Shown here: piece after piece, positions 1 to 64,000 of the stretch
Layout: each line of letters begins with the position of its first letter
Position numbering within the stretch: position 1 is the first letter of the stretch
From: Candidatus Moraniibacteriota bacterium
Lineage (GTDB): Bacteria; Patescibacteriota; Minisyncoccia; Moranbacterales; UBA1568
Assembly (NCBI GenBank): GCA_016699875.1
Contig: CP064989.1
Location: 456,788 to 520,787 of the forward strand
Direction: 5' to 3'
DNA length: 64,000 nt
The notes under the pieces: model-generated
The model's input: the letters and a program-made list of their open reading frames with translations, nothing else
Told to the model about the DNA's origin: nothing
Database searches by the model: none
Made by a program: the position numbers and the translations under genes

Positions 1-3000
1 AAGAGTGGCAAACACAAACACATATCTCTTCCGAGCCAAGTGATAGGTGACGATAATAGTTGAAAGCGTAAAGAACGCGATAGCAACAGCATATATCGGG
101 AGAAAGGGCAAGACGGCCGATATTTTCTCGCCAAAGAGAAATTTCGAGAACACTCCGTCAAAAAATCCCAGGAGCAAAACACTCCCGGCAACAACAATTG
201 AAGAAAGCCCGTAGATAATCCAGAATACTTTCTTCGTTCCCTTCCCGAGCCCGCGATTCCTCCCCACAAATGTCACCATGAACATATTCGGCATGGTGCC
301 GAGAAAGAAAATCACTTTGCCGACCAGCGAGAGAAGCGCATACTCCCCGGCACCGCGTTCAGACATGAAGTGCTTTGCCAGAAGCACATCCACTGTGGTA
401 AACATCGCCGTCGAAACCGTTACTAAGATCGCCGCGGAAAAGAACTCTATCGGAAAAGATCGCGACTGCGGGTCGCGAATCAAAGATCTTCCCGCACCGG
501 GAATGAGGAAAAAAGATAAGAATGCGGCAAAGACCACACTTGCCGGTATAGAAAGATATGCATATTCACTTGAACCAAAGAATACAAATCCTAAAGCAAA
601 AACTAACTTACTCCCAGCTTCGATAAGAGAGAGAATCGCCGCAGCTCGAAAACGAAGAGATCCCTGCAGATATCCGAAATTCCCGAATGCCAGAAGTCCG
701 CCTGCGAGAAGCGGCGTAAAAGAAAGCAGAAGCAATGCGTCAGCAACGTGAAAAAACCGAGAAAGTGCCGGAACAGCAAAAAGCCAGAGTGCGGTCACAA
801 AGACAGAAGCGATCAAGCCTATCCGCATGACAGACGCCCAAAAAGTAAGCGCTTCCTTTTCTCCACTTCTCGCAGAGAGATAAGAAACCTCACGATTGAT
901 CGTGGTAGCGAATGGACTGATGAAAACCAATGCAAGATACCAGAGCGTATTCAAAAGTGCAACCATTCCAAGCACCTCAAACGACAACACTCGCCCCAGA
1001 AACGCATTGAATGCAAAATTCAAAATATTGGAAAGAAAGGTGGCCACCACAAAGAGCCCCTCCGCAGAAATCGCGAATGCGATCAGTATCTTTGAGTACG
1101 CACCGGAGGAAATCCCCCGCGATATACGATCAATAAATTGAGACTTCGCAGAAATCCCAGGAACAAACCAAGAGAAACGATTCTGAATTCCCAGGACACG
1201 CTTGTTCCAAGGTGATACGCTCGCGCTTATTGGCAACACGCTGCCCGGCAGATTAGCAGCATCTTCCGGAGAAGCTTTTTTCGAAACCGCATCGACTGGC
1301 TTCTTCTTTCGCTTCAAGAGATGAAGTCCGTGCGTCGTCTTCTCCCAATAGTGCGGCTTCACAAAGAGCTGATATGCCGCCATAACCGCCGCCACCGATA
1401 CCAAGAGCCAATAGAATGGAATCAAGAATACCCACTTCATCAGTTCCCATTTTTCCCGTTTTGCGCAACCGATCATGTAGTAGTACATCGCCAGGAAATT
1501 CCCGAAGATAAGCGAGACTATCGCCATATAGAAGATTGCCGGAGGATAGAGTGCCTCGATGGTCGGACCAACTATTGATCTCAGAGAAAAATACAGAATC
1601 GTCTGAAGCCACAAGATCGGGTTAATAAGCATGAACGCGATTTTCCCGCCGACAATAAACTGGAAAAGCAGCGCGTGAATGCCATTGTCTCGGAAAAATT
1701 TCAGCGGATGCCGCATGTGGACCAAATACGTCTGCATGTATCCCTTAATCCACCGCGATCGCTGGCGAATCCAGTTCCCGACTTTGCTGTTCGCCTCTTC
1801 AAGCGTTACCGAGTCGATAATGGATGTCCGATGTCCGCGCGTGAAAATCCGCGCTCCCAAATCGCAGTCTTCCGTCACATTGAAGGGGTCCCATCCTTCA
1901 AGCGAGAGAAGATCTTCCCGCCGGAAATGATTGCTCGTCCCTCCGAGCGGGATGGACGTCGCGACCGACTGCAAGCCCGGAAGCGTCACATCGAACCACA
2001 GCGAGTATTCCGCCGTGAAAAGCCGGGTCAGAATATTCTGATCGGAGTTGAAATAGTTGAGCTTCGCCTGAAGACACCACACATCGCGCGAGAGGGTTTG
2101 AAAACCGAGATACGCTTTCTTGAGCTGGAGCGGATCAGGAATATCTTCCGCATCGTAGATCACAACATACTCGCCGCGCGTCATCGAAAGACCGTAATTG
2201 CACGCTTTCGGCTTCGTCTTCGGTTCGGAGTGCGGCACCACCACTACGCGCACGAAAGACGGGAGATTCATATCCGTCGCCGCTTGTATCGTTTCCTGGT
2301 CGTTTTCTTCGAGAAGAAGCAGCGCTTCGAGTTTCTCTTTCGGCCAGTCGATTTTCCCAATCGCCTCGAGGAATCCGGGAAGAATATGCGCCTCGCGATA
2401 GAGCGGACAAAGTATGGAATACATCGGGAGATCCTCATCGCGCAGCGCGGCGAGTTCTTTGTCCGAAAAAGAAACTTCCGGTGGCCGTTTAAGACTCCGC
2501 ACCACGAAGAAAGCATTGAACAACACATCGAAGAAATAGATGCTTGTCAGCACCGCTGTCGCCGCAACCAGTGTCGACATCGGACGAACAAAGATGCCGA
2601 CCAAAAGCGCGAGCACAATGCCGGCGAGAACTATTCGCTGCCACGGCATAAACGTGTGAAGTGCCGAGGCATGATGCGGCAGTGTCGAGTGCGTCACGAA
2701 CCGCTTGCGCCGATGGGCAACGCCCGCGCCAATCATGCCGGATACCTTCCCGGCGCCAGCTCCCTCCGGATGGATGTGAAGCGGCTGCCGTTCCCGGAAA
2801 CGCAGCTTCAGAGCATTCCACCCGATTTCTCGAATCGCCTTCCAGAAAACAATTTTCGATTCTCCCGACTTCCGCTCCGCAAACACGATAGAATGTCCGC
2901 CTATTTCATAGCCGTAATTCCGCGCCGTCAGCAAAAACTCGAGATCGAATGTCCATGGATCCGGAGTAATCTTCACTTCGCGAGCGATACGCGCACGAAA

Positions 3001-3477
3001 CACCTTCATGCCGGACTGCACATCAACATCCAGACCGTGCAAAAATTTTGAAAAGACCAGCGCGAATCCTCGACTCAAAATCTTTCGCAATGCGCTTGTC
3101 TCTCGCTCGATCCGATTGGCAACGACGATGTCGGCTCCACCTTGCAACTTCGCATACATCTCGGGAAGCGCCTCGGGCGGATACTGCAGATCGGCATCAA
3201 TCATGGCGATCGTTTCGAAACGCACGTAGTCGAATCCTTCAAGGATAGAATGTGCCTTCCCTCGATGGCCTTTCTTGAGATAAAAAGAAGCGGGGTACGA
3301 TAGCGAAAGTTTTTCAACTTCCGACCGTGTCCCGTCCGTCGAATGATCATCGATGAAAATCACCTCGTACTCGATGTCCGCCGAGCGGAAAGACGCATCA
3401 AGACGGCGGACCAAGTCCGCCACATTGCCCTCCTCATTCAATGTCGGCACCAAAACCGAGATTCGCTCCCGCAGCAT
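1..3477 (-). CDS. Giant fused exopolysaccharide synthase, C-terminally truncated by the window edge. N-terminal GT2 (DPM1-like); central processive GT2 with D,D,D and QRSRW motifs; C-terminal MOP/Wzx-like multi-TM flippase domain.
   Basis: Manual reverse-complement translation from ATG at 3477..3475 (MLRERISVLVPTLNEEGNVADLV...) stays open with no stop down to position 1 (>1150 codons). Motifs seen: ...FIDDHSTDGT (GT2), ...YDAEDIPDPLQL..., NWIRQRSRWIKG (QxxRW), then a hydrophobic region with ...LLAKHFMSERGAGEYALLSLVGK... typical of Wzx/polysaccharide-biosynthesis (MOP) proteins. Not in the ORF track, presumably because no in-window stop exists. Confidence 0.7.
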   Translation of the reverse strand, partial: MLRERISVLVPTLNEEGNVADLVRRLDASFRSADIEYEVIFIDDHSTDGTRSEVEKLSLSYPASFYLKKGHRGKAHSILEGFDYVRFETIAMIDADLQYPPEALPEMYAKLQGGADIVVANRIERETSALRKILSRGFALVFSKFLHGLDVDVQSGMKVFRARIAREVKITPDPWTFDLEFLLTARNYGYEIGGHSIVFAERKSGESKIVFWKAIREIGWNALKLRFRERQPLHIHPEGAGAGKVSGMIGAGVAHRRKRFVTHSTLPHHASALHTFMPWQRIVLAGIVLALLVGIFVRPMSTLVAATAVLTSIYFFDVLFNAFFVVRSLKRPPEVSFSDKELAALRDEDLPMYSILCPLYREAHILPGFLEAIGKIDWPKEKLEALLLLEENDQETIQAATDMNLPSFVRVVVVPHSEPKTKPKACNYGLSMTRGEYVVIYDAEDIPDPLQLKKAYLGFQTLSRDVWCLQAKLNYFNSDQNILTRLFTAEYSLWFDVTLPGLQSVATSIPLGGTSNHFRREDLLSLEGWDPFNVTEDCDLGARIFTRGHRTSIIDSVTLEEANSKVGNWIRQRSRWIKGYMQTYLVHMRHPLKFFRDNGIHALLFQFIVGGKIAFMLINPILWLQTILYFSLRSIVGPTIEALYPPAIFYMAIVSLIFGNFLAMYYYMIGCAKREKWELMKWVFLIPFYWLLVSVAAVMAAYQLFVKPHYWEKTTHGLHLLKRKKKPVDAVSKKASPEDAANLPGSVLPISASVSPWNKRVLGIQNRFSWFVPGISAKSQFIDRISRGISSGAYSKILIAFAISAEGLFVVATFLSNILNFAFNAFLGRVLSFEVLGMVALLNTLWYLALVFISPFATTINREVSYLSARSGEKEALTFWASVMRIGLIASVFVTALWLFAVPALSRFFHVADALLLLSFTPLLAGGLLAFGNFGYLQGSLRFRAAAILSLIEAGSKLVFALGFVFFGSSEYAYLSIPASVVFAAFLSFFLIPGAGRSLIRDPQSRSFPIEFFSAAILVTVSTAMFTTVDVLLAKHFMSERGAGEYALLSLVGKVIFFLGTMPNMFMVTFVGRNRGLGKGTKKVFWIIYGLSSIVVAGSVLLLGFFDGVFSKFLFGEKISAVLPFLPIYAVAIAFFTLSTIIVTYHLARKRYVFVFATL

Positions 3478-3822
3478 GAACTTCACTCGTGGACAACCGT
3501 TTCAATACCAAAGAAATTCCCGAAAGACAGCCCTCTCAGTTTTTGTCTTTTCTGTATTTCCAACTGAAACGCGACGCAGCGTGCCCGAATATATGGATGA
3601 ACTCTGATGATATACTCTCGACTCCATGAGTGTCAATGTTGACGCGAATCGACTATTGGGATATGATCGCACCCTAAACAATTCCGTCCCTGAAAATTCC
3701 AGTAACTTCCCAGCTCAAAAAAGGAGCGCGTCATGCCCTCGCCTGGCAGTCATCCGCCAGCAAAAAGATCACTTCTCAAACAAACACACCCTGCCGAGAC
3801 AAATCGTTTCGGCAGTATTTTT

Positions 3823-5760
3823 TTATCGAATATCGCGGAAACTTTTCGTGAACGGCCGCTTAAAAAAGAGCACCCACAAATGGTTCACGGTATACACGGA
3901 TGCAGCACGAAACACGCCCTCGCGATTCAATCGGCGTCCCGATGTCCGCATCGGAAGAGAAAAGGTGAATCGAACACGCCCCTCCTTCTGAATACGGCGT
4001 GCAATATCCGTATCCTCTCCAAAAAAAGTGATAGTAACATCAAACCCGCCTATTTTTTCCAGAGCTGACCGTCTCAACACAAAGTTTCCACCTTGAATCA
4101 GCGCGCCCGATCGAAGCACGTGATGATTGAATAAATGAAAGAGAAAACCCGCCGAATAGTAGAGCCGTATGAAGAAATTCGTCACCGGCGAAATATCATA
4201 ATAAATGTATGGGCCGCTCAATGCCACTAAATTATTCTTCCTTGCAAACTCAGCCAAGACCCGATCAATCCACCCCTTCGGTATCAGAGAGTCCGCGTCG
4301 ATATTGGCGATAAGAGCGCCTCTCGACGCGAGGAATCCGGCCTGTCGTGCTCGAGAGAGACCCTTTTGCCATTCGTCTACGACGACAACTCCGGGAAACC
4401 AAAGCGCAATCTCCCGCGTTCGATCCGTACTCGCGTTGTTCACCACGATCACTTCGATACTCCGGCGACTCTCACTCACTCTCTGCAAGACCGTCCGAAG
4501 CGTTGTCTCAAGAAATTTCTCCTCATTGTATGCGGGAATGACAATACTGAGAACCGGCTCACCTGTCTCGGACACTTCTCCCAGAATCGTTCGGAATATT
4601 CGCTCCCATTCATTCGCAACCGCCGATGCGGAAAACTCGCGCACAAAGTTTCTCCCGTTCTCACCAAGCCGCATCATCTCTTCCGGATAAGAAAAAAGAT
4701 AGACCATTCTCTCCGCAAGACCAGCCGTATCGCCGGGAGCAACAATAAACCCGGCATTCTTTGGTACGTATTCCGGCAACCCATACGCATCCGCGGCAAT
4801 CACCGGCAATCCCGAAGCAAACGCATGCATCATGCTAAGGCACTGCGTCTCCGCTGTACTCATCACCGTAAAAATATCCGCCGCCCGATACACGTCGGAA
4901 AATTCCTCGCACTCCAAATAACCCAGAAAATGCACGCTTTCCTCTATGCCAAGCTTCTTTGCCAATTGTCGAAGCGACGGCTCGGCAGAGCCATGACCGG
5001 TAATGGCACACGAGATATCCGGAATCGATTTCTTAGCAATCGCCATCGCTCGAAGCACGACATCGATATTCTTTTCCTGCGCAAGCCGACCCGTGTAAAG
5101 AAGCGCATGTTCGGACAATCCGAATTTTTTCTTCAGTGCGACCTTTTCATCCGGAGAACCGCTTGAAGAAAAATCCGAAAGCTCCAACGGATTGGAAAGC
5201 ACGCGCGACTTCGAGCGAAAACCAAACGATTCCATTTCAGAGAGAAGCGCGCGGCACGGCGCACTTACGAAGACACAGTGCCGATAATACCAGTTCACAT
5301 ATTTCATCCCGGCGTTCTCGAGTCGCTTCCATCGGACCGGCGCATACTTGAGAAATTCGAGAAGCGGCGTGTGATTCGTTCCGACAATCATCTTTTTGAG
5401 AAGCTTCGATAGAAGAAGCGCTTCGAGTCCGGCGCCGAAGAAGAGCTGCGTATATATAATATCCGGATCAAATCTTTTGATATGCCGATAACTCGAAAGT
5501 ATCGGGAGTACGAGCCGCCCCTGCTTGGTCGGAGCCGCTTTGTACGGAAGTGAGAACAGTCGAAAAATTTCGATATTCTCGCCGAGATCCAATTCGCGAA
5601 ACGGCAATTTCGAAACAGCAAAATCGCGCCGCGAGTACCGCGGGACATAAAAAACGATTTTGTGTCCGCGTGCCGCGAGCTCCCTCGCGAGAGAGATAAT
5701 GGAATCGGATATCCCGCTCATCTCCGGATAGAAGTTGTCCGAAAATATCGCGATTTTCAT
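3823..5760 (-). CDS. Bifunctional glycosyltransferase: N-terminal GT4 (GT-B fold), C-terminal GT2 (GT-A, ...VLSIVIPAYNEEKFLETTLRTV...)
   Basis: ORF track frame 3823..5805. Start refined to MKIAIFSDNFYPEMSGISD at 5760 with GAGGTGA RBS 7 nt upstream. GT4 and GT2 signature stretches seen. Confidence 0.75.
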   Translation of the reverse strand: MKIAIFSDNFYPEMSGISDSIISLARELAARGHKIVFYVPRYSRRDFAVSKLPFRELDLGENIEIFRLFSLPYKAAPTKQGRLVLPILSSYRHIKRFDPDIIYTQLFFGAGLEALLLSKLLKKMIVGTNHTPLLEFLKYAPVRWKRLENAGMKYVNWYYRHCVFVSAPCRALLSEMESFGFRSKSRVLSNPLELSDFSSSGSPDEKVALKKKFGLSEHALLYTGRLAQEKNIDVVLRAMAIAKKSIPDISCAITGHGSAEPSLRQLAKKLGIEESVHFLGYLECEEFSDVYRAADIFTVMSTAETQCLSMMHAFASGLPVIAADAYGLPEYVPKNAGFIVAPGDTAGLAERMVYLFSYPEEMMRLGENGRNFVREFSASAVANEWERIFRTILGEVSETGEPVLSIVIPAYNEEKFLETTLRTVLQRVSESRRSIEVIVVNNASTDRTREIALWFPGVVVVDEWQKGLSRARQAGFLASRGALIANIDADSLIPKGWIDRVLAEFARKNNLVALSGPYIYYDISPVTNFFIRLYYSAGFLFHLFNHHVLRSGALIQGGNFVLRRSALEKIGGFDVTITFFGEDTDIARRIQKEGRVRFTFSLPMRTSGRRLNREGVFRAASVYTVNHLWVLFFKRPFTKSFRDIR

Positions 5761-5777
5761 AGTGTTCACCTCAAGAA

Positions 5778-8129
5778 TCAGTCCCGCTCCCCGCGAGCAA
5801 ACCAACGCGCAAGAACATATTGGAGAAGCGTATAGACGAATAATACCAAAGAAAACCTGACTGAGGCATCAGGAGAAATCGGCGGAATATCGATTTCAAA
5901 GAATCGCAAAACCAACGGGACATGAAGAGCTATCGGAAGCAATATCGCCTCGAAGAGCGCGAGCAGTACCAAATCTCTCATCTCCGAAGGCGCGAGCTTT
6001 CCCCGGAAAACCCTCGGGACAAAGAGGAAGAAAATAAATCCCAAAATAAGCGAAGCCAGAACGATGAGGAAATTCGACGGCGAATTTTTCAGCTGTTCGC
6101 CACTCAGAGCAAAGATAAATCCCAGAGCAACCGCCTGCAGCAATGACGACGAGACTACGAAAGGAAGTACTTTTCTCAAGAAATTTCCCGCATGCGCAGC
6201 AACTGCTTTCCCTGCCGGACGGATCGTCCAGTATGAGATAAGAATACTCGGGAAGCCGATAGTAAAATAATTGATAAGCGTCATATTGAGCGGCGTGAGC
6301 GGAAAGGCGTAGCCCAAAATACTGACCCACACGAAGAGAAAAAATCCCGTAAATGAAAAACTGAAAAAGATGCTTGCAAAAATCTCCGCGTTTTTGATAA
6401 TGCTGTCCGCCAATTCCACGCCGCCCGGAAGCGCCGTGAAACTATTGTTTGTCAACACAATCGAAGCAACCTGACGTGTCGCCGGAGCACCTTCAAACAT
6501 CGCGATACCGAGATCCGATTTCTTGAGCGCCAAAGCATCGTTCGCGCCGTCGCCCACCATCGCCGTAAATCCATCGTCTTTCAACGCTTCAACAATCCGC
6601 TCTTTCTGCTCGGGAAATATTCGCGCAAAAATAGTCGTATTCCGCACGCGATCTCCGAATTCTTCCTCTGTCCACTGATCGATATCCGCACCCGAGACCA
6701 CGCTGTCGGTTTCAAGAACACCTGCCGACCGAGCAATGGCCCGTACCGTCTCCGCATGATCGCCCGAGAGGATGCGAATACGCACTCCACGCTTCTGAAA
6801 GAACTCGATTGCTTCACGGATGCCCGGACGAAGCCGGCTCGAGAGAACGAAAACGCCGAGCAGAGAAAGTTTCGACTGCGCGATATCCTGAGGAATACCC
6901 ATACCATCCGAAAGGGCGATACAAAGAAGCCGATTCCCCTCACGAGCTTCCCGAGACAGGATGTCCTGCAGCCACGATTGTTCCGATGCGGCAATGAGCT
7001 GCGGGATCATTACTTCGGCAGCTCCCACCACGAGCACCATCGTATCTCCCGATACATCCCTAAATGACACTGCACCAAACCGACGCCACGAAGAGAAAGG
7101 CAGTCCATCAATTTTAACCCCCTTGAAAGAGTCATTGGTAAGAAGCTTCCGTACAGCAAGAGCGGTCTGAGATGTGTCATTTGTCCCATCAAGATATGCC
7201 GTCATGTATTCGAACGACTTCGCCTCCGGCGCACCGTCAACAGACAAAAACCGCTCCGCCGTGAGCCCGTTCTCACAAAGCGTTCCCGTCTTGTCCAGGC
7301 AGAGATTCTTGATACGCCCGAGTTTCTCCGTCGCATTCACTTCCTGCAGAAGCACGTGCCGGCGAAAAAGATGCGCCGCTCCATAAGCGAAGAGAAGCGT
7401 CATGCCGAATGCCAACCCCTGCGCCACGATCACGCTCGCGAGCGCGCCGACATGCTTCACGATATTCACATTCGACTCATGTGCCATGACACCGCGAAGA
7501 ACCGCAAAAGCAATGACAACGACCAGTACATACCCGGAATATCGGATCACCATATTGACCGACTTCTGTATCGGACTCTCGGCAACCGATGATCGCTGCA
7601 CTCCCTCCGTCATACGCGCAATGCGACTCTCGGCAAACACCGTCTCCGCCCGCATCAGACCGGCACCGGAGGTAATAATGCTTCCCGCAAGCACCCGCTC
7701 CCCCGCTCCGCGCGGCAACGATGTCGACTCGCCCGTAATAAGCCCCTCATTCAGCTCAAGTGATTCCGACGATACCAATACGCCGTCACACGGTATCTGA
7801 TCGCCCAAGCCGAGACGAAGCATATCTCCCTTCCGAACATCTTCCGTAAGAACGGATTCCTCGACACCGTCGCGAATACGATTCACATGCGGCGCCGTCA
7901 AAAGCTGGAGCTTTTCAAGCGCGCGCCACGCACGAATATCCTGTCCGAGACCAAGCAGCATATTGATCACGGTCACCAGCCCCAAGAACAATCCTGCCTG
8001 CCGATCACCAAATACAAAGAGAAGCGCCACGACTGTCAGGATAACGCCGTTTGTCAAAAGGAATACATTCCTCGATACGATATACCACAAATCCCGAATT
8101 TTTTTCACGCGCGGTGTCAGCATAAGCAC
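5778..8129 (-). CDS. P-type cation-transporting ATPase (P2-like; short N-terminus starting near TM1)
   Basis: Motifs ITGES (A-domain), CLDKTGTLCENG (DKTGT phosphorylation site), MVGDGANDALALKKSDLGIAM (hinge), multiple TM helices. 783 aa. Confidence 0.9.
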   Translation of the reverse strand: MLMLTPRVKKIRDLWYIVSRNVFLLTNGVILTVVALLFVFGDRQAGLFLGLVTVINMLLGLGQDIRAWRALEKLQLLTAPHVNRIRDGVEESVLTEDVRKGDMLRLGLGDQIPCDGVLVSSESLELNEGLITGESTSLPRGAGERVLAGSIITSGAGLMRAETVFAESRIARMTEGVQRSSVAESPIQKSVNMVIRYSGYVLVVVIAFAVLRGVMAHESNVNIVKHVGALASVIVAQGLAFGMTLLFAYGAAHLFRRHVLLQEVNATEKLGRIKNLCLDKTGTLCENGLTAERFLSVDGAPEAKSFEYMTAYLDGTNDTSQTALAVRKLLTNDSFKGVKIDGLPFSSWRRFGAVSFRDVSGDTMVLVVGAAEVMIPQLIAASEQSWLQDILSREAREGNRLLCIALSDGMGIPQDIAQSKLSLLGVFVLSSRLRPGIREAIEFFQKRGVRIRILSGDHAETVRAIARSAGVLETDSVVSGADIDQWTEEEFGDRVRNTTIFARIFPEQKERIVEALKDDGFTAMVGDGANDALALKKSDLGIAMFEGAPATRQVASIVLTNNSFTALPGGVELADSIIKNAEIFASIFFSFSFTGFFLFVWVSILGYAFPLTPLNMTLINYFTIGFPSILISYWTIRPAGKAVAAHAGNFLRKVLPFVVSSSLLQAVALGFIFALSGEQLKNSPSNFLIVLASLILGFIFFLFVPRVFRGKLAPSEMRDLVLLALFEAILLPIALHVPLVLRFFEIDIPPISPDASVRFSLVLFVYTLLQYVLARWFARGERD

Positions 8130-8186
8130 TGCTTTTTATAATCTTGTCGCAAAGATTTTTTGGTATTGCTAACTTCAGAGAGATCT

Positions 8187-8220
8187 TAGTTTTCTGTCAT
8201 TCCCGTGAAGACGGGAATCC
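8187..8220. repeat. Hairpin repeat family copy 1 (GTCATTCCCGtGAAGaCGGGAATCCcGGTTCCAC)
   Basis: Near-identical to copies at 61263, 61674 (inverted) and 62082. 8-bp stem ATTCCCGC/GCGGGAAT with 4-nt loop. Lies 3' of the metalloprotease gene stop. Confidence 0.7.
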
Positions 8221-8401
8221 CGGTTCCACAAACCAAAAGTTACAAAAAACGAGAGCGACTCGCAGAGAGATTTTCGTTTCAGGTATGAGTAGGCATACTC
8301 GCTCCTTCGTGTATTTCCTGAACCTGTCCGCATCGCTTGTGCGAAGCACTACGGGCAGGCGTGCCAACTGTGAAAATCTTAACACGCAACGATCGTATGC
8401 T

Positions 8402-9460
8402 CTACTCTTTACAGAGCTCCTCAAACAGCCTTCGATCTTCATCGGTCAGTACCGGTTTCTGCTCGCCAACGGACGGATACATAATGGACGTACTCTCCGC
8501 CGCATGTCCAATGCCAAGCGCGTGCCCCATCTCATGCGCCAGAATAAGCACCAAGTCGTCGTGATCGTAGAACTGGAACACGTCGATATTCGCGCCGGAA
8601 GCATCTTTGGTATAGAGTCCGGTTGTAAATTCCTCGCGCGCGCCGGACACCTGGTTATACGTATCAACGGTCAAGTTGAGCGCGCTTGCCATGCGATTGA
8701 GACTCCCCGCCGCCGTATTCACCTGCCCGGAAAGCACATTGAGCGCAGCATATTCCTTCGCGAGCGCCGACTTCTCATCATTCAATCGCTTGCGTTCGTC
8801 ATCGATATCAGATGCCTCCTTCTTGAGATCCTTCCGCTCATCTTCCAATTCCTCATACTCGTCGGGAGGTGCACCGCCTTCGGCATTCCACTGCGCAACC
8901 AATCGCTCATACGATGCCAGTCGATCTTGATATTTCTCGACACGCCGTTCATAGTCGCGGAGCTTCTTCTCATACGAAGACACGTGTCCGTCATAGGCGA
9001 ATTTCTTCCCATCAAACTCTTTGCGGAGTGCATTATACTCGGAACGCAGCGACTCATAGGCGGATTTCCGGCTCTCGATATCCGATGATGTTTCTTTGAG
9101 AGAATCTGTTTCCGCCTGCCGATCATCAAAGACAAGATTGATCGGGATCGCATCGGTATCGGTGCTTTCCATAAGAAGGTCTCGACCGGTCCCCGATTCC
9201 CATATCGCCTCGGCCTCATGAATCGCCTTCAAAAACTCCGCTTCCGAGAGATGGAAATTCGGATCAATAGTCCCCACCCGATACTCAAGCGGAAACCGAC
9301 ACGAATCATCAAGTGCCGGAATCACTTTGGAGAGCACTGCCCGAGAAGAAGACACTGTTGGCATCTTCCCCGTCTTCAGAGCAAATACGACTGCAAATGA
9401 AGACGCCAAGACAACTAAGGAAAGAAGAACAGCTCGAATCGTTCGAAAGAAGAATGCCAT
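8402..9460 (-). CDS. Secreted or membrane-anchored zinc metalloprotease, metzincin/matrixin-like, with central coiled-coil region
   Basis: N-terminal hydrophobic signal/anchor (MAFFFRTIRAVLLSLVVLASSFAVVFA). Long charged heptad-like segment (KEFDGKKFAYDGHVSSYEKKLRDYERRVEKYQDRLASYERL...). C-terminal HEMGHALGIGH (HExxHxxGxxH) followed by Met-turn SIMYP. Confidence 0.7.
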   Translation of the reverse strand: MAFFFRTIRAVLLSLVVLASSFAVVFALKTGKMPTVSSSRAVLSKVIPALDDSCRFPLEYRVGTIDPNFHLSEAEFLKAIHEAEAIWESGTGRDLLMESTDTDAIPINLVFDDRQAETDSLKETSSDIESRKSAYESLRSEYNALRKEFDGKKFAYDGHVSSYEKKLRDYERRVEKYQDRLASYERLVAQWNAEGGAPPDEYEELEDERKDLKKEASDIDDERKRLNDEKSALAKEYAALNVLSGQVNTAAGSLNRMASALNLTVDTYNQVSGAREEFTTGLYTKDASGANIDVFQFYDHDDLVLILAHEMGHALGIGHAAESTSIMYPSVGEQKPVLTDEDRRLFEELCKE

Positions 9461-9574
9461 ACGAAAAACACCTCACTCAAATGGAAATCCCTTAGCGGAG
9501 TCAAAAGTATGCGGACCAACCACAATCAGCTCTTGTTGTCCCGCCTATTAAAACCATGCTACCATACCGGTACT

Positions 9575-10096
9575 ATGAATAAAATATCCAAGAAATTGCG
9601 CATCGGCTGGTTCACCTTCACCTGCTGCGAAGACAGTACCGTCATCTTCACCGAGATCATGAACGATCACTTCGAGACCTGGCGCAAAGTGCTTGATATC
9701 CGCCATGCGCGCGTCCTCCAGACCAAGAACGTGCTCGACGAACTCGACGTCGCCTTCGTCGAGGGTGCGATCAATTCCGCCGAGCAAGAAGAAAAACTCA
9801 AAGAAATCCGCGCCAAGTCCAAGAAGCTCGTCGCGATCGGTGCCTGCGCCTGTACCGGCATGCCAAGCGCGCAAAGAAACGCCTTCCCTCCCGAACTCAA
9901 AGACAAGATTCAGTTTCTCCTCGACCGCTTCAACCAAGGCGAAAAGGTAAAGAAACTCGACGAAGTCGTCACCGTCGACGAACGCGTCCAGGGCTGTCCC
10001 ATGACCGAATCCGCCTTCCTCGCCGTCGTCAACAAAATGCTCACCGAATTCGACATCATCCCTCAGGCAGAGACGGAAGCAAAAGATCAGGCATGA
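9575..10096 (+). CDS. [NiFe]-hydrogenase small subunit, minimal with proximal cluster only; NuoB-like CC motif
   Basis: Internal start MNKISKKLRIGWF at 9575 (ORF track frame 9509..10096). Motifs FTFTCCEDS, VAIGACACTGMP, VQGCPMTE, parallel to the NuoB/group-4 small-subunit CC...GxCAxxG...GCPP pattern. 174 aa. Confidence 0.7.
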   Translation: MNKISKKLRIGWFTFTCCEDSTVIFTEIMNDHFETWRKVLDIRHARVLQTKNVLDELDVAFVEGAINSAEQEEKLKEIRAKSKKLVAIGACACTGMPSAQRNAFPPELKDKIQFLLDRFNQGEKVKKLDEVVTVDERVQGCPMTESAFLAVVNKMLTEFDIIPQAETEAKDQA

Positions 10097-10209
10097 GGAT
10101 CCGGCAGAGGCAACACATTCCATGCCCAATTTCTTTGCAGGAAAGAATTCATTTCAAATTTCCCAACTTCCTGTCGTCAGTTGTTCATTGTAAGTTGTGA
10201 GTTAATCCT

Positions 10210-11589
10210 ATGCATCAAATATCCGAACTCAGCCAATTCTCAATCGAAGAGCTTACCAAAGTGGAAGGCGCTGCCGGACTCAATGTGTTTATCGAAAATG
10301 GAAAGGTGCAAAAAGTGGAATTCGCCATCAAAGAATTCAAGCGTTTCTACACGCACGCCATGGAAGGCAAACCGATCGCAGCGATTCCTCAGCTCCTTGC
10401 GCGCATCTGCGGTACCTGTTCGAACGCACACCTCGTCGCAAGCATCGAAGCCGTCGAGAAGACGCTCGGCATTGTTCCGAGCGAGCAGACCATGCTTCTG
10501 CGCACCCTTACCTATCATGGACTCATCATTCGCGATCATGCGCTCCACCTCTACCTCTTCTGTCTTCCCGACTTCTTCGGCAAAGACTCGCTCTTGGGAT
10601 TTGATGATGACGACCCCATACAACACCAGCTCCTCCATGACGCCTTCGCCGTGAAAGCCGCCGGCAACCACCTCGCAATCGCCGTCGCCGGGCGAAGCGT
10701 CCATGCGCCCCTCCCCATGCCCGGCGGCTTCGGAAAAACTCCCGATACGAAGTCCATCACTGAAGTCATCATCGAACTGGAAAACATTCGCCCGGCAGTG
10801 CTCCGCCTCATCAAAGTCTTTACCGACGATCCGTCATCACTCGTCCGAAAAAGCAACTACGCCGCCCTCCGCAACAGCAAATTTTCCTACCTCGAAGGCG
10901 ACCTCTGGGATATGAAAGGATTCGTCGTTGACGAGGCGGGCTATCGCGACCATCTAGAGCACGTTGTCCTGCCATACTCCCAAGCTTCCGCCTACACGTT
11001 CGACGGCGAAACCTACCGCGTCGGCGCGATCGCTCGACTCAACATCAATAGCTCCGGCCTCCACCCACGCACCAAACACGACGCCGCAGAGGCGATCGCA
11101 CTGTTCCCTTCCAACAATATCTTTCACAACAATCTCGCCCAGGCGATCGAAATCCTCCACTCCGTCGACGAAGCGATTGATCTCCTCAAACAGAAAACCT
11201 TCCAGCCCGAACCGCCACAGAAAATCGTCCCGAAAGCCGGCATCGGCGTAGGACTTGTCGAGGCGCCCCGTGGCGCGCTCTACCACAAGCTCGAAGTAAA
11301 CGACAAAGGCATCGTCGAGCGCGGCGAGGTCGTCGTCCCGACCGGTCAAAACCAGATCGCCATCGAACTCGACCTCATCCAATTCATCAATGAGCACATG
11401 GACATGGAGGAGTCCGCCATAAAACTCGAGTGCGAAAAAATAATCCGCGCCTACGACCCCTGCATGTCCTGCGGCGCCCACTTCCTCGAACTCAAAATGA
11501 GCACCAACGGCTCGAGGCTCAAAAAGGTAATTTCAAAGAAACAAGCCGCCAAAAGTGACCCACAAAAACATCTCCCACATCATCACTAG
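10210..11589 (+). CDS. [NiFe]-hydrogenase large subunit
   Basis: N-terminal L1 motif RICGTCSNAH (RxCGxCxxxH) and C-terminal L2 motif DPCMSCGAH (DPCxxCxxH), followed by a ~35 aa C-terminal extension, the usual substrate of the maturation endopeptidase. Confidence 0.9.
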   Translation: MHQISELSQFSIEELTKVEGAAGLNVFIENGKVQKVEFAIKEFKRFYTHAMEGKPIAAIPQLLARICGTCSNAHLVASIEAVEKTLGIVPSEQTMLLRTLTYHGLIIRDHALHLYLFCLPDFFGKDSLLGFDDDDPIQHQLLHDAFAVKAAGNHLAIAVAGRSVHAPLPMPGGFGKTPDTKSITEVIIELENIRPAVLRLIKVFTDDPSSLVRKSNYAALRNSKFSYLEGDLWDMKGFVVDEAGYRDHLEHVVLPYSQASAYTFDGETYRVGAIARLNINSSGLHPRTKHDAAEAIALFPSNNIFHNNLAQAIEILHSVDEAIDLLKQKTFQPEPPQKIVPKAGIGVGLVEAPRGALYHKLEVNDKGIVERGEVVVPTGQNQIAIELDLIQFINEHMDMEESAIKLECEKIIRAYDPCMSCGAHFLELKMSTNGSRLKKVISKKQAAKSDPQKHLPHHH

Positions 11590-11613
11590 AAGGCATTCTC
11601 AACCGAGAAAGAA

Positions 11614-11650
11614 AAACGCCCGCTAAAAAAGCTGGCGTTTTATCGTTTGC
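11614..11650 (+). terminator. Intrinsic terminator after the hydrogenase genes
   Basis: Hairpin AAACGCC...GGCGTTT followed by a T-rich tract (tatcgtttg) immediately after the large-subunit stop. Confidence 0.5.
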
Positions 11651-11688
11651 ACTATACTATTACAATTCAGTAGGTTTTCTTGAAAACT

Positions 11689-12009
11689 TTATCGAAGCGG
11701 AAATAGCATCCTCTCCCATTCGCTTCTTCCGGGAAGAACACCGAGAGGTGCCATAATTGCCAGTCCACCGAAATAGCAGACTATCAGTGAAAGCGAGAAA
11801 AAACCTCTCCATGGAAATTTGTTCCAGTCAGAATCAGACAGAAGAAAAAGAGCAAAGTAGAAGAAAAGAACAAACAACATTATACAGAGACATACAAACC
11901 AAACCCACCCGTAGAAAGTAGGTGGCAAGTCTCCCTGGCTAGATCGCCATCCTTTCAATTCAAGACAACGCTTCTCGACCCCGCGAGAAAAGAACCGCCC
12001 TTCCGCCAT
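11689..12009 (-). CDS. Small hypothetical membrane protein
   Basis: ORF track. Two hydrophobic helices (WVWFVCLCIMLFVLFFYFALFLL; FFSLSLIVCYFGGLAIMAPLGVL). No recognisable domain. Confidence 0.3.
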   Translation of the reverse strand: MAEGRFFSRGVEKRCLELKGWRSSQGDLPPTFYGWVWFVCLCIMLFVLFFYFALFLLSDSDWNKFPWRGFFSLSLIVCYFGGLAIMAPLGVLPGRSEWERMLFPLR

Positions 12010-12189
12010 GCAAACAAGTGAAGTAATAAAAGTGACAAAAGGCGAGAATGAAGTCCATGCTATCTTAAATACGGACGCTTGAAACGCAGAGAATCCCGCG
12101 AAAAACAGTATGGAATAAACCTAGAAAATTCTATTTGGAGTAAATACTCGCTTCAAGACAGACTGTAAACGAACCATTTCTATCACCTC

Positions 12190-12609
12190 TCATCTTAGCA
12201 CTGTCGCCAGCTCCCGAATGACATCCGGAAGCGCCTGTTCCTCACTCATACTTTCCGGCACGCCGAGGATATTCGGTTCAAAGGACGGATCGAGCTTCTT
12301 CGCGAGGAGAAGCAATGTCGAGAGATCGTAGTCGTGTGCCGTCATCCCGGCATTGCGGGATCGGGCAATGTCATCGACTGAGAGCCACGATACTTTCTCA
12401 AGTCCTCGAACCGTGTCGAGGATAACCCACTTTCCCCGCTTCGGCAAGTCTATTTCATTGGGGTCTTCAATAACAAAACGTGCGTGCGGAAATCGTATCC
12501 GAAGATTCGGAACCAATTGCACCGGCACGCTATCCGAAGAAAGATCCGGATTGCCAAAAACCGATACCGAAAACGCCTCGTTATTTCTTTCGCTCATAGG
12601 CATTGGCAA
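12190..12609 (-). CDS. Putative hydrogenase maturation endopeptidase (HycI/HybD/HoxW family, peptidase A31-like), divergent
   Basis: Alignment-by-eye to the family pattern. SVFGNPDLSSD matches the GxGN..D N-terminal motif; VILDTV matches the conserved D in ..DAI.; MTAHDYDL matches the PHQ/H..L His motif; NILGVPESMSE matches the VGVxPESL motif. About 139 aa, as expected for the family. Confidence 0.5.
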   Translation of the reverse strand: MPMPMSERNNEAFSVSVFGNPDLSSDSVPVQLVPNLRIRFPHARFVIEDPNEIDLPKRGKWVILDTVRGLEKVSWLSVDDIARSRNAGMTAHDYDLSTLLLLAKKLDPSFEPNILGVPESMSEEQALPDVIRELATVLR

Positions 12610-13423
12610 AGGCGATGCTCTTCAATGTATATGCACGCAATCGAGCGACGGTTTGCTCCGAAAGCGTCTCGCACGGCACGCCCCAGTGAATCGACACCCA
12701 TGCGCCGGGCGCGAGCAAATCGATATCGATATCCGCGGAAAGATCGCGCACCAGCCGGCGAGAAACAGGGTGGCCAAGAAAAAACGCTCCGCGCTCATCG
12801 CGAACAAGCGGCTCCGTAACGACATCGATAAACGGCCCGGAAACGGCAGCAACCTTCCCCCAGCTCACGATGCACTCGGCAACCGCCGTCCAGTCACCAT
12901 CATGAAGCAACTCGTGATTTGTCTCACGCCACACATTGAGCACATGAAATGAGTGGTGTGGAAAACCGCCTCGCACCACCTTTTGCCCGATCGTGTCGAA
13001 TCGCTCCCGCCCCGTCTTTTTCTTCACCTCGAGCGCATCGAGCAATCCCAAATATTTTCTCGGTGAAAATGCGTCGAGCAAACGATTACCGATCCAATAT
13101 GCCTCGACCACCTTGTCATCAAACGGATCACGAATACCGTTCCCCTCCGCGATATGTGAGAGATACGGATAAAGATTTTGAAATCGCTCAAGGATAGCCG
13201 AAAGTCGCGGATCGCTCTCGCCCGCGTCCAAATATTCCTTCATCGTTTTGTTCGCGTCGGGCCCGCAGTAGTGCAGCCGATTCGGCCCGAATGCATACCG
13301 GCTGCATCGAAACACTCCATCCATATCTTTCCACTCTACGCGAACCCCAAAAAAAGCGCAAAAAACACGCCTAACCAGAAACCAGTTAGGCGCATGCCGA
13401 ATGCTAGAGTCAGACTGACGCAA
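12581..13423 (-). CDS. Hypothetical protein with conserved Cys/His clusters (CSRYAFGPNRLHYCGP; FPHHSFHVLNVW; HELLHDGDW)
   Basis: ORF track. Probable true start is the internal M at MDGVFRCSRY (~13324). No family recognised. Adjacent to, and co-oriented with, the putative hydrogenase protease. Confidence 0.4.
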   Translation of the reverse strand: MRQSDSSIRHAPNWFLVRRVFCAFFGVRVEWKDMDGVFRCSRYAFGPNRLHYCGPDANKTMKEYLDAGESDPRLSAILERFQNLYPYLSHIAEGNGIRDPFDDKVVEAYWIGNRLLDAFSPRKYLGLLDALEVKKKTGRERFDTIGQKVVRGGFPHHSFHVLNVWRETNHELLHDGDWTAVAECIVSWGKVAAVSGPFIDVVTEPLVRDERGAFFLGHPVSRRLVRDLSADIDIDLLAPGAWVSIHWGVPCETLSEQTVARLRAYTLKSIAFANAYERKK

Positions 13424-13775
13424 CGATGCGACTCACCAGAGCACGGATATCTGCACGGCATTCACCTATCCTCTTAAGGATGTTCCCCTCACCCAAGAAG
13501 AAACAACCAAGAATCTCCCTATTACACTCCATGGCCAGTGCATTTATCTTGAATTCCAGCAAAATGAAGTCTGTCCGAGTAAAAGGTATCCTCCCATCCA
13601 AACACGCATAATGATTGCCATCATCAACAAGTTCTTCAAGAGAACTCAGGGTATTTACGACAAAACTATGTAATCCTCCCAACGCCAGCAAAGTAGCAGC
13701 CGCAGGATCTCGCTTGAAACTTATAGAGGAAGATACATCTAAAGGAAAAAGGGTGCCGCGGGAAGCCGGAGTCAT
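13410..13775 (-). CDS. Hypothetical protein (weak call)
   Basis: ORF track only. No motifs. Region GC slightly low. Confidence 0.2.
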   Translation of the reverse strand: MTPASRGTLFPLDVSSSISFKRDPAAATLLALGGLHSFVVNTLSSLEELVDDGNHYACLDGRIPFTRTDFILLEFKINALAMECNREILGCFFLGEGNILKRIGECRADIRALVSRIVASV

Positions 13776-13894
13776 GACATTCTCTCCTTTCTTTTGGTTG
13801 ATGTTAAGAAACGTAAAACAAACTCAATTCGTGGATATTATACATCGAAATATACGTTGTGTCAATGAGCATAAACAGATGTACTGAGGTCATC

Positions 13895-14194
13895 CTATTT
13901 CTCCCCATCGAGACGGCGAATCAAATCTCGCATCGTCCAAATACCAGCAAGGAGCAGTCCGGCAAAGATAACTTTGAATATTGCCGAAAGAATTGTAAAA
14001 AAAATCGTCTCCGAGAAAATCTTCCCGACGAATTCCGAGAGAAGCAAAAAAACAAGCGCTCCTACGAAGAACTTGTACGATACATCCAGTTCTTTCTCCA
14101 CTCGCCAGACAATACCGACCGCAAACACGAGCGACACAAAAAGCAACAACATCACCATAACATCCAGAGCCACTATAACGAGAGGCATGTTCAT
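13895..14194 (-). CDS. Small 2-3 TM membrane protein, translationally coupled (ATGA overlap) to the upstream FN3 surface protein gene
   Basis: Internal start MNMPLVIVALDVMVMLLLFVSLVF at 14194 overlaps the stop of 14191..15675 in an ATGA arrangement. Strongly hydrophobic. Confidence 0.4.
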   Translation of the reverse strand: MNMPLVIVALDVMVMLLLFVSLVFAVGIVWRVEKELDVSYKFFVGALVFLLLSEFVGKIFSETIFFTILSAIFKVIFAGLLLAGIWTMRDLIRRLDGEK

Positions 14195-15675
14195 GGTCGA
14201 TCCACCCCCTTTCCTTTCCGAGCCGTTAAGAAGCGAAAGAACGATTCTTCGTTCACCTGTTTCGTCGCATGCGCATATCTCCAATACTCGCGAACAAAAA
14301 GCAAAAGCACCAGCAGAAGAGAAAGAACCGACCCAAGAGACGCCCAGCCAAGGAATCGCAAAGTGTCATCCCGGGTCACAACAATTCCGCCGCCAAAATC
14401 GAAGAGCGGAAGTTCGATAACTCGAAATGACATCTCCGCTTCAATATTCATATCATGGACATGAAGTCGTGCGACAACAGAATAATCGCCCGATGCCCAC
14501 TCACGAGGAATCGGGATAGTCTCGCGATACTCTCCCCCACGACGCATCGCTATTGTACGCGTGGATTCAAAAACCTTCTCATGAGAAACGTCATACACCG
14601 TATATGAAATATCTCCGGACTGATTTTCGAGCGATCGATCCAATCGATTGATCGAAAGCAGCGTTTCGAGTGTGCGTGATTGGAAAACCCATCCGCCGGC
14701 ATTTACCACACCGAGAGACATCGATAGCGGCGCACCCAGAATCGTCCCCGACAAACCCTCAGCAGGGATTGGCTGAAATATCGGCAGCGCCGGAGGAACA
14801 CGATAGATCGGAGAGGCAACTGAAACAGCAGGGGTCTTTTTCTTCTTTTTCTTTCTATGCTCACCGTCGTCATCGTCCGATCCGGACGAAACAGAAACGG
14901 AGAGCATCAAAGAATCGCTTGCGGTTTGAAGCGAATACAAAGGATGCGTCACCGTCACCGTAAGCGTATAGTCACCGGAAGAAAGCGAGGTACTCGGCGT
15001 CCACTCCCAATAACCATTTGAGTTTGTCAGGAATGTCACATAGACCGATGTGGCACCGACAATCGACACCGAAACGCTCGCGTTCGGCATGTTACTCGTC
15101 CCAGTGAGCATCGGCGTCGCATCAGAAATGGAAACACTGGAGAGCGAAGAAACATTCGTACCCGCAACTGTCACAATGGTAAGTGTTGGGGAAAGCGAAG
15201 AAAGACAGTCGGACGGAGTTAGCACCGAAACCGGATCCGACGAAGCAACACCCGCACCCATCGGACCGTACGCAACTACCACGTAGGAATACTCCGTTCC
15301 CGGAGAAAGGTTCGTATCGATATACGATGAGCTCGTAAGTCCCGAAACAAGAAGCAAACTATCGCGGTAGATATCAAACGATGTCGAACCACTGTCATCC
15401 GCCCAATCAAGACTCACCGAAAGCACATCGGAAAGACATGCCGCATCGACAGTAACAACCGGCGAAACCGGCGGTTCCGGCACAACCGCCGACACTGTCA
15501 CATCATCTGCAAATACACTCCATGTTTTTTGAAAATCAGCAAAAGAAAACCTCGGTCCCCAGAGAAACCCGAGAAACGCATAAAAAACCAGAATGCCCAC
15601 AGTCACCCCTATGTGCATTCGAAGTGCCAGCCGTACTCGCCGAAACCGCGTCGCGCGCCGCTGAGAATATCCCAT
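14191..15675 (-). CDS. Cell-surface protein: signal-anchor, FN3 domain, Ig-like/Big-like Ser/Thr-rich region, poly-Lys linker, C-terminal TM anchor
   Basis: FN3 signature DWADDSGSTSFDIYRDSLLLVSGLTSSSYIDTNLSPGTEYSYVVVAYGP. S/T-rich beta-rich repeats. KKKKKK. C-terminal hydrophobic LGSVLSLLLVLLLFV. Confidence 0.7.
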   Translation of the reverse strand: MGYSQRRATRFRRVRLALRMHIGVTVGILVFYAFLGFLWGPRFSFADFQKTWSVFADDVTVSAVVPEPPVSPVVTVDAACLSDVLSVSLDWADDSGSTSFDIYRDSLLLVSGLTSSSYIDTNLSPGTEYSYVVVAYGPMGAGVASSDPVSVLTPSDCLSSLSPTLTIVTVAGTNVSSLSSVSISDATPMLTGTSNMPNASVSVSIVGATSVYVTFLTNSNGYWEWTPSTSLSSGDYTLTVTVTHPLYSLQTASDSLMLSVSVSSGSDDDDGEHRKKKKKKTPAVSVASPIYRVPPALPIFQPIPAEGLSGTILGAPLSMSLGVVNAGGWVFQSRTLETLLSINRLDRSLENQSGDISYTVYDVSHEKVFESTRTIAMRRGGEYRETIPIPREWASGDYSVVARLHVHDMNIEAEMSFRVIELPLFDFGGGIVVTRDDTLRFLGWASLGSVLSLLLVLLLFVREYWRYAHATKQVNEESFFRFLTARKGKGVDRP

Positions 15676-15736
15676 GAGCACAGTATACCATTTCACCCGC
15701 TACTTCCCGTCATACATTCCAAACCCGGGAAGTTTT

Positions 15737-17647
15737 TCATTCTCCCGTAAGACTCTTGAGCAGAGCGCTAAGTCGCATCGATGCGACGCCGACCACGCGA
15801 TCAGCACCGCCATAATATATGAAGATTTTTCCGGCATGAAGCGTCGCACCGCAAGGAAAAACAACATTCGGAACAATGCCGACTTTCTCGTATTCCATTT
15901 CCGGCTCGAAAAGAGGCGAATCACTCCTTGCGAGCACGCGCTCCGGGTGATCGATATCGAGCAAGGCCGCGCCCAGCCGATACACCGACCCCTCGCTCGA
16001 AACACCGTGATACAAAAGAAGCCATCCGCGATCAGTCCGGATCGGAACCGTATTGAGTCCGATTTTTTGATCATCCCACATACCCTGCCTCGGCAGAATA
16101 AATGGGCTTTGCGATAACATCGATCCTCCGGAAAACTCCAGATCATCAAAGAAGTTAATGTCTATCGACGGTTGTATCCGATGAAGCACCACGTATTTCC
16201 CACGAATCTTCTCCGGGAAAACACAAGCGTCCTTGTCATCGATACCCGGTGGCGATATAAGCTTCGGCAATGTCCAACGATGCCACTGTTTCGCGAGAAA
16301 TTCTTTTCGCCCAAGAGAAGTAATCGCCACACGGGGAGCATTCGCCCCATCCACTGCCGTGTAGAACATAAAAATCGTATCGTCGATGCGTGTGAGTCGC
16401 GGGTCCTCGCATCCGGAATAGCCTCCGCCAGCCCGCATCTCAAAAGGCTCCCGCGGCACATAGGCCGGCTCCGAGCTTCGCTCGTCAATGGTCAAACCGT
16501 CACGGCTCGACGCATATCCAAAGACCGATGTATCGCCATTCGAAAGCGCGCGATACATAATATGCGTTCTCCCGCCATCCCGGATAACCCCCGGATTGAA
16601 TACTCCTTTCGCCTCCCAAGCATGCTCCGAAACAGGCGAGAGAACGGGATTCTTCGGAGCGCGCTCGAAGGAGAGTTTTCTGTTTGGATACGAAAGCGAC
16701 CGAAGCAACTTCTTCGCGTCACACGTGGCAACACAGCAAGTCGAGTCGGCTGCACCGTAGTAAAGAAACAATTTTCCACGACGAAGAATAGCTCCTGACG
16801 GAAAAACAATATTCGGAACCTTTCCATACAATTCATACTCTTCTTCGGGCACAAGAAGCGGCGCATCGGTCCTCGCAAGTATTTTTCGCGGGTCACTTCG
16901 ATCAAGGAGAACCGCCTCAATGCCGAATATCTTTCGCTCAGTAAAATAATTCCGTATATGCGAATAAATCAAAAGCCACCCGTCTTCCGTGAGGAGAGGT
17001 GAAGCACCGATCTCAACATGATCGGAATCGCCCCGTTGAAGTCGAATCTCATGCGCCGAAAGATTCGAATACCATGCATTCCAATATGCTTCGGACCATA
17101 TATCTTCAATGCTATCAAACAAAGCAAGCCCGATGGTGGATGGCGGACGATCGGTATTTGCCGTCAATATCGCCGCAAATTTCCCATTCACCTTCTCCGG
17201 GAAAAGCGTCATGGCTTTCGCATTGAAAGGCGTTACCAAGTGCTTCTCATCCACTCTTCGGAGATCTTTTGAAAGCGCTACCGCCACTTTTATTCCTTCT
17301 GCTGAAAACGGGTATGTCGAAAGCGCCGTATAGAAAATATAATAGGTTCCATCTATCGCTGTGACACGGGGATCCTCGCATCCGAATCGTTCCCATGATT
17401 CTTCAGGAAGAATAAATTGGCGATGTTTCTCAAAATGAATCCCATCAGCACTCATGGCACATCCGATCGAAGACACTTCATACGTTTCTCCTTCGTGCAG
17501 TACTCGCGACGACTGCGCCCGATACACCAGATCAATCCACTTTCCCCTCTGCACCGGACAGCCGTTAAACGCTGCGGATCGCTCCCAAAAATTTCCACTC
17601 TCCCCAACCAGAACCGGATTCTCATTCGATCGTTCAACTCGAATCAT
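15737..17647 (-). CDS. Double-module GH130 family glycoside hydrolase/phosphorylase (two tandem GH130 beta-propeller modules in one 636 aa protein)
   Basis: Two copies of GH130-like signatures: FNGCPV...GCEDPRVTAIDGTYYIFYTA, and GVFNPGVIRDGGRTHIMYRA...GCEDPRLTRIDDTIFMFYTAVDG...DKDACVFPEKI. Confidence 0.75.
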   Translation of the reverse strand: MIRVERSNENPVLVGESGNFWERSAAFNGCPVQRGKWIDLVYRAQSSRVLHEGETYEVSSIGCAMSADGIHFEKHRQFILPEESWERFGCEDPRVTAIDGTYYIFYTALSTYPFSAEGIKVAVALSKDLRRVDEKHLVTPFNAKAMTLFPEKVNGKFAAILTANTDRPPSTIGLALFDSIEDIWSEAYWNAWYSNLSAHEIRLQRGDSDHVEIGASPLLTEDGWLLIYSHIRNYFTERKIFGIEAVLLDRSDPRKILARTDAPLLVPEEEYELYGKVPNIVFPSGAILRRGKLFLYYGAADSTCCVATCDAKKLLRSLSYPNRKLSFERAPKNPVLSPVSEHAWEAKGVFNPGVIRDGGRTHIMYRALSNGDTSVFGYASSRDGLTIDERSSEPAYVPREPFEMRAGGGYSGCEDPRLTRIDDTIFMFYTAVDGANAPRVAITSLGRKEFLAKQWHRWTLPKLISPPGIDDKDACVFPEKIRGKYVVLHRIQPSIDINFFDDLEFSGGSMLSQSPFILPRQGMWDDQKIGLNTVPIRTDRGWLLLYHGVSSEGSVYRLGAALLDIDHPERVLARSDSPLFEPEMEYEKVGIVPNVVFPCGATLHAGKIFIYYGGADRVVGVASMRLSALLKSLTGE

Positions 17648-17691
17648 ATCGTTTCCATTTAGAAAAATCTTGAACGTCGAACACCTGCAAC

Positions 17692-19548
17692 CTACTCGTC
17701 CCCCAATTTCACATACCGTGTCGGCACTACCTTATTCGAATGAAGCAGCGCATCAAGCAACCGAGCAATCGGCACAGTCGCCACACACGTCACCGTATCG
17801 GCACTTCCATAGTATACAAAAAGTGTTTCATCCTTCACAACCGCCCCACAACTATAGACAATGCGAGGCTTTGTCCCCTCGTTTTCATACCACACCTTCG
17901 GTTCAAGAATTGCCGCCTTTGATCGGGCAATCACTTTCGTCGGATCCTTCTTATCAAGAATCATCGCTCCGAGTTTGTATCCGCAGTCCCGAGTTGTCGC
18001 ATGGTAGAGCACGAGCCACCCCTCTTTTGTTTTTATCGGCGACGGACCGACACCGCGCACAAGCAATTCCCATCGTCCCTTAAGTGGCGTCTTAACATGC
18101 TCGCTTTTGATAAAAGTCTCTCCGTCAAAATCGAGATTGTCGAGATAATCGATGCGCACTTCGGGGCTGATGCTATGAAGCACAGCAAACCTCCCGTGAA
18201 TTTTCTCGGGGAATATGGTCCAGTTTTTGTGAATTTCCCCAGGCGGCGAAATCATCACCGGGCGCGACCAATTCCATTTTTTCGCCAAAAAGTCATCAAC
18301 GGAAATCTTTGTAAGCGCCACTCGCGGAAAATTATACCCATCAAATGCAGTGTACGTCATATAGAGCGTATCCTCGATACAGGTCACTTTCGGATCCTCG
18401 CTTCCTCCCCATCCGCTACCGGAAGCATACGGCGTCGTACATGACTCTTGAATCCTCGTTACCTTCACATCATCGAGGGTTGGCGAAGAAACATAGATGG
18501 GCACATCAAGTCGCTCATGTATCGAGAAACCGTCACGACTATTGGCGTAGCCGACCGTCGACAAACCATTCTTTCCGATCGCACGGTAGAGAATATGCAC
18601 CATGCCATCATCAGAAAGGAACGCTGCCGGATTAAAGACCTCGCCCGCCTCCCAATCATACTCCTTTCGAGAAGCAAGAATGGGATTTCCCGCATAACGT
18701 TCGAGCTTCATGCTATCGGGAACAACGGACACCGAAGCATTTCTGGAAACTTTCCAAAATTGAGCGATTTCTTCCACAAACAGCTTCCCATCAACACTCC
18801 AATACACGAGGACTTTCTTCGCCCGCAAGACAGACCCGATATACCGCACATCCTTCCCAATCCACGAATCGGGAGACTCCCACAGAGCTTCCTCCGACCG
18901 CCAGAGAATCGTTTTCGGATTCTCTTTCTCTGCCAAAGCAGAACCGAGAAGCCATCGCCCATCATGAGTTTCGGAAGCGTACAGAAGAATAATTCCATTC
19001 CCGGCAGGAATCGCCGCCACAAGACGTATCGGCCCCTCGTCGAAATATCCTTCGCGAGGTTTCAAAATTGCCGAGCGCTTTATATTCCAATGTTTCAAAT
19101 CGGTCGATACTGCCAATTTCACAGTACGCTCGCCAAAGAAAAACCCATACTTTTCTCGCCCTGCTTGCAAAGAAACAACTCTTCCCGTCTCGCGCAAACC
19201 TTCTATGTCCGAGATATCGCTCCATTCAATGCCATCGGAAGAAAACCCTGATGCACTTCGAAAAGTACCATCACTTGTCTTTCTCTTACAAGAAAGAAAA
19301 AAAGAATCTTCCGCAGAAGAAATTTCCGAAATACAAAAAACATCCGAAATATCCGGACGCAGACGAAGACTCCCCAAAAGTCTCGTAAAAATAAACTCTT
19401 TCTGTATTGGCTCAAAGGAGATTCCGTCCAAACTACTCAGAACAGATATTGGCCGATTCGATTTCCCTTGGGAATCACGCACATAGAGATATACATTCTT
19501 CCCAACTGACGAAACTCCAAGAACCGAACGGTCCAGAGAACGCTCCAT
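17692..19548 (-). CDS. Second double-module GH130 family protein (paralogue of 15737..17647)
   Basis: EVFNPAAFLSDDGMVHILYRA...GSEDPKVTCIEDTLYMTYTAFDG...HKNWTIFPEKI, plus an N-terminal second module. 618 aa. Confidence 0.75.
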   Translation of the reverse strand: MERSLDRSVLGVSSVGKNVYLYVRDSQGKSNRPISVLSSLDGISFEPIQKEFIFTRLLGSLRLRPDISDVFCISEISSAEDSFFLSCKRKTSDGTFRSASGFSSDGIEWSDISDIEGLRETGRVVSLQAGREKYGFFFGERTVKLAVSTDLKHWNIKRSAILKPREGYFDEGPIRLVAAIPAGNGIILLYASETHDGRWLLGSALAEKENPKTILWRSEEALWESPDSWIGKDVRYIGSVLRAKKVLVYWSVDGKLFVEEIAQFWKVSRNASVSVVPDSMKLERYAGNPILASRKEYDWEAGEVFNPAAFLSDDGMVHILYRAIGKNGLSTVGYANSRDGFSIHERLDVPIYVSSPTLDDVKVTRIQESCTTPYASGSGWGGSEDPKVTCIEDTLYMTYTAFDGYNFPRVALTKISVDDFLAKKWNWSRPVMISPPGEIHKNWTIFPEKIHGRFAVLHSISPEVRIDYLDNLDFDGETFIKSEHVKTPLKGRWELLVRGVGPSPIKTKEGWLVLYHATTRDCGYKLGAMILDKKDPTKVIARSKAAILEPKVWYENEGTKPRIVYSCGAVVKDETLFVYYGSADTVTCVATVPIARLLDALLHSNKVVPTRYVKLGDE

Positions 19549-19628
19549 AGCGATGTGATAGGTGTGTTTCTTTTATTATATCACCGAATCAAAGTGACCT
19601 TTCTTCGCACTGTCAAGAGTCGCGTCTT

Positions 19629-20882
19629 CTATTCGTATCGAAGCGCTTCAATCGGATTCAGACTCGACGCACGACGCGCCGGATACCACCCAAAGAGCAC
19701 ACCGATAGCCGCAGAAACTCCGAAAGCTACTAGAACCGATGACAGAGATACTTGCGTTGTCATACTGCCGAACTTCGAAAAAAGAAAAGCAGCAAGCCAC
19801 CCGAGCAACACACCAAGAACACCTCCACAGAATGTCAGTACGATTGATTCAACGAGAAATTGCCGACTGATATCTCGCCGCTTCGCACCGATCGCCTTGC
19901 GCAATCCGATCTCACGCGTCCGCTCTGTCACTGTCGTGAGCATCATATTCATAATGCCGATACCGCCGACCAAGAGCGATATGCCGGCAACGGCGCCGAG
20001 CAACAATGTGAACGTGCTCGTTACCGACGTTGCTGTTTGAACAATATCGGATTGGTTCATGACGCGAAAATCGGAAGCGTCATCCCCAGAGAGTCCGTGA
20101 CGCTCTCGTAAGAGCGCCGTAATTTCTTCTGACGCCGCATCCATTTCCGACTCATGGGCAATAGTAATATTGATAAGTGACAACGCATCGCTCCCCGAGA
20201 GATACTGCATAGCCGTCGAGATCGGCACATAGATGACATCATCTTCACTACCAAACCCGCTTCCGCCCTTCGAAGCCGTCGTACCGATCACCGTGAAATC
20301 AATGCCGCCTATACGTATTTTCTTCCCGACAACATCGGCGGAATCAACTATGGAGGTATCAGTCGACGACCCATCTCCAAACAAGGAATCCACGACATCC
20401 GGACCAAGAACGGCAACTTTGGCAAGCCGAGTATTCTGTTCCGCGGTAAAAAATTGTCCCGCATCAATCCCGAGATTTCGAACAGAAACATAGTCCGGCG
20501 TCGTACCACTTATGGATGTCCGTGTATTTTGTCCGTTGGCTATAACTTGAGAGTTACTCGAAACCACCGGAGCAATCGCCTCAATAGAAGAAACGGCGTC
20601 TTTGATGGCATCGGAATCCTCCAGTGTCAGCGTTACTGCCGATCCCTGACCCTGACTCACTGGCTGTCCGGGACCGCGTTGCGACCCGGGACGCACCATG
20701 AGAAGATTCGATCCAATAGACTGAATACTCTCCTGAACAGACTGCTGCGCACCAGTCCCGATAGCCACCATTGCAATCACCGAGCCGATACCGATCACGA
20801 TACCAAGCACCGTCAGCCCGGTTCGCACTTTGTTCGCAAGAAGCGCTGTTGTCGTCTCAAAGAAAATATCAGAGAAGAACAT
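19629..20882 (-). CDS. ABC transporter permease, MacB/FtsX family
   Basis: N-terminal TM, large periplasmic/extracytoplasmic MacB-like domain, C-terminal FtsX-type 3-TM bundle (...TFTLLLGAVAGISLLVGGIGIMNMMLTTVTERTREIGLRKAIGA...). Start refined to MFFSDIFFETT. Confidence 0.8.
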   Translation of the reverse strand: MFFSDIFFETTTALLANKVRTGLTVLGIVIGIGSVIAMVAIGTGAQQSVQESIQSIGSNLLMVRPGSQRGPGQPVSQGQGSAVTLTLEDSDAIKDAVSSIEAIAPVVSSNSQVIANGQNTRTSISGTTPDYVSVRNLGIDAGQFFTAEQNTRLAKVAVLGPDVVDSLFGDGSSTDTSIVDSADVVGKKIRIGGIDFTVIGTTASKGGSGFGSEDDVIYVPISTAMQYLSGSDALSLINITIAHESEMDAASEEITALLRERHGLSGDDASDFRVMNQSDIVQTATSVTSTFTLLLGAVAGISLLVGGIGIMNMMLTTVTERTREIGLRKAIGAKRRDISRQFLVESIVLTFCGGVLGVLLGWLAAFLFSKFGSMTTQVSLSSVLVAFGVSAAIGVLFGWYPARRASSLNPIEALRYE

Positions 20883-20907
20883 AGCATCTGTACAATTCAA
20901 AAGATAA

Positions 20908-21645
20908 TCAGCGACGAGAAGACCGATATGAATTCGACACATCGCTCACCAGTTCACCGTCTCGAATAGAGATAATCCGATCGGTATGCGCTGCGACATC
21001 TGGTTCATGCGTGATCAGCACAATCGTATGCCCCTGCTCGGTATTCAATCTTCGGAATGCCTCGAGCACCAAAACACCCGTCTTGGTATCGAGATTCCCC
21101 GTCGGCTCATCGGCAAGAATAAGTGACGGGTGATTCACAAGCGCCCGAGCGATAGCAACGCGTTGCATCTGCCCGCCCGAAAGCTGATTCGAGAGATGGT
21201 TCCACCGATCTTCCGGAAAGCCCACCGCGCGAAGCGCTTCTTCTGCGCGAGACAATCGATCACTCCTTGGCACACCCTCATAAATGAGCGGCAACATCAC
21301 ATTCCGCAGCACAGTCGTCCGTGGCAAAAGGTTGAACGCCTGGAAAACGAAACCGATCTTCCGCACGCGAATATCGGCAAGCTCATCTTCGGAAAGCTTC
21401 GAGACATCTTTTCCATCAAGAAAATATTCGCCACTCGTCGGAGAGTCCAAGAGGCCAAGAATATGCATCAAGGTCGACTTTCCCGATCCAGATGGCCCCA
21501 TAATGGAAACAAATTCCCCATCACGAATGGAAAGCGATGCCCCCTGAAGCGCAAGCGTTTCCGAATCGCCGTTCACATACGTTTTCTTCAGATTTGAACA
21601 CTCGATCACACGCGTAAGACAAATAAATAAATCTGCTCGAGCCAT
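20908..21645 (-). CDS. ABC transporter ATP-binding protein (MacB/LolD-like)
   Basis: Walker A GPSGSGKST, signature LSGGQMQRVAIARAL, Walker B LILADEPTGNLD. True start uncertain (M at 21645 or a GTG nearby). Confidence 0.85.
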   Translation of the reverse strand: MARADLFICLTRVIECSNLKKTYVNGDSETLALQGASLSIRDGEFVSIMGPSGSGKSTLMHILGLLDSPTSGEYFLDGKDVSKLSEDELADIRVRKIGFVFQAFNLLPRTTVLRNVMLPLIYEGVPRSDRLSRAEEALRAVGFPEDRWNHLSNQLSGGQMQRVAIARALVNHPSLILADEPTGNLDTKTGVLVLEAFRRLNTEQGHTIVLITHEPDVAAHTDRIISIRDGELVSDVSNSYRSSRR

Positions 21646-21770
21646 TACAGGAGACGCCCTGGAATACAACCTTCCGAAAATCGCAAGAACAACACCGATC
21701 CATGACCTCCGCGAAATATCTAAGCTCACAATACAGAGATATTCGGAATCCCCAACACGAAACTATTTTT

Positions 21771-22904
21771 TTAGAAAGGAAACATGCCGCCACCCGTCCT
21801 TCGGGAGGAAGAAGAGGTTGTTGAATTGGAAGCTGAAGAAGATGACTTTGTGGTCATAATCACATCGCCCTCGCTCAAACCACTCCGCACCTCTGTTGAA
21901 ACATCATCGGAATTCCCAAGAGTCACTGTAACTTTCCGAAACATGTCTTCGGTAAGAGAAGAATTTCCTTTATTTTTGGAAGCATCCAAGGCAAGTACAT
22001 ACTTCGCATTCCCATCCGAACGAAGCGCAGATGTGGGAATATACAAGACATTCTTTGCTTCGCTCAAAATAATCTCGACATCAGCGCTCATGCCCGGTTT
22101 CAAATTTTCCGGGACATCATCGAAACCAATCTCGGCATTATACGACACAACGCCGCTACTCACCGTCCCAATCGTATCGATTTTCGAGACAACCCCGGGA
22201 ACATCTGAAGCCTCAACCGCGCTAAAAGAAATCTTGGTTTGCTGTCCGACGGAAACACTTGCCGCATCCACTTCATTGAGCAAAACCTTTGCATAGAGTT
22301 TTTTGGAGATAATCGTCGCCAAGATATCATCTCGCGAAACAGAGTCCCCCGCAGACACCGAAAGCCCGGTTACGACCCCGTCAAACGGCGCACGAATGAG
22401 ATACTTCTGCAAATCTTCCTTCGCGTCCGAGAGACGATTCTCCGCATCTCGAACAACAACCTCTTGCAACTGGCGAGTCCGACGATCATCTTCGGTTTCA
22501 TGCTTGTACAGCTTCTCTGTCTGCGCCATCTTAATCTCGGCACTCCGCAAAGAAAGTTCCGCATCGCGGACAGATTTCTGCGCATCTTCCATATCAAGTG
22601 TCGCGATAAGATCGCCCTTTTTCACTTCCTGGTCATTCTTCACCGAAACACTTACCACGTCGATAGCATCACCCGCAACTACCGATTTCAAATCGACCGA
22701 GGACTCGGCATACACCTGTCCGCTCCCCGTCACAGATGACACAAGATCGCCCCGCTTCACCGTCGTTGTTTTGATTGTCGACGCACTGCTCGTCGTATCA
22801 GTCGATCGAAACCAAAAGTAGTAAGCGCCACCCAATACTGCCAAGACAATGAGAGTCGGAATAACAAATCTCCGAAACTTCGCCAACCCTGTTCGCTCAT
22901 TCAT
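21771..22904 (-). CDS. HlyD/MacA-family periplasmic adaptor (membrane fusion protein)
   Basis: N-terminal TM anchor, coiled-coil hairpin region (DAQKSVRDAELSLRSAEIKMAQTEKLYKHE...), beta-barrel/lipoyl-like segments typical of MFPs. Confidence 0.8.
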   Translation of the reverse strand: MNERTGLAKFRRFVIPTLIVLAVLGGAYYFWFRSTDTTSSASTIKTTTVKRGDLVSSVTGSGQVYAESSVDLKSVVAGDAIDVVSVSVKNDQEVKKGDLIATLDMEDAQKSVRDAELSLRSAEIKMAQTEKLYKHETEDDRRTRQLQEVVVRDAENRLSDAKEDLQKYLIRAPFDGVVTGLSVSAGDSVSRDDILATIISKKLYAKVLLNEVDAASVSVGQQTKISFSAVEASDVPGVVSKIDTIGTVSSGVVSYNAEIGFDDVPENLKPGMSADVEIILSEAKNVLYIPTSALRSDGNAKYVLALDASKNKGNSSLTEDMFRKVTVTLGNSDDVSTEVRSGLSEGDVIMTTKSSSSASNSTTSSSSRRTGGGMFPF

Positions 22905-23031
22905 AAGAAGAATCTAAAAACAAGCCCAGCTCTCTCTTTCAGCAGGATATCAAAAACAAAGAAGCCTCACAATCAACATCACTATTCCGATATAACACCG
23001 TCACAATGTTTCTCCGCCTCAAAATTCAAAC

Positions 23032-23382
23032 TTACTGAGAGGAAGAGCTACTCCGAGGCCCACTCCCCATTCCGGTTCCATTGCCATTCCCTCCCATCGG
23101 ACGGTCCGGCATGCATGAGAGCGTATCGCTGTTTTTCATCTGCTTACATGACCCGGATACAGTCGAATTTCCATCTCGAGAAGGAAACTCGCAAGAATCA
23201 CCCGCGGATTTCCCTGAACATGCGGCAACATTCTCTGCAGACGAAAACCCGCCATTTCCCAATCCCTGCGGAGCGCCCGAATCACTTCCGGAGAAGCTGC
23301 ATCCCGAAAGCATCAAAACACCCGCCGAGAGACCTGCGAACGCAGCTCCGAAAATAGCTGCTTTTGTTGTATGTATCGACAT
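23032..23382 (-). CDS. Small Gly/Ser-rich, Cys-containing putative lipoprotein
   Basis: Signal peptide with lipobox-like LSGC. 6 Cys. Low-complexity G/S/N-rich. Confidence 0.45.
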   Translation of the reverse strand: MSIHTTKAAIFGAAFAGLSAGVLMLSGCSFSGSDSGAPQGLGNGGFSSAENVAACSGKSAGDSCEFPSRDGNSTVSGSCKQMKNSDTLSCMPDRPMGGNGNGTGMGSGPRSSSSSQ

Positions 23383-23506
23383 AAATACAATGTGAGATCA
23401 CCCGAGTTAAATACCAGCGCACAAAACTCTGCAATACCCCAGCATATCCTTAATACGCGCCCGCTCCTGAGAGTTTGCACATACATCAAAAGCGCGAAAA
23501 CTCAAA

Positions 23507-23529
23507 AGCAAAAAGCCGGAACCTCCGGC
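23507..23529 (-). terminator. Intrinsic terminator after the ABC-F gene
   Basis: GCCGGA-acc-TCCGGC hairpin with A5 on the plus strand (U-tract on minus), directly 3' of the ABC-F stop. Confidence 0.55.
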
Positions 23530-23553
23530 ACAGAAAACAAACTATTAGTTTCG

Positions 23554-25008
23554 TCATGCAATCGACTCTAAGTCAATCGCTTCATCGATGCGAATTTGCG
23601 CGACGAAATTGTAGTCGTGACTCACGAGAATCATCGTGCCCGCATACCGATCGAGCGCCTCAGCAATAATCGGCAAATGACGGAAGTTAATATGATTCGT
23701 CGGCTCGTCAAGAATGAGTAAATCCGGTTCTTCAAGGAAAAGCTTGGCAAACATAAGAAGTCCCTTTTGCCCCTCGGACAAACTCTCGATTTTATTTTGA
23801 ATGAGCGACGCCGGCAAGAGAAACCGCGCCGCCGTTTTGTAGACATCTTCCATACCGCCGCCCTTCATCGAAGCACGGAGCGATTCCGCAACCGTTTCAT
23901 TAAAGTCCAGCGTCGAAAAATCTTGCCGATAGTAGCCGACTTTCACGCCCTCAGAAATTTCCGCGACACGATTGTCTCCCGACGCAAGCGCTTCAAGAAA
24001 CGTACTTTTCCCAATACCGTTGGGTCCCGAAATCAAGAGATGCGTCTTCCTCTTGAGCACAAGGTTGATCGGGCGGAGTGTGGCCTTGCCATCTCGAACT
24101 ACTGACGCCGCGAGAATATTCACGATCGGACCCGTCATATCCGATGATGCCATGTCGAACGACGGCAGTGTTTTGTCTTCGCGACGAATATCCGCCTTAT
24201 TCTCCTCCAAATCATCCGCGAGGGTCCGCATACGCTTTGCAACGCTGCGAAGCTTCCCGCCCTTGTGTGCGAACACATTCGCCTGCGCGCGCTTCTCTTT
24301 GATCGTATGCTCGCGACGCGCGTTCTCGCGCTCAGCCTTTTCGATGCGGCGCGCTATCTCTTCAACCACATCGTAGTAATCGCCCGCGTACTGTTCCACC
24401 TTCTGCGTAAAAATGTCCAGATAGAGAACACCCTGCGTAAACGCATTCAAAAAATCAGCATCGTGCGAAATCACCAAGCAAGTCTTTCTATAGTCGATGA
24501 GAAATTGCGTAAGATGCGCGATACCATCGGCATCCAGATTATTCGTCGGCTCATCAAGCAAGAGAATATCCGGATTCTGAATAAGTGCGGAAGCAAGCAA
24601 GAGTCGAGCCTGCTGCCCGCCGGAGAACGATCGAAGCTTCTTAGTTAAAGGCGGCACTGGCAAATGCACCACCTCAAGCACCTTTTGAATAAGCGCCGGG
24701 AGATTCCATTTCTTCTCGGAAAAACACTTCGCAAAAAACTCCTCCACCGTAAGATCAAGCTCGTCGCGCGATACCGTCTGCCGCGCAATTGCAACACTCG
24801 CCCCGGAGTCAATCGAGATCCGTCCCCCGGTCGGCACTAGCTCACCCATGATGAGCTTGAAGAGCGAGCTCTTCCCTGCGCCATTCTGCCCCATCAAGAC
24901 CGCTTTGAACCCCGCCCGCACCGAAAAACTCACCTCGTCCAAAACGGGCTTCTTGTGACTATATTCAAATGACACGTTCTCAAACCGCAAAACAATATTG
25001 TCGGACAT
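23554..25008 (-). CDS. ABC-F family ATPase (translation-associated, two tandem ABC domains, no TM)
   Basis: Two Walker A sites (GQNGAGKSSL; GPNGIGKSTF), two signatures (FSGGQQARLLLA; LSEGQKGLLMFA), inter-domain charged linker. Start refined to MSDNIVLRFENVSFEY. Confidence 0.85.
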   Translation of the reverse strand: MSDNIVLRFENVSFEYSHKKPVLDEVSFSVRAGFKAVLMGQNGAGKSSLFKLIMGELVPTGGRISIDSGASVAIARQTVSRDELDLTVEEFFAKCFSEKKWNLPALIQKVLEVVHLPVPPLTKKLRSFSGGQQARLLLASALIQNPDILLLDEPTNNLDADGIAHLTQFLIDYRKTCLVISHDADFLNAFTQGVLYLDIFTQKVEQYAGDYYDVVEEIARRIEKAERENARREHTIKEKRAQANVFAHKGGKLRSVAKRMRTLADDLEENKADIRREDKTLPSFDMASSDMTGPIVNILAASVVRDGKATLRPINLVLKRKTHLLISGPNGIGKSTFLEALASGDNRVAEISEGVKVGYYRQDFSTLDFNETVAESLRASMKGGGMEDVYKTAARFLLPASLIQNKIESLSEGQKGLLMFAKLFLEEPDLLILDEPTNHINFRHLPIIAEALDRYAGTMILVSHDYNFVAQIRIDEAIDLESIA

Positions 25009-25123
25009 ATGAAAACCCCCAAGAAAAATTCCAAGGTGTCTTTCAGAATGACAGAAAAAGAGAGAAAAAAGGCAAACAAAAAGAGCGCCGCACAAAGACC
25101 GACCATCGTTACATCCTCATTCT

Positions 25124-25768
25124 TTACGCTCCGTCGAAATGACACCCAAGAAAGAGTCCGCCACTATCCCCTATCAGCTGTTGCCCTCGATCCGTCACAA
25201 AGATCGCCTGTTCATCCGTTATAGCCGCAATCGGCTTCCCGATTTCCTTTTGCAGACGTTCTATTTTTCCTCCAAGTCGCTCAACAAAGTGAGGAGCCAT
25301 ACAAAACGGAACGAGATTGAACCCGCTCAAATCTTCAAGATGAATATCATTTTCATCTCCGGCCTCTCCGGAAACTCCGGCAGTCTGAATATTGGGGCCA
25401 ACAACAATAGAGCCTGCGCTTACACCGATATAAAACTTTCCTTTTTCGATCTCTTCCACGAGCCTTTTGTTGAGATGCGTTTTTCTGAGTCGATCCAAGA
25501 TATAAAAGGTGTTGCCGCCACAAATATAGTAGATATCGTACGCTGGCAGGCCAGAAAGATCTTTCTCTTCGGATATATTCACCGCATCATACGCGAGTCC
25601 GATATCCTTCAATTCTTCATCGTACAAATCAAGCCATTTCCAATCATCTTCCGTTCGAACCGTAAAAACCAAGCAGACTTTCTTATCTTCAAGCGTATCA
25701 AATTGAGACACAAAGAAATCCCGAACTTTTTTATGTGTCAGCCCCACAGAAGTAAGAAGAAGTTTCAT
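25124..25768 (-). CDS. Peptidase E (S51, alpha-aspartyl dipeptidase) / class-I glutamine amidotransferase-like
   Basis: Family-typical ICGGNTFYIL and GVSAGS (Ser nucleophile) motifs. ~214 aa. Confidence 0.7.
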   Translation of the reverse strand: MKLLLTSVGLTHKKVRDFFVSQFDTLEDKKVCLVFTVRTEDDWKWLDLYDEELKDIGLAYDAVNISEEKDLSGLPAYDIYYICGGNTFYILDRLRKTHLNKRLVEEIEKGKFYIGVSAGSIVVGPNIQTAGVSGEAGDENDIHLEDLSGFNLVPFCMAPHFVERLGGKIERLQKEIGKPIAAITDEQAIFVTDRGQQLIGDSGGLFLGCHFDGA

Positions 25769-25853
25769 AGAGAAGTGCCTTTTGCTTATTTGAAATACTT
25801 TCAGCTATTCACAAGCCGCGCACTAACCGCCCTGGAAAAATCGCTCCGACATT

Positions 25854-27779
25854 CTATTTCTCTCCCCCAACCCGAACCAATTCCGCAATAAGCTGACGTT
25901 CTTTCGCGGTATCATTTCGTTCGCGAGCAACACGCATAGCGCGTTCTATTGATTGCATGTCTTCCTTGCGAAGCGCGTCAACGAAGTGCTGCCACGTTGC
26001 ATCGAAAAATGCGCGCGCCTTCCCAACATCAATATCTGACGTATCTCCAGAAATCCCCAAGAGCTTCTCTCCAACAAAAGAAAGTGCCGCCGCGTCATCT
26101 TTGAGTTCGCTCGGGATATTGGCAAAAGAGAAACTTTCCGGGGTTTCACCGGCAAGAAACGAGAGAATTGGCAGTGTTGCAACCGCCGAGAACACGCGCT
26201 CCGCCGCGCCCTCGAGCGAGAGTGGCAAGAGTGCCGGGCACGCAAGGAGTATCCCTGCCACATCGCGCCCGAGCTTTTCCGATTGCCGCTCAAAGGACAT
26301 GGTCCCTGGAGAAAGACTCTGATTTGATTGATTGGCATACACCTCACGGGAAACATGCTGCGATACCGACAGAGACTGAAGTATTGTCACAACTGTTTGC
26401 TCGGGAACACCAATACGATCGGCAAGCACATGCGCCCAATGCATCTGCTCGATGCGCTGTGGGACAAGCGAAACAAGCCCCAAGAAATCATCAGCAATGC
26501 GCCGCTTCCCTTCCGCTGATTTTGCGTCATATGTCACAAGTGCCGCCTCGAGAAAGTATTCCGGTGCCGGCTTCGGATGAGAAACCGCCTCTCGCAAAGC
26601 ATCGATATTTTCTTTCGCCATCTCCGCCGCATCCTTCCCCGAAGGAAGTGAAATGATCGACACTGAGAATCCGAGAGATATCGCCATCTCCGCGCTTTTT
26701 CTCGCCGCTTTCTGTCCAGCACTGTCCATGTCAAAGAAAAGTCGGAGCGTATCCGTATACCGTTTGATCAGACGAAGCTGTTCATCCGTGAGCGCCGTTC
26801 CCGACACAGCCATCGTATTTGAAAATCCTGCTTGGTGCATCGCGATCACATCCATATTCCCCTCGACCAGAAGTGCAAAGCCCTCTGATCGGAGCGCCTG
26901 CCGCGACGGAAATATTCCGTAGAGCGCCCGCGATTTGTGGTACACCGGCGTCTCCGGCGTATTGATGTATTTCGCCGATCCGCCAGCTGGCGGATCATCC
27001 GCCCCCGGCAATACGCGCGCCGAAAACCCCAGCACGCGCCCCGACGTATCGAGGATCGGAAACGTCACCCGATCCCGAAATCGGTCGTATCCGCTCATAT
27101 CACTCCGTGAAGCGTTGCGAGCGAGGCCGCCCTGCAATACGACAGCATCTGAGTTTCCCGTTTGTTGTTTTCGAATCATCATTCCCGCTGTTTCTATTTC
27201 CAACAAAGAAAAACCCTTACCCGCCAGGAAATCCGAGAGCATCCGCCATCCGGGAAGCGCATAGCCAAGCCGGAACATGCGGATGCTCTCATCCGAAAGC
27301 CCGCGGCCTTGCAAATACGGAAGCGCTATTTTTTTCCCCGCACCATCCCACAATTGCTTCTCAAAAAACTTCGACGAGAGATCGAGTATCCTCAACATCC
27401 TCTCCTTGGCAACGCCCTCGCTGCCTTCAAAACTTCCAGACGCTGCTCCGCCATCGAAATCCGCGCTCGATCGCCTGGGATCAAATCGGCGCGTCCGACG
27501 CTCCAGCACAACCCCAGCCCGCTCCGCAAGAAGCGCAAGCGCCTCCGGAAACGAGAGTCCGTCCATCTCCATGACGAATGAGAAGATATCTCCGCCCTTG
27601 TTGCAACCGAAACAATGCCAACTTGCCCGCTCCTCATTCACGACGAACGACGGGCTCTTCTCATTATGAAACGGACAAAGCCCCTTCCAGCTCACACCCG
27701 CCTTCGTAAGCTGGACATATCCGCCAATCACATCTTTAACAGACAGTCGCGCTTTGATGTCTTCAACTTCAGTATTCAT
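25854..27779 (-). CDS. dnaG: DNA primase DnaG
   Basis: CHC2 zinc finger CPFHNEKSPSFVVNEERASWHCFGCNKGGD. TOPRIM region (EGNMDVIAMHQAG...DMDSAGQKAA). C-terminal helical domain. Confidence 0.9.
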   Translation of the reverse strand: MNTEVEDIKARLSVKDVIGGYVQLTKAGVSWKGLCPFHNEKSPSFVVNEERASWHCFGCNKGGDIFSFVMEMDGLSFPEALALLAERAGVVLERRTRRFDPRRSSADFDGGAASGSFEGSEGVAKERMLRILDLSSKFFEKQLWDGAGKKIALPYLQGRGLSDESIRMFRLGYALPGWRMLSDFLAGKGFSLLEIETAGMMIRKQQTGNSDAVVLQGGLARNASRSDMSGYDRFRDRVTFPILDTSGRVLGFSARVLPGADDPPAGGSAKYINTPETPVYHKSRALYGIFPSRQALRSEGFALLVEGNMDVIAMHQAGFSNTMAVSGTALTDEQLRLIKRYTDTLRLFFDMDSAGQKAARKSAEMAISLGFSVSIISLPSGKDAAEMAKENIDALREAVSHPKPAPEYFLEAALVTYDAKSAEGKRRIADDFLGLVSLVPQRIEQMHWAHVLADRIGVPEQTVVTILQSLSVSQHVSREVYANQSNQSLSPGTMSFERQSEKLGRDVAGILLACPALLPLSLEGAAERVFSAVATLPILSFLAGETPESFSFANIPSELKDDAAALSFVGEKLLGISGDTSDIDVGKARAFFDATWQHFVDALRKEDMQSIERAMRVARERNDTAKERQLIAELVRVGGEK

Positions 27780-27914
27780 ATATCCCTAGCCTATCGCCTT
27801 TTGCACAAAAAGATCAAGCGACAAAAAAAGAAGGGCGTAGCCCTTCCATGCTCCAGCTCGATTCAACAGTTCAATACGTCTCTTATCAATAAAATAAGCT
27901 CGCGTTCGTTTCCA

Positions 27915-29036
27915 TCACTTCTCCCACGTGTATATAACATCACCGCCGACACCGCCCTTTGATTTTAGAGGCCCTTTCTTTTGCCCCTGAGTCAAGGTTC
28001 CTTGCAACTCGAGAGCGCCATTCTCTCCAACATCCTTTTTATAGAGAGGAATATCAACCGTATTGCCCACCGGTTCATCGATCACCCCTCCTGATGCCTC
28101 GAACGAACGGCGGGAAGATCCTCGCTTCTCCCCAAAGGTAATAGCAGCTTGAACAGCAGCGCCCTTCACAGCGTCAACAGCCAAATCAGCCATCGATCTC
28201 TGCTGATCCCGAAATCGTTCATCAACCGTAACCCCATAGAGCACTTCATCATGCTCTTCTTGCTGAGTCTTCTCTCTTTCCTTCGGGATTTTTGCACCAA
28301 CGAACTCTACATCCGAAGAAGTATTGATCTTTCCATCATCCGCGTTTTCTTTGTCGACAATACCGCCAGGACTCGAAGATTCATCCCCGTTTTCCGTCAG
28401 TTGTTCTTCTAACGCTGCCGTTTCTTCTTTTAATCTCTTTGTCAATTGTTCTGCCGAACTTCCCGAAGCATCAGCAACCTGAAGTCCAATTCGATTCGCA
28501 TCCTTCCTTATCCCAGGCGTCATCTTCCCTATTGCTTCCACCAAAACGGAATTGACAGGAACGCCTCCGGCAATCCTCTTCGTTGCTTTCTGTGCCACTC
28601 CTCCTGTATCCACCCCCATTTCAAGCGCCTTTACTGTCCCTGGCATTCCCACACCACCAGCAGCAAGAGCAACTCCCAAAATTTTCGCAACCATCTGCTT
28701 GTGATCCTCTTTAACACTGTCCATTGCCACAGAGATACCTCGGAGATTCCTCGATTCCCGCCTCAGCACTTCCTCTACAGCTTCGGGAGGGACGCCAATT
28801 CCTTGCGCTTTCTCCAAAAAATGAGATTCCAAACCATCCCCTTCTCCAGTAACCCGCGCAACATCCTCTTCAGATTCTTGCGCCGCACTACGAAGCTCCC
28901 GAATCCGCTCTGCCTCAGTTGACGCCCCTCCTTCAATTCCCTCCCTTTCAGTATCTTCAATGTGCCTCGACTCTACTTTTACTTCCCCCTCTTTTCCTCC
29001 AAGAAGACCTGCGCCGAAGGACTCTCGTTTACTCAT
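27915..29036 (-). CDS. Hypothetical acidic, low-complexity protein of unknown function
   Basis: ORF track. E/G/A-rich, no TM, no recognised motif. First gene (transcription order: last) of a tight 4-gene minus-strand cluster. Confidence 0.5.
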   Translation of the reverse strand: MSKRESFGAGLLGGKEGEVKVESRHIEDTEREGIEGGASTEAERIRELRSAAQESEEDVARVTGEGDGLESHFLEKAQGIGVPPEAVEEVLRRESRNLRGISVAMDSVKEDHKQMVAKILGVALAAGGVGMPGTVKALEMGVDTGGVAQKATKRIAGGVPVNSVLVEAIGKMTPGIRKDANRIGLQVADASGSSAEQLTKRLKEETAALEEQLTENGDESSSPGGIVDKENADDGKINTSSDVEFVGAKIPKEREKTQQEEHDEVLYGVTVDERFRDQQRSMADLAVDAVKGAAVQAAITFGEKRGSSRRSFEASGGVIDEPVGNTVDIPLYKKDVGENGALELQGTLTQGQKKGPLKSKGGVGGDVIYTWEK

Positions 29037-29045
29037 AGCGTTTTC

Positions 29046-29246
29046 TTATTTTTCAGTCTTTCCTCCTGCGATTTTCCTCTCAAGATCCCGTATCTTCGCC
29101 ACTTCAAGGTCATGAAAAAGACGGTCATAAACCACTCGTTTCTTTGCATTCAGCCGTTTAAGCTCTGCGATCGCGCATTCTGTAGCCTCCCGTATCGCAT
29201 GTAACGCTTCATCATGAGTCATACGCGAGTAATATTCATCGCACAT
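29046..29246 (-). CDS. Small helical hypothetical protein (66 aa)
   Basis: ORF track. 10-nt spacing to the downstream gene. Charged helical sequence. Confidence 0.35.
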   Translation of the reverse strand: MCDEYYSRMTHDEALHAIREATECAIAELKRLNAKKRVVYDRLFHDLEVAKIRDLERKIAGGKTEK

Positions 29247-29357
29247 AGAATTTCCTCGCCGGAGTCTCCGAGGGGACTCTGACAGAGGAAAATGCTCGTC
29301 TCCAGTTCAGCAGAAACAACCGAAGGGTCGCGTTTTGCTTTTATTTTGTTTTTCAGC

Positions 29358-29801
29358 TTATTGAACAGGTGTTGGCTGAATTTCTTCAGCTGGCGTGTTA
29401 TGAACGTATTTTTTGCTGAATAGGTAGAAAGCAATAACGATGCCAACAAATAGAATAAAATCTACAGCCATTTCCAATGAAATACCTTTATCCATTTTAT
29501 TGATCCTGAAAAGCCCACCCAAAACAGCCGCGTAAATAGTGGCTAATTTTATAACCTTGTTACTGTCGTTTACAATGTAAGTTTTTGCAAGATATTTTGC
29601 AGAATATCTAACGCCGAGCCAGATACCAAGAAACCAGAGCGCAGAATTCGCGATAACTACCAATAGAGCATCGTCTTTTCCAATAAGCAAAAACGTTGGG
29701 ATGCCGAGAACAAGTGCTACCAAGAATGGCATAGCTAAACCCGACGTCAAATAATGGGTTGCTGCAATGTTCCAATTTGCAGACTGCTTTTTCTCTTTCA
29801 T
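29358..29801 (-). CDS. Hypothetical 4-TM membrane protein (AT-rich gene)
   Basis: ORF track. Four hydrophobic helices. Local GC visibly lower than the window average. Confidence 0.5.
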   Translation of the reverse strand: MKEKKQSANWNIAATHYLTSGLAMPFLVALVLGIPTFLLIGKDDALLVVIANSALWFLGIWLGVRYSAKYLAKTYIVNDSNKVIKLATIYAAVLGGLFRINKMDKGISLEMAVDFILFVGIVIAFYLFSKKYVHNTPAEEIQPTPVQ

Positions 29802-29826
29802 TTGGTTTATGATTATTTATCCTAGA

Positions 29827-30903
29827 TCACGCTGACTGATACTTTTTAGTCTTTTGCAATAGGAAATCTCTCAAAATTTCAGCATTTTCTTTTTTGAGCC
29901 CCGTAACTGTTATAGAGCCATCACCCGTACTCTCAGCGGCTGTTTCCATAGTAACCTCATAAAGCCCTAAAAATCTTTCCACTATTGATTGTGAGATGTC
30001 TATGTTTTGAACTCTATTAAAGTAAACGTGGGTAGTTCTGGCTGATAGAACTTTTTCTGTTATTATGCCTCCTTGGCTATCAAATTTGAAATAGTAGTTC
30101 TTATACCAAATCAATTCCATAACATAGCTAACAATAAGCGTTAGGATAGGAATTACAACAATTCCATATCCAAATACCGAAAGCGGAAGTTTGAGAGCAT
30201 CACTCACAGCGTTTCCAATATAACCAAGTCCGATTATAAGAACTACTGAGTAAAAAATTGTTCTTACAACAACATCAGCAAAAATGATCTTCTTTTCAAT
30301 TGGCATATTCTCTCGCGTGAGCACTCTTTGATCATTTTCATTTATCGTTGCACCTTCCACTTCTTTTTCTACTGCAATGCTTGTTGTTTGAGGATTTTGG
30401 TAGCCTTTGTTTTGAACTCTTTCATTCAAAAATTTCACCAATTTATCAGCATTTTCTTTTTCCAACCCATCCACGTGTGAATAAAAATCAGAGCTTTCAC
30501 CAGCAGTTTCATAGTGCACATCGTAAAGACCGAAAACTCTATCAAGAAAATCTTGATCAACAAAGATATTTTGGATTTTACCATATCTTACATGTCCAGT
30601 AGCATTTGAAATAACACCTTTCTTGATCTCAGCCCCGTCCATTTCAAAATTGTAGTAGTAATACTTGTAGTATAAATACTGCCAACCGAGTGCAATGAGC
30701 AAGATAATAAGGGATGGAACAAAAAGAACCAAAAAAGCAATCAGAGCAGCTTTGTTTCCAATATGAAAATCTAAACTACTCCCCATAAAGGAAACTATCG
30801 GGAATAAAACCAAAAGCAAGATCATTGGCAATATTCCAACTGAATTTATTGTCTTTTTGATTATCTTCTTTTTGCTCAGGGGAAGATTTTGAGAGTTATA
30901 CAT
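29827..30903 (-). CDS. Membrane protein with two tandem bacterial PH (bPH_2/YdbT-like) repeats (AT-rich gene)
   Basis: Two repeats of TM-hairpin plus ...GxVxYxxIQNI.V.Q.FLDR.FGLYDV..ETAGES... (VRYGKIQNIFVDQDFLDRVFGLYDVHYETAGES and VYFNRVQNIDISQSIVERFLGLYEVTMETAAES). Start refined to 30903. Confidence 0.6.
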   Translation of the reverse strand: MYNSQNLPLSKKKIIKKTINSVGILPMILLLVLFPIVSFMGSSLDFHIGNKAALIAFLVLFVPSLIILLIALGWQYLYYKYYYYNFEMDGAEIKKGVISNATGHVRYGKIQNIFVDQDFLDRVFGLYDVHYETAGESSDFYSHVDGLEKENADKLVKFLNERVQNKGYQNPQTTSIAVEKEVEGATINENDQRVLTRENMPIEKKIIFADVVVRTIFYSVVLIIGLGYIGNAVSDALKLPLSVFGYGIVVIPILTLIVSYVMELIWYKNYYFKFDSQGGIITEKVLSARTTHVYFNRVQNIDISQSIVERFLGLYEVTMETAAESTGDGSITVTGLKKENAEILRDFLLQKTKKYQSA

Positions 30904-31072
30904 ATATGTATTATACCAACTGATTCCTTCGGAGAAGGAAAAATTATGGCAAAGAAAAGGAAGGGAAGGGAAGGGACCAGTTCCCAATAAAAATAGATAA
31001 TTTTTTAAAATGCCTCTTCATAAGTCTCCTTAAGGGGTAAGTTACCCTCCCTCACCAGAGTCTCCGAAGAAT

Positions 31073-31603
31073 TCACGATCCCAATATCACGACGATTGGC
31101 GCGCTTCCCGCGTCTTTGTTCTGCGCGTCTTTTGCCGGAGAAGCGGTGACACCTTTGTAGCTGTCGAGAAGCACGAGCTGAAGCGCCTTCGCTTCGTCTT
31201 CCATATCTTCCGAATAGTAGACGACAATGCCAACATTCGACCCATTCGTATTCCCCGCCTTTGCTTTTTTGTATCCTTTTGACTGGAGATAGGTCGTCAC
31301 TTTCCCCGCGCTTCCGCCCGCCGCACCGCCATTCAGAACCGACACTGCAATTGTTTCCGGGTCATCCGGACGAGAAGGCGAGTCCTCCGATCCTGCCGCA
31401 TCACCAGACACATCGGTTCCATCGCTCATCGAAGGATCCCCTGCCGAAGCACTGTCATCTTCTGGCAGATCCGCCGACGAAAACTCAGCAATAGACGGAC
31501 GAACATCCGCTGCCTCTTTTACCTGCTCGCGATATCGAAGCCCGAGAACGATCCCGCCTCCGATAATTGCAAACACCAACAATGCCATGAAAACCTCCTT
31601 CAT
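31073..31603 (-). CDS. LytR_C domain protein (N-terminal TM anchor, disordered acidic linker, LytR C-terminal domain)
   Basis: IAVSVLNGGAAGGSAGKVTTYLQSKGY...NVGIVVYYSEDMEDEAKALQ matches the LytR_C pattern. Confidence 0.6.
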   Translation of the reverse strand: MKEVFMALLVFAIIGGGIVLGLRYREQVKEAADVRPSIAEFSSADLPEDDSASAGDPSMSDGTDVSGDAAGSEDSPSRPDDPETIAVSVLNGGAAGGSAGKVTTYLQSKGYKKAKAGNTNGSNVGIVVYYSEDMEDEAKALQLVLLDSYKGVTASPAKDAQNKDAGSAPIVVILGS

Positions 31604-31629
31604 GTTTTCATTGTATCACAAACTTTTGA

Positions 31630-31700
31630 GCGAGTGACGGGAATCGGACCCGTGCCCCAACCTTGGGAAGGTTATGTACTGCCACTATACTACACTCGCA
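31630..31700 (-). tRNA. tRNA-Gly (anticodon CCC), no encoded CCA
   Basis: Hand-folded cloverleaf: acceptor GCGAGUG/CACUCGC, D-stem GUAU/GUAC, anticodon stem UAACC/GGUUG with loop UUCCCAA, T-arm ACGGG-UCCGAUU-CCCGU, discriminator U. 71 nt. Confidence 0.85.
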
Positions 31701-31948
31701 TACAAACAAACCAAAATACTATCGTCGCCAATCTATCACAAACGCGATGATAAATCAAAAAGACGCACGGAAAAAATCGCTTTTGACTACGCATAACAAG
31801 AGGACGCTGAAACGATACGACAATGAAACAATGAAGCCACGCAACAATGGTAATCATGCAACCGTACAACAACTAGCACCTTCCACCTTCATCGTTCCCA
31901 TGCTACTATTCCTCATGCCCTCGTCGGTTTTTTCTTTCGCAATACCAT

Positions 31949-33403
31949 ATGAATCTCCCTTCACTCACACCTCCCGCGTGGCTTACCAAAAAACGCATTC
32001 TTAGCGCACTCATTACAATCACACTCATCGGAGGGGGATTTTTTGTTTTCTCCTACAGCACATCGCACAAGACAGAGATAGCACTCCATACGCTCGACGT
32101 TTTTGAAAAAGTCTCCAAACTTCTTCCCCTCGAACCCGATACCAAGAAAGAAGTCTCCGTTGCCAATACACTCATCCAGACATTCACCGCACACGACGAC
32201 AAGACATACACTTTCTTCATACTGCTCCAGAACAACTACGAGCTCCGCCCGGGCGGTGGCTTTTTGGGACAATACGCTATTGTCAAAATAAAAAACGGCG
32301 AGCTCGTTTCCACTTTTGTTGAAGATGCAAACCTCCTCGATCAGCGTATTAAAAATGCCGGGATTACCATCACTCCGCCCTGGCCACTCACTCGCTACAT
32401 GCAAATTCGCAAGTGGATGCTCCGCGATTCGAATTTCTCTCCCGACTTCCCCACCAACGCACAAAAGGCGGAATATTTCTACCGCTTGGGCGGCGGCCGG
32501 GAGAAGTTCGACGCCGTCATCGCAGTCGACGCCGTCGTTTTCGATCATGTGCTCGAACTTACCGGACCTATCTCAATTCCCGGATACCCTGGAACATATT
32601 CATCGGACGGCGGCGCACTTCAACTCGAAGAAGCGGTTGAAAAAAACTATCTCGGCGACGACGTCTCGGCAACTGCCAAAGAAAACCGCAAAACTATCAT
32701 GAAAAAGCTCGCCGCCGAAATCATGAGCCGCCTCGCGACGGTCAACAATATTCCAAAAATCGCCACTCTCATCCAAGAAGAACTTCGCAACAAAGACATC
32801 ATGCTCTTCTTTCATGATGAAACCTTGCAATCGCTTATTGCAAGCGTCTACTGGGACGGATCGGTCACCAAAGACTGGGGCAGTGATTCGCTCATGGTCG
32901 TCGATGCCAACTTGGGCGCACTTAAAAGCGATGCTTACATAAAACGCTCTCTCGAATACACCGTCGACTTCACCTCGGGCGAACACCCCAAAGCGACACT
33001 CCTCTACACCTACGCGCACACAGCAACTCACGGCGACTGGCGCACGAGCGACTATCACACCTATACGCGCGTCTACGCGCCCCTTGGTTCTACCTATATC
33101 GAGAACAGCCGTGTCAAAACCGGCGGTGTCGGCACTCAAGATGATGCAGCCTTCAAGAAAACCGTTTTCGGCTACAAAGTAGACGCTCTCATCGGACAAA
33201 CACTCCCCACCGGCATTTCCTATGAGTTGCCCGCAACGATCACCGAAGACAACTACCGACTTCTCATTCAAAAGCAATCCGGCATCGGCACCATTCCCGT
33301 CACAGTCAACCTGAAAACATCCAAAGGCGATTTTACCGCCCACTACGACCTCAAAAAAGACCTCATTCTTGAAATACAGGAGATCGAGGAGAAAAAACAA
33401 TAG
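31949..33403 (+). CDS. DUF4012-like secreted/anchored protein (cell-envelope associated)
   Basis: N-terminal signal-anchor. Conserved NNYELRPGGGFLGQYA motif typical of DUF4012. Confidence 0.55.
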   Translation: MNLPSLTPPAWLTKKRILSALITITLIGGGFFVFSYSTSHKTEIALHTLDVFEKVSKLLPLEPDTKKEVSVANTLIQTFTAHDDKTYTFFILLQNNYELRPGGGFLGQYAIVKIKNGELVSTFVEDANLLDQRIKNAGITITPPWPLTRYMQIRKWMLRDSNFSPDFPTNAQKAEYFYRLGGGREKFDAVIAVDAVVFDHVLELTGPISIPGYPGTYSSDGGALQLEEAVEKNYLGDDVSATAKENRKTIMKKLAAEIMSRLATVNNIPKIATLIQEELRNKDIMLFFHDETLQSLIASVYWDGSVTKDWGSDSLMVVDANLGALKSDAYIKRSLEYTVDFTSGEHPKATLLYTYAHTATHGDWRTSDYHTYTRVYAPLGSTYIENSRVKTGGVGTQDDAAFKKTVFGYKVDALIGQTLPTGISYELPATITEDNYRLLIQKQSGIGTIPVTVNLKTSKGDFTAHYDLKKDLILEIQEIEEKKQ

Positions 33404-33427
33404 ATCAAGCGGACCACGCAAACAAAA

Positions 33428-33457
33428 AGCCCTCACATCAAGTGGGACTTTTTTTTC
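33428..33457 (+). terminator. Intrinsic terminator after the DUF4012 gene
   Basis: Imperfect hairpin CCCTCAC...GTGGG followed by T8. Confidence 0.5.
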
Positions 33458-33507
33458 ATCAAAATGTGTGCAAGAATACGCCATATAATCCCCTTTCCGA
33501 GACCGGT

Positions 33508-35253
33508 ATGAGCCAATCCCCCATCGATGCCATTCGCCATTCACTCGCCCATCTCCTCGCCATGAGCGTTCTCGAACTCGACCCGGATGCAAAGCTCGGC
33601 ACCGGACCCGCAACCGAAACCGGATTCTTCTACGACTTCGCATTTTCACAAGGAAGAACCGTTTCAGAAAATGACTTCAAAGCGCTCGAGAAAACCATGC
33701 GCAAATTTATCAATCGAAAGCTTGACTTCACGCGCGAAGAAATTTCCGAAAGTGAAGCTAGGAAACTTCTCAAAAACCAACCGCACAAGCTCGAACTTAT
33801 CGATGAAATAGTCGCTCGAAACGAAACAATCTCCGTATACAAGACAGCAGACTTTGTCGATCTTTGCGAGGGTCCGCACATCAAGAACACCGGTGAAATT
33901 CCAGCCGATGCTTTTGCGCTCACCCGCATCGCCGGCGCCTACTGGAAAAGTGACGAATCACGAGAGCAGCTCACTCGCATCACTGGCATCGCTTTTGAGA
34001 GCAAAGCCGCACTCGAAAAATACCAGTGGCAACAAGAAGAAGCCAAGAAACGTGATCACCGAAAGCTCGGCAAGGAACTCAAACTCTTTACTATCTCCGA
34101 TCTTGTCGGCTCAGGACTTCCGCTTCTTCAGCCGCATGGCATGATTATCCGCCAAGAGATCGAAAATTATCTCTGGAACCTCCATAAGAATAAAGGGTAT
34201 TCTCGTGTCTGGACGCCGCACATCGCCAAAGAAACCCTGTATCAAACCTCGGGACACGCGGAAAAATTCGGTGATGAACTCTTCCGCGTTCAGGGGAAAG
34301 AAGAAAAGTTTTTCCTGAAGCCCATGAACTGCCCGCACCATATGCAAATATTCGCGGACAATGACTGGAGTTATCGCGACATGCCCGTTCGCTACTTTGA
34401 ACCGGCGACTGTCTATCGCGACGAAAAATCGGGTCAGCTTGCCGGTCTCACTCGCGTCCGATCCATCACACAAGACGACGGGCATCTCTTCTGCCGCGCA
34501 TCGCACATAGGAGAAGAAGTTTCCGTCATTGTTTCCATCATCAAAGAATTCTACACCACCTTCAACATGATAGACGGTTATTGGGTTCGACTTTCCGTCC
34601 GCGGGAAAGATGGAAAATACCTCGGCTCCGACGAAATATGGAATACCGCCGAGAACGCTCTCGAAGCTTCTGCGAAAGAAAATTATCTCCCGTATGAGCG
34701 CATCGAAGGCGAAGCCGCATTCTACGGACCCAAGCTCGACTTTATGTTCAAGGATGCTCTCGATCGAGAGTGGCAACTCGCCACCATTCAATGTGACTTC
34801 AATCTCCCGGAACGCTTCAACCTCTCGTTCGCAAACGAAAAAGGCGAAAAGGAACGCCCAGTCGTCATCCATCGCGCTATTTCCGGATCGCTCGAGCGCT
34901 TTATGGGAATCATGATTGAACACTGCGCCGGGTCATTTCCGTTTTGGCTTTCGCCTGTTCAAATCGCCATACTCCCCATCGGCGAAGCGCACCGATCATA
35001 TGCGGAAAAACTCGTCAACACGCTTCGCAACGAAAACTTTCGCGTCGAAATACACGCCGACGAAAGTCTCGGCAAACGCATCCGTGAGACAAAAATAAAG
35101 AAAGTCCCCTACACGCTCGTTATCGGAGACCAAGAAGTCGAATCCGACACCGCTACCGTTGAATCACGAGACATCGGAAAACTCGGCACAGTCCCGCTCA
35201 AAGAAATTCTCGCCCGCCTAACAGAAGAGCGAGAGAGAATGAAAGGGAACTGA
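33508..35253 (+). CDS. thrS: Threonyl-tRNA synthetase (lacks N-terminal TGS domain; retains editing-domain HxxxH, class II core and anticodon-binding domain)
   Basis: IRHSLAHLLAMSV (editing domain), class-II motifs (...FRVQGKEEKFFLKPMNCPHH..., ...GRVRSITQDDGHLF..., ...HRAISGSLERFMGIMIEH...). Start MSQSPIDAI at 33508, preceded by TATAAT at ~33486. Confidence 0.9.
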   Translation: MSQSPIDAIRHSLAHLLAMSVLELDPDAKLGTGPATETGFFYDFAFSQGRTVSENDFKALEKTMRKFINRKLDFTREEISESEARKLLKNQPHKLELIDEIVARNETISVYKTADFVDLCEGPHIKNTGEIPADAFALTRIAGAYWKSDESREQLTRITGIAFESKAALEKYQWQQEEAKKRDHRKLGKELKLFTISDLVGSGLPLLQPHGMIIRQEIENYLWNLHKNKGYSRVWTPHIAKETLYQTSGHAEKFGDELFRVQGKEEKFFLKPMNCPHHMQIFADNDWSYRDMPVRYFEPATVYRDEKSGQLAGLTRVRSITQDDGHLFCRASHIGEEVSVIVSIIKEFYTTFNMIDGYWVRLSVRGKDGKYLGSDEIWNTAENALEASAKENYLPYERIEGEAAFYGPKLDFMFKDALDREWQLATIQCDFNLPERFNLSFANEKGEKERPVVIHRAISGSLERFMGIMIEHCAGSFPFWLSPVQIAILPIGEAHRSYAEKLVNTLRNENFRVEIHADESLGKRIRETKIKKVPYTLVIGDQEVESDTATVESRDIGKLGTVPLKEILARLTEERERMKGN

Positions 35254-35309
35254 CATCAAAAACCGCCGGCGCACTTGCCGGGGTTTTTATTTCCGAAAAC
35301 TTTGACCAA

Positions 35310-36236
35310 CTATGCCGGATTCGACAATATCTCTCTCCGCGACTTCCAAAAGAAATACCCTACGACGATAAATGTGATGCACGGAGCAGCAAACGGCGGG
35401 ACATGCATACCGAAGGCTTCAAGCAGCATAATCGTTCCCAGTGACAGAACCGAATACATAGCTCCATTCTTGAGATAGGCATAGCGTTTGATGCGCTCGA
35501 TATTCCCCATGGTAAATTGCCGAACCGCAAGCGCTCCCAAACTGTTCCCGATAAGAATGAGCGGTACCGAAAAAGTGAAGGCGAACGCACCGAGAACGCC
35601 GTCGATCGAGAAGGTCATATCGATCGCCTCGAGATAGAGAAGTTTACTGAGATCCGAAAGCCCGCCAGACGCATTGATCATTCGCTGTTCACTTTGCTCG
35701 GCCTGTTGCTTGAATCCATGCGTGATAAAGAAGACTGTTGATCCGACAACCGCTCCAAATGCTACGATCGGGTCCTGCTTCAATGCAAACCACACAATCG
35801 CCGTCAAAAGCACCGACACCGTGGCATAGAACCACACACCCTGCGAGTAGAAAAACTTCTCACCGATAAGTCCGAACGACTTCTCTTCCATGAAAAGCCA
35901 ATGAAAAAACAAAAACACGAGAAAAACCCCGCCACCCATAAGAAGTATCGGCGCAGCTGTTTCGATTGCCGTTTGAACCATTTCATCGCCGGAAAACGTC
36001 GAGAGAAATGCATCCACCGGTCCAAGCCCCGGTGCCGCCGCCCAGATAATCGCCCACGGCAAGAGCCCGCGTACCACAAAGACCGCAAAGAACAATCCCC
36101 ACGTCAGAAACCACCGTTTCGATTTTTCTCCCATCGTCCCCAAGACTTGTGCATTGATGATGGCATTGTCGATACTCGATACCACCTCAAACAAAAACAG
36201 TCCGAGAACAATGAGAATAAGTGAAGTAATATCCAT
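35310..36236 (-). CDS. TerC-family integral membrane protein
   Basis: N-terminal SIDNAIINA motif and multi-TM topology typical of the TerC/Alx family. Confidence 0.75.
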   Translation of the reverse strand: MDITSLILIVLGLFLFEVVSSIDNAIINAQVLGTMGEKSKRWFLTWGLFFAVFVVRGLLPWAIIWAAAPGLGPVDAFLSTFSGDEMVQTAIETAAPILLMGGGVFLVFLFFHWLFMEEKSFGLIGEKFFYSQGVWFYATVSVLLTAIVWFALKQDPIVAFGAVVGSTVFFITHGFKQQAEQSEQRMINASGGLSDLSKLLYLEAIDMTFSIDGVLGAFAFTFSVPLILIGNSLGALAVRQFTMGNIERIKRYAYLKNGAMYSVLSLGTIMLLEAFGMHVPPFAAPCITFIVVGYFFWKSRREILSNPA

Positions 36237-36272
36237 ACGCGTATTATATCAGACTCAACCAAAAAACCATGC

Positions 36273-38276
36273 TTATTTCTTCTTTTTCTTTTTCGATTTT
36301 TTTATATCAGTCTTTTTCATATCAATCGACGTATCATCTGATATATTTTTCCCGAATCGTTCCGCAAGCGCATGAATATCTGTCGGAATCGGATCATAGG
36401 AAGCAAATGATTCTGCTGGCAATCGATCCATCACTCGATCGAGAAAATCACGCCATATGGGCGCCGCCGCAAAAACACCGTCTGCGCCGTATCGAAGCGG
36501 CGAATTATCATTATTCCCCGCCCACACCGCGACTGCGATCGACGGCGTATATCCAACCGTCCAGGCATCATGAAAATCCTGCGTCGTCCCCGTCTTTGCC
36601 GCAACCGTTCCTTTCGGGAAAGCAAGTGGACTATTCGCACCGAATATGGGGGCACGAAGCGAATTATCCGAGAGGATCGTATTGATACGTCTCGCAATCT
36701 CCGTATTCAAGACGCGCTTCTCCTGCACAGGGAATTCATCATGAATGGATCCGCCCACATTTTCCACAGAGAGAACAAGCCGATACTCACGGTGAATGCC
36801 TTCCGATGCAAACGTGGCAAACGCACTCGCCATATCCAAAGGCAACACTTCTGCACCACCGAGAACCAACGCGAGTCCATAGAGTCTTCCATCATCGAGT
36901 GTTGAAATACCAAGGCGTTGCGCGAGATCGATCACATTCGACACACCCGCAACCGCAAGCGTCTGGACAGCGGGAATATTCAGTGATTGCGGAAGCGCCT
37001 CTTTCATTGAGAGTGCGCCACGGTACTTTCCATCGTAATCCTTTGGCGTATAGTCCCGTCCGGATCCATCCGGACCGAAATTCGTTGGCACATCATAGAC
37101 CAGCGTCTCTGGCTGGTATCCCTCCTCGAAGGCTTTCGCATACACAAACGGTTTAAATGCCGATCCCGGTTGTCGCGGCCGCATCGTGACATTCACTGCG
37201 CCATCAATAGTCGTGTCAAAATAATCTCGGCTCCCCACCATGGACAGCACATCCCCAGTTGCCACATCAACCGCCACCAAAGATGCATTTTCCGCATCGT
37301 ACTTCGCATTTCTCTGAACACCATCTTCAACAGATTGCTCCGCGGCATCCTGCAGAGAGAGATCGATCGTCGTCCGGATACGCAAGCCTCGCGTTTCGAG
37401 GAATTCTCGACCGTACTGTTTCTCAAGCGCATCGATCACTGCAAAAACAAAGTGCGGCGCTCGAATCGACGCCTCGATCGGACGGAGCTTTGCAAACGTA
37501 TTCGCATCAATCGCCAGCTGAGCATCATACGCGCTCACAAATCCGTCTGACTCCATATATCGCAGTATCGACTCCTGCCGATCACGAAGGTCATCTCGAT
37601 GCGATCCGTACGGCGAATAGTGTGTCGTCGCCCGCGGAAGCGCCGCAAGAAATGCCGCTTCGTCGAGCGTCAATTCTTTTGCATGTTTTCCGAAGAACGA
37701 CTCCGCCGCCCGCTCGATGCCATACGCATTCGAACCGTATGGAACCGTATTGAGATACAAATCGAGAATCTGATCCTTCGAAAACGTCCGCTCGATTTTG
37801 AGAGCGAGTATCGCCTCACGTATTTTTCGCACAACCGTTTTCTCTCGCGAGAGAAAAGCGATGCGAGCCAGCTGCTGCGTTATCGTTGAAGCGCCTTGCT
37901 CGATATGTCCCGCCTGAAAATTCGCACGAAGCGCACGAACGATAGAAATCGGATCGACACCGAAGTTTCTATAGAATGACCGATCTTCTGCCGCTACCGT
38001 TGCAAATCGGACCGCATCGGGAATATCATCATGCCCTACGACGGTCCGATTTTCTTCTCCATGCAATTCGTAGAGCGGAATCTCTCCGGTACGATCCAAA
38101 ATAACCGATGTTTCCGCAAGCGGACGCTCAAGCAATTGAGACACATCCGTCTCATCGGAAAAATATATCGCCGAGAGCCCAAGCATTCCTCCGATTCCGA
38201 CAAGAAACACGATATAGGTACCCTCCCAGATAATCGAGAAAAAAGCGGAAGAAAGCTTCCGTATCCAGACATTCAT
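36273..38276 (-). CDS. Class A penicillin-binding protein (GT51 transglycosylase plus transpeptidase), C-terminal poly-Lys tail
   Basis: GT51 motifs EDRSFYRNFGVD, GASTITQQLAR, RKIREAILA. Transpeptidase SAFKPFVY (SxxK), SLN, KTGT. C-terminal KKSKKKKKK. Confidence 0.9.
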   Translation of the reverse strand: MNVWIRKLSSAFFSIIWEGTYIVFLVGIGGMLGLSAIYFSDETDVSQLLERPLAETSVILDRTGEIPLYELHGEENRTVVGHDDIPDAVRFATVAAEDRSFYRNFGVDPISIVRALRANFQAGHIEQGASTITQQLARIAFLSREKTVVRKIREAILALKIERTFSKDQILDLYLNTVPYGSNAYGIERAAESFFGKHAKELTLDEAAFLAALPRATTHYSPYGSHRDDLRDRQESILRYMESDGFVSAYDAQLAIDANTFAKLRPIEASIRAPHFVFAVIDALEKQYGREFLETRGLRIRTTIDLSLQDAAEQSVEDGVQRNAKYDAENASLVAVDVATGDVLSMVGSRDYFDTTIDGAVNVTMRPRQPGSAFKPFVYAKAFEEGYQPETLVYDVPTNFGPDGSGRDYTPKDYDGKYRGALSMKEALPQSLNIPAVQTLAVAGVSNVIDLAQRLGISTLDDGRLYGLALVLGGAEVLPLDMASAFATFASEGIHREYRLVLSVENVGGSIHDEFPVQEKRVLNTEIARRINTILSDNSLRAPIFGANSPLAFPKGTVAAKTGTTQDFHDAWTVGYTPSIAVAVWAGNNDNSPLRYGADGVFAAAPIWRDFLDRVMDRLPAESFASYDPIPTDIHALAERFGKNISDDTSIDMKKTDIKKSKKKKKK

Positions 38277-38348
38277 AAGCAGACACTTCGGAGAAAACAG
38301 TCGTTTTGAATACTTCAGTATAGGCGATTCACGCTGTGAAGGGAAATA

Positions 38349-38377
38349 TTGACACGCGTATTTTTTTGAGGTATACT
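38349..38377 (+). promoter_or_regulatory. Near-consensus sigma70-type promoter (TTGACA-17-TATACT)
   Basis: TTGACA at 38349..38354, 17-nt spacer, TATACT at 38372..38377. Drives a short leader and sORF on the plus strand. Confidence 0.5.
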
Positions 38378-38396
38378 AGAGTTGTTGGAAGATAGA

Positions 38397-38431
38397 AACG
38401 GGTGAGGTCGAAAGACCGCGCCCGTTTTTTG
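38397..38431 (+). terminator. Leader hairpin plus U-tract (attenuator-like) between promoter and sORF
   Basis: AACGGG-tga-GGTC-GAAA-GACC-gcg-CCCGTT followed by TTTTT, ~20 nt downstream of the predicted TSS and ~30 nt upstream of the sORF ATG. Confidence 0.5.
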
Positions 38432-38462
38432 TCTTCCGTCTTAATTCGTTAAGGTATGTCGT

Positions 38463-38642
38463 ATGGATGAAGAGATGAAGGAAGGTACGGAGGAATCCGC
38501 TTGCAACCATGAAGGCGGTTGCAACTGCGAAACACCCTCGACGTCCCAGAGCGGAGAGAGAGAAGAAATCGCACTCGCATTTCTTCTTGCCCTCATGCCA
38601 CTGGTTGTTCTCACCTTCTTCGGACAAGTCGGCCTCATATAA
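38463..38642 (+). CDS. sORF (59 aa): acidic Cys-motif N-terminus (CNHEGGCNC) plus C-terminal TM helix. Below the ORF-track size cutoff.
   Basis: ATG at 38463 with AAGG 7-8 nt upstream. MDEEMKEGTEESACNHEGGCNCETPSTSQSGEREEIALAFLLALMPLVVLTFFGQVGLI. Followed by a clean terminator at 38682..38707. Confidence 0.35.
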   Translation: MDEEMKEGTEESACNHEGGCNCETPSTSQSGEREEIALAFLLALMPLVVLTFFGQVGLI

Positions 38643-38681
38643 AATATAGCCGACTCTCCCCGAACTTTCCCCTTGCAAAAA

Positions 38682-38707
38682 ATCTCCCCGAAAGAGGAGA
38701 TTTTTTG
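38682..38707 (+). terminator. Intrinsic terminator after the sORF
   Basis: ATCTCC-ccgaaaga-GGAGAT followed by TTTTTT. Confidence 0.6.
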
Positions 38708-38825
38708 TTGAGACAATACATATCTCTTGGAATGCGTGCTAGACTATTTGGTAAGAAAAAGGCCTCACTCGTTTTATTGCAAGCAAGGCACATTTTTGAG
38801 ACAAACCTCAAGTAAGATGAGGTCA

Positions 38826-39404
38826 TTACCAGTGATATTGGATTGCTATTGCAGAATTGATTTCGCCACCATCGGAAAATGTCATACCCTGTATCGAGAT
38901 ATTCTCGCTAAGCGCATACTCAGCTCGAACGCCCGTGCCAAGAAACGCTTGATTAATCAACCCGAAATTCCATTCGGAATTGATGGCGTACGTCATCACT
39001 ACCTTGTGCCAACTATTGCCGGATTGCCCGACTTCGAAAATACCAAGAGCAAAAAACTTCTCTTTACTCAAAGCAACGTAACCAGCACGACGCAATGTCC
39101 ACGTATCTCCTGACCCAGGAACATGTTCAACGCCAGCAGCAATACCAAACTCAAAGGCGTTTACCCGAAAATGAGGTCCGGCATATATCTGCGCGTAACC
39201 ACCCTCAACCGCCTGTCCGAAAACATAATACCCGACAGCGCTATTCGATTGGCTCCATCCGGATACACCTCCCATAACCGATCTCGAGTAAACCCCTTTA
39301 GGATCCCGAGCTACGTCGAGCTCAAACCAACCTCCAGCAACGCACACCAATGGCAATAGCCACGAGGAAATTAGCGCAACCACCACGACAGTCTTTCGCT
39401 TCAT
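38826..39404 (-). CDS. Secreted beta-rich protein, possible small beta-barrel (signal peptide; alternating amphipathic strands; C-terminal ...IQYHW)
   Basis: Signal peptide MKRKTVVVVALISSWLLPLVCVAG, alternating hydrophobic patterns, aromatic C-terminus. Confidence 0.5.
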   Translation of the reverse strand: MKRKTVVVVALISSWLLPLVCVAGGWFELDVARDPKGVYSRSVMGGVSGWSQSNSAVGYYVFGQAVEGGYAQIYAGPHFRVNAFEFGIAAGVEHVPGSGDTWTLRRAGYVALSKEKFFALGIFEVGQSGNSWHKVVMTYAINSEWNFGLINQAFLGTGVRAEYALSENISIQGMTFSDGGEINSAIAIQYHW

Positions 39405-40129
39405 GAAATCCTACCTCCCGAGAAAATAATCAATGAAGTACCGTCAAACTCAGAGGGACATTGCCAACAAAGATTTCCAAGACCAGCGGATTGTGCAATC
39501 CTTTCCAAAGTTTCTTTCCGCCAATAATAGTTCTGGAAACTACATATCTCCCCACCATCCACCCCATAGAGCGTGGTATGAATTCTCGATCCATCAACCA
39601 TCGCACAATCAATCCACGTTGATACTGCCTGAACCTCCGGAATTGGATGCCCCGGATGAATCAGAACAGCCACAAACTGGACCGTATTCTCCAACTTTCC
39701 AACAGACACATTTAGCAGACTCTGGACATTCTGAAAAAACGTTCGAAGCTGATCTTCACTACTAGCGCATTGAATCACATTATATGCGGTCACAAAGCGA
39801 AAAATTCCGCGACACCATTGTTCAGGGATCTTCTCGAAAATATCCTGCTGAACGAAAGATAGGCCAGGAATCCTTCTCTCAACCCCAATACGAAGCATCT
39901 CTGCACTACCATCAAACCCAACAACAAGATTCACCTTTCCAGTATCAATCAACTCCTTACCAAAACGACCAGAACCACATCCAAAGTCAGCAACAACCGC
40001 AGAACAATCCGATAGAGAAGGGCTTCCCCCAACCATGCGCCCAACAACAGCGTACATCTTATTCCAGAGAGGCTGATCCTCCCTCTTCGGAGAAGAGAAC
40101 TGCTCTGCAATAACATCATACTCACCCAT
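39401..40129 (-). CDS. Class I SAM-dependent methyltransferase
   Basis: Motif I VADFGCGSGRFG. Acidic motif II region VGFDGS. ATGA overlap with the downstream gene. Confidence 0.8.
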   Translation of the reverse strand: MGEYDVIAEQFSSPKREDQPLWNKMYAVVGRMVGGSPSLSDCSAVVADFGCGSGRFGKELIDTGKVNLVVGFDGSAEMLRIGVERRIPGLSFVQQDIFEKIPEQWCRGIFRFVTAYNVIQCASSEDQLRTFFQNVQSLLNVSVGKLENTVQFVAVLIHPGHPIPEVQAVSTWIDCAMVDGSRIHTTLYGVDGGEICSFQNYYWRKETLERIAQSAGLGNLCWQCPSEFDGTSLIIFSGGRIS

Positions 40130-40235
40130 TTGTCTATATCCTCCTAAACATTTCGAGGTAAAGTCCGCTCTTGAGAGCTCTCAATACAATCACTGCAATT
40201 CTCAATCCATTGTTAATGAACATCCTCATTAAACA

Positions 40236-40285
40236 AGCTATACACAGTGAATCACAGAACTTGAGGCAAGTCAATACGCAGCTAA
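40236..40285. repeat. Direct repeat A (~45 bp, ~85% identical to 42046..42095), contains imperfect palindrome CAGTGAATCACAG
   Basis: Direct sequence comparison: atacacagtgaatcacagaacttgaggcaagtcaatacgcagcta versus atacgcagtgaatcacagaacttgaaacaaatcaatatgcactag. Confidence 0.7.
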
Positions 40286-40291
40286 GTACAT

Positions 40292-40789
40292 TCAATCTTC
40301 AAGTGCAACACCTGTTAATTCATAAAATACCTCATAAGGAGTCTTCCAGCCAAGGCGTTTTCTCGGTCTTGAATTGAGGAGATGCTCAACCCTTCGTATC
40401 TCCTCATCGGAGACGATACGAAAGTCCGTTTTCTTCGGGAAGAATCGTCGAATAAGTCCGTTGAGGTTTTCGTTCGATCCCCGTTCCCAGGAATGGTAGG
40501 CGTGAGCGAAGAAACAACGGATGTCGAGTTCCTTTTCAAGTTCCTCGTATCCGAGATTCTCGCTTCCACGATCACGAGTGAGGGTTTTTCGTACGTGTTT
40601 TGGCAGTATGCCGAGTCGTTTCCGAGTTATCCGATTCGCTTCTTTCATAGTCCGACTCTTCGTTCTCTCAATGAGTACTACTCCGGAAACCCGTTCGTTC
40701 GTAGTTCGAAGGCGGACAGGGTTCGTCGGGGAGGAAACAATGGAATCATCTTCCCAGTGACCAATCTCTTTCCGTGCTTCAACGGTCAT
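40292..40789 (-). pseudogene. IS30-family transposase remnant (C-terminal DDE catalytic half only)
   Basis: GHWEDDSIV (HWEGD-like), DRGSEN, HAYHSWERGSNENLNGLIRRFFPKKTDF (IS30 C-terminal signature). Only ~165 aa, N-terminal HTH half missing. Followed by an AT-rich junk region at 40800..40960. Confidence 0.7.
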
Positions 40790-41003
40790 CGGTCTGGATT
40801 CTATGGATGGAAGCGGGCCTAGATGTAAAATATGAAAAGCATTTTATTGTATTGCATACAGCAGTTCAAAATGAAATTTTGAACATATGTAAAAAGAGAA
40901 AGGAGCTATCCACGATGTGTTGTGAATAGCCCCGATTTTTCGATCCGCTGTCGGCGGAATTCAAGGGATCAAAATCCCCAAGAATTCAAGATTTCGGGGT
41001 CGA

Positions 41004-41897
41004 CTACTGCACAAGGAAGCCAGACACCGAACCGAAGCCACGGCAAGGAAAAACAACGGCATTTGCATCAAACCTAACCTCACCACCGTCAAAGTCGAGA
41101 CAGGGACACCCGGGAAAGTCACCATTAGCATTTGGAGAGAACTCGTCACCGGAGCAGTTCATATTCAGTTCTGCCCAGCGAGCAAGCCGTTCGGGATGAG
41201 TCAGAACAATGGAACAGACCGCGAGACTTCCGAGATCAAACTCGTTGGCTGCGAAGACCTTGCGAGCCCGACGAACGGACTTGCCGCGATGGCGCATGCC
41301 GAGCTGGGCGGCGACGATCAGGATGTCGCCCTTCTGCGTTTCGGTGAGAGACGCCAGCGCGTGCGCCGTGCGAGCATGAACCCGAAACTGCGCCGGCGTG
41401 ATCTGTCCATCGCGGTAGTTGTAGAACGGCCGGGAGGCCGCGATCTTGGCATGGACGAGCTGGACCGCCTGGCAGCACATCTCCGCCGGATCGGTCACTT
41501 TAGGGAAATGCTTCTTGGCCAGCGCTTCAACGGACGGGATGGCAAACCATCCTTCGGCACTGTCAGGGAGTGCAGGTAAGTTATTGGCGAACTCGAGAGC
41601 GCTCGCCGGATCGAGATCGAAGATCTTGGCGATTACATTAATCTGATCCGCGATCAGCTCGGGTCCTTTGTATGCCTCCGGGTACGTGTAGCTGGAATAA
41701 AGTTCCTCGTCGGCGTACTGGTTGGACATGGTCAGCTCAGTGATGAGCTTCGCGATCCCGTCCTGCAGTTCGCCACCGCGCTCGTTAAGCCGCTGTGCGC
41801 GCACATCGTCGAGCTCGGACTTGTCGTAGGCGGCCTTGAAGAGACCGACTGCGTGGAGACCTTTCGAGTCTCGGCTGGTGATCAATGTCTGTGACAT
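41004..41897 (-). CDS. Hypothetical protein, compositionally foreign (GC clearly higher than surroundings); Cys-rich C-terminus (CSGDEF...GCPCLDFDGGE...FPCRGFG)
   Basis: ORF track frame. Start refined to MSQTLITS with AAGGAGG RBS. Local GC ~60% against a ~50% background. Confidence 0.5.
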   Translation of the reverse strand: MSQTLITSRDSKGLHAVGLFKAAYDKSELDDVRAQRLNERGGELQDGIAKLITELTMSNQYADEELYSSYTYPEAYKGPELIADQINVIAKIFDLDPASALEFANNLPALPDSAEGWFAIPSVEALAKKHFPKVTDPAEMCCQAVQLVHAKIAASRPFYNYRDGQITPAQFRVHARTAHALASLTETQKGDILIVAAQLGMRHRGKSVRRARKVFAANEFDLGSLAVCSIVLTHPERLARWAELNMNCSGDEFSPNANGDFPGCPCLDFDGGEVRFDANAVVFPCRGFGSVSGFLVQ

Positions 41898-41957
41898 CGT
41901 CATCCTCCTTCTTTCTTTAAGTTTGCCGGGGTCGTTCCGGCTAACGACTTCCTCTGC

Positions 41958-42011
41958 ATGAGGTAGCGCGCTAGGCATAAAAACTGTCTTACGCCCAATG
42001 CGCTACCTCAT
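41958..42011. promoter_or_regulatory. 12-bp perfect inverted repeat (ATGAGGTAGCGC ... GCGCTACCTCAT, 30-nt spacer) upstream of the GC-rich gene
   Basis: Read directly. Located 60-110 nt upstream of start 41897 on the minus strand. Confidence 0.4.
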
Positions 42012-42045
42012 AGATAAATCGTTTCAAAGAACTCGCTTCAAAAGA

Positions 42046-42095
42046 GCACCATACGCAGTGAATCACAGAACTTGAAACAAATCAATATGCACTAG
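42046..42095. repeat. Direct repeat B (partner of 40236..40285)
   Basis: See repeat A. Confidence 0.7.
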
Positions 42096-42160
42096 CAGCA
42101 CTCACAAACATAAAGAGGGACGAATGTCCCTCTGAAAATCCAAAATATTTTGGAACAAGA

Positions 42161-43867
42161 TTACTGCCCCGATTCTCCATTTGTTTCACTGACTGGCAAT
42201 TCATTTGACGACGCTACTACCCGCACCTCAATGTTCTTCGACTCCTCACCAAACCATTCCTGCCCTTCACGAAGCATGCGCCACTGAAAATCATAGGTGC
42301 CGGGTTTTTCCGGTGCAGTCACCGTGAATCCAAATTCAACCTTCTTCCCCGGTTCGATAGTCTTCCCCGAAAAGAGGAAGACCCGCCCGCCCCACATCGC
42401 ATTGTCCTGTGGATTTTGCGAACCAAGCCGATAACCAAGATCGTCTGACCATGTGGTTGTACCCGTATTTTTCATAGTTACTGACACGGAATATTTCTGC
42501 CCAGCAATCATCGTATCAGGCACATCTTGATCATCAAACTTGGCGTCATCTTCCTCCTCTTTCTTGCCATTTTCCGAAATGGAAATACCTTTCATTTGTA
42601 CCGAGTCTTGAATTGATACAGCATTCTTCATATCAATACCCTCGAAAGGAACCGCCCGCAGAAGCGTATTCATAACATCCTCATCTTTGCACGAATATCG
42701 ATTGTCCGGAGAATAAAAACTTTTCTTGGCACCATAACAACCGCCGTTCTTGTCATACAGCGTCGCAAGAAATGGGAAAAGGAATCCTGTCTTCTTCGTA
42801 GCATCGTTGAACTTCTCAGCAAGCTTCTCGAGAGTCTTGGCTCGATCATCTCGACTCATAGCGGCAAACACACTCATATCATCTCCGGCAATACCACTCC
42901 AGTCGAGGTGGAGAAGCACCATATTTGCATGGGGAAGGTACCGATTATTCCAGAGAAGCGCCCAGCACCATCCCTGCGATTCGTATCGGGAAGCGCACGG
43001 CTTTTCTTCAACATCGCCATCTTTGGTGACGCCGACTCCGCCCTCGATATAATCGAAGAGGTCGAGATACGAAGCGCTGGTGATGGTATTCGTCTGAGCA
43101 CCAATGGCAATCTTCATGCGCTTCGATCGAGCATAGCGATGCATCTCTTCAAGAATACCGGAAGCATTGCTTCGATCAACATCCTGGAAAGCTATCTGTC
43201 CGAAGAGAAAACTTCGGATTCCCATATCCATCGCCTTCTGCGTAATATCACGCACATAGGCGCGGTATTCTTTGCTCGCAAAAGAGGCTTTGCACGTATT
43301 ATTTCCCCAAAATCCCTCGCTCTTCGGCTGACACATATCTGAAAAATTGAGCACGCGATTCTCAAGAGAAGAGTAGTATTCCGCCTCCGTATTGAGTGCT
43401 TCGGATATGAACATGCCATACACCATATCTGGTTTGGTGATGAGCTGTTTTGTCCGACGAGCAAGCTCGAAATCGGGAGGATTGAGCCACGATTCAAGTG
43501 CGCGATGAAGGTAGAGGCACTCGGAGCGATTGATCAGATCGACAGATGCTCGAGTATCACCGCCATATCCGGAAAGAAGCCCATCGGCTACGCAGCCGCG
43601 GCGCTTCATAATCTCAAGCAAATCGGCAGGGCGATTCACGCTCGCACTCGATTCCGTTTCGATATCAAGAGAGACAATCCAAATCAGACTCACTACGGTA
43701 CCCGCGATAAACGCCAAGAGAAGAGCTCCTTTCCACGTCTTCACGCGAGTTCTCTTCATAGAAACATACGTTCGTCCCCACCAACTGTGGATTTCCCGAA
43801 CGACCGTATCGATTTCACGAATTTTCGGCTTCCGATTCTCTTCGGAAAAACGAGGTATTTGATCCAT
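42161..43867 (-). CDS. Membrane-anchored extracytoplasmic protein with glycoside-hydrolase-like TIM-barrel-type central region and C-terminal NBR1-like Ig domain
   Basis: N-terminal TM (ALLLAFIAGTVVSLIWIV). C-terminal KYSVSVTMKNTGTTTW...GKKVEFGFTVTAPEKPGTYDFQWRM matches the NBR1-like/CARDB-like fold pattern. Start refined to MDQIPRF with GGAGG RBS. A terminator hairpin AGAGGGAC-gaat-GTCCCTCT sits 3' of the stop. Confidence 0.5.
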   Translation of the reverse strand: MDQIPRFSEENRKPKIREIDTVVREIHSWWGRTYVSMKRTRVKTWKGALLLAFIAGTVVSLIWIVSLDIETESSASVNRPADLLEIMKRRGCVADGLLSGYGGDTRASVDLINRSECLYLHRALESWLNPPDFELARRTKQLITKPDMVYGMFISEALNTEAEYYSSLENRVLNFSDMCQPKSEGFWGNNTCKASFASKEYRAYVRDITQKAMDMGIRSFLFGQIAFQDVDRSNASGILEEMHRYARSKRMKIAIGAQTNTITSASYLDLFDYIEGGVGVTKDGDVEEKPCASRYESQGWCWALLWNNRYLPHANMVLLHLDWSGIAGDDMSVFAAMSRDDRAKTLEKLAEKFNDATKKTGFLFPFLATLYDKNGGCYGAKKSFYSPDNRYSCKDEDVMNTLLRAVPFEGIDMKNAVSIQDSVQMKGISISENGKKEEEDDAKFDDQDVPDTMIAGQKYSVSVTMKNTGTTTWSDDLGYRLGSQNPQDNAMWGGRVFLFSGKTIEPGKKVEFGFTVTAPEKPGTYDFQWRMLREGQEWFGEESKNIEVRVVASSNELPVSETNGESGQ

Positions 43868-43962
43868 AGAATATGCCTCCACTATACCAAAAAAATCCTT
43901 CCGGTGGAAAGATTTCTTTGCAGAGAAGCACGCACCTCGAGAGCACAGAAACAATCCATGCG

Positions 43963-44514
43963 CTACCTCGAGAACTTCCCAGCATAGTACGAAACATCAG
44001 AAACCCACTTTTCCTCAGACGCATCAAGCGGCGAACTCAGAAACCCTCGCTTCCACACAATCAACTCCCGAGGCGTATCAAGTCCTTGATCCGCAATGAG
44101 TGTCCGCAGCCTCAAGCCCACCACGGAAACCGCTTCCTGTGGCGATGAGAAACAGCTATATCCGGAATCCGTTGCATTCTCCGGTCCGCGATATCCCCAA
44201 TAATTAAAGCAGTCTCGTCCGTCCTTCCATGGCGCATTCACTCCCCAATTACTCTCTTTTTTTGCAATAGCAACGAGGAAAACGGCAACCTTGCGATCCT
44301 GTTCCAGGAGAGACGGAACCATCCTCCGCATCGGATATCCGAAAACCAAAGCCCGTAGTTTGAGTTCAAAGAAACTTTTCGGAAAACGCATGCTGGCAAC
44401 CTCGTCGGAAACCTGCTTGCCAAATGACACCAGAAACACCGCCACGCCGAGCGACAAGAAAAGAATCACTGCCAAAAAAATATGCCCTTGATCAGAGTGT
44501 CGGAAAAATGTCAT
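43963..44514 (-). CDS. Membrane-anchored hypothetical protein, possible lysozyme-like/transglycosylase-like (RPF-like) domain
   Basis: TM anchor. AKKESNWGVNAPW...NYWGYRG is loosely similar to the ESGGNW...GYYGGLQF transglycosylase-like pattern. Weak. Confidence 0.4.
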   Translation of the reverse strand: MTFFRHSDQGHIFLAVILFLSLGVAVFLVSFGKQVSDEVASMRFPKSFFELKLRALVFGYPMRRMVPSLLEQDRKVAVFLVAIAKKESNWGVNAPWKDGRDCFNYWGYRGPENATDSGYSCFSSPQEAVSVVGLRLRTLIADQGLDTPRELIVWKRGFLSSPLDASEEKWVSDVSYYAGKFSR

Positions 44515-44614
44515 CGAGAAGCGAGGTTTTATTTTTGGCACACGAGGTCTACAAAAAATAACGCCGCCTCTGCAGAACGGAGGGCTTCACCACAAAAAGA
44601 ACTCCGCGAAAACA

Positions 44615-44688
44615 TGGAGCGAGAGACGGGAATCGAACCCGCATATCTAGCTTGGAAGGCTAGCGTACTACCACTGTACTACTCTCGC
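44615..44688 (-). tRNA. tRNA-Gly (anticodon UCC) with encoded CCA
   Basis: Hand-folded: acceptor GCGAGAG/CUCUCGC, D-arm GUAC-AGUGGUA-GUAC, anticodon stem CUAGC/GCUAG with loop CUUCCAA, T-arm GCGGG-UUCGAUU-CCCGU, discriminator U, CCA. 74 nt. Confidence 0.85.
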
Positions 44689-44829
44689 ATATTTAACCAA
44701 TCAAAGCCCGACATTCCATCCCAAACAGAGACAAGTACCTCCCCATATCTCTTACCTGTCAATTCCTCATCCGAACTGTGCCGACAGTATATCGTCTGAC
44801 AAACCGTATTGTAAAGACCTTCCGCAGAA

Positions 44830-45546
44830 CTACAGACCGACAAACGGATCCTGTTTGGTGTCCTTCTTCTCGATACCATACCCGGCAAGTAGCGTCTCCA
44901 TCGCCTTCGTAAAGCTCGGCGTACCTACCAGGTAATAGATCGGGGCGCTTACCTCCGGAAGATATTTTTTGAGCATATCATCGCAAATGAATCCACGATC
45001 GGCATCCCACACACAAACCGACCGATCCGTCTCCGTCATGGTGAATACGGGGTGATACTGAATATTCGGAAACGTTTTCAATTCATCAAGAAATGGGGTA
45101 TCCTCAGGGCGATAATTCGAATAAAAAAGGAAAAATTCACGCGAATCGCCATCGTGGTTCGCCTGCCGCAAAATACTGCGTGCCGGCGTAATACCGATAC
45201 CGCCAACAAGAAAAGCAATCGGCCGCGAATCACCAGGAAGAAGTGTGAAATGCCCAATCGGGGCGCCGACCAGCATTTCGTCACCCGGGACAAGCTGAGC
45301 GATTGTTTGCTTGTATCCACTCTCAGATACCCGCATAGCAAAGAGGAGATGATCTTCATAGGGTGCCGACGCAATTGACATACAGCGATTCGCACCCCGC
45401 GAATCCTCCGCTGCCAGTTTTGGAACCGAAAGCACGCTGTATTGCCCCGCTTCAAACGAAAACCCTGCCGGCTTCTCAAGCTTTATCGCAAGCGTTTTCT
45501 CTGCAATTTCCGAAATTTCGAGCACCTTTGTTGAAAATGTTTGCAT
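44830..45546 (-). CDS. FNR-like FAD/NAD(P)-binding oxidoreductase (ferredoxin-NADP reductase family, no Fe-S domain)
   Basis: FAD-binding RxYS-like (RCMSIAS), GAPIGHF, NAD-binding FLVGGIGITP. Start refined to MQTFSTKV at 45546, because the longer ORF-track frame would overlap tRNA-Pro. Confidence 0.7.
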   Translation of the reverse strand: MQTFSTKVLEISEIAEKTLAIKLEKPAGFSFEAGQYSVLSVPKLAAEDSRGANRCMSIASAPYEDHLLFAMRVSESGYKQTIAQLVPGDEMLVGAPIGHFTLLPGDSRPIAFLVGGIGITPARSILRQANHDGDSREFFLFYSNYRPEDTPFLDELKTFPNIQYHPVFTMTETDRSVCVWDADRGFICDDMLKKYLPEVSAPIYYLVGTPSFTKAMETLLAGYGIEKKDTKQDPFVGL

Positions 45547-45581
45547 ATTTCCGAACCAACAAGTAACACATCTTTTCTCTG

Positions 45582-45652
45582 TCGGGCCGCTGGGAATCGA
45601 ACCCAGTCTACATGCTCCCAAAGCACGCGTACTACCGGTATACGACGGCCCG
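45582..45652 (-). tRNA. tRNA-Pro (anticodon UGG), no encoded CCA
   Basis: Hand-folded: acceptor CGGGCCG/CGGCCCG, anticodon stem CGUGC/GCAUG with loop UUUGGGA (G37), T-arm ...GGGUUCGAUUCCC..., discriminator A. 71 nt. Confidence 0.8.
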
Positions 45653-45698
45653 AACCTTCCTATCACCTCTCCGACTTTTCCAGAGTACCAGCGAGTCC

Positions 45699-45728
45699 GA
45701 AAAAGCACAAATCCCCCGGAAGGGGGAC
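45699..45728 (-). terminator. Intrinsic terminator after HU
   Basis: TCCCCC-ggaa-GGGGGA hairpin with an A-rich tract on the plus strand (U-tract on minus) 3' of the HU stop. Confidence 0.55.
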
Positions 45729-45753
45729 TGTATGCTTCTATCTTTTGTTTTGT

Positions 45754-46038
45754 CTACTTCACAGCATCCTTCAGAGTCTTTCCAGCGGTAAATTTGGGAA
45801 CCGTCATTGCCGGGATATTGATCTTCGCTTTGGTTTGCGGGTTAATACCCACGCGAGCGGCGCGCTTTGAAACGCGGAATGTTCCGAAGCCCGTAACCGT
45901 CACCTTGTTTCCAGCACGCAATTCCGCTGTTACCACATCCACAAACGCCTCGATCACCGCGCTCACATCTCTTTTTGAAAGATCCGTCTTCTCGACAATC
46001 GCATGCGTCAGCATATCTTTGTTAATATTCTTCGCCAT
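45754..46038 (-). CDS. hup: HU-family DNA-binding protein
   Basis: MAKNINKDMLTHAIVEKTDLSKRDVSAVIEAFVDVV...TVTGFGTFRVSKRAARVGINPQTKAKINIPAMTVPKFTAGKTLKDAV is a canonical HU/IHF fold sequence. Confidence 0.85.
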   Translation of the reverse strand: MAKNINKDMLTHAIVEKTDLSKRDVSAVIEAFVDVVTAELRAGNKVTVTGFGTFRVSKRAARVGINPQTKAKINIPAMTVPKFTAGKTLKDAVK

Positions 46039-46295
46039 AGTCTCCACCTGCCTTTCTAGATTGTCCGCAAACGAAAAAAGTTCTTTCGTTCTCTTTTCGC
46101 TCAGGGTTTCGTTTTATGCCCCATCATTCTAGCCCTTCCCAAAAAAGAAAGCAAATGCGCGAAATTTTTTATCTGTTCAAGATACATCTTCAAACATCGT
46201 TCAGAAATATTAGGAGCAACAGTAAACCGCAGAGAGTCGCACATCGTCAAGTACCGAAGTTCAGACAAAGAAACCCGTTCGGCAAGAGCATTGTG

Positions 46296-47828
46296 CTACC
46301 GCGCATATTCTACCGCACGCATTTCACGAAACACGATAACGCGGATTTCCCCCGGATATTTCAGCTCCTCTTCAATGCGCTTGGAAATATCTTTTGCCAG
46401 TTTCATAGCACCAAGATCATTCGTCTTCTCAGGACTCACAAAGATGCGCACCTCTCGCCCGGCCGAAAGCGCATATGAACGCTCCACCTCGTCAAAAGTA
46501 TTGATAAGCGCTTCGAGTTCTTCCAGTCGTTTGATATATTTCTCCGCCGTCTCTTTGCGCGCACCGGGACGAGCTGCGGAAATCGCATCGGCCGCCGTTA
46601 CTATGTATGACTCGAGAGATGAGTGCGGAAATTCATCATGATGACAACGCATTGCTTCAGCCACTTCCTTTGCAACGCCGAATTTTTCCAAGATGCGAAT
46701 ACCGATCTTCACATGCGTTCCTTCAATCTCATGATCGACCGCTTTACCGATATCATGAAGAAGACCCGCTTTCTTTGCCACGGCTACATTGCCACCAAGC
46801 TCCGACGCCAATGCGCCAGAAATCGCAGATACCTCAAGCGAATGCGTCAGAACATTCTGCTTGTAGCTATAGCGAAAACGAAGCCGTCCGAGAATATAGA
46901 GGAGCTTCGGATGAAGCCCGGGAACACCGGCATCATATGCTGCCGTCTCCCCCGCCTCGCGAATATTTTCGTCCACTTGTTTCTTGGCTTCCTCTACCAC
47001 CTCTTCGATACGCGCCGGATGAATACGTCCGTCAGCAATAAGTTTCTCAAGAGCAATTTTCGCCGTTTCACGACGTACCGGATCAAAACCGGAGATCAGC
47101 ACGGTTTCAGGCGTATCATCAACAATAAGCTCCACACCCGTTAGCTTTTCCAACGTCCTGATATTCCGCCCTTCCTTCCCAATGATTTTCCCCTTCACAT
47201 CATCTGAAGGAAGCTGCACGGTTGTCGTGGTAAATTCCGATACATGCGAACGGGAATACCGCTGAATGACCTGCGCCATAACGGACATAGCCTTCCGCTC
47301 CATCTCCTCTTCGCCCTCTTTCTGAAGCTTCGCCATCCGCTTCACAATCACATCTTGATTCTCCTCCTCCATGAGCTGAAAGAGGATATTTTTCGCATCT
47401 TCTTTGCTGAGTCCCGCTATTTTTTGCAGACGAAGCATTTCCTCTTCGCGAGTTTTCTCCGCCTCCGCACGAATCGCCTGGACCTCCTCCGCCCGCTTCT
47501 CCACAGCCTTCTGAGAACGTTCCAGCTCGGAATTCCTCTTATCCAAGGCCTCTTCTCTCGACTCAATACGACGTTCCAACCGGAGTATCTGATCCTCCCG
47601 ATCTTTTTCTTTCTGCTTCGTTTCCTCAAGAATCTGCACCGACTTCTTCTTTGCCTCAAGCACAATATTTTCCGCCCGCTTTGCGGCATCAGACGTCATT
47701 TGTTCAGCCTTTCCTTCAGCGGTCGAGAGCTGTCGCTTAGCAATGCTCTGCCGCGCGAAATAACCCAAGACAGAGCCCGCGGAAAGCGTCAGCATGGTTA
47801 AAAGTACCAACGTAAGATCGGAGGACAT
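46296..47828 (-). CDS. rny: Ribonuclease Y
   Basis: N-terminal TM, long coiled-coil, KH domain (GKIIGKEGRNIRTLEKLTGVELIVDD), HD domain (HSLEVS...LLHDIGK). Confidence 0.9.
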   Translation of the reverse strand: MSSDLTLVLLTMLTLSAGSVLGYFARQSIAKRQLSTAEGKAEQMTSDAAKRAENIVLEAKKKSVQILEETKQKEKDREDQILRLERRIESREEALDKRNSELERSQKAVEKRAEEVQAIRAEAEKTREEEMLRLQKIAGLSKEDAKNILFQLMEEENQDVIVKRMAKLQKEGEEEMERKAMSVMAQVIQRYSRSHVSEFTTTTVQLPSDDVKGKIIGKEGRNIRTLEKLTGVELIVDDTPETVLISGFDPVRRETAKIALEKLIADGRIHPARIEEVVEEAKKQVDENIREAGETAAYDAGVPGLHPKLLYILGRLRFRYSYKQNVLTHSLEVSAISGALASELGGNVAVAKKAGLLHDIGKAVDHEIEGTHVKIGIRILEKFGVAKEVAEAMRCHHDEFPHSSLESYIVTAADAISAARPGARKETAEKYIKRLEELEALINTFDEVERSYALSAGREVRIFVSPEKTNDLGAMKLAKDISKRIEEELKYPGEIRVIVFREMRAVEYAR

Positions 47829-48168
47829 AGTATTACTGTCCGCCAGCAACAAGATAGAAAGACTAGAATACCGATGGAAAGCGCAAGACAGAAAAATGCT
47901 GTCTTATGCAAGACTTTCTCCTAAAAACACTGAAAAGGAAAACAAAGAAAATCAAAAAGTATCATAGACAGGAACCCTTGTTGAAAGCGGAGAACTAATT
48001 GAGTTAAATACAAGCTGCGCTTCATCATAAACCGGGGCATTCATTTTGTCAAAGAGACACCGGAATGATAGGATGAGAAAAGCTGTCATATTACATGAGC
48101 CATTTTCAAGCGCTTTGGCAATTTTTCGGAAAGCTCCGGCTGGAAACTTCCTCTTTTACGACGCGTCT

Positions 48169-49740
48169 ATGTACCGACCAATCGTACTCATCGTTCTCGA
48201 CGGATGGGGCTTGAGCAGTAGCACTCAAGGAAACCCGATTCGCGAAGCCACACTCCCCACCATCGACAAGCTCAATAAATATTACCCCATGACTGCACTC
48301 CAGGCGTCTGGCATCGCCGTTGGGCTCCCCTGGAATACTCCGGGAAACAGCGAGGTCGGACACATGACTATCGGCTCGGGACGCGTCATCTACCAAAACC
48401 TCCCTCGGATATCGCTCGCCGTACAAGACGGATCGTTCTTCAAGAATGAAGCCTTCGCCAATGCCATGCTTCGCGTCAAAGAAAACGGTGGCGCACTCCA
48501 CATCATGGGACTGGTCGGCGAAGGATCCGTCCATTCCAACAAAGATCATCTCTACATGCTCCTTCAAATGGCGGCACAGAACGAACTCAAGAAGGTATTC
48601 GTCCACGCTTTTACTGACGGACGCGACTCCCCGCCGACATCCGGCATACGTACGCTCAAAGAAGTCATGTCCCGAACTGAGATGCTGGGCGTCGGCACAC
48701 TGGCAAGTATTGGCGGCCGAAACTGGGGCATGGACCGCAACAACAACTGGAACCGCATAGAAAAAGCCTATCAAGTCTTTACCGAAGGCACTCCTGCTAC
48801 AGAAGATCTTCTTGCCTATATGGAGGCGTCGTATCAAAAAGGCGTCACCGACGAATACATCGAGCCCGTCGCACTCTCCCAAGGAGGCGCGCCTGTCGGA
48901 CTTATCCATGACGGAGACTCAATTATTTTCTTCAACTACCGAGAAGACCGTGCCCGAGAGATGACCAAAGCATTTTCAGTGCCCGACTTCGATGGATTTC
49001 CACGCCCAAAAAAACTCGAGGTCGACTTCGTCACCATGACCGAATACGAACGAAATCTCCCCGTTCACGTTGCATTCGCTCCGGAAAAAGTCACCAATAC
49101 GCTCGGAGAAGTGCTGAGTAAGCATGGAAAAGCACAGCTTCGCATTGCGGAAACTGAAAAGTACGCCCATGTCACCTATTTTTTTAATGGCGGCGTCGAA
49201 AAAGCCTGGCCGGGAGAAGAGCGAATGCTGGTGCCTTCTCCCTCAGTCGCTCATTTCGACGAAGTCCCCGAAATGAGTTCCGCCGAAACAACCAACAAGA
49301 CCATGGAAGCCGTACAGTCGGGAAAATACGACTTCATTCTTCTCAACTACGCGAGTCCGGACATGGTAGGACACACCGGAAATGAGCAGGCCTCGATCGA
49401 AGCGGTTGAATCGACTGATAAATGCCTCTCACTCCTCATTCCCGCCGTACTCCAAGCAGGCGGGGCACTCCTTATTACTGCCGACCACGGCAATGTCGAA
49501 GAAGTCCGAAATCTCAAAACCGGAGAGAAAGACACGGAACATTCCAAGAATCCGGTTCCGCTCTGGTTTGTCACTGCCAACAACCACCGAGAAAAAAGCG
49601 CCGAGGAGATGGTACGGGAAGAAACGCAAATCGAAGGACTCCTCTCCGATGTCGCCCCCACCATTCTCGAGCTCATGGACATCGAAAAACCCGAAGAAAT
49701 CCACAGCCAAAGCCTCCTCCACCTCTTCGAGAAGAAATGA
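48169..49740 (+). CDS. gpmI: 2,3-bisphosphoglycerate-independent phosphoglycerate mutase
   Basis: IVLIVLDGWG (metal-binding/phosphatase domain), ...SGRVIYQN..., C-terminal ITADHGN. ~520 aa after start refinement to MYRPIVLIV. Confidence 0.9.
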   Translation: MYRPIVLIVLDGWGLSSSTQGNPIREATLPTIDKLNKYYPMTALQASGIAVGLPWNTPGNSEVGHMTIGSGRVIYQNLPRISLAVQDGSFFKNEAFANAMLRVKENGGALHIMGLVGEGSVHSNKDHLYMLLQMAAQNELKKVFVHAFTDGRDSPPTSGIRTLKEVMSRTEMLGVGTLASIGGRNWGMDRNNNWNRIEKAYQVFTEGTPATEDLLAYMEASYQKGVTDEYIEPVALSQGGAPVGLIHDGDSIIFFNYREDRAREMTKAFSVPDFDGFPRPKKLEVDFVTMTEYERNLPVHVAFAPEKVTNTLGEVLSKHGKAQLRIAETEKYAHVTYFFNGGVEKAWPGEERMLVPSPSVAHFDEVPEMSSAETTNKTMEAVQSGKYDFILLNYASPDMVGHTGNEQASIEAVESTDKCLSLLIPAVLQAGGALLITADHGNVEEVRNLKTGEKDTEHSKNPVPLWFVTANNHREKSAEEMVREETQIEGLLSDVAPTILELMDIEKPEEIHSQSLLHLFEKK

Positions 49741-49757
49741 CGTCTAATATATAAAAA

Positions 49758-49793
49758 GCAGCAAGCCGCATCCTGCAGCTTGCTGTATTTTTT
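49758..49793 (+). terminator. Intrinsic terminator for gpmI
   Basis: GCAGCAAGC-cgcatcctg-CAGCTTGCTG followed by TATTTTTT. Confidence 0.6.
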
Positions 49794-49800
49794 GCTGTTC

Positions 49801-49843
49801 TTATTTAAAAAAGAAGAAGGGGCGTATTGCAACATGCCCCTTC
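49801..49843 (-). terminator. Intrinsic terminator for the minus-strand gene 49869..50189 (back-to-back with the gpmI terminator)
   Basis: GAAGGGGC-gtattgcaacat-GCCCCTTC with A-rich tract on the plus strand (U on minus). Confidence 0.5.
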
Positions 49844-49868
49844 GTACAAGCTCAGTATCCTTCCCTAT

Positions 49869-50189
49869 TCAAAACTCCCTGAGAAGACTCCAAAGCACTT
49901 CCTGCTCCCTCATCGTGAGAGGAATATGTCTCCGAGGCATGCCATAGTCGCTACCCGGACATTCTATGGAGCATGGGAGCAAGAAGTCTATTTCCACAGA
50001 TTGCCTTCTCTTCTTCTTTCCCTTCTCAAGCCAAAAATGCTTGATATGATTTGCTGCCAGCCGAAGATTAGAATAAGCAACAAATGGACGTCCGGAATCC
50101 AGCCCTCTCGATGCACGTTCTACTCGATAGCCAAAAGACCGCCAACCAGAAGAGCTACAATCCTCCGTCTTGAATACTCGAAGTTTCAT
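49869..50189 (-). CDS. Hypothetical small protein (106 aa)
   Basis: Start MKLRVFKTED with GGAGG RBS 7 nt upstream. Own terminator. Preferred over the overlapping plus-strand ORF 49827..50192. Confidence 0.4.
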   Translation of the reverse strand: MKLRVFKTEDCSSSGWRSFGYRVERASRGLDSGRPFVAYSNLRLAANHIKHFWLEKGKKKRRQSVEIDFLLPCSIECPGSDYGMPRRHIPLTMREQEVLWSLLREF

Positions 50190-50293
50190 TGAACACCCCT
50201 CCAAGGAGTTACAGAACAAACCGAAAAATTACAAAAGAACTCCTATGTCAGTACATCCTATCACTCCGGATAAGATCTCTTATCCTTAACTAC

Positions 50294-50887
50294 TCACAAC
50301 TTCTTGTCAAGCACCTTATCCACGATACCATAAGAAAGCGCTTCGCGGGCGCTCATGAAATGGTCGCGTTCGGTATCGAGCGCGATTTTCGATACCTTCT
50401 GTTTGGTATGTTTCGAGAGAATAGTATTCAACCGATCGCGCGTCGCCAGAATATGCCGCGCATGAATATCAATATCCGTCGCCTGCCCCTCAGCGCCACC
50501 AAGCACCTGGTGAATCATTACTTCGGCATTGGGAAGCGCCATACGCTTGCCGGAAGCACCCGATGCGAGGAGTATCGCTGCAGCACTCGCCGCCATGCCG
50601 ACGCAGATTGTCTGCACATCCGGCTTCACGTACTGCATAGTATCGTAGATTGCCAAAGCCGACGTCACCGATCCTCCTGGCGAGTTGATATACATCTTGA
50701 TGTCCTCTTTCGAATTTTCCGACTCAAGAAACAAGAGCTGTGCAATAAGAGCATTTGCCATCCCATCCTCGATTCGCGTCCCCACAAATACAATCCGGTC
50801 TTTCAAGAGGCGCGAATAGATATCATACGCCCGTTCGCCAGAGTGCGTCTTCTCTATCACAGTCGGAATAAAATATTCAGCGTTCAT
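50294..50887 (-). CDS. clpP: ATP-dependent Clp protease proteolytic subunit
   Basis: [19 protein letters not shown] (Ser site), MIHQVLGG (His), catalytic triad context. Start refined to [10 protein letters not shown]. Confidence 0.9.
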
Positions 50888-51093
50888 AGAAGATGGTACC
50901 AAAAAATTGAAAGGTATTTGCTCTTTGCGGCAAAGAGAAAGAAATAAACGAAGGGGCGAGCACACTCAAAAGCACATGGAACGAAAACTTCTTTGCATGG
51001 TTATTTCTTTCCAAAACACAGAGGCTCATCCACCAAGCCCTGGAGCATTTCTTGAACGTACTACGAAGAGTACATGGCCATCACTTATCTCAA

Positions 51094-52386
51094 CTATTTC
51101 AACCCCTCCAAAAATTCCAGCACCTTTTCATTTCTCAATCGTCCTTTTGAGTAGGCATGCAGCCGCTCAAGATCGACATCTTTCTCAACCTGTTTCATAG
51201 AACGGTAATACTGAAGCACGCGGTTCATTTCTTCCTCAATCTCCACAGCAGACGGCTCCAACTCTCGATCAGCCGCGATCTTCTCAAGCGCAAGCGCCGA
51301 GAGCGCCCGGCGATTCGCCTGCGGTGTCCAATCCTTCTCCAACTCCTCGCGCGTCTTCTTCGACTTCGCTAAAAAATCATCCAGACTCGTATTCATGTGC
51401 GAGAGCTGCAATTCGAATTCGGCGAGCATTTTCCCACGCTCTTCCGCAAGCAGCACATCCGGAATTTCCGCCTTCGATGCTTCAACGAGTGCCTCGATAA
51501 TATTGCCGCGACGCTCCTCCCGCAACGCAGACTTCTTTTCTTCAAACATTCCTTCTCGAATATTCTTTTTGAGAGCTTCGAGGTTCTCGAATTTCCCGAG
51601 AGACGATGCAAATTCATCGTCAATCGCAGGAATTTCCCGCTCTTCAACCACCTTCATCGTCACCTCGAAACGCGCCGGCTTTCCCGCCAAATGCGCCGCA
51701 TGATACTCCGATGGGAATGTAAGGTCAAACACTTTCTCTTCGCCGGCTTTCATACCAACGATCGCTTCTTCAAACCCGGGAATAAACGTCCCCTTTCCGA
51801 GAATCATATGATGCCCGCGCGACACCCCATTCTCTATCGGCACGCCGTCTTGCAAAACGCGGAAATCAATCTCAACACCGTCACCCGATCGAGCTTCGCG
51901 ATTCACTGTCACGAATTTCGCTCGACTCTCAGCGACCGCCCGCAACTCCTTGTCGATATCCTTCTCATCCACAGACAGATCTTTCTTCTCCGCCTCGGCA
52001 TTTGCCTTTTTCACTCCTTTCTCCCAGCCCGAAAGTGAAAGCTCCGGCATCACCGCCGTCGTGATGACATATTCAAATGCGCCATTCTCCTCGCTCTTTT
52101 TAATCTCCGCTTTCGGCCGTCCGATCGCATCGATATGGTGCAACTGCAACACCTGCTCATATGACTCATGCAGCGCGTGTTCCGCCGCCTCCGCAAGGAT
52201 CGCTCCCTTTCCCACTCTTTGCTCGATCATGTTTCTCGGCGCCTTCCCCGCACGAAACCCGGGGATCTTCACACTCTTTGCCACCTCCGCAGACGCATGA
52301 TCAAACGCCGACTTCCACTCATCCCACCCGAGCGACACCGATATTTCCACCTCCGACTTCGGGAGTTTCTTGATATCAACCTGCAT
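51094..52386 (-). CDS. tig: Trigger factor
   Basis: N-terminal ribosome-binding domain (MQVDIKKLPKSEVEISVSLGWDEW...GFRAGKAPRNMIEQRVGK), central FKBP-type PPIase region, C-terminal helical domain. Confidence 0.9.
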   Translation of the reverse strand: MQVDIKKLPKSEVEISVSLGWDEWKSAFDHASAEVAKSVKIPGFRAGKAPRNMIEQRVGKGAILAEAAEHALHESYEQVLQLHHIDAIGRPKAEIKKSEENGAFEYVITTAVMPELSLSGWEKGVKKANAEAEKKDLSVDEKDIDKELRAVAESRAKFVTVNREARSGDGVEIDFRVLQDGVPIENGVSRGHHMILGKGTFIPGFEEAIVGMKAGEEKVFDLTFPSEYHAAHLAGKPARFEVTMKVVEEREIPAIDDEFASSLGKFENLEALKKNIREGMFEEKKSALREERRGNIIEALVEASKAEIPDVLLAEERGKMLAEFELQLSHMNTSLDDFLAKSKKTREELEKDWTPQANRRALSALALEKIAADRELEPSAVEIEEEMNRVLQYYRSMKQVEKDVDLERLHAYSKGRLRNEKVLEFLEGLK

Positions 52387-52523
52387 ATATTTGATTCATT
52401 ACAAAAAACTGCCAACGACACATCATCCCATATATTTTTAACTTTGCCAATACCTCAAAAAGAAATACCGATTCATCCCTGAATCGGTATTATATACTGC
52501 AACCTCCAGTCAGTATATCGAGT

Positions 52524-52763
52524 TTAATAATATACCATACGATACTCACCAGTAATTTCATCTCGCGTCCACTCCCATTCCCATCTCTCCAGGTATACAT
52601 CTTGAAAAAGCATGTTGGTCCAAATATACCAAAGGCAAGGATTCATCCCTTCATCAATCTGCTCCAAAAGAGCTTGATGTTCTCTGCGGCCAAAGCCAAG
52701 CTTGTTGCCATGCCCGTTGGGGGTTATAGCCATGAGAAGTCTCCAAAGAAGAAAGATAGACAA
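52524..52763 (-). CDS. Hypothetical small protein (weak call)
   Basis: ORF track only. Trp-rich. No motif. Confidence 0.2.
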   Translation of the reverse strand: MSIFLLWRLLMAITPNGHGNKLGFGRREHQALLEQIDEGMNPCLWYIWTNMLFQDVYLERWEWEWTRDEITGEYRMVYY

Positions 52764-52972
52764 TCAGATTTACACAGACGATACATAAAAACAACTGTGA
52801 GAATAATAGACCAAAAACACATTTCTGTCAATAGTCACAGAAAAACAGGCCTCATCAGCCTGTTTTTGAGCATACTTACCAACCGTAAACCACACAGCAA
52901 CCGCCTATAAAACAGCGTCGTGACTAATTCAATTTCCAGTTTCCAAATTCCTCGCTTCCGATTGTCTATCAC

Positions 52973-53515
52973 TTACTTTCCATTCTTCCCAAACTTCTCC
53001 TCATACATCTTGATGCCTTTCTTCACAGCGACCAGCGCTTCCTTCTTTCCTTCGAAGCCTTTGATAACCACCGTCTTTCCATCCTCGATAGACTTATAGG
53101 TTTCAAAAAAGTGCCGTATCTCCTTGAGCGTATGCGGATTCACATCCTTCAAGGTTTTCACCATATCCCAGCGCGGATCCTTTGCGGGCACCGCAAGGAT
53201 TTTGTCATCGCTCTCGCCGCAATCCACCATATGCATCACGCCGACAACCCGCGCATCCACCAAGATGCCCGGCGCCAAAGGATACGTTGAGAGCAATACC
53301 ACATCCAGCGCATCGCCGTCTTCCCAGAGCGTCTGTGGCACGAAGCCATAATCAAATGGGTAGTCCTGTGAAGTCTTCATGGCCCGGTCGAGCTTGATCA
53401 GACCCGTTTTCTTGTCGATTTCGTACTTATTCTTCGATCCCTTCGGGCACTCTACAATAACATTCACCGTTTCCGGCGCCTTCTCCCCATATGAGATATC
53501 TTGCCACAAGTTCAT
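52973..53515 (-). CDS. ppa: Inorganic pyrophosphatase (family I)
   Basis: ...YEIDKKTGLIKLDR..., DGDALDVVLL, metal-binding Asp cluster. Start refined to MNLWQDISYG. Confidence 0.9.
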   Translation of the reverse strand: MNLWQDISYGEKAPETVNVIVECPKGSKNKYEIDKKTGLIKLDRAMKTSQDYPFDYGFVPQTLWEDGDALDVVLLSTYPLAPGILVDARVVGVMHMVDCGESDDKILAVPAKDPRWDMVKTLKDVNPHTLKEIRHFFETYKSIEDGKTVVIKGFEGKKEALVAVKKGIKMYEEKFGKNGK

Positions 53516-53599
53516 AAGATTCGTTTTAATGATACATTTGCACGATACAAGAGCTTCTGCAAACACCAGAGAGATTCCTCCGCCCCAATCGAGACAGCA

Positions 53600-55015
53600 C
53601 TATTTCTTCTCCTCCTCATCTCCAATAATCGGCTCCGACACCTCCTCGACAGGCTCGGTAATTTCTTCAGACACTTCCGCTGGAGACTCCTTGATCGAGT
53701 CATCTTCCGATGCCACATCACTTTCGACTGCGCCTTCGGCTTCAACATCGCCATCACCACTTTTCTTCGTACCGCTTCCGGCGATATCAATGCGAAGTCC
53801 GGTAAGCTTCGACGCCAATCGCACGTTCTGTCCCTTGCGACCGATAGCAAGCGAGAGCTGATCTTCCGGCACGTGCACCACCGCCGTCTTTGTCTCTTCA
53901 TCAAGATCGACTTTCGTCACTTTTGCCGGACTGAGCGCCGCCTTGATAAACTTGCGCACGTCCTCGTTCCACTCGATAATGTCGATTTTTTCGCCGCCAA
54001 GCTCATCGATCACAGCCTGCACGCGCGTCCCCTTCTGTCCCACGCACGATCCGATCGGATCAACACCCTCTTCCGCGGTGAAAACCGCGATCTTGGTACG
54101 CGAACCCGCCTCGCGAGCAACGCCCTTAATCTGAACTGTCCCCGCAAATATTTCCGGCACCTCAAGCGTAAAGAGATGGCGCACCATTTCCGCATGTGCA
54201 CGAGAGAGCGTAATGCCCGGTCCCTTTGCATCCGCCTCGACACGGAGAATATACACTTTGATACGCTGCCCGATACGGTAGTTCTCGCCTTCCATTTGCT
54301 CCGACGGAAAGAGTGCCCCCACTGATTTCCCGAGATCGACAAACACAATCCGACCATCGATACGCTGGATTGTTCCATTCACAATCGTTCCTTCTTTGCT
54401 CTTGTACTCAGCAAACATACTCTCGCGCTCCGCCTCGCGTATGCGCTGTATGATCACCTGCTTCGCTGTCTGCGCCGCCACCCGGCCAAATTCCTGTTGC
54501 TCCTCGAGCGGAATATCGATCGTCTCGCCAAGCGCCGCATCCGGCTTTATCGCACGCGCTTCATCAAGCGTCATATCCCGCTCCGCATTGAATCGCGGCA
54601 AGCGGTTCTCGTCTTCATCACCGGGAATCGACTCGGTTATCTCAACGGCTGATGATTTCTTGCCCTTTTTCTCCGGAACTATTTCTACCTCCTCCGGTTC
54701 ATCCTCGACAAACTCCCGCATCGTCTCATCAACCACTTCCTTCTCAAGGAAATATTTCGCCGATTTCGTCACTTTGTCGAACTCCGCACGAATCACCTGC
54801 CCACGCTTGCCATAGTCTTTCTTATACGCCGCAGCCAAGGCCGCTTCCACTACCTCGATCACTTTTTCTTCGGAAATGCCCTTCTCCTCGGCAAGCTGCA
54901 AAACCGCACTCCCAAATTCCCCAAGCCGAATAGACCCCGACTGCCCGGGAATCTTTTCTTCAACATCTTCTTCCTGCTCGATATCAACATCCAGCATTTT
55001 CTTCTTCCGTGCCAT
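53600..55015 (-). CDS. nusA: Transcription termination/antitermination factor NusA with acidic C-terminal tail
   Basis: NusA N-domain, S1 domain (GTIVNGTIQRIDGRIVFVDLG), two KH domains (...IGSCVGQKGTRVQ..., ...LAIGRKGQNVRLASKLTG...). Start MARKKKM. Confidence 0.9.
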   Translation of the reverse strand: MARKKKMLDVDIEQEEDVEEKIPGQSGSIRLGEFGSAVLQLAEEKGISEEKVIEVVEAALAAAYKKDYGKRGQVIRAEFDKVTKSAKYFLEKEVVDETMREFVEDEPEEVEIVPEKKGKKSSAVEITESIPGDEDENRLPRFNAERDMTLDEARAIKPDAALGETIDIPLEEQQEFGRVAAQTAKQVIIQRIREAERESMFAEYKSKEGTIVNGTIQRIDGRIVFVDLGKSVGALFPSEQMEGENYRIGQRIKVYILRVEADAKGPGITLSRAHAEMVRHLFTLEVPEIFAGTVQIKGVAREAGSRTKIAVFTAEEGVDPIGSCVGQKGTRVQAVIDELGGEKIDIIEWNEDVRKFIKAALSPAKVTKVDLDEETKTAVVHVPEDQLSLAIGRKGQNVRLASKLTGLRIDIAGSGTKKSGDGDVEAEGAVESDVASEDDSIKESPAEVSEEITEPVEEVSEPIIGDEEEKK

Positions 55016-55399
55016 ATCGTTGTGAATACACAATTATTCTGACAAAAAGCTAACATTCAAAATCCTATTTCTACTATCTTTACTATCTTCTTCATCAAAA
55101 AAGGCTCGCTCACGCGAACCCGTCCCACTTCACCCAAAAACTTACCCTTAAAATATAGCACCAATTCGAAGCCATGTCAAATTGCACCGAGCGCTGCCAC
55201 ACTCCAAGCAGCCCCCAGAAACACCCATAAGAAAGCCTCCTATTCCTCCAAGAAAAGCCGCCAAATAACATTGACATTTTGCAATAGATATGCTACATTT
55301 GAAGGCCACAACATATTCAGCCTTTCTTCTAGAAAGAGGGTGCTGTGAAATGAATAAGTGGTGAAACTCTTTAACAACTCAAGAAAAAGGTGGTGTCAG

Positions 55400-56167
55400 A
55401 TGGCTGAAAGAACACTATTCGGCATCAATATCGCAGAGCTTCTCAGTCTTGGACTGGACACTCTCACATGGCGAGCTCTCGGCATGAGAGTTCACGGGTC
55501 ACCAAAGGGGAGCACCAATAGTTCTGGAGATGGATCAAGCGGAACCGAAACGCAGAAAAGAGACCGTGTCGCCTTCGGATTCCTTTCAACAAAGGATGAG
55601 GAAAGATATGGGGAACTATGGCAAGCATTGGGCATACAGGAACAAAGGGCTCTTATTAGACTCAAGGAGAGTCTTCTCGCAGGGTTAGCGCCAGACATTT
55701 CAAATGGACTGGTTGCAAAGGCAGTCAGAGATCACCTATGGGATGGTCTTCGCAAAAAGATCACCAATATGGAAGTCTCTACTGTAAGCACAGAGGAAAA
55801 CGTCTCTGACGATCCGCAGACAGGCAAGAAACGAGTCGGAAAGAAAACGACCCGGCAAGAAAGCAAAGGGCTATTATACCTCAAATGGCTCGCGGGAATC
55901 GTCATCATGTATGGAACCGCGGAGGCGAAAGAACATCTCCGAACCGGAAACATGATTCCCGATGAAGCACCCTTCTTGTGGATTGCCACACATCTCTCGC
56001 CATCCAGTCTCGCAGAATTGAATCAGCATCTCCGCGGGAACGCACAGACAAAGATGGCTCTCCAGGAGGAACGAGGAAAAACTACCGAGACACTGCGATG
56101 GATCGGTATTGGAGCCTTCATTGCGGTTATCATTCTGATTGTTTCTATCGCCACTGGCACTAAGTAA
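55400..56167 (+). CDS. Hypothetical protein with C-terminal TM anchor
   Basis: Start MAERTLFG with GGTGG RBS. Putative -35 TTGACA at ~55271. Single C-terminal helix WIGIGAFIAVIILIVSIA. Confidence 0.5.
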   Translation: MAERTLFGINIAELLSLGLDTLTWRALGMRVHGSPKGSTNSSGDGSSGTETQKRDRVAFGFLSTKDEERYGELWQALGIQEQRALIRLKESLLAGLAPDISNGLVAKAVRDHLWDGLRKKITNMEVSTVSTEENVSDDPQTGKKRVGKKTTRQESKGLLYLKWLAGIVIMYGTAEAKEHLRTGNMIPDEAPFLWIATHLSPSSLAELNQHLRGNAQTKMALQEERGKTTETLRWIGIGAFIAVIILIVSIATGTK

Positions 56168-56182
56168 AGAGGAGACCGTATC

Positions 56183-57331
56183 ATGTGGGATCAACTGGAA
56201 ATCGCATCGGAACGAGTGAAGCGGCTCGTATGGCTGTTTCTTGCATTCCTAATAACAGCTCATATCATAGCCATCTTCTTTGTCTACATGAAGATGCAGA
56301 CCCTCATACCGATACTTGCAATCATTTCGGCATTCATCACGATTGCACAAGCCGCCAGGCTCAAAATATGGCTCGCCAGCGCCGGAGCAGGTATTGCCTT
56401 CGGACTTCTTCCTATCGCTCAGACAGCAAGAAGTGTCGGCGACTTTTCTCTCTGGGCATGGAAATCCATTACGCACGTTGCCCTCGGAACAAGCCTGGCA
56501 CTCTTCCTCATAGCTGAGATTCCCTGGAACGGAGATGCATCGCTAGCACTTGAGTTCGATACCGCGCTGATGATACTTGCCCTCGTAGCTCTCACCTACA
56601 TAGAGCGAGAGGTCGTATGGTATCCCACATTGGTTCGAAGCCTCATTGGATTCGTCATTGCAATCATCCTGATAAGCGTATTTCTCGGCATAGCCTATCC
56701 GGAAGCAAGCAAGGTGGAAAGATGGTGGAAATTCCTCGAATTTGCGAAAGATCACTGGCTCGGAATCCTCATCACCATCGGAGCAATCATCTTTCTCTGG
56801 AAAATCAAAGGGGCGCACATCACAGCCATTCCAGGATGGATCTTCATCCTTGCACTCATCCTCGCTGTAGGAGCGGCACTAATCTACGCCTACCGTGACT
56901 GGGATTCCGTGAAGCATGGCGCGAGGGAAGTGCAGGGATTCCTCAACAAGGCAACATCGAGAAACGTTGAATTCTCTCGTGTCGAAACTGTGTCAGTGAA
57001 AGCGGCGGGTCGCGGATACTTCGTTCTCACTGTACATCCAGACCAGCTGACCTATTGGGGCACATGTGGAAATGGTCGAAAACTGCACGGAATAGCCGTG
57101 AAGAATGATGAAACCAGAGCTATGCACGGCGCCGATGTAAACCTTGATCGAGGAAACATCGTTATAGGATCAGGAAGTGGTCAAGCATCAAGACACCAAG
57201 ATCTGATCTACATCGAAGATGAGAGTGCACCACTCTCTGTATACCTGGATTTCCCAGGAGAGAACCCATCGAGGTGCAAAATAGACAGATTGCTCAAAGC
57301 TACGCTGTATTTTACGCCAAAGGACGTATAA
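56183..57331 (+). CDS. Hypothetical polytopic membrane protein (~8 TM) with C-terminal soluble domain
   Basis: ORF track. Multiple hydrophobic helices. No family recognised. 16-nt gap from the preceding gene (operon). Confidence 0.55.
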   Translation: MWDQLEIASERVKRLVWLFLAFLITAHIIAIFFVYMKMQTLIPILAIISAFITIAQAARLKIWLASAGAGIAFGLLPIAQTARSVGDFSLWAWKSITHVALGTSLALFLIAEIPWNGDASLALEFDTALMILALVALTYIEREVVWYPTLVRSLIGFVIAIILISVFLGIAYPEASKVERWWKFLEFAKDHWLGILITIGAIIFLWKIKGAHITAIPGWIFILALILAVGAALIYAYRDWDSVKHGAREVQGFLNKATSRNVEFSRVETVSVKAAGRGYFVLTVHPDQLTYWGTCGNGRKLHGIAVKNDETRAMHGADVNLDRGNIVIGSGSGQASRHQDLIYIEDESAPLSVYLDFPGENPSRCKIDRLLKATLYFTPKDV

Positions 57332-57354
57332 ACACGCAGCGAACGCAACAACAA

Positions 57355-57398
57355 ACGGACGGAAGCCTTAGCTCCCGTCCGATTTTTTATTTTTTTAT
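57355..57398 (+). terminator. Intrinsic terminator (GGACGG...CCGTCC plus long T-tract) separating the convergent 56183..57331 and pilin-like array genes
   Basis: Read directly. Confidence 0.55.
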
Positions 57399-57426
57399 TG
57401 CGATATTCCAGAACACAAAAGCCACT

Positions 57427-58536
57427 CTACGTGCTAGCAAAGAAAGATGCAAGTTGTCGCACGATAACCAGCGAGGCAAGCGCCACCACGACGCCAAGGA
57501 GTGCATAGGTGACAATCTTTTTCCCGGTCGTGATGCGATCCTGACTCCCTGCCGCCATGAGAAACATCACCCCGCCCACAACGAGCATAATGATCGAGAG
57601 CGTCCCCACGATACCCAAGAGGAAATTCAATACCGAGAGCAATATATCTGCCGCACTCCGTGCATTTGATACTTCCGATGGCAACGCCGCCGTCGAGTTC
57701 CACCCCAAAACCGTAGCGATTTCCTTGAGAAAGGTCGGCGCGAGTATCCCAATCGCAAGCCCAATTAAGGCTGCCGTAATCGCTGTTTTCGCCATGGTCA
57801 CCCGCCCTTGATTGCCAGCCGACGTGATATAGAGCACCGCCCCGATCACAATGAAGACGAGTGACAAAACGACGATCACGCCCTGCAATGCATAGAGCAA
57901 TGCCATCAAGACCTGCTGCACGGTATTGTATTTCAGAGGATTCACCAGTGAAATATTCACCACCTGCCCCGCCGTTCCGCCCCCAGATCCACCAGTTGTC
58001 GAATTAGAAACACAGTAAAGAGGTTTTGTACTATCTTTCGTTGCACAGTCTTCAGAACATTTGGTGTCACCTTGCTTTTCCGTAGACGAATCACAACTTG
58101 CTTTACATGTTCCTCCGGTACAAGTAGAGGATGTCGTAGAGGTAGTAGAGGTAGTAGAGGTAGTAGAGGTAGTAGAGGTAGTAGAGGTAGTAGAGGTAGT
58201 AGAGGTAGAGGTGCCTGAACAATACTTCGTGCCACTCGGACACAAGTGACTTGTACACCAAGTATCACCTTCTCCACTGCTTCCGCAGTCTGACTTACAC
58301 TTCTCATTGAAATTAGAACATCGTGACGCTGACTTACTATCAGTACAGGCGCTCAAAGCACAGCTACTCTCGGCTTTGCACCCATTTGTTACTTCGATAT
58401 TACCATTATGGGAACAATCATAACCAGTAACATTGCAAAATACAGCGCTACATTCTGCAAAAACAGGCGTACTTACAAAAAATACACTCCATATGGCCAC
58501 CAATAATGCTCCTCCGAACTGTGGGGATTTTTTCAT
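57427..58536 (-). CDS. Pilin-like array member A: signal peptide, Cys-rich ectodomain, (TST)n linker, second Cys-rich segment, then TWO tandem TrbC/VirB2-like 2-TM pilin modules
   Basis: SP MKKSPQFGGALLVAIWSVFFVSTPVFA. >25 Cys. TSTTSTTSTTS... Pilin modules ...LYITSAGNQGRVTMAKTAITAALIGLAIGI... and ...MFLMAAGSQDRITTGKKIVTYALLGVVVAL... Confidence 0.65.
   Translation of the reverse strand: MKKSPQFGGALLVAIWSVFFVSTPVFAECSAVFCNVTGYDCSHNGNIEVTNGCKAESSCALSACTDSKSASRCSNFNEKCKSDCGSSGEGDTWCTSHLCPSGTKYCSGTSTSTTSTTSTTSTTSTTSTTSTTSTTSSTCTGGTCKASCDSSTEKQGDTKCSEDCATKDSTKPLYCVSNSTTGGSGGGTAGQVVNISLVNPLKYNTVQQVLMALLYALQGVIVVLSLVFIVIGAVLYITSAGNQGRVTMAKTAITAALIGLAIGILAPTFLKEIATVLGWNSTAALPSEVSNARSAADILLSVLNFLLGIVGTLSIIMLVVGGVMFLMAAGSQDRITTGKKIVTYALLGVVVALASLVIVRQLASFFAST
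58125..58212. repeat. 9-bp tandem repeat (GAGGTAGTA)n, ~9 units, encoding the (TST)n linker of member A
   Basis: Read directly: gaggtagtagaggtagtagaggtagta... Confidence 0.8.
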
Positions 58537-58633
58537 AATTACTTCACTTCATATGCTCTACTAAAACAAAAGGGGACAGAACAATCTATGCTATTTCCTC
58601 TTTTTCCATTACGGTCCCAGTGAACAACTATTC

Positions 58634-59455
58634 TCACCCGCCCCATGCTGTCGCTCGCAAGAGCGAGTCTATCGCGATAAGAATCACGAGCCCTGAAAGC
58701 GCGATGATCACGCCGATAATCGAATAGTTCATATTCCGCTTTGCCGTCTCGATCATATTCATATTTCCCGCCGCCGAGAGATATTGGATACCGGAAATCA
58801 CAAATGCGATAATCGCCAGGAATCCGAAAAGATAGAGCATCCATTTCATGAGATTGATGATAATGCTGGCGACCGACACTTCCGAAAGTCCCGTATTGAT
58901 CGGGAAGCACACCCCGGCATATTCCTTGAATTTCGTCGTATCACACTTCTCTGTCGTCGACGTAGTTGTGGTTGTTGTCGTCGTTGTCCCACTTCCGGAC
59001 CCACAGCACATCGTCTTGCCATTCGTATTTGCCGAACACGTCGCACTTGTCCCAAGGTTTGACCCACTACCCGGGCAAGCTCCGCTCACCGGAGTCTGAC
59101 ACGTCCCTGATCCGCCCGACGCACACGGATCCGTCGTTGTAGAGGTTTTGCAATACTTTGTCCCCGTTGGACAAGCAGCTAATGAACAGGCAGCGTCCTC
59201 CCCATTGGCACAACTTACCGCACATTGCGTATTAAAATTTGGGCAACTTGCCACAAAAGAACTCGGAATACACGCTTTCTCGGAGCAATTCAATTCTGTC
59301 TTGCAGGCATTAGTAACTTCTTGTTGCGTCCCGCAGGAAGACATGCACGTCACCTCACGGCATGCAGCAGATACAGAGTTAACACCCAACGACAGAATAA
59401 ATCCCAGTGCCACAAAAGACAGCACCAACGATTTCAAAAGAAACTTTTTTTTCAT
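58634..59455 (-). CDS. Pilin-like array member B: signal peptide, Cys-rich ectodomain, poly-Thr linker, one C-terminal pilin module
   Basis: Start refined to MKKKFLLKSLVLSFVALGF. TTTTTTTTTSTT. Module IQYLSAAGNMNMIETAKRNMNYSIIGVIIAL. Confidence 0.65.
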   Translation of the reverse strand: MKKKFLLKSLVLSFVALGFILSLGVNSVSAACREVTCMSSCGTQQEVTNACKTELNCSEKACIPSSFVASCPNFNTQCAVSCANGEDAACSLAACPTGTKYCKTSTTTDPCASGGSGTCQTPVSGACPGSGSNLGTSATCSANTNGKTMCCGSGSGTTTTTTTTTSTTEKCDTTKFKEYAGVCFPINTGLSEVSVASIIINLMKWMLYLFGFLAIIAFVISGIQYLSAAGNMNMIETAKRNMNYSIIGVIIALSGLVILIAIDSLLRATAWGG

Positions 59456-59492
59456 ATGCAAGAAAAAATCCGCATCACACAAGAGACATTCG

Positions 59493-59786
59493 CTAAAACT
59501 GTGTTCCGGCACTCAGCCACGTATCAACCGCGAGAACAACCACATACCCGACAAGCGCCACAATCACACCGATGATAGACCACTTCATGGCCTCCTTGGC
59601 TGTTTTCACCTGACCGTCGTTTCCGGCCGCGGTGAGATACATAATACCCGAAATCACAAAGCCGATAATGGCGATGAAGCCAAGGACCGCAAGAAGCCAA
59701 TCCATGGTCCCTGCGATGATGTCGTAAATAGGCGCATCGGGCAAAAGTGATTGATCGCCACCTTCGAAATAGGGTTTGTCTCCCAT
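59493..59786 (-). CDS. Pilin-like array member C: headless pilin (no signal peptide, no ectodomain; 97 aa)
   Basis: ...LAVLGFIAIIGFVISGIMYLTAAGNDGQVKTAKEAMKWSIIGVIVALVGYVVVLAV... Confidence 0.6.
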   Translation of the reverse strand: MGDKPYFEGGDQSLLPDAPIYDIIAGTMDWLLAVLGFIAIIGFVISGIMYLTAAGNDGQVKTAKEAMKWSIIGVIVALVGYVVVLAVDTWLSAGTQF

Positions 59787-59810
59787 ACGAGTAAAGCTAA
59801 AGAAAATAAA

Positions 59811-60641
59811 TCACGAACCGCGTAGCAAGAAATCCGCCGCCAAGATAATCACATATCCGACAAGTGCCACGACAACGCCCACGATAGACCATGTCATCGC
59901 TGTTTTCGCCGCCTTGATCTGTCCGTCATTCCCCGCCGCGGTGAGATACATAATACCGGAAATCACAAAGGCGATGATGGCGATAAACCCGAGAATCGTG
60001 AGAAGCCACGTCATAAATCCCGACACAATAGTCGCAACGGAAGAACTCGGCAACTCGGATTCGGATTTGACACTTTGAAGTCCCGATGTCCACCCGCCGC
60101 TCGTACTCGAAGAATCATTGGAAGAGCTTGTAGTATTACCGGTTCCTGAAGTAGTCTCGCTCGTCGGCTTACAGCAGTATCGTCCGGTCCCGCACGCATC
60201 ATCCCGACTACTCAAATGTTCATATCCCGTCCCGCCGCACGTGCTCGAAGCGGAGCAGAAATAGTTCGTCCCTGCGCTCGTGCAAGCATTCGTTGTCGAA
60301 CTCCCGCCACTCGTCGTACAGCAATCCGGCGTGGCACTCAGACAATCCGAACTGGTATGCACATACGTTCCCGTCGGACAAGAGAGCGACGCCGCACACG
60401 TCCCCGAACTTCCATTGTCAGACGCTGTACAAGCCGCACCGGCATTTCCCGTCGGGGTGGTACTGCCCTGACAGCAATACCGGTTTGGACAATTGTCATC
60501 GAGATTCCAATTCCCCGAACACGCCGCCGGATCGGATACGCAGTTCCCTCCCGAACACGTCTGCGCCCCGGCAGACGGAACAAAAAAAGCTCCTGCAAAG
60601 AAGAAAACTGACAACCCAAAAAGTTTCAGTCCGAATTTCAT
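59811..60641 (-). CDS. Pilin-like array member D: signal peptide, Cys-rich ectodomain, S/T-rich linker, pilin module
   Basis: SP MKFGLKLFGLSVFFFAGAFFVPSAGA. 20+ Cys. Module IMYLTAAGNDGQIKAAKTAMTWSIVGVVVALVGYVI. Confidence 0.65.
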   Translation of the reverse strand: MKFGLKLFGLSVFFFAGAFFVPSAGAQTCSGGNCVSDPAACSGNWNLDDNCPNRYCCQGSTTPTGNAGAACTASDNGSSGTCAASLSCPTGTYVHTSSDCLSATPDCCTTSGGSSTTNACTSAGTNYFCSASSTCGGTGYEHLSSRDDACGTGRYCCKPTSETTSGTGNTTSSSNDSSSTSGGWTSGLQSVKSESELPSSSVATIVSGFMTWLLTILGFIAIIAFVISGIMYLTAAGNDGQIKAAKTAMTWSIVGVVVALVGYVIILAADFLLRGS

Positions 60642-60823
60642 GAACTCAGTATATCACAATCACTGAAAACTCGAAAAAATACCACCTCTGTCAAGCGCCA
60701 GATTTACTCGAGCTCATATCTCCCACTCCCTATTTTCCATCTTCTGCACATTTCCAACTCCAAACCAAAACGCCCCCGACAGTATGCCGGAAGCGCCTTT
60801 GGAAAGAAACCTTCGAAGAATTC

Positions 60824-61204
60824 CTAAATACTCGAGTTCGAACTCGCATTGAGCCACGAATCCACCGCGCTCACGATCACATACCCGATAAGCGCTACGA
60901 TAACACCGATAATGGAAGCGGTCAGAGCGCTCTTGGCACTACCTATACGCTTTTCATCTCCCGCAGCGGTGAGGTACATGATACCGGCGATCACAAACCC
61001 GACGATCGCAATGAAGCCCAAGATTGCGAGGAGATAATTCATCGTCGTGTGAATGATGTCATATATGCTCGCATTCGGCGTCCCGCCACTCTGCGCATTG
61101 CTATCCCCGGCAGACCACTGTCCGAACGCCACCATCGGAACCGTCACAAACGTCGCGATAAGCGCAAACGCCCCGATATTCTTCAAAATGAGTGATTTTT
61201 TCAT
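60824..61204 (-). CDS. Pilin-like array member E: signal peptide, short ectodomain, pilin module (126 aa)
   Basis: Start refined to MKKSLILKNIGAFALIATFVTVPMVAFG at 61204 with AAGGAGGTGA RBS. Module IMYLTAAGDEKRIGSAKSALTASIIGVIVALIGYVIV. The longer ORF-track N-terminus reads through hairpin repeat copy 2 (WIPAFAGMT artefact). Confidence 0.65.
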   Translation of the reverse strand: MKKSLILKNIGAFALIATFVTVPMVAFGQWSAGDSNAQSGGTPNASIYDIIHTTMNYLLAILGFIAIVGFVIAGIMYLTAAGDEKRIGSAKSALTASIIGVIVALIGYVIVSAVDSWLNASSNSSI

Positions 61205-61262
61205 AGTAATTCTCTCACCTCCTTTCTGTTTTTGATAAATTATCAATTCCTCCCCCTCCCTC

Positions 61263-61296
61263 GTCATTCCCGCGAAGGCGGGAATCCAGGTTCCAC
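61263..61296. repeat. Hairpin repeat family copy 2 (GTCATTCCCGCGAAGGCGGGAATCCAGGTTCCAC)
   Basis: Read directly. 3' of the GIY-YIG gene stop. Confidence 0.75.
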
Positions 61297-61351
61297 TCGC
61301 TTCCACAGAAACACACACAAGATTTTCCCAACAAGACTCCATTCTCAATTT

Positions 61352-61636
61352 TCACAATTCATCGTATAAATCTCTCCACTTCGGATTTTTTTCTTCAATA
61401 AGTCGGATTTTCCACAGACGATTCCACTTTTTCAACTGTTTCTCTCTTTGAATAGCGCCAATAACACTTTCTCCTTGTTCATAATACACCAAAATATTCG
61501 CATCGTATTTTTCCGTAAACCCGGGAACTACTTTGTTTTTATGCTGCCAAACTCTTCCTTGCAAATTGGAAGTGACGCCGATATACAAGGTCCCATTTCT
61601 CTTACTTGCCAGCATGTACACACAGGGAGATTTCAT
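61352..61636 (-). CDS. Small GIY-YIG nuclease-domain protein (YhbQ/UPF0213-like, 94 aa)
   Basis: VYMLASKRNGTLYIGVTSNLQGRVWQHK...EQGESVIGAIQREKQLKKWNR matches the GIY-YIG pattern. Confidence 0.75.
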   Translation of the reverse strand: MKSPCVYMLASKRNGTLYIGVTSNLQGRVWQHKNKVVPGFTEKYDANILVYYEQGESVIGAIQREKQLKKWNRLWKIRLIEEKNPKWRDLYDEL

Positions 61637-61673
61637 GAAATTCTGTTCGATTTCCGGAAATTCTGAAGTTTTG

Positions 61674-61706
61674 CGGCAACTGGATTCCCGCCTTCGCGGG
61701 AATGAC
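61674..61706. repeat. Hairpin repeat family copy 3 (inverted orientation: GGATTCCCGCCTTCGCGGGAATGAC)
   Basis: Reverse complement of copies 2 and 4. Abuts the stop of 61714..61983. Confidence 0.75.
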
Positions 61707-61713
61707 GGGGACT

Positions 61714-61983
61714 CTATTCAAAAAACTTTGCCATAGCTCGAACCAGCACCAACGCTCCCAAACCAATCGCTATGCCAATAACCGCCCATGAAAACGACTT
61801 CTTCGCCATATCGAGCCTTGCCGAACTGCCAGCAGCCGTAAAGTACAAAATCCCCGAAAACACTAGCGCCAGTATAACAACAAATCCAAACACCGCCAAC
61901 AAAAAGTCAAGCACACGAAAGAGCACCATCGCCACCGTCGGCGCATCATCAATCACTCCGGCAGCATGAGCAATAGGAATCAT
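61714..61983 (-). CDS. Pilin-like array member F: headless pilin (89 aa)
   Basis: ...LLAVFGFVVILALVFSGILYFTAAGSSARLDMAKKSFSWAVIGIAIGLGALVLV... Confidence 0.6.
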   Translation of the reverse strand: MIPIAHAAGVIDDAPTVAMVLFRVLDFLLAVFGFVVILALVFSGILYFTAAGSSARLDMAKKSFSWAVIGIAIGLGALVLVRAMAKFFE

Positions 61984-62081
61984 AGAACACGTGTAGACAT
62001 TCGATGAGCCGAGATAAAAAGGCTAATTCTCTCCCATTATTATTCTCACTCGCCATTTTCGTCACTCCTTCTCCCTGCTTC

Positions 62082-62105
62082 GTCATTCCCGCGAAGGCGG
62101 GAATC
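62082..62105. repeat. Hairpin repeat family copy 4
   Basis: GTCATTCCCGCGAAGGCGGGAATC. 3' of the stop of 62164..62868. Confidence 0.75.
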
Positions 62106-62163
62106 TACGCCCTGCCAGAAGGAGAATCCAACCGAATGAATCAAAAAGTTCTCGAAAAAATAG

Positions 62164-62868
62164 CTACAACCCGTACCGCTTATTCCGCGCACGCAATCGA
62201 ATAAGCACAACGACACCAACACTGATTAATACCACTGCAATACCACCCACAATCACCAGAATGGAACCAGCTCCATTGTTCGCCATTGCCGTTCCGCCAG
62301 TCGAGGCGACTGCGCTCGCCTGCATACCACGCAGCACTACCTCTCCCGATTTCGGATCCCGAAGCACGTCATTATTCTGCTTGAGCAACTTTTTTGTTTC
62401 ATCACTGAAACTTCCGGAAATACAATCGGAAAGGCAGGTCAGTAACGTTTCGCCTTTTTCAAACTCACAAATGTTATCTGCATTGCACTGCACAAAATCT
62501 GCAAGAGACCCTTCAAGAAGCAATGCTCCGCTTCCCACAGAATAAATTTTATACCCATTCACAATACCAAAATGCGGAAACTCATATGAAAATTTACCCT
62601 TCTTTCCGGAGAATTCGTACTTAACCGCACTGGCTCCGGTAACATCAGAAAACTCTATACGATACTCCCCACGAACAACCTCCTGAGAAAATGCAACAAC
62701 CGAGAAATTCGGATCACTTTCTAAGACAATAGCTGGAGATTGCTGCGAATCAAGCCTGAGATTCCCATCCTGACTCTCAAAATGGAACACCAGAACGTCT
62801 TCCGCACGCGCAGAAGACGCAAATGCAAAAAATGTAACTACCACCAAACAGAAGACCAAAGACTTCAT
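62164..62868 (-). CDS. Secreted beta-rich surface protein with signal peptide, one Cys pair and C-terminal TM anchor (not pilin-like); embedded in the array
   Basis: Start refined to MKSLVFCLVVVTFFAFASSARA. C-terminal GSILVIVGGIAVVLISVGVVVLIRLRARNKR. Confidence 0.55.
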   Translation of the reverse strand: MKSLVFCLVVVTFFAFASSARAEDVLVFHFESQDGNLRLDSQQSPAIVLESDPNFSVVAFSQEVVRGEYRIEFSDVTGASAVKYEFSGKKGKFSYEFPHFGIVNGYKIYSVGSGALLLEGSLADFVQCNADNICEFEKGETLLTCLSDCISGSFSDETKKLLKQNNDVLRDPKSGEVVLRGMQASAVASTGGTAMANNGAGSILVIVGGIAVVLISVGVVVLIRLRARNKRYGL

Positions 62869-62899
62869 ATGATAGACGCTGGGAGAAACCTCAAACACA

Positions 62900-63997
62900 T
62901 CAAGACTTACAGCTCTTATAATATGTTTCCACACGATCACAGTAGCGATTTGTTGTACGGGCACAGTTATTCGGTTTACCGCTATTATAACACGAGGCGA
63001 CATTACGAATATCCATTCCACACCGACCAGCATTATCTTTTATAAGCCATGCTGCACAGTTAACATCCAGCTGCACATCATTTTGAATCTTCGTGCATGA
63101 CTCCGACGCCGATCCGGTAATTCCACATTTCGCACGAATAGCAGGAAGTGCCTGCGAATAGCCACAGGAACCATACCCATCAGTAGAAAGACTTTTGTTA
63201 CAACCCTCACCCGCATCAATGATTGCCATTACAATATCCGCCTCCACGTTGGAAGCATTGCTTTTTGTTGCACTTGATACATCTTGCTTATTCGCACACT
63301 TTCCATCCTTGCAATTCAAGTTCCCACCAGAACCGGTCGACGTCTCGCTTCCACTAGATGCTCCGTTTACCCCCGTTCGTGTATATTTTGATTTCGCGTC
63401 ACAACTATACGTAAACCACGATCCGTTTGTTTTAAAAGAAAACGTCGCCGTATCCGTCCCAAGTGCGCCGTCCGCCAAAACCATAAGGATCACATTGATC
63501 GCTACCCACCCCAGGAGCACGATGGCAAATCCGTAGAGCGCCGCTTTGATACCGCTTTTGGCAATACCGATCATCTGAGTATTCCCTGCGGAAATAATAT
63601 AGAAAATGCCCATCGCCACCAGTACCGCAAAGGCGATATAGGTCATCACGGTAAAAATCCAACTCGTGATATTCTTCATGAGCAAAAACAGGTGGCACAG
63701 AGTGCAAATCGCCGTTTCGTCATCAGGTGTCGTTGGGTCGTCGCAAGACCGTCCACACGGAACTATCCCCGCATTCTGAGATCCCGAACAATAACTCCCG
63801 CTCCCACCAGTAGTATTTTCACAATAATAGTACTCTCCTGATGTCCCATAATGAGATTTGCATTCTGCTGCACAGAATGAGTTGTTATTACCTTGCTCAC
63901 ACGCCGTTGTTGAACACTTTGACATATCGCACGATTCCCCAGCTACCGCCGTATAGCAACATGCCACACTGCCAGTGCATCCCGTTGCACCTGTCAA
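62900..63997 (-). CDS. Pilin-like array member G: large Cys-rich ectodomain plus pilin module; N-terminus probably continues beyond the window end
   Basis: No signal peptide in the in-window N-terminus. Frame open to the window edge. Module IFYIISAGNTQMIGIAKSGIKAALYGFAIVLLGWVAIN. >30 Cys. Confidence 0.6.
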   Translation of the reverse strand: MTGATGCTGSVACCYTAVAGESCDMSKCSTTACEQGNNNSFCAAECKSHYGTSGEYYYCENTTGGSGSYCSGSQNAGIVPCGRSCDDPTTPDDETAICTLCHLFLLMKNITSWIFTVMTYIAFAVLVAMGIFYIISAGNTQMIGIAKSGIKAALYGFAIVLLGWVAINVILMVLADGALGTDTATFSFKTNGSWFTYSCDAKSKYTRTGVNGASSGSETSTGSGGNLNCKDGKCANKQDVSSATKSNASNVEADIVMAIIDAGEGCNKSLSTDGYGSCGYSQALPAIRAKCGITGSASESCTKIQNDVQLDVNCAAWLIKDNAGRCGMDIRNVASCYNSGKPNNCARTTNRYCDRVETYYKSCKS

Positions 63998-64000
63998 GGC

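Follow-up and report, generated by a model that had tools for sequence, protein, structure and literature searches.

The window analysed here is a stretch of 64,000 nucleotides from a Candidatus Moraniibacteriota genome, and the locus under study lies in it between a gene for a 597-aa protein and an operon encoding a class I SAM methyltransferase, both read on the minus strand. In this Patescibacteria genome the two are separated by an insert of about 1.8 kb, bounded by a pair of direct repeats. Along the minus strand, the insert consists of a promoter-less cassette with a predicted DGR target (variable-protein) gene, followed by 47 nt of filler and by the 3' half of an IS30-family element (Table 1). 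The IS30 fragment and the variable-protein gene are the only ORFs between the repeats; no integrase or recombinase was detected there or anywhere else in 38.7-42.2 kb (ORFs, Pfam, NCBIfam), and a search of 38.2-42.3 kb against Rfam returned no known RNA family. Genomes and contigs used for comparison are designated by L numbers.

Table 1. Features of the insert and of its surroundings (positions in the window)
Feature	Position	Strand	Remarks
Bidirectional terminator	38676..38707	.	Left edge of the region missing from L004-L008
Terminator of the methyltransferase operon	38762..38789		
Resident operon	38826..40129	-	Class I SAM methyltransferase (39401-40129) and 192-aa signal-peptide protein (38826-39404)
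Direct repeat copy 1	40240..40284	-	Promoter-like: TTGACT 40274-40269, 17-nt spacer ending in TGA, TTCACT 40251-40246; in front of the methyltransferase operon
5'-truncated IS30-family element	40286..40820	-	Catalytic half of the transposase and right terminal inverted repeat (40286-40312)
AT-rich filler	40821..40867	-	Putative joint, by deletion or fusion, of the cassette and the IS30 interior; matches neither the cassette nor the IS30 relatives
Conserved 3' UTR of the cassette	40868..41003	-	Hairpin directly after the VR; intrinsic terminator 40902-40933 (terminator scan)
Predicted DGR variable-protein (target) gene, orphan copy	41004..41897	-	297 aa; RT, bAvd and TR adjoin homologs
VR-equivalent region	41006..41136	-	131 nt, last ~43 codons; from the TR/VR pairs of L002 and L003
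Conserved structured 5' UTR of the cassette	41898..42033	-	Long hairpin 41958-42011, second hairpin, RBS-pairing pyrimidine tract
Junction of repeat copy 2 and conserved cassette	42034..42050	-	17 nt; not significantly similar to what follows repeat copy 1
Direct repeat copy 2	42051..42094	-	Promoter-like: TTGATT 42085-42080, 17-nt spacer ending in TGA, TTCACT 42062-42057; now precedes the foreign gene
Intrinsic terminator of the upstream 597-aa gene	42114..42133	-	8-bp stem and T-run (terminator scan); stop codon of the gene at 42161

The direct repeats were detected by a repeat search as two stretches of 41 nt (40240-40280 and 42051-42091, 88% identical), and gapped local alignment extends them to 45 nt with one 1-nt gap and about 87% identity. 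The alignment scores 58, against 18.2 +/- 2.4 (maximum 34) in 300 shuffles; beyond 45 nt, into the 17-nt junction, similarity is not significant. An identical core of 20 nt, CAGTGAATCACAGAACTTGA, has exactly two occurrences in the 64 kb at up to 3 mismatches, where none is expected. The earlier note had described direct repeats that bracket an IS30 fragment and a GC-rich gene and that lie some 115-150 nt upstream of minus-strand gene starts; both observations are borne out, the distances to the start codons being 110 nt for the methyltransferase and 153 nt for the GC-rich gene. Two other identities were considered for the repeat and ruled out. As regards a dispersed element, the core 20-mer has no match in genome contigs and none in viral contigs; metagenome contigs hold one chance 21-mer matching the core, within a coding region. 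A terminal inverted repeat of IS30 is ruled out by four relatives of the element, which place the IS end at ...TTGAATGTAC (40286), so that repeat copy 1, which starts at 40284, begins 1 nt outside the intact end.

The IS30 portion is a remnant, not a complete element. Its 165-aa ORF (40292-40789, minus strand) matches the NCBIfam model NF033563 (transpos_IS30) at positions 126-267 of 267 only (E 1.5e-46), which confirms the previous reading of a transposase fragment reduced to its C-terminal part. DNA homology to full-length IS30 relatives runs from 40820 to 40286 and takes in the right terminal inverted repeat, the end of which, GGTGTTGCACTTnnnGATTGAATGTAC, is common to these relatives and finishes at 40286; the left inverted repeat, the N-terminal DNA-binding part and about 110 N-terminal codons are missing. 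A left inverted repeat was rejected for the left end of the insert, as the shared letters are limited to AGTTC, which is also found in the cassette of genomes without IS30. A homolog search for the IS30 clade returned 1423 homologs. At five of the six independent sites of this clade on which the spacing is based, a -35-like hexamer is found 11-12 nt downstream of the right end, and in four relatives the hexamer is followed by 17 nt and then by an extended -10 of the form TGnTAnnnT. No long duplication was found between the left and right flanks of three full-length relatives (L011, L013 and L014), and a search of viral contigs for the right-end pattern gave no match.

The GC-rich gene has a GC content of 0.58 and a GC3 of 0.68, compared with a GC3 of 0.40-0.50 for host genes. 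Its 1-kb bin has the highest GC of the window and the sole positive GC skew, and an AAGGAGG ribosome-binding site precedes the ATG at 41897; its description as a gene of about 60% GC with a strong RBS and a foreign composition holds. Homologs in L001-L003 have a GC3 of 0.81 vs 0.68 for the window copy (host GC 0.41-0.49), and the window copy is partly ameliorated. It is also under relaxed constraint, with a dN/dS of 0.30-0.43 vs 0.16-0.19 among other copies. The homology search returned 901 homologs (66-79% identity among the 120 best listed), and copies of the gene from different Patescibacteria lineages are 84-95% identical at the DNA level (dS 0.16-0.40).

Genes for a reverse transcriptase (RVT_1) and for bAvd adjoin the homologs in L002, L003, L026 and L027, together with a TR. 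The complete DGR with the homolog is carried by the IMG/VR viral contigs L026 and L027, and a phage capsid gene is present in L003; the GenBank phage collection gave no match. An inverted TR/VR pair of 131 nt occurs with the homologs of L002, L003, L015-17, L026 and L027, and 27-32 of the 45-51 TR/VR mismatches over the aligned stretch fall at TR adenines (L001-L003). Across homologs the last ~40 residues are hypervariable and the scaffold is fixed. Neither RT and Avd (tblastn with the L003 proteins) nor a TR was found in the 64-kb window (genome 1.09 Mb). On these sequence features the GC-rich gene is best described as a foreign, phage-type DGR target gene without its mutator genes. That identity had been missed by the label "Cys-rich" given to the gene at first; the cysteines are found mostly in the DGR variable region. 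When the window copy was compared by BLAST with the TR of L003, the last 32 nt alone aligned, and the window VR differs from the known TRs also at non-adenine positions, which suggests that it is no longer rewritten by the DGR to which those TRs belong. DGR variable proteins of Patescibacteria are reportedly the subject of work by Paul and colleagues from 2017.

No Pfam domain was found in the 297-aa protein, and sequence searches against PDB, Pfam, PHROGs and PADLOC returned nothing; NCBIfam gave one insignificant match (E 0.16). An AF2 model built from 66 diverse representatives reached a pLDDT of 97. Foldseek searches with this model gave no match at E<=0.001, and the weak matches of the predicted structure were mostly to C-type-lectin-fold proteins, including FGE, PvdO and Treponema denticola TvpA (2y3c). 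The target family comprises 1523 clusters at 50% identity.

The conservation of the cassette extends into its untranslated regions. The 5' UTR folds with an MFE of -65.1 kcal/mol (z -6.6), and its second hairpin shows compensatory changes. A 12-bp perfect inverted repeat had been noted upstream of the gene; it is present, but the actual hairpin is longer (23-27 bp, 41958-42011). Homology of the cassette to L002, L003 and L015 begins at 42033, downstream of the promoter in L002 and L003 (TTGACA-17-TATACT), and this promoter of the cassette's own is absent from the window copy. On the other side, the 3' UTR is 87% identical to L003 and L015-17 as far as 40868. What the earlier note had called an AT-rich scar (40800..40960) is a scar in part only: the 3' UTR conserved with the gene takes up 40868-41003, and 40821-40867 alone remains as filler. 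In L001, L002 and L015 no direct repeats were found around the cassette, which means that it does not generally come with such a duplication.

An empty site, suggested at the outset as something to look for in related genomes, was found in L018, which was reached via the sole homolog found for the methyltransferase and is syntenic. The gene order there is 192b - 569 aa - MTase - 192a - small gene - PBP, with neither IS30 nor the GC-rich variable-protein gene, and the orthologs of the methyltransferase and of the 192-aa protein are 65% and 82% identical, respectively, and occupy the same position. A single repeat-homologous sequence lies about 110 nt before the MTase ATG, after the homolog of the 597-aa gene. 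With one repeat copy and no insertion, L018 is an empty site. Since that site carries one copy, the repeats in the window are a duplication of a promoter-like resident region, namely two copies of the sequence between the terminator of the upstream gene and the 5' UTR of the methyltransferase. The ortholog in L018 is only ~65-70% identical to the repeats because L018 is distant (65-82% protein identity), and at this level it cannot indicate which copy is parental. A precise repeat-by-repeat excision would leave a picture identical to an empty site. Comparison with the closest relatives, L004-L008, gives a larger variable region (38712-42160), and a nested one, since the methyltransferase/192-aa module is missing from these genomes as well. 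L018 itself provides a second example at the same locus, its MTase/192a module being flanked by ~47-nt repeats of a terminator that is single-copy in L004-L008.

Taken together, the segment 40285-42050 is probably a composite insertion, now decayed, that entered the promoter region of the resident methyltransferase operon of this Candidatus Moraniibacteriota, and the 45-nt repeats are duplicated resident sequence. As an insertion it is well documented and fairly ordinary. The first of two readings offered in the earlier note, a decayed integrative or mobile element with the repeats as its att-like ends, is borne out in substance, since an empty site exists; in detail, however, the insert is composite and encodes no integrase, and the repeats are host sequence, not element ends.

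The duplicated sequence most likely contains the promoter of the operon, judging from its motifs: a -35 hexamer (TTGAC/TT) and a weak -10, separated by a 17-nt spacer that ends in TGn. Its placement after a terminator and 110 or 153 nt ahead of start codons is in favour of this, as are the conservation of the -35 hexamer in L018 and the spacing of IS30-clade right ends to -35-like hexamers; against it, the best -10 candidate (TTCACT) is without an A at position 2, and a simple promoter scan called neither copy. The promoter-less foreign gene now stands behind one copy of this promoter-like sequence, the methyltransferase retaining the other.

As to the origin of the duplication, insertion with long target duplication is the preferred mechanism. 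An IS30 element would have landed at the usual position of its clade, 11 nt upstream of the -35 hexamer. Homology may have anchored the incoming DNA on the IS30/methyltransferase side, with an illegitimate joint just downstream of the promoter at its other end; in a second variant, staggered breaks 45 nt apart would have been followed by fill-in. At least one later deletion would have removed the 5' half of IS30. Insertions with target duplications of 45-49 bp, for which the genome with the empty site has a single aligning copy, have been described (PMC2853133). The repeat edge coincides exactly with the IS30 end, a hint at an involvement of IS30 that this mechanism covers only indirectly. A bolder proposal, to which we give little credence, is that duplication of promoter regions is a recurrent and possibly IS30-assisted way of domesticating promoter-less cargo, phage DGR target genes for instance, in Patescibacteria. 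The IS30 clade would home in on the upstream margin of sigma-70-type promoters, 11-12 nt ahead of the -35 hexamer, and insertion there would duplicate about 45 nt of regulatory DNA. If this were true, the cargo would gain a promoter without loss of that of the resident operon, and the nested terminator duplication around the methyltransferase module of L018 would be another product of the same mechanism.

Three other explanations were weighed against insertion with long target duplication. Site-specific integration, in which an integrase-bearing element such as a DGR phage entered at an attB and the repeats are attL and attR, with later deletions and an IS30 at the attR edge leaving only the variable-protein gene, is unlikely. 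It needs two deletions that end exactly at the boundaries of the variable-protein transcription unit, one of them reaching precisely to attL. The identical core of 20 nt with partly similar arms does look att-like, and both repeats align to the single copy of the L018 empty site as they would to an attB, which fits non-integrase mechanisms as well; yet there is no tRNA target, no gene or fragment of an integrase in 38.7-42.2 kb, and no repeat-like attP in the phage loci L003 and L025-L027 (at most 13 kb of each). In its favour, phage DNA does carry the complete DGR with this gene, and if an IS30 came in 11 nt ahead of the -35 hexamer, the stop of the similarity at the IS end would be accounted for.

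An IS1630-like event, in which an IS30-type transposase carried the entire 1.8-kb unit and duplicated a long inverted-repeat target, is improbable. IS1630, an IS30-type element of Mycoplasma fermentans, makes duplications of 16-26 bp of inverted-repeat targets (PMC3317919, PMC2853133), and the repeats here contain an imperfect palindrome, CTGTGAtTCACTG; their 45 nt are nevertheless about twice the longest IS1630 duplication, and the full-length relatives L011, L013 and L014 are without a long duplication. On its right the insert finishes in a genuine IS30 end abutting a repeat, but this is the only end to do so, and no left inverted repeat is found from 42050 inward. The transposase would moreover need to act in trans, because the remnant is without the N-terminal DNA-binding region.

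The second reading of the earlier note, a shared operator in which the 45-mers are independent sites of one regulator, alike by selection and not by duplication, is very improbable and holds in its consequence alone: both copies do lie 110-153 nt upstream of minus-strand genes that now stand behind copies of one promoter-like sequence, and each has the imperfect palindrome (GTGAaTCAC), but the L018 ortholog does not conserve the palindrome, whereas it does conserve the -35-like hexamer, an identity of 87% over 45 nt far exceeds what an operator needs, one copy fronts a gene foreign to the locus, and the further copies upstream of other genes that a regulon would imply were sought in the 64 kb and in public collections, with two copies found in the former at up to 3 mismatches and one chance 21-mer in a coding region in the latter. 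The similarity of the repeats is due to duplication, not to a regulon.

None of these findings overturns current understanding. They document, with an empty site and in a reduced-genome symbiont lineage, a phage-derived hypervariable-protein gene turned into a stand-alone chromosomal gene behind what appears to be a copied resident promoter. Two leads come with it, a putative promoter-upstream targeting by the IS30 clade and a conserved structured leader, with predicted masking of the RBS, in a widespread DGR target family; the predicted fold of that family is confident and has no significant structural neighbour.

TnGBS and ISLre2-type DDE elements insert 15-17 bp upstream of the -35 boxes of sigma-A promoters. 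The IS30 clade resembles them in that 11-12 nt separate its right end from a downstream -35-like hexamer (5/6 sites), reading towards the promoter, and differs from them in its transposase family; with six IS30 sites sampled, targeting and selective retention are both compatible with the pattern. With the IS30 family the remnant shares the catalytic half of an NF033563-type DDE transposase and the terminal inverted repeat common to full-length relatives, but unlike members of this family, IS1630 included, it has only the 3' half left and a 45-nt repeat outside the element, and its relatives are without long duplications.

The foreign gene is comparable to the DGR clade 2 targets of Patescibacteria (Roux et al. 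2021, PMC8144416), as its relatives have a C-terminal VR with TR-templated, adenine-specific changes and are accompanied by RT and bAvd. CPR DGR targets have been reported without a recognisable conserved domain (PMC8144416), which applies to the 297-aa protein as well. What sets the window copy apart from the known DGR targets of Patescibacteria is that the 64 kb contain neither RT nor Avd nor TR and that it lacks its own promoter.

As a whole, the segment is closest to insertions with long target duplication (Nobusato et al. 2000; Furuta et al. 2010, PMC2853133), in which repeats of more than 30 bp flank an inserted gene block, are single-copy in the empty site and are unique, not dispersed, without an integrase. 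That class was described for restriction-modification systems, with inserts devoid of other mobile elements and repeats 95-100% identical (PMC2853133). Here, in contrast, the cargo is a DGR target gene accompanied by another mobile element (the IS30 remnant, 40286-40820), the duplicated sequence is promoter-like, the repeats are 87% identical, and the empty-site genome is a distant one and not a conspecific strain. The locus thereby adds an example from Patescibacteria, with a nested second one, to this poorly understood class of insertions.

The repeat-bounded segment is a decayed composite insertion, made of a phage-derived target gene of a diversity-generating retroelement (DGR) and half of an IS30 element, with a copy of a resident promoter-like sequence on either side. 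A repeat search returned the direct pair 40240-40280 and 42051-42091 (41 nt, 88% identity), which gapped local alignment widened to 45 nt with one 1-nt gap (score 58, against 18.2 +/- 2.4 and a maximum of 34 for shuffled sequence). A 20-nt core is identical in both copies and occurs exactly twice in the window with three mismatches tolerated; exact-match scans with this core gave no match in species-representative genomes or viral contigs and one in metagenomes, a chance 21-mer within a coding region. The repeats flanking ~1.8 kb that were reported by the earlier note were thus confirmed, as were the IS30 transposase remnant between them (NF033563 positions 126-267 of 267, E 1.5e-46) and the ~60% GC gene with its strong ribosome-binding site (RBS), AAGGAGG. 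Repeat copy 1 begins at 40284, 1 nt past the IS30 end, and therefore belongs to the flanking DNA and not to the IS.

Coordinates of features, in window positions unless a locus is named
Feature	Position	Strand	Details
Repeat copy 1	40240-40284		methyltransferase side
Repeat copy 2	42051-42094		GC-rich gene side
Insert	40285-42050		
GC-rich (DGR target) gene	41004-41897	minus	GC 0.58, GC3 0.68; neighbouring genes GC3 0.40-0.50
Cassette 5' leader	41898-42050	minus	
Cassette 5' leader, L002	4862-5010		
Cassette 5' leader, L003	4858-5004		
Cassette 5' leader, L015	3938-4085		
Cassette homology to L002, L003, L015-L017	42033 to 40868		5' UTR to 35 nt beyond terminator
Cassette intrinsic terminator	40902-40933		
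AT-rich filler	between 40868 and 40820		47 nt, cassette end to IS30 interior start
IS30 homology	40820 to 40286		starts inside transposase gene
Terminator 5' of repeat copy 2	42114-42133		
Small conserved gene	38463-38642	plus	59 aa
Bidirectional terminator	38676-38707		
Low-GC stretch	29000-31000		GC 0.35-0.41; window mean 0.49
tRNA-Gly(ccc)	31628-31699		
Direct repeats around L018 module	5780-5826, 7403-7449		~47 nt
Complete DGR, L002	2885-6258		between rpsJ and rplC
Decayed DGR, L015	2488-4975		
Conserved non-coding stretch, L003	6034-6180		
Conserved non-coding stretch, L015	5114-5260		

Five related Moraniibacteriota loci (L004-L008) carry the 597-aa gene, the bidirectional terminator, a small convergent gene and the PBP gene, in that order, with no counterpart of window 38712-42160. 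The only homolog of the methyltransferase in the protein database lies on the contig L018, which has the same synteny as the window (methyltransferase 65% and 192-aa protein 82% identical) and neither IS30 nor DGR gene. In L018 the spacer of 244 nt that separates the 569-aa gene from the methyltransferase holds a terminator followed, ~110 nt before the methyltransferase ATG, by one repeat-homologous sequence, ATTGACTAGATTCATATTGCATGATACACATTGTAATG. This spacer is the empty site that had been proposed as a check, and the repeats are resident sequence duplicated around the insert. The methyltransferase/192-aa module of L018 has direct repeats on both sides, copies of the bidirectional terminator (score 31, against 16.4 +/- 2.5, maximum 24), which is single-copy in L004-L008, genomes without the module. 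The same locus shows long target duplication a second time, in a nested arrangement. That regulatory DNA here has been duplicated repeatedly in pieces of ~45 nt is a lead worth following.

The small gene that converges on the bidirectional terminator encodes an HEGGCNCE motif followed by a hydrophobic tail, and in each of the six related loci both gene and terminator are conserved. Elsewhere in the window, just downstream of tRNA-Gly(ccc), the low-GC stretch codes for a pair of multi-pass membrane proteins, of 147 and 386 aa, and may be another acquired segment.

The protein of the GC-rich gene had no sequence match in Pfam, PHROGs, PADLOC or PDB, and only an insignificant one in NCBIfam. It has 901 homologs; identity is 66-79% for the best 120 listed, and those with a name belong to several Patescibacteria lineages. 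An identical protein is recorded in a Candidatus Moraniibacteriota MAG, on a contig of 1.09 Mb. In the loci L002 and L003 the homolog adjoins an RVT_1 reverse transcriptase (RT) and a bAvd accessory protein, and the 131 nt directly past bAvd are an inverted copy (84-85%) of the gene's last 131 nt. Adenines of the non-coding copy account for 27-32 of the 45-51 mismatches in the aligned stretch, and for all of those within the repeat core, which is the signature of a DGR with its template repeat (TR) and variable repeat (VR). In the 25 homologs compared, conservation is high over ~250 residues, and the final ~40 are hypervariable within a scaffold that does not change. This context identifies the GC-rich gene as a DGR target gene. 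The complete DGR is present on two IMG/VR viral contigs (RT 97.7%, TR 98.5% identical to those of L003) and a phage capsid gene lies near the DGR of L003, so that the source is phage-borne. The complete DGR of L002 (RT, bAvd, TR, target gene) interrupts the cluster of ribosomal protein genes in a Pacebacteria MAG.

The AlphaFold model of the target protein, built from a diverse alignment, was confident (pLDDT 97, pTM 0.90). Foldseek gave no match to it at E<=0.001; the weak matches were mostly of C-type-lectin fold, among them formylglycine-generating enzymes and the Treponema DGR target TvpA. Targets of the Patescibacteria DGR clade are reported to lack recognisable domains (PMC8144416), with which the missing significant match agrees. 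The wider family comprises 1523 clusters at 50% identity. Some JGI records name homologs of the target protein (P0004, P0029 and P0030) "ribosomal protein S16", without sequence support and likely in error.

The window copy is an orphan that has lost its diversification machinery. In the 64-kb window, tblastn with the RT and Avd of L003 gave no match, and blastn with its TR recovered only the gene's own invariant last 32 nt. The consensus promoter TTGACA-17-TATACT that precedes the 5' UTR in L002 and L003 is missing. DNA identity is 84-88% between the window copy and the others, against 91-95% among the latter; GC3 of the gene falls from 0.81 to 0.68, and dN/dS is 0.30-0.43 against 0.16-0.19. 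The window VR departs from known TRs not only at adenines but also where these have C or G. Intermediate decay is seen in L015-L017, where the TR and an Avd fragment are kept and a radical-SAM gene occupies the expected RT position, and L001 retains only the target gene. In L015-L017 the TR is 97.7% identical to that of L003, the target gene is kept, and 42 C-terminal residues are all that survives of Avd.

The cassette (target gene with its UTRs) also has a conserved and very stable 5' leader (MFE -65.1 kcal/mol, z -6.6) with no match in Rfam. The 12-bp perfect inverted repeat noticed upstream of the gene is present, but as part of a hairpin of 23-27 bp; the leader's hairpins include one of 26-27 bp and a second with compensatory GC/AU changes, and its pyrimidine tract AGUUCUUU is predicted to pair with the RBS. 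This conserved, putatively RBS-masking leader is a lead worth following. Because cassette homology reaches 40868, most of the supposed "AT-rich scar" is conserved 3' UTR including an intrinsic terminator, and only a short filler remains of it. L003 and L015 share a conserved non-coding stretch downstream of the cassette, absent from the window, with a strong hairpin (ATCCATCCAAGG...CCTTGGATGGT).

Full-length relatives of the IS30 remnant (L011-L014; transposases 71-80% identical) have in common the right end ...GGTGTTGCACTTnnnGATTGAATGTAC, together with a left inverted repeat that matches it; the window copy is without the left repeat and ~110 N-terminal codons. Right ends were compared in L011, L013, L014, L019-22, L023-24 and window 40269-40286. 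At 5/6 independent sites a -35-like hexamer lies 11-12 nt beyond the right end (TTGACA at three, TTGACT and TAGACT at one each), and in four relatives a further 17 nt lead to an extended -10, TGnTAnnnT. This suggests that the clade inserts at, or is retained at, the upstream edge of promoters, a placement worth following up. It gives independent support to the repeat probably containing a promoter. Each repeat copy sits 3' of a terminator, 110 (methyltransferase) or 153 nt (GC-rich gene) ahead of a start codon. Within each, a -35 hexamer (TTGACT in one, TTGATT in the other) is separated from TTCACT by 17 nt, the last three of them TGA. A simple promoter scan called neither copy, and TTCACT is a weak -10 candidate. 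The hexamer is kept in L018 and the palindrome on which an operator had been proposed is not. Of the operator reading only the consequence, a promoter-like copy in front of each gene, holds.

As for the origin of the duplication, the repeats may have been identical at insertion, which is compatible with their 13% divergence, the window-specific synonymous branch being of similar size; descent from diverged donor and recipient is also compatible with it. Integration of a larger phage at an att site, with deletions afterwards, was considered, but the insert encodes no integrase, the phage DNA examined has nothing resembling attP, and two deletions would have to stop precisely at the ends of the cassette. 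A long target-site duplication of the IS1630 kind is opposed by the lack of a left inverted repeat at 42050 and by IS30 relatives without long duplications. The mobile insertion with att-like ends suggested in the earlier note holds in substance, as a decayed composite insertion with an empty site in L018, but its ends are duplicated resident sequence. "Insertion with long target duplication" is a class defined by description: its members have repeats >30 bp (45-49 bp in published cases) that are single-copy in a genome where the site is empty, and they lack an integrase (PMC2853133). The window insert shares repeats >30 bp, a single-copy empty site and the lack of an integrase, and differs only in holding an IS remnant; with this one exception, our observations fit that class.

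Follow-up and report, generated by a model that had tools for sequence, protein, structure and literature searches.

A chromosomal array of T4SS-pilin-family (PF18895) hairpin proteins with variable Cys-rich heads in Candidatus Moraniibacteriota

A Candidatus Moraniibacteriota MAG (Patescibacteria, class Paceibacteria) carries an array of seven pilin-like genes whose common two-helix hairpin belongs to the T4SS-pilin family (PF18895). Between related genomes the hairpins are conserved at the level of housekeeping proteins, and the heads attached to them are rapidly replaced and shuffled. We suspect, with a probability of roughly 0.55, that the locus is a chromosomal VirB2-like pilin array serving a T4SS-dependent surface filament with head-bearing minor subunits. 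The array is of a kind already described in 2023-2025; what appears to be new are the Cys-rich heads, a double hairpin and the fusion of a hairpin to a lytic-transglycosylase fold. Given that the host lineage is Patescibacteria, the episymbiont lifestyle considered in an earlier annotation of the same DNA (the sequence-only reading) is plausible.

Results

Layout of the array

The window, the 64-kb stretch of DNA analysed as a whole, contains seven minus-strand ORFs (g1 to g7, from 57427 to the window end; Table 1) that together hold eight copies of the tail module, and a profile search of the window with an HMM made from the array tails matched these seven only. This agrees with the sequence-only reading, which had recognized seven minus-strand genes with a common hydrophobic two-helix tail, two of them (g3 and g6) headless and without signal peptides. 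Its placement of the module at the C-terminus holds except in g7, where the hairpin is central and followed by ~190 aa, and its count of one tail per gene holds except in g1, which has two. Of the five Cys-rich or Thr-repeat heads that it had listed, only four are Cys-rich, the g5 ectodomain being ~20 aa long and free of Cys. With this short N-terminus, g5 is the most VirB2-prepilin-like member of the array. Homologues of the array proteins come from Candidatus Moranbacteria/Moraniibacteriota, and some are labelled 'pilin' by NCBI.

Table 1. Features of the array and its surroundings (positions within the window; bits are PF18895 scores unless stated)
Feature	Position	Strand	Description
u2	56183..57331	+	Polytopic membrane protein, C-terminal soluble domain; convergent with array
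Terminator-like hairpin	57356..57381	-	11-bp stem with 8 GC pairs; follows the last array gene, between convergent genes
g1	57427-58536	-	369 aa; signal peptide; head of g2-type 10-Cys module, (TST)n linker and 6-Cys membrane-proximal module; two tandem hairpins (4 TM helices); 64.1 bits in 2 stretches; tail HMM at residues 201-282 and 289-369
(TST)n linker repeat of g1 head	58109..58225	-	9-nt tandem repeat, in frame, 9 copies, 9-nt spacing
g2	58634-59455	-	273 aa; signal peptide; head of 10-Cys module, 6-Cys module and poly-Thr linker; one hairpin; 26.9 bits
g3	59493-59786	-	Headless pilin, 97 aa, no signal peptide; 37.1 bits
g4	59811-60641	-	276 aa; signal peptide; three 6-Cys modules (residues 29, 71, 120), Ser/Thr-rich linker; one hairpin; 30.7 bits
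g5	60824-61204	-	126 aa; signal peptide; Cys-free N-terminus; one hairpin; 32.0 bits
Inserted element	61259..61710		GIY-YIG gene flanked by 36-nt inverted palindromic arms
GIY-YIG gene	61352-61636	-	PF01541, 56 bits
g6	61714-61983	-	Headless pilin, 89 aa, no signal peptide; 31.1 bits
x	62164-62868	-	Signal peptide, ~190-aa ectodomain with 4-Cys motif, C-terminal TM helix, short basic tail
g7	62900 to beyond 64000	-	Cys-rich head, central hairpin, C-terminal lytic-transglycosylase fold
g7 C-terminal domain	62903..63349	-	Disulfide-rich; lytic-transglycosylase (SLT/lysozyme-like) fold
g7 central hairpin	63461..63709	-	22.2 bits; tail HMM 88 bits
g7 Cys-rich head	63710..64000	-	Incomplete at window edge; full-length relatives 499-587 aa, with signal peptides

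The tail hairpin

Each tail consists of a helix, the motif (I/V)x(Y/F)(L/I/F)x(A/S)AG-x4-(I/V/L)-x2-(A/G)K and a second helix. The paralogue tails are 22-65% identical to each other, with A41, G42 and K51 of the loop and G60, where the second helix begins, invariant. Six of the seven genes score above the curated PF18895 cut-off of 26.6 bits and g7 lies just under it, which upholds the T4SS-pilin identity proposed for the tail. Two Pfam families had been named as candidates: PF18895 was found, and PF04956 (TrbC/VirB2) gave no match to the array tails in the Pfam scan. Alignment of the tails with authentic VirB2/TrbC by hhalign gave a weak match (probability 26% over 34 columns), and fold searches returned unspecific matches. 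Genes g3 and g4 reach 36.2-36.9 bits against NCBIfam NF045849 (Mbov_0395-family pilin-like conjugal transfer protein, Mycoplasma ICE), under its cut-off of 40 bits. AF2 models g3 as a hairpin of two helices (H20-52, H57-96; pLDDT 79), and hydropathy and charge are compatible with an N-out/C-out topology.

Conserved hairpins and replaced heads

The gene order g7-x-g6-g5-g4-g3-g2-g1(double) is identical in L002, L004, L005, L007, L008 and L010, and in at least six related genomes the locus is always flanked by infB/solute-binding-protein genes and nusA. Hairpins are 81-95% identical to their L004 orthologues (95% for the g3 tail), compared with 88% for NusA, 88% for trigger factor and 94% for pyrophosphatase, and the best conserved array members are the headless g3 and g6. 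The double hairpin of g1 is kept in L002, L004, L005, L007, L009 and L010 (tail HMM). Head identity between relatives is only 9-38% (g1, g2, and the g4 head against L002), the g4 head reaching 70% against L004. The L002 orthologue of g4 has 139 aa and no Cys; with the g4 head as sole query against 1.84 billion representatives, its own orthologue cluster was the only match. The 9-nt linker repeat of g1 is absent in the L002 and L004 orthologues. The architecture of variable head and conserved tail that had been proposed is thus confirmed, with heads turning over between relatives.

The heads had also been described as sharing no similarity, which does not hold. The N-terminal modules of g1 and g2 are homologous (47% identity in a 59-aa stretch, E 2e-14); g1 has a distal head module of the g2 type. 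A 6-Cys module (C..C..C..C..CC) is present as a single copy in g2 and as three copies in g4; against these four occurrences, 2000 shuffled sequences gave 0.07 on average and never more than 2. The array heads are assembled from a recurring set of Cys modules, which move from one paralogue to another.

Such turnover and module exchange, the divergence of the paralogues and the in-frame tandem repeat in the g1 linker could also point to an antigenic or host-range repertoire, in which the paralogues would be alternative major subunits expressed singly to escape being recognised by host or phage, a role suggested for the VirB2 paralogues of Bartonella and Anaplasma and raised in the available text of PMC12102498. 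We consider this quite unlikely, because the genes have one-to-one positional orthologues across genomes that are ~80-88% identical in NusA and are therefore old, individually maintained genes rather than a recently amplified variable family. A repeat search for invertible segments or silent cassettes found none, and promoter-like sites do not exceed the frequency that shuffled sequence gives.

Gene g7 and the double hairpin

Gene g7 runs past the edge of the window: the codon preceding 63997 is GCC and no stop. The final ~150 aa after its hairpin have a lysozyme-like fold, which scores under the Pfam SLT threshold and contains a candidate catalytic Glu (codon 63206-63208); the domain may be muralytic. 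Small two-TM proteins adjoining an SLT-fold domain might suggest a prophage-type lysis cassette that pairs holin-like proteins with a lytic transglycosylase as endolysin. This is most improbable, since the proteins match PF18895 and no holin family, seven paralogues have secreted heads, the infB-nusA synteny is fixed across genomes and phage genes are absent, and enzyme and hairpin form one protein, whose full-length orthologues begin with a signal-peptide-led head.

The bulky domains that flank the g7 hairpin on either side and the covalent double hairpin of g1 point against a VirB2-type filament; we know of no such filament that packs two-sided domains or covalent double hairpins like these. 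The PF18895 hairpin could instead be mainly a conserved two-pass anchor or docking module for surface domains, with no filament and no T4SS. Besides the flanking ectodomains of g7 and the four TM helices of g1, this would fit the g7 hairpin block of P0020, which is 93% identical over 135 aa and has both flanking domains exchanged, as expected of a cassette holder. The 26% hhalign probability against true pilins, the unspecific fold matches and the lack of T4SS genes near the locus in the genomes examined are also in its favour. However, a plain anchor would need neither the four invariant residues nor conservation at the housekeeping level, and g3 and g6 hold nothing, yet are the best conserved. 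The PF18895 family moreover occurs in many T4SS clusters and is essential there (PMC12102498, PMC10633639, in the sections available). We regard the anchor explanation as rather unlikely.

Gene x and neighbouring features

The other features noted before in and around the array were found again. Gene x, seen as a signal-peptide-bearing, TM-anchored protein, starts at 62868 (N-terminus MKSLVF...), matches no Pfam or NCBIfam family and has orthologues of 232-240 aa at the equivalent position in L002, L004 and L005; x is thus a non-pilin gene that is conserved as part of the locus. The GIY-YIG element is an insertion outside the pilin system: it is missing in L004, where the same site holds one palindrome copy. 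The three hairpin repeats are exact palindromic repeats (chance expectation 0), and two genes do converge on the array (55358-57331). One of them, u2, has no Pfam or NCBIfam match and a weak similarity to a 443-aa L004 protein at the equivalent position (24% over 190 aa, E 7e-6); polytopic ORFs resembling it are also present in L007 and L010.

Discussion

The window had been noted to lack an assembly ATPase. A Pfam scan of its gene-like ORFs of at least 150 aa (alternative-frame ORFs overlapping longer assigned ones removed) indeed found no T4SS ATPase or channel family, and VirB4, VirB6, VirB3 and VirD4 were found neither in the 64-kb window nor, on eight related contigs, at a distance of up to 10 kb from the locus. 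In Patescibacteria at large, VirB4 is reported in 2417 of 3035 assemblies, with two Moranbacteria assemblies scored 'Yes', and the PF18895 family is encoded close to virB4 in 1135 of 1948 assemblies, within the T4SS clusters of many members (PMC12102498).

The sequence-only reading had taken this clustered, diversified family to be undescribed as a system, which the literature contradicts: Quinonero-Coronel et al. (2025, PMC12102498) report 441 PF18895/VirB2-like arrays of 2-11 genes each in 383 Patescibacteria assemblies (mean identity 25%). They connect them to a 'Sec secreted array' of TM7x and to the array of six pilins that lies in the T4SS cluster of Ca. Southlakia epibionticum ML1 and is essential for epibiotic growth (Wang et al. 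2023, PMC10633639). A review credits the PF18895 family with the 'potential to elaborate conjugative pili', no filament having been visualised.

As far as the available sections of these two papers go, the Moraniibacteriota array has in common with the catalogued ones the Pfam family, the chromosomal site, the Patescibacteria host, divergent tandem paralogues (2-11, sometimes with a non-pilin gene between) and members with and without signal peptides. It differs in its infB-nusA site, with virB4 not adjoining, in the 100-400-aa modular Cys-rich heads of four members, and in having one double hairpin and one lytic-transglycosylase-fold fusion; in those sections we found no mention of such heads, double hairpins or fusions.

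In the virB1-virB2-virB3 order of Agrobacterium and other MPF_T systems, a lytic transglycosylase gene directly precedes the pilin gene(s), as g7 heads the array, and the pilin is likewise a signal-peptide-led two-helix hydrophobic hairpin. In g7, however, the transglycosylase and a pilin-like hairpin are parts of one polypeptide; the array is followed by neither virB3 nor virB4 and lacks a PF04956 match (profile-profile probability 26%), and the host is monoderm. The VirB1-like hydrolases of Gram-positive T4SS (TraG of pIP501, PrgK, TcpG) are, like g7, membrane-anchored SLT-type proteins of monoderms, with one TM helix at the N-terminus and in many cases a CHAP domain as well (PMC12102498, in the part available, and general knowledge), whereas g7 has a pilin-family hairpin anchor, an N-terminal Cys-rich head and a disulfide-rich SLT domain under the Pfam threshold. 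The VirB2 arrays of Bartonella and Anaplasma phagocytophilum are also tandem divergent paralogues, for which a broader or more varied interaction with host surfaces has been proposed, but are described there as classical diderm proteins without added domains, in or near virB operons (PMC12102498). NF045849, which g3 and g4 approach, is a small two-helix protein of monoderm MPF_FATA-type conjugation; the Moraniibacteriota array has no ICE context.

In the T4SS-dependent filament that we favour, the array proteins would insert in the cytoplasmic membrane as helical hairpins, with the short basic loop (AAG-x4-(I/V/L)-x2-AK) toward the cytoplasm and both termini outward. Head-bearing members would enter via their Sec signal peptides, whereas g3 and g6 would need none for insertion. 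A T4SS with genes in another part of the genome (VirB4, VirB3/PrgI-like, VirB6-like) would then extract the headless or short g3, g5 and g6 and polymerise them into a surface filament. Genes g1, g2 and g4 may supply minor subunits whose disulfide-rich, Thr/Ser-linked modules touch the host cell. The g7 hairpin would keep a lytic transglycosylase at the envelope in the role of VirB1, where it may open peptidoglycan for the apparatus and possibly the host wall too.

Results

A seven-gene pilin array

The seven minus-strand genes with a common two-helix module that the sequence-only reading had placed between 57427 and the window end are present (g1 to g7, listed in the table). By hydropathy scan and alignment, each encodes a hydrophobic helix, a short motif-bearing loop and a second hydrophobic helix, and the loop carries the motif (I/V)x(Y/F)(L/I/F)x(A/S)AG-x4-(I/V/L)-x2-(A/G)K. 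The tails are 22-65% identical to one another in alignment, and an HMM built from eight modules matched these seven ORFs only within the 64-kb window. The module had been described as C-terminal, with one copy per gene; it does recur throughout the array, with the exceptions that the hairpin is central in g7 and double in g1.

Signal-peptide-like N-termini (basic, hydrophobic, AxA-type, read by eye) are found in g1, g2, g4, g5 and the full-length orthologues of g7; by the same reading g3 and g6 have none, and neither ORF can be extended. Four genes, rather than the five proposed, have a Cys-rich head (N-terminal ectodomain), with g5 having a signal peptide and only ~20 Cys-free residues ahead of the hairpin. 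Nor is g7 complete in the window: the codon before the window edge is GCC, not a stop. Exact-protein look-ups with g6, the GIY-YIG protein, g4 and u2 gave no match or just Logan contigs of ~2 kb, and the full-length form of g7 was inferred from the relatives P0002, P0003 and P0015. The other elements described earlier were all found, namely a GIY-YIG gene, three exact palindromic repeats, a gene for a protein with a signal peptide and TM anchor (x), and two convergent genes (u1 and u2). Quinonero-Coronel et al. 2025 (PMC12102498) define a VirB2 array as 2-11 pilin genes of low mutual identity, in tandem or with one non-pilin gene between; the present locus conforms, with seven genes interrupted by x and the inserted GIY-YIG gene in a Patescibacteria host.

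Features of the pilin array and other loci discussed (window positions)
Feature	Position	Strand	Description
Degenerate palindrome copy	8197-8219		
NiFe-hydrogenase-like ORFs	9509-11589		two adjoining ORFs
GH130 genes	15737-19548		two tandem genes, ~620-640 aa
NAD_binding_1 ORF	44830-45708		
tRNA-Pro(TGG)	45581-45652		inside 5' end of the NAD_binding_1 ORF
u1 and u2	55358-57331		convergent genes; u2 56183-57331 (+)
g1	57427-58536	-	369 aa, two tail modules
(TST)n linker of g1 head	58109-58225		9-nt tandem repeat, 9 copies
g2	58634-59455	-	273 aa; start at the MKKKF methionine
g3	59493-59786	-	97 aa, headless
g4	59811-60641	-	276 aa
g5	60824-61204	-	126 aa
GIY-YIG element	61259-61710		36-nt inverted arms
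GIY-YIG gene	61352-61636		94 aa
g6	61714-61983	-	89 aa, headless
Third exact palindrome copy	62062-62105		x-g6 spacer
x	62164-62868	-	signal peptide, C-terminal TM, non-pilin
g7	62900 to beyond 64000	-	cut by window end
g7 C-terminal domain	62903-63349		candidate catalytic Glu codon 63206-63208
g7 hairpin	63461-63709		

Homologues of the array genes bear the names Candidatus Moranbacteria or Moraniibacteriota, and g4 and u2 are 100% identical to IPK84_02570 and IPK84_02545 (Ca. Moraniibacteriota), respectively. Housekeeping genes fill the remainder of the window (NusA, pyrophosphatase, trigger factor, ClpP, iPGM, RNase Y, PBP1, ThrRS, DnaG, ABC/MacB/HlyD components, GH130 enzymes and glycosyltransferases). 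The GH130 (mannoside phosphorylase) domains are C-terminal in two tandem genes with long unassigned N-terminal parts. Elsewhere in the window, adjoining ORFs match the small (Oxidored_q6) and large (NiFeSe_Hases) subunits of NiFe hydrogenase, here in a Patescibacteria genome. The overlap of tRNA-Pro(TGG) with the NAD_binding_1 ORF indicates that the true start of that gene lies further downstream. A promoter and terminator scan gave counts no higher than in shuffled sequence, and a hairpin 3' of g1 is its sole meaningful-looking site.

The tail and its relation to T4SS pilins

The proposed match to the Pfam T4SS_pilin family (PF18895; curated gathering threshold 26.6 bits) was borne out for g1 to g6, which score 64.1, 26.9, 37.1, 30.7, 32.0 and 31.1 bits, respectively. 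The score of g7 falls below threshold (22.2 bits), and several of its orthologues exceed it (e.g., P0022 with 27.2 and P0042 with 30.3 bits). The build is also that of the family, with a hairpin of ~70-80 aa in which a short basic loop joins the two hydrophobic helices. V31, A41, G42, K51 and G60 are invariant in the tail alignment, and AF2 modelled g3 as a helical hairpin (helices 20-52 and 57-96, pLDDT 79). Based on these profile matches, we consider the tail to be a member of the PF18895 family.

By direct comparison, the tail could be tied only weakly to classical VirB2/TrbC. The expected match to TrbC (PF04956) failed to appear at E<=1 in the Pfam scan, and an hhalign comparison of a tail alignment with five authentic VirB2/TrbC proteins from annotated plasmids gave a weak alignment (probability 26%, E 7e-4), whose 34 columns span the pre-helix and TM1 in a plausible register. 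One distant homologue, P0113, bears both PF18895 and PF04956. The tail profile returned noise only from the PDB, and fold searches with the g3 hairpin model gave unspecific matches. None of the tails reached the 40-bit cut-off of NF045849, the NCBIfam family of Mycoplasma-ICE proteins named 'pilin-like conjugal transfer protein' (g3 36.9, g4 36.2, g1 28.6, g5 21.8 bits). These sub-threshold matches of 22-37 bits are relevant to a published view according to which no VirB2 homologues occur in MPF_FATA systems.

As the sequence-only reading had noted for VirB4, VirD4 and assembly ATPases, the Pfam scan found no member of the VirB4, VirB6, VirB3 or VirD4 families in the 64-kb window, and the VirB4 ATPase and its partners (VirB3/PrgI, VirB6/TrsD) were likewise not found within 10 kb of the locus in the related contigs L002, L004, L005 and L007-L010. 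The lack of T4SS genes near the locus, the double hairpin of g1 and the presence of domains on both sides of the hairpin in g7 would suit the main alternative to a pilus, in which the hairpin is a mere conserved membrane anchor for surface domains and forms no filament. We think this rather unlikely, as an anchor accounts poorly for headless members that are present and strongly conserved, for invariant loop residues and for the association of PF18895 with T4SS clusters elsewhere.

Conservation of the locus among relatives

A common order of genes (solute-binding protein, g7-like, x, g6, g5, g4, g3, g2 and a double-hairpin g1) was found in L002/L003 (ENA), L004 (CP064974.1, complete), L005, L007, L008 and L010 (CP064994.1, complete), with a reduced version in L009. 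In these relatives g1 is followed by one or two convergent genes and then nusA. Relatives recovered from among GTDB representatives were 50-68% identical. From this shared order it follows that the array ends at g7, just past the window edge, and the comparison indicates that the paralogues are old genes, each maintained in its own right. That every paralogue has a one-to-one ortholog also makes it unlikely that the genes are a repertoire for antigenic variation, with paralogues expressed one at a time.

Between the window and L004 the hairpins are 81-95% identical, in the same range as housekeeping proteins (NusA 88%, trigger factor 88%, pyrophosphatase 94%). Conservation drops sharply in the heads (24-38% for g1 and g2, 70% for g4), and the g4 orthologue of L002 (139 aa) has no Cys-rich head. 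Heads turn over among relatives while hairpins and gene order stay.

Neither x, u1 nor u2 has a Pfam or NCBIfam match, and homologues of u2 are without annotation. x is kept in position in all full loci and u2-like polytopic proteins occur in most; the convergent gene of L004, L007 and L010 encodes a polytopic membrane protein of ~440 aa. We regard x and u2 as lineage-restricted envelope proteins and candidate accessory factors of the array system. Two of the contigs, L007 (CAYQPQ010000006.1) and L008 (CAZETL010000017.1), carry this Moranbacteria-type pilin locus and its flanks under the title 'uncultured Bdellovibrionales bacterium', and these MAGs are probably mislabelled or mis-binned.

Modular Cys-rich heads

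The heads had been thought to share no obvious similarity, which is contradicted by two observations. g1 and g2 have homologous N-terminal modules (47% identity over 59 aa, E 2e-14), and a 6-Cys module of ~30-40 aa (C..C..C..C..CC) is present in one copy in g2 and in three copies in g4. Among 2000 shuffles the average was 0.07 copies and none had more than 2, against the four observed, and the module is seen again in orthologues of g1, g2 and g7. Searched alone against 1.84 billion representative proteins, the g4 head retrieved its own orthologue cluster only, and no domain could be assigned.

The distal 10-Cys module of the g1 head in the window matches the g2 heads of the window, L004, L005 and L007 (36-48% identity) and none of the g1 heads of relatives, which suggests that a head module was moved or duplicated between these neighbouring paralogues. 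The (TST)n linker of the g1 head is absent from orthologues, and its length could vary by slippage.

A predicted lysozyme-like domain fused to the hairpin of g7

In full-length relatives of g7 (499-587 aa), a signal peptide is followed by 230-400 aa of Cys-rich head, then by the hairpin and finally by a C-terminal domain. The AF2 model of this last domain, made from an alignment of 21 domains (pLDDT 93.5), has a predicted lysozyme-like/SLT fold. All 21 sequences have G47-E48 where helix 37-47 ends, making this Glu the candidate catalytic residue of the predicted transglycosylase domain. Also near-invariant are CGYSQ and CYNxG, which we take to resemble the SLT motifs GLMQ and AYNxG. The Pfam SLT profile (PF01464) did not reach its cut-off of 21.3 bits with either the whole of g7 (13.2) or the C-terminal domain (15.7), only 4 of 21 homologues had E<1, and sequence and profile searches of the PDB with the g7 C-terminus gave nothing but noise.

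Around one third of g7 homologues have a different C-terminal domain with weak matches to PF18896 (SLT_3, 'lysozyme like'). One of the relatives, P0020 (510 aa), is 93% identical to g7 over a 135-aa block around the hairpin; its N-terminal head is unrelated, as is its C-terminal domain, where a weak PF18896 SLT_3 match replaces SLT. Judged from these alignments, this is domain swapping on either side of a nearly fixed hairpin. Given the modelled fold and this exchange of flanks, we interpret g7 as a predicted VirB1-like wall hydrolase that is anchored by the pilin hairpin and whose head and enzyme can both be exchanged. The position of g7 at the head of the array parallels canonical systems, where virB2 is immediately preceded by a gene for a lytic transglycosylase. 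A holin-endolysin cassette was considered for the locus and rejected on genomic context.

A probable GIY-YIG insertion

The arms that flank the GIY-YIG gene hold the palindrome TCATTCCCGCGAAGGCGGGAATC. The g6-g5 spacer of L004 (12636-12722) has only ~85 bp and a single copy of this palindrome, so the gene looks like a ~430-bp insertion at or beside a pre-existing palindromic repeat. The x-g6 spacer, which holds the third exact copy, is 180 bp in the window versus 20 bp in L004, and a degenerate copy lies far from the array. Folded as RNA, the palindromic repeats are not more stable than shuffles (z -0.6 to -1.7).

Discussion

Pilin arrays of this kind have been reported in Patescibacteria, and the suggestion that the system had not been described is therefore not supported. 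In PMC12102498, 3,035 Patescibacteria genomes were searched with PF18895, PF04956 and CONJScan profiles; VirB4 was present in 2,417 of the 3,035 assemblies, and VirB2-like pilins in 1,948 of those with VirB4, near virB4 in 1,135. According to Wang et al. 2023 (PMC10633639), a pilin series within a T4SS cluster is essential in Ca. S. epibionticum, and a 2025 review credits the six-pilin array of that organism only with the 'potential to elaborate conjugative pili'. The present locus is a genuine, well-preserved example of this known kind of system and not a new category. Modular Cys-rich heads, a double hairpin and a hairpin-lysozyme fusion were not mentioned in the accessible parts of these two papers or in what full-text searches returned, and as far as those sources go some architectural features of the array are undescribed and worth a note.

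We consider it most likely, with a probability of roughly 0.55, that the array serves a T4SS pilus with head-bearing minor subunits and peptidoglycan cleavage by g7. In this scenario, the hairpins would insert N-out/C-out with the basic loop inside, and a T4SS encoded elsewhere in the genome would polymerize the headless or short g3, g5 and g6. The products of g1, g2 and g4 would enter as minor subunits displaying host-binding heads, and g7, a predicted enzyme, may provide local peptidoglycan cleavage.

VirB1, the lytic transglycosylase of T4SSs, is reported in the literature as missing from most Patescibacteria with VirB2 homologues. The cryptic, modelled SLT fold of g7 is a candidate for the missing protein, and its sub-threshold Pfam SLT score may be part of the reason for the seeming absence of VirB1 from most of these genomes. 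A bolder idea, to which we give little credence at present, is that the PF18895 hairpin of Moranbacteria is a universal tag that loads exchangeable cargo on the conjugative-type pilus of a monoderm epibiont. Binding heads built of disulfide-rich modules, together with a lytic transglycosylase or lysozyme, would make up this cargo. If so, one filament would combine recognition of the host with an enzyme for breaching its cell wall. Such a plug-in system would have left its genetic trace in the flank swap between P0020 and g7 and in the transfer of modules from one paralogue to another, and it would supply the VirB1 function.

A large proportion of uncultivated bacteria are Patescibacteria, which appear to live attached to host cells. 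Few systems have been demonstrated to be essential for this attached lifestyle, and the T4SS with its pilin array is one of them. While leaving the category of system unchanged, the locus adds testable detail, namely a fixed set of seven pilin genes whose hairpins are constrained like housekeeping proteins and a cryptic, predicted lytic transglycosylase fused to a pilin hairpin. A further detail is the heads: put together from shuffled Cys modules, they vary from one close relative to the next and are therefore candidate determinants of host specificity.
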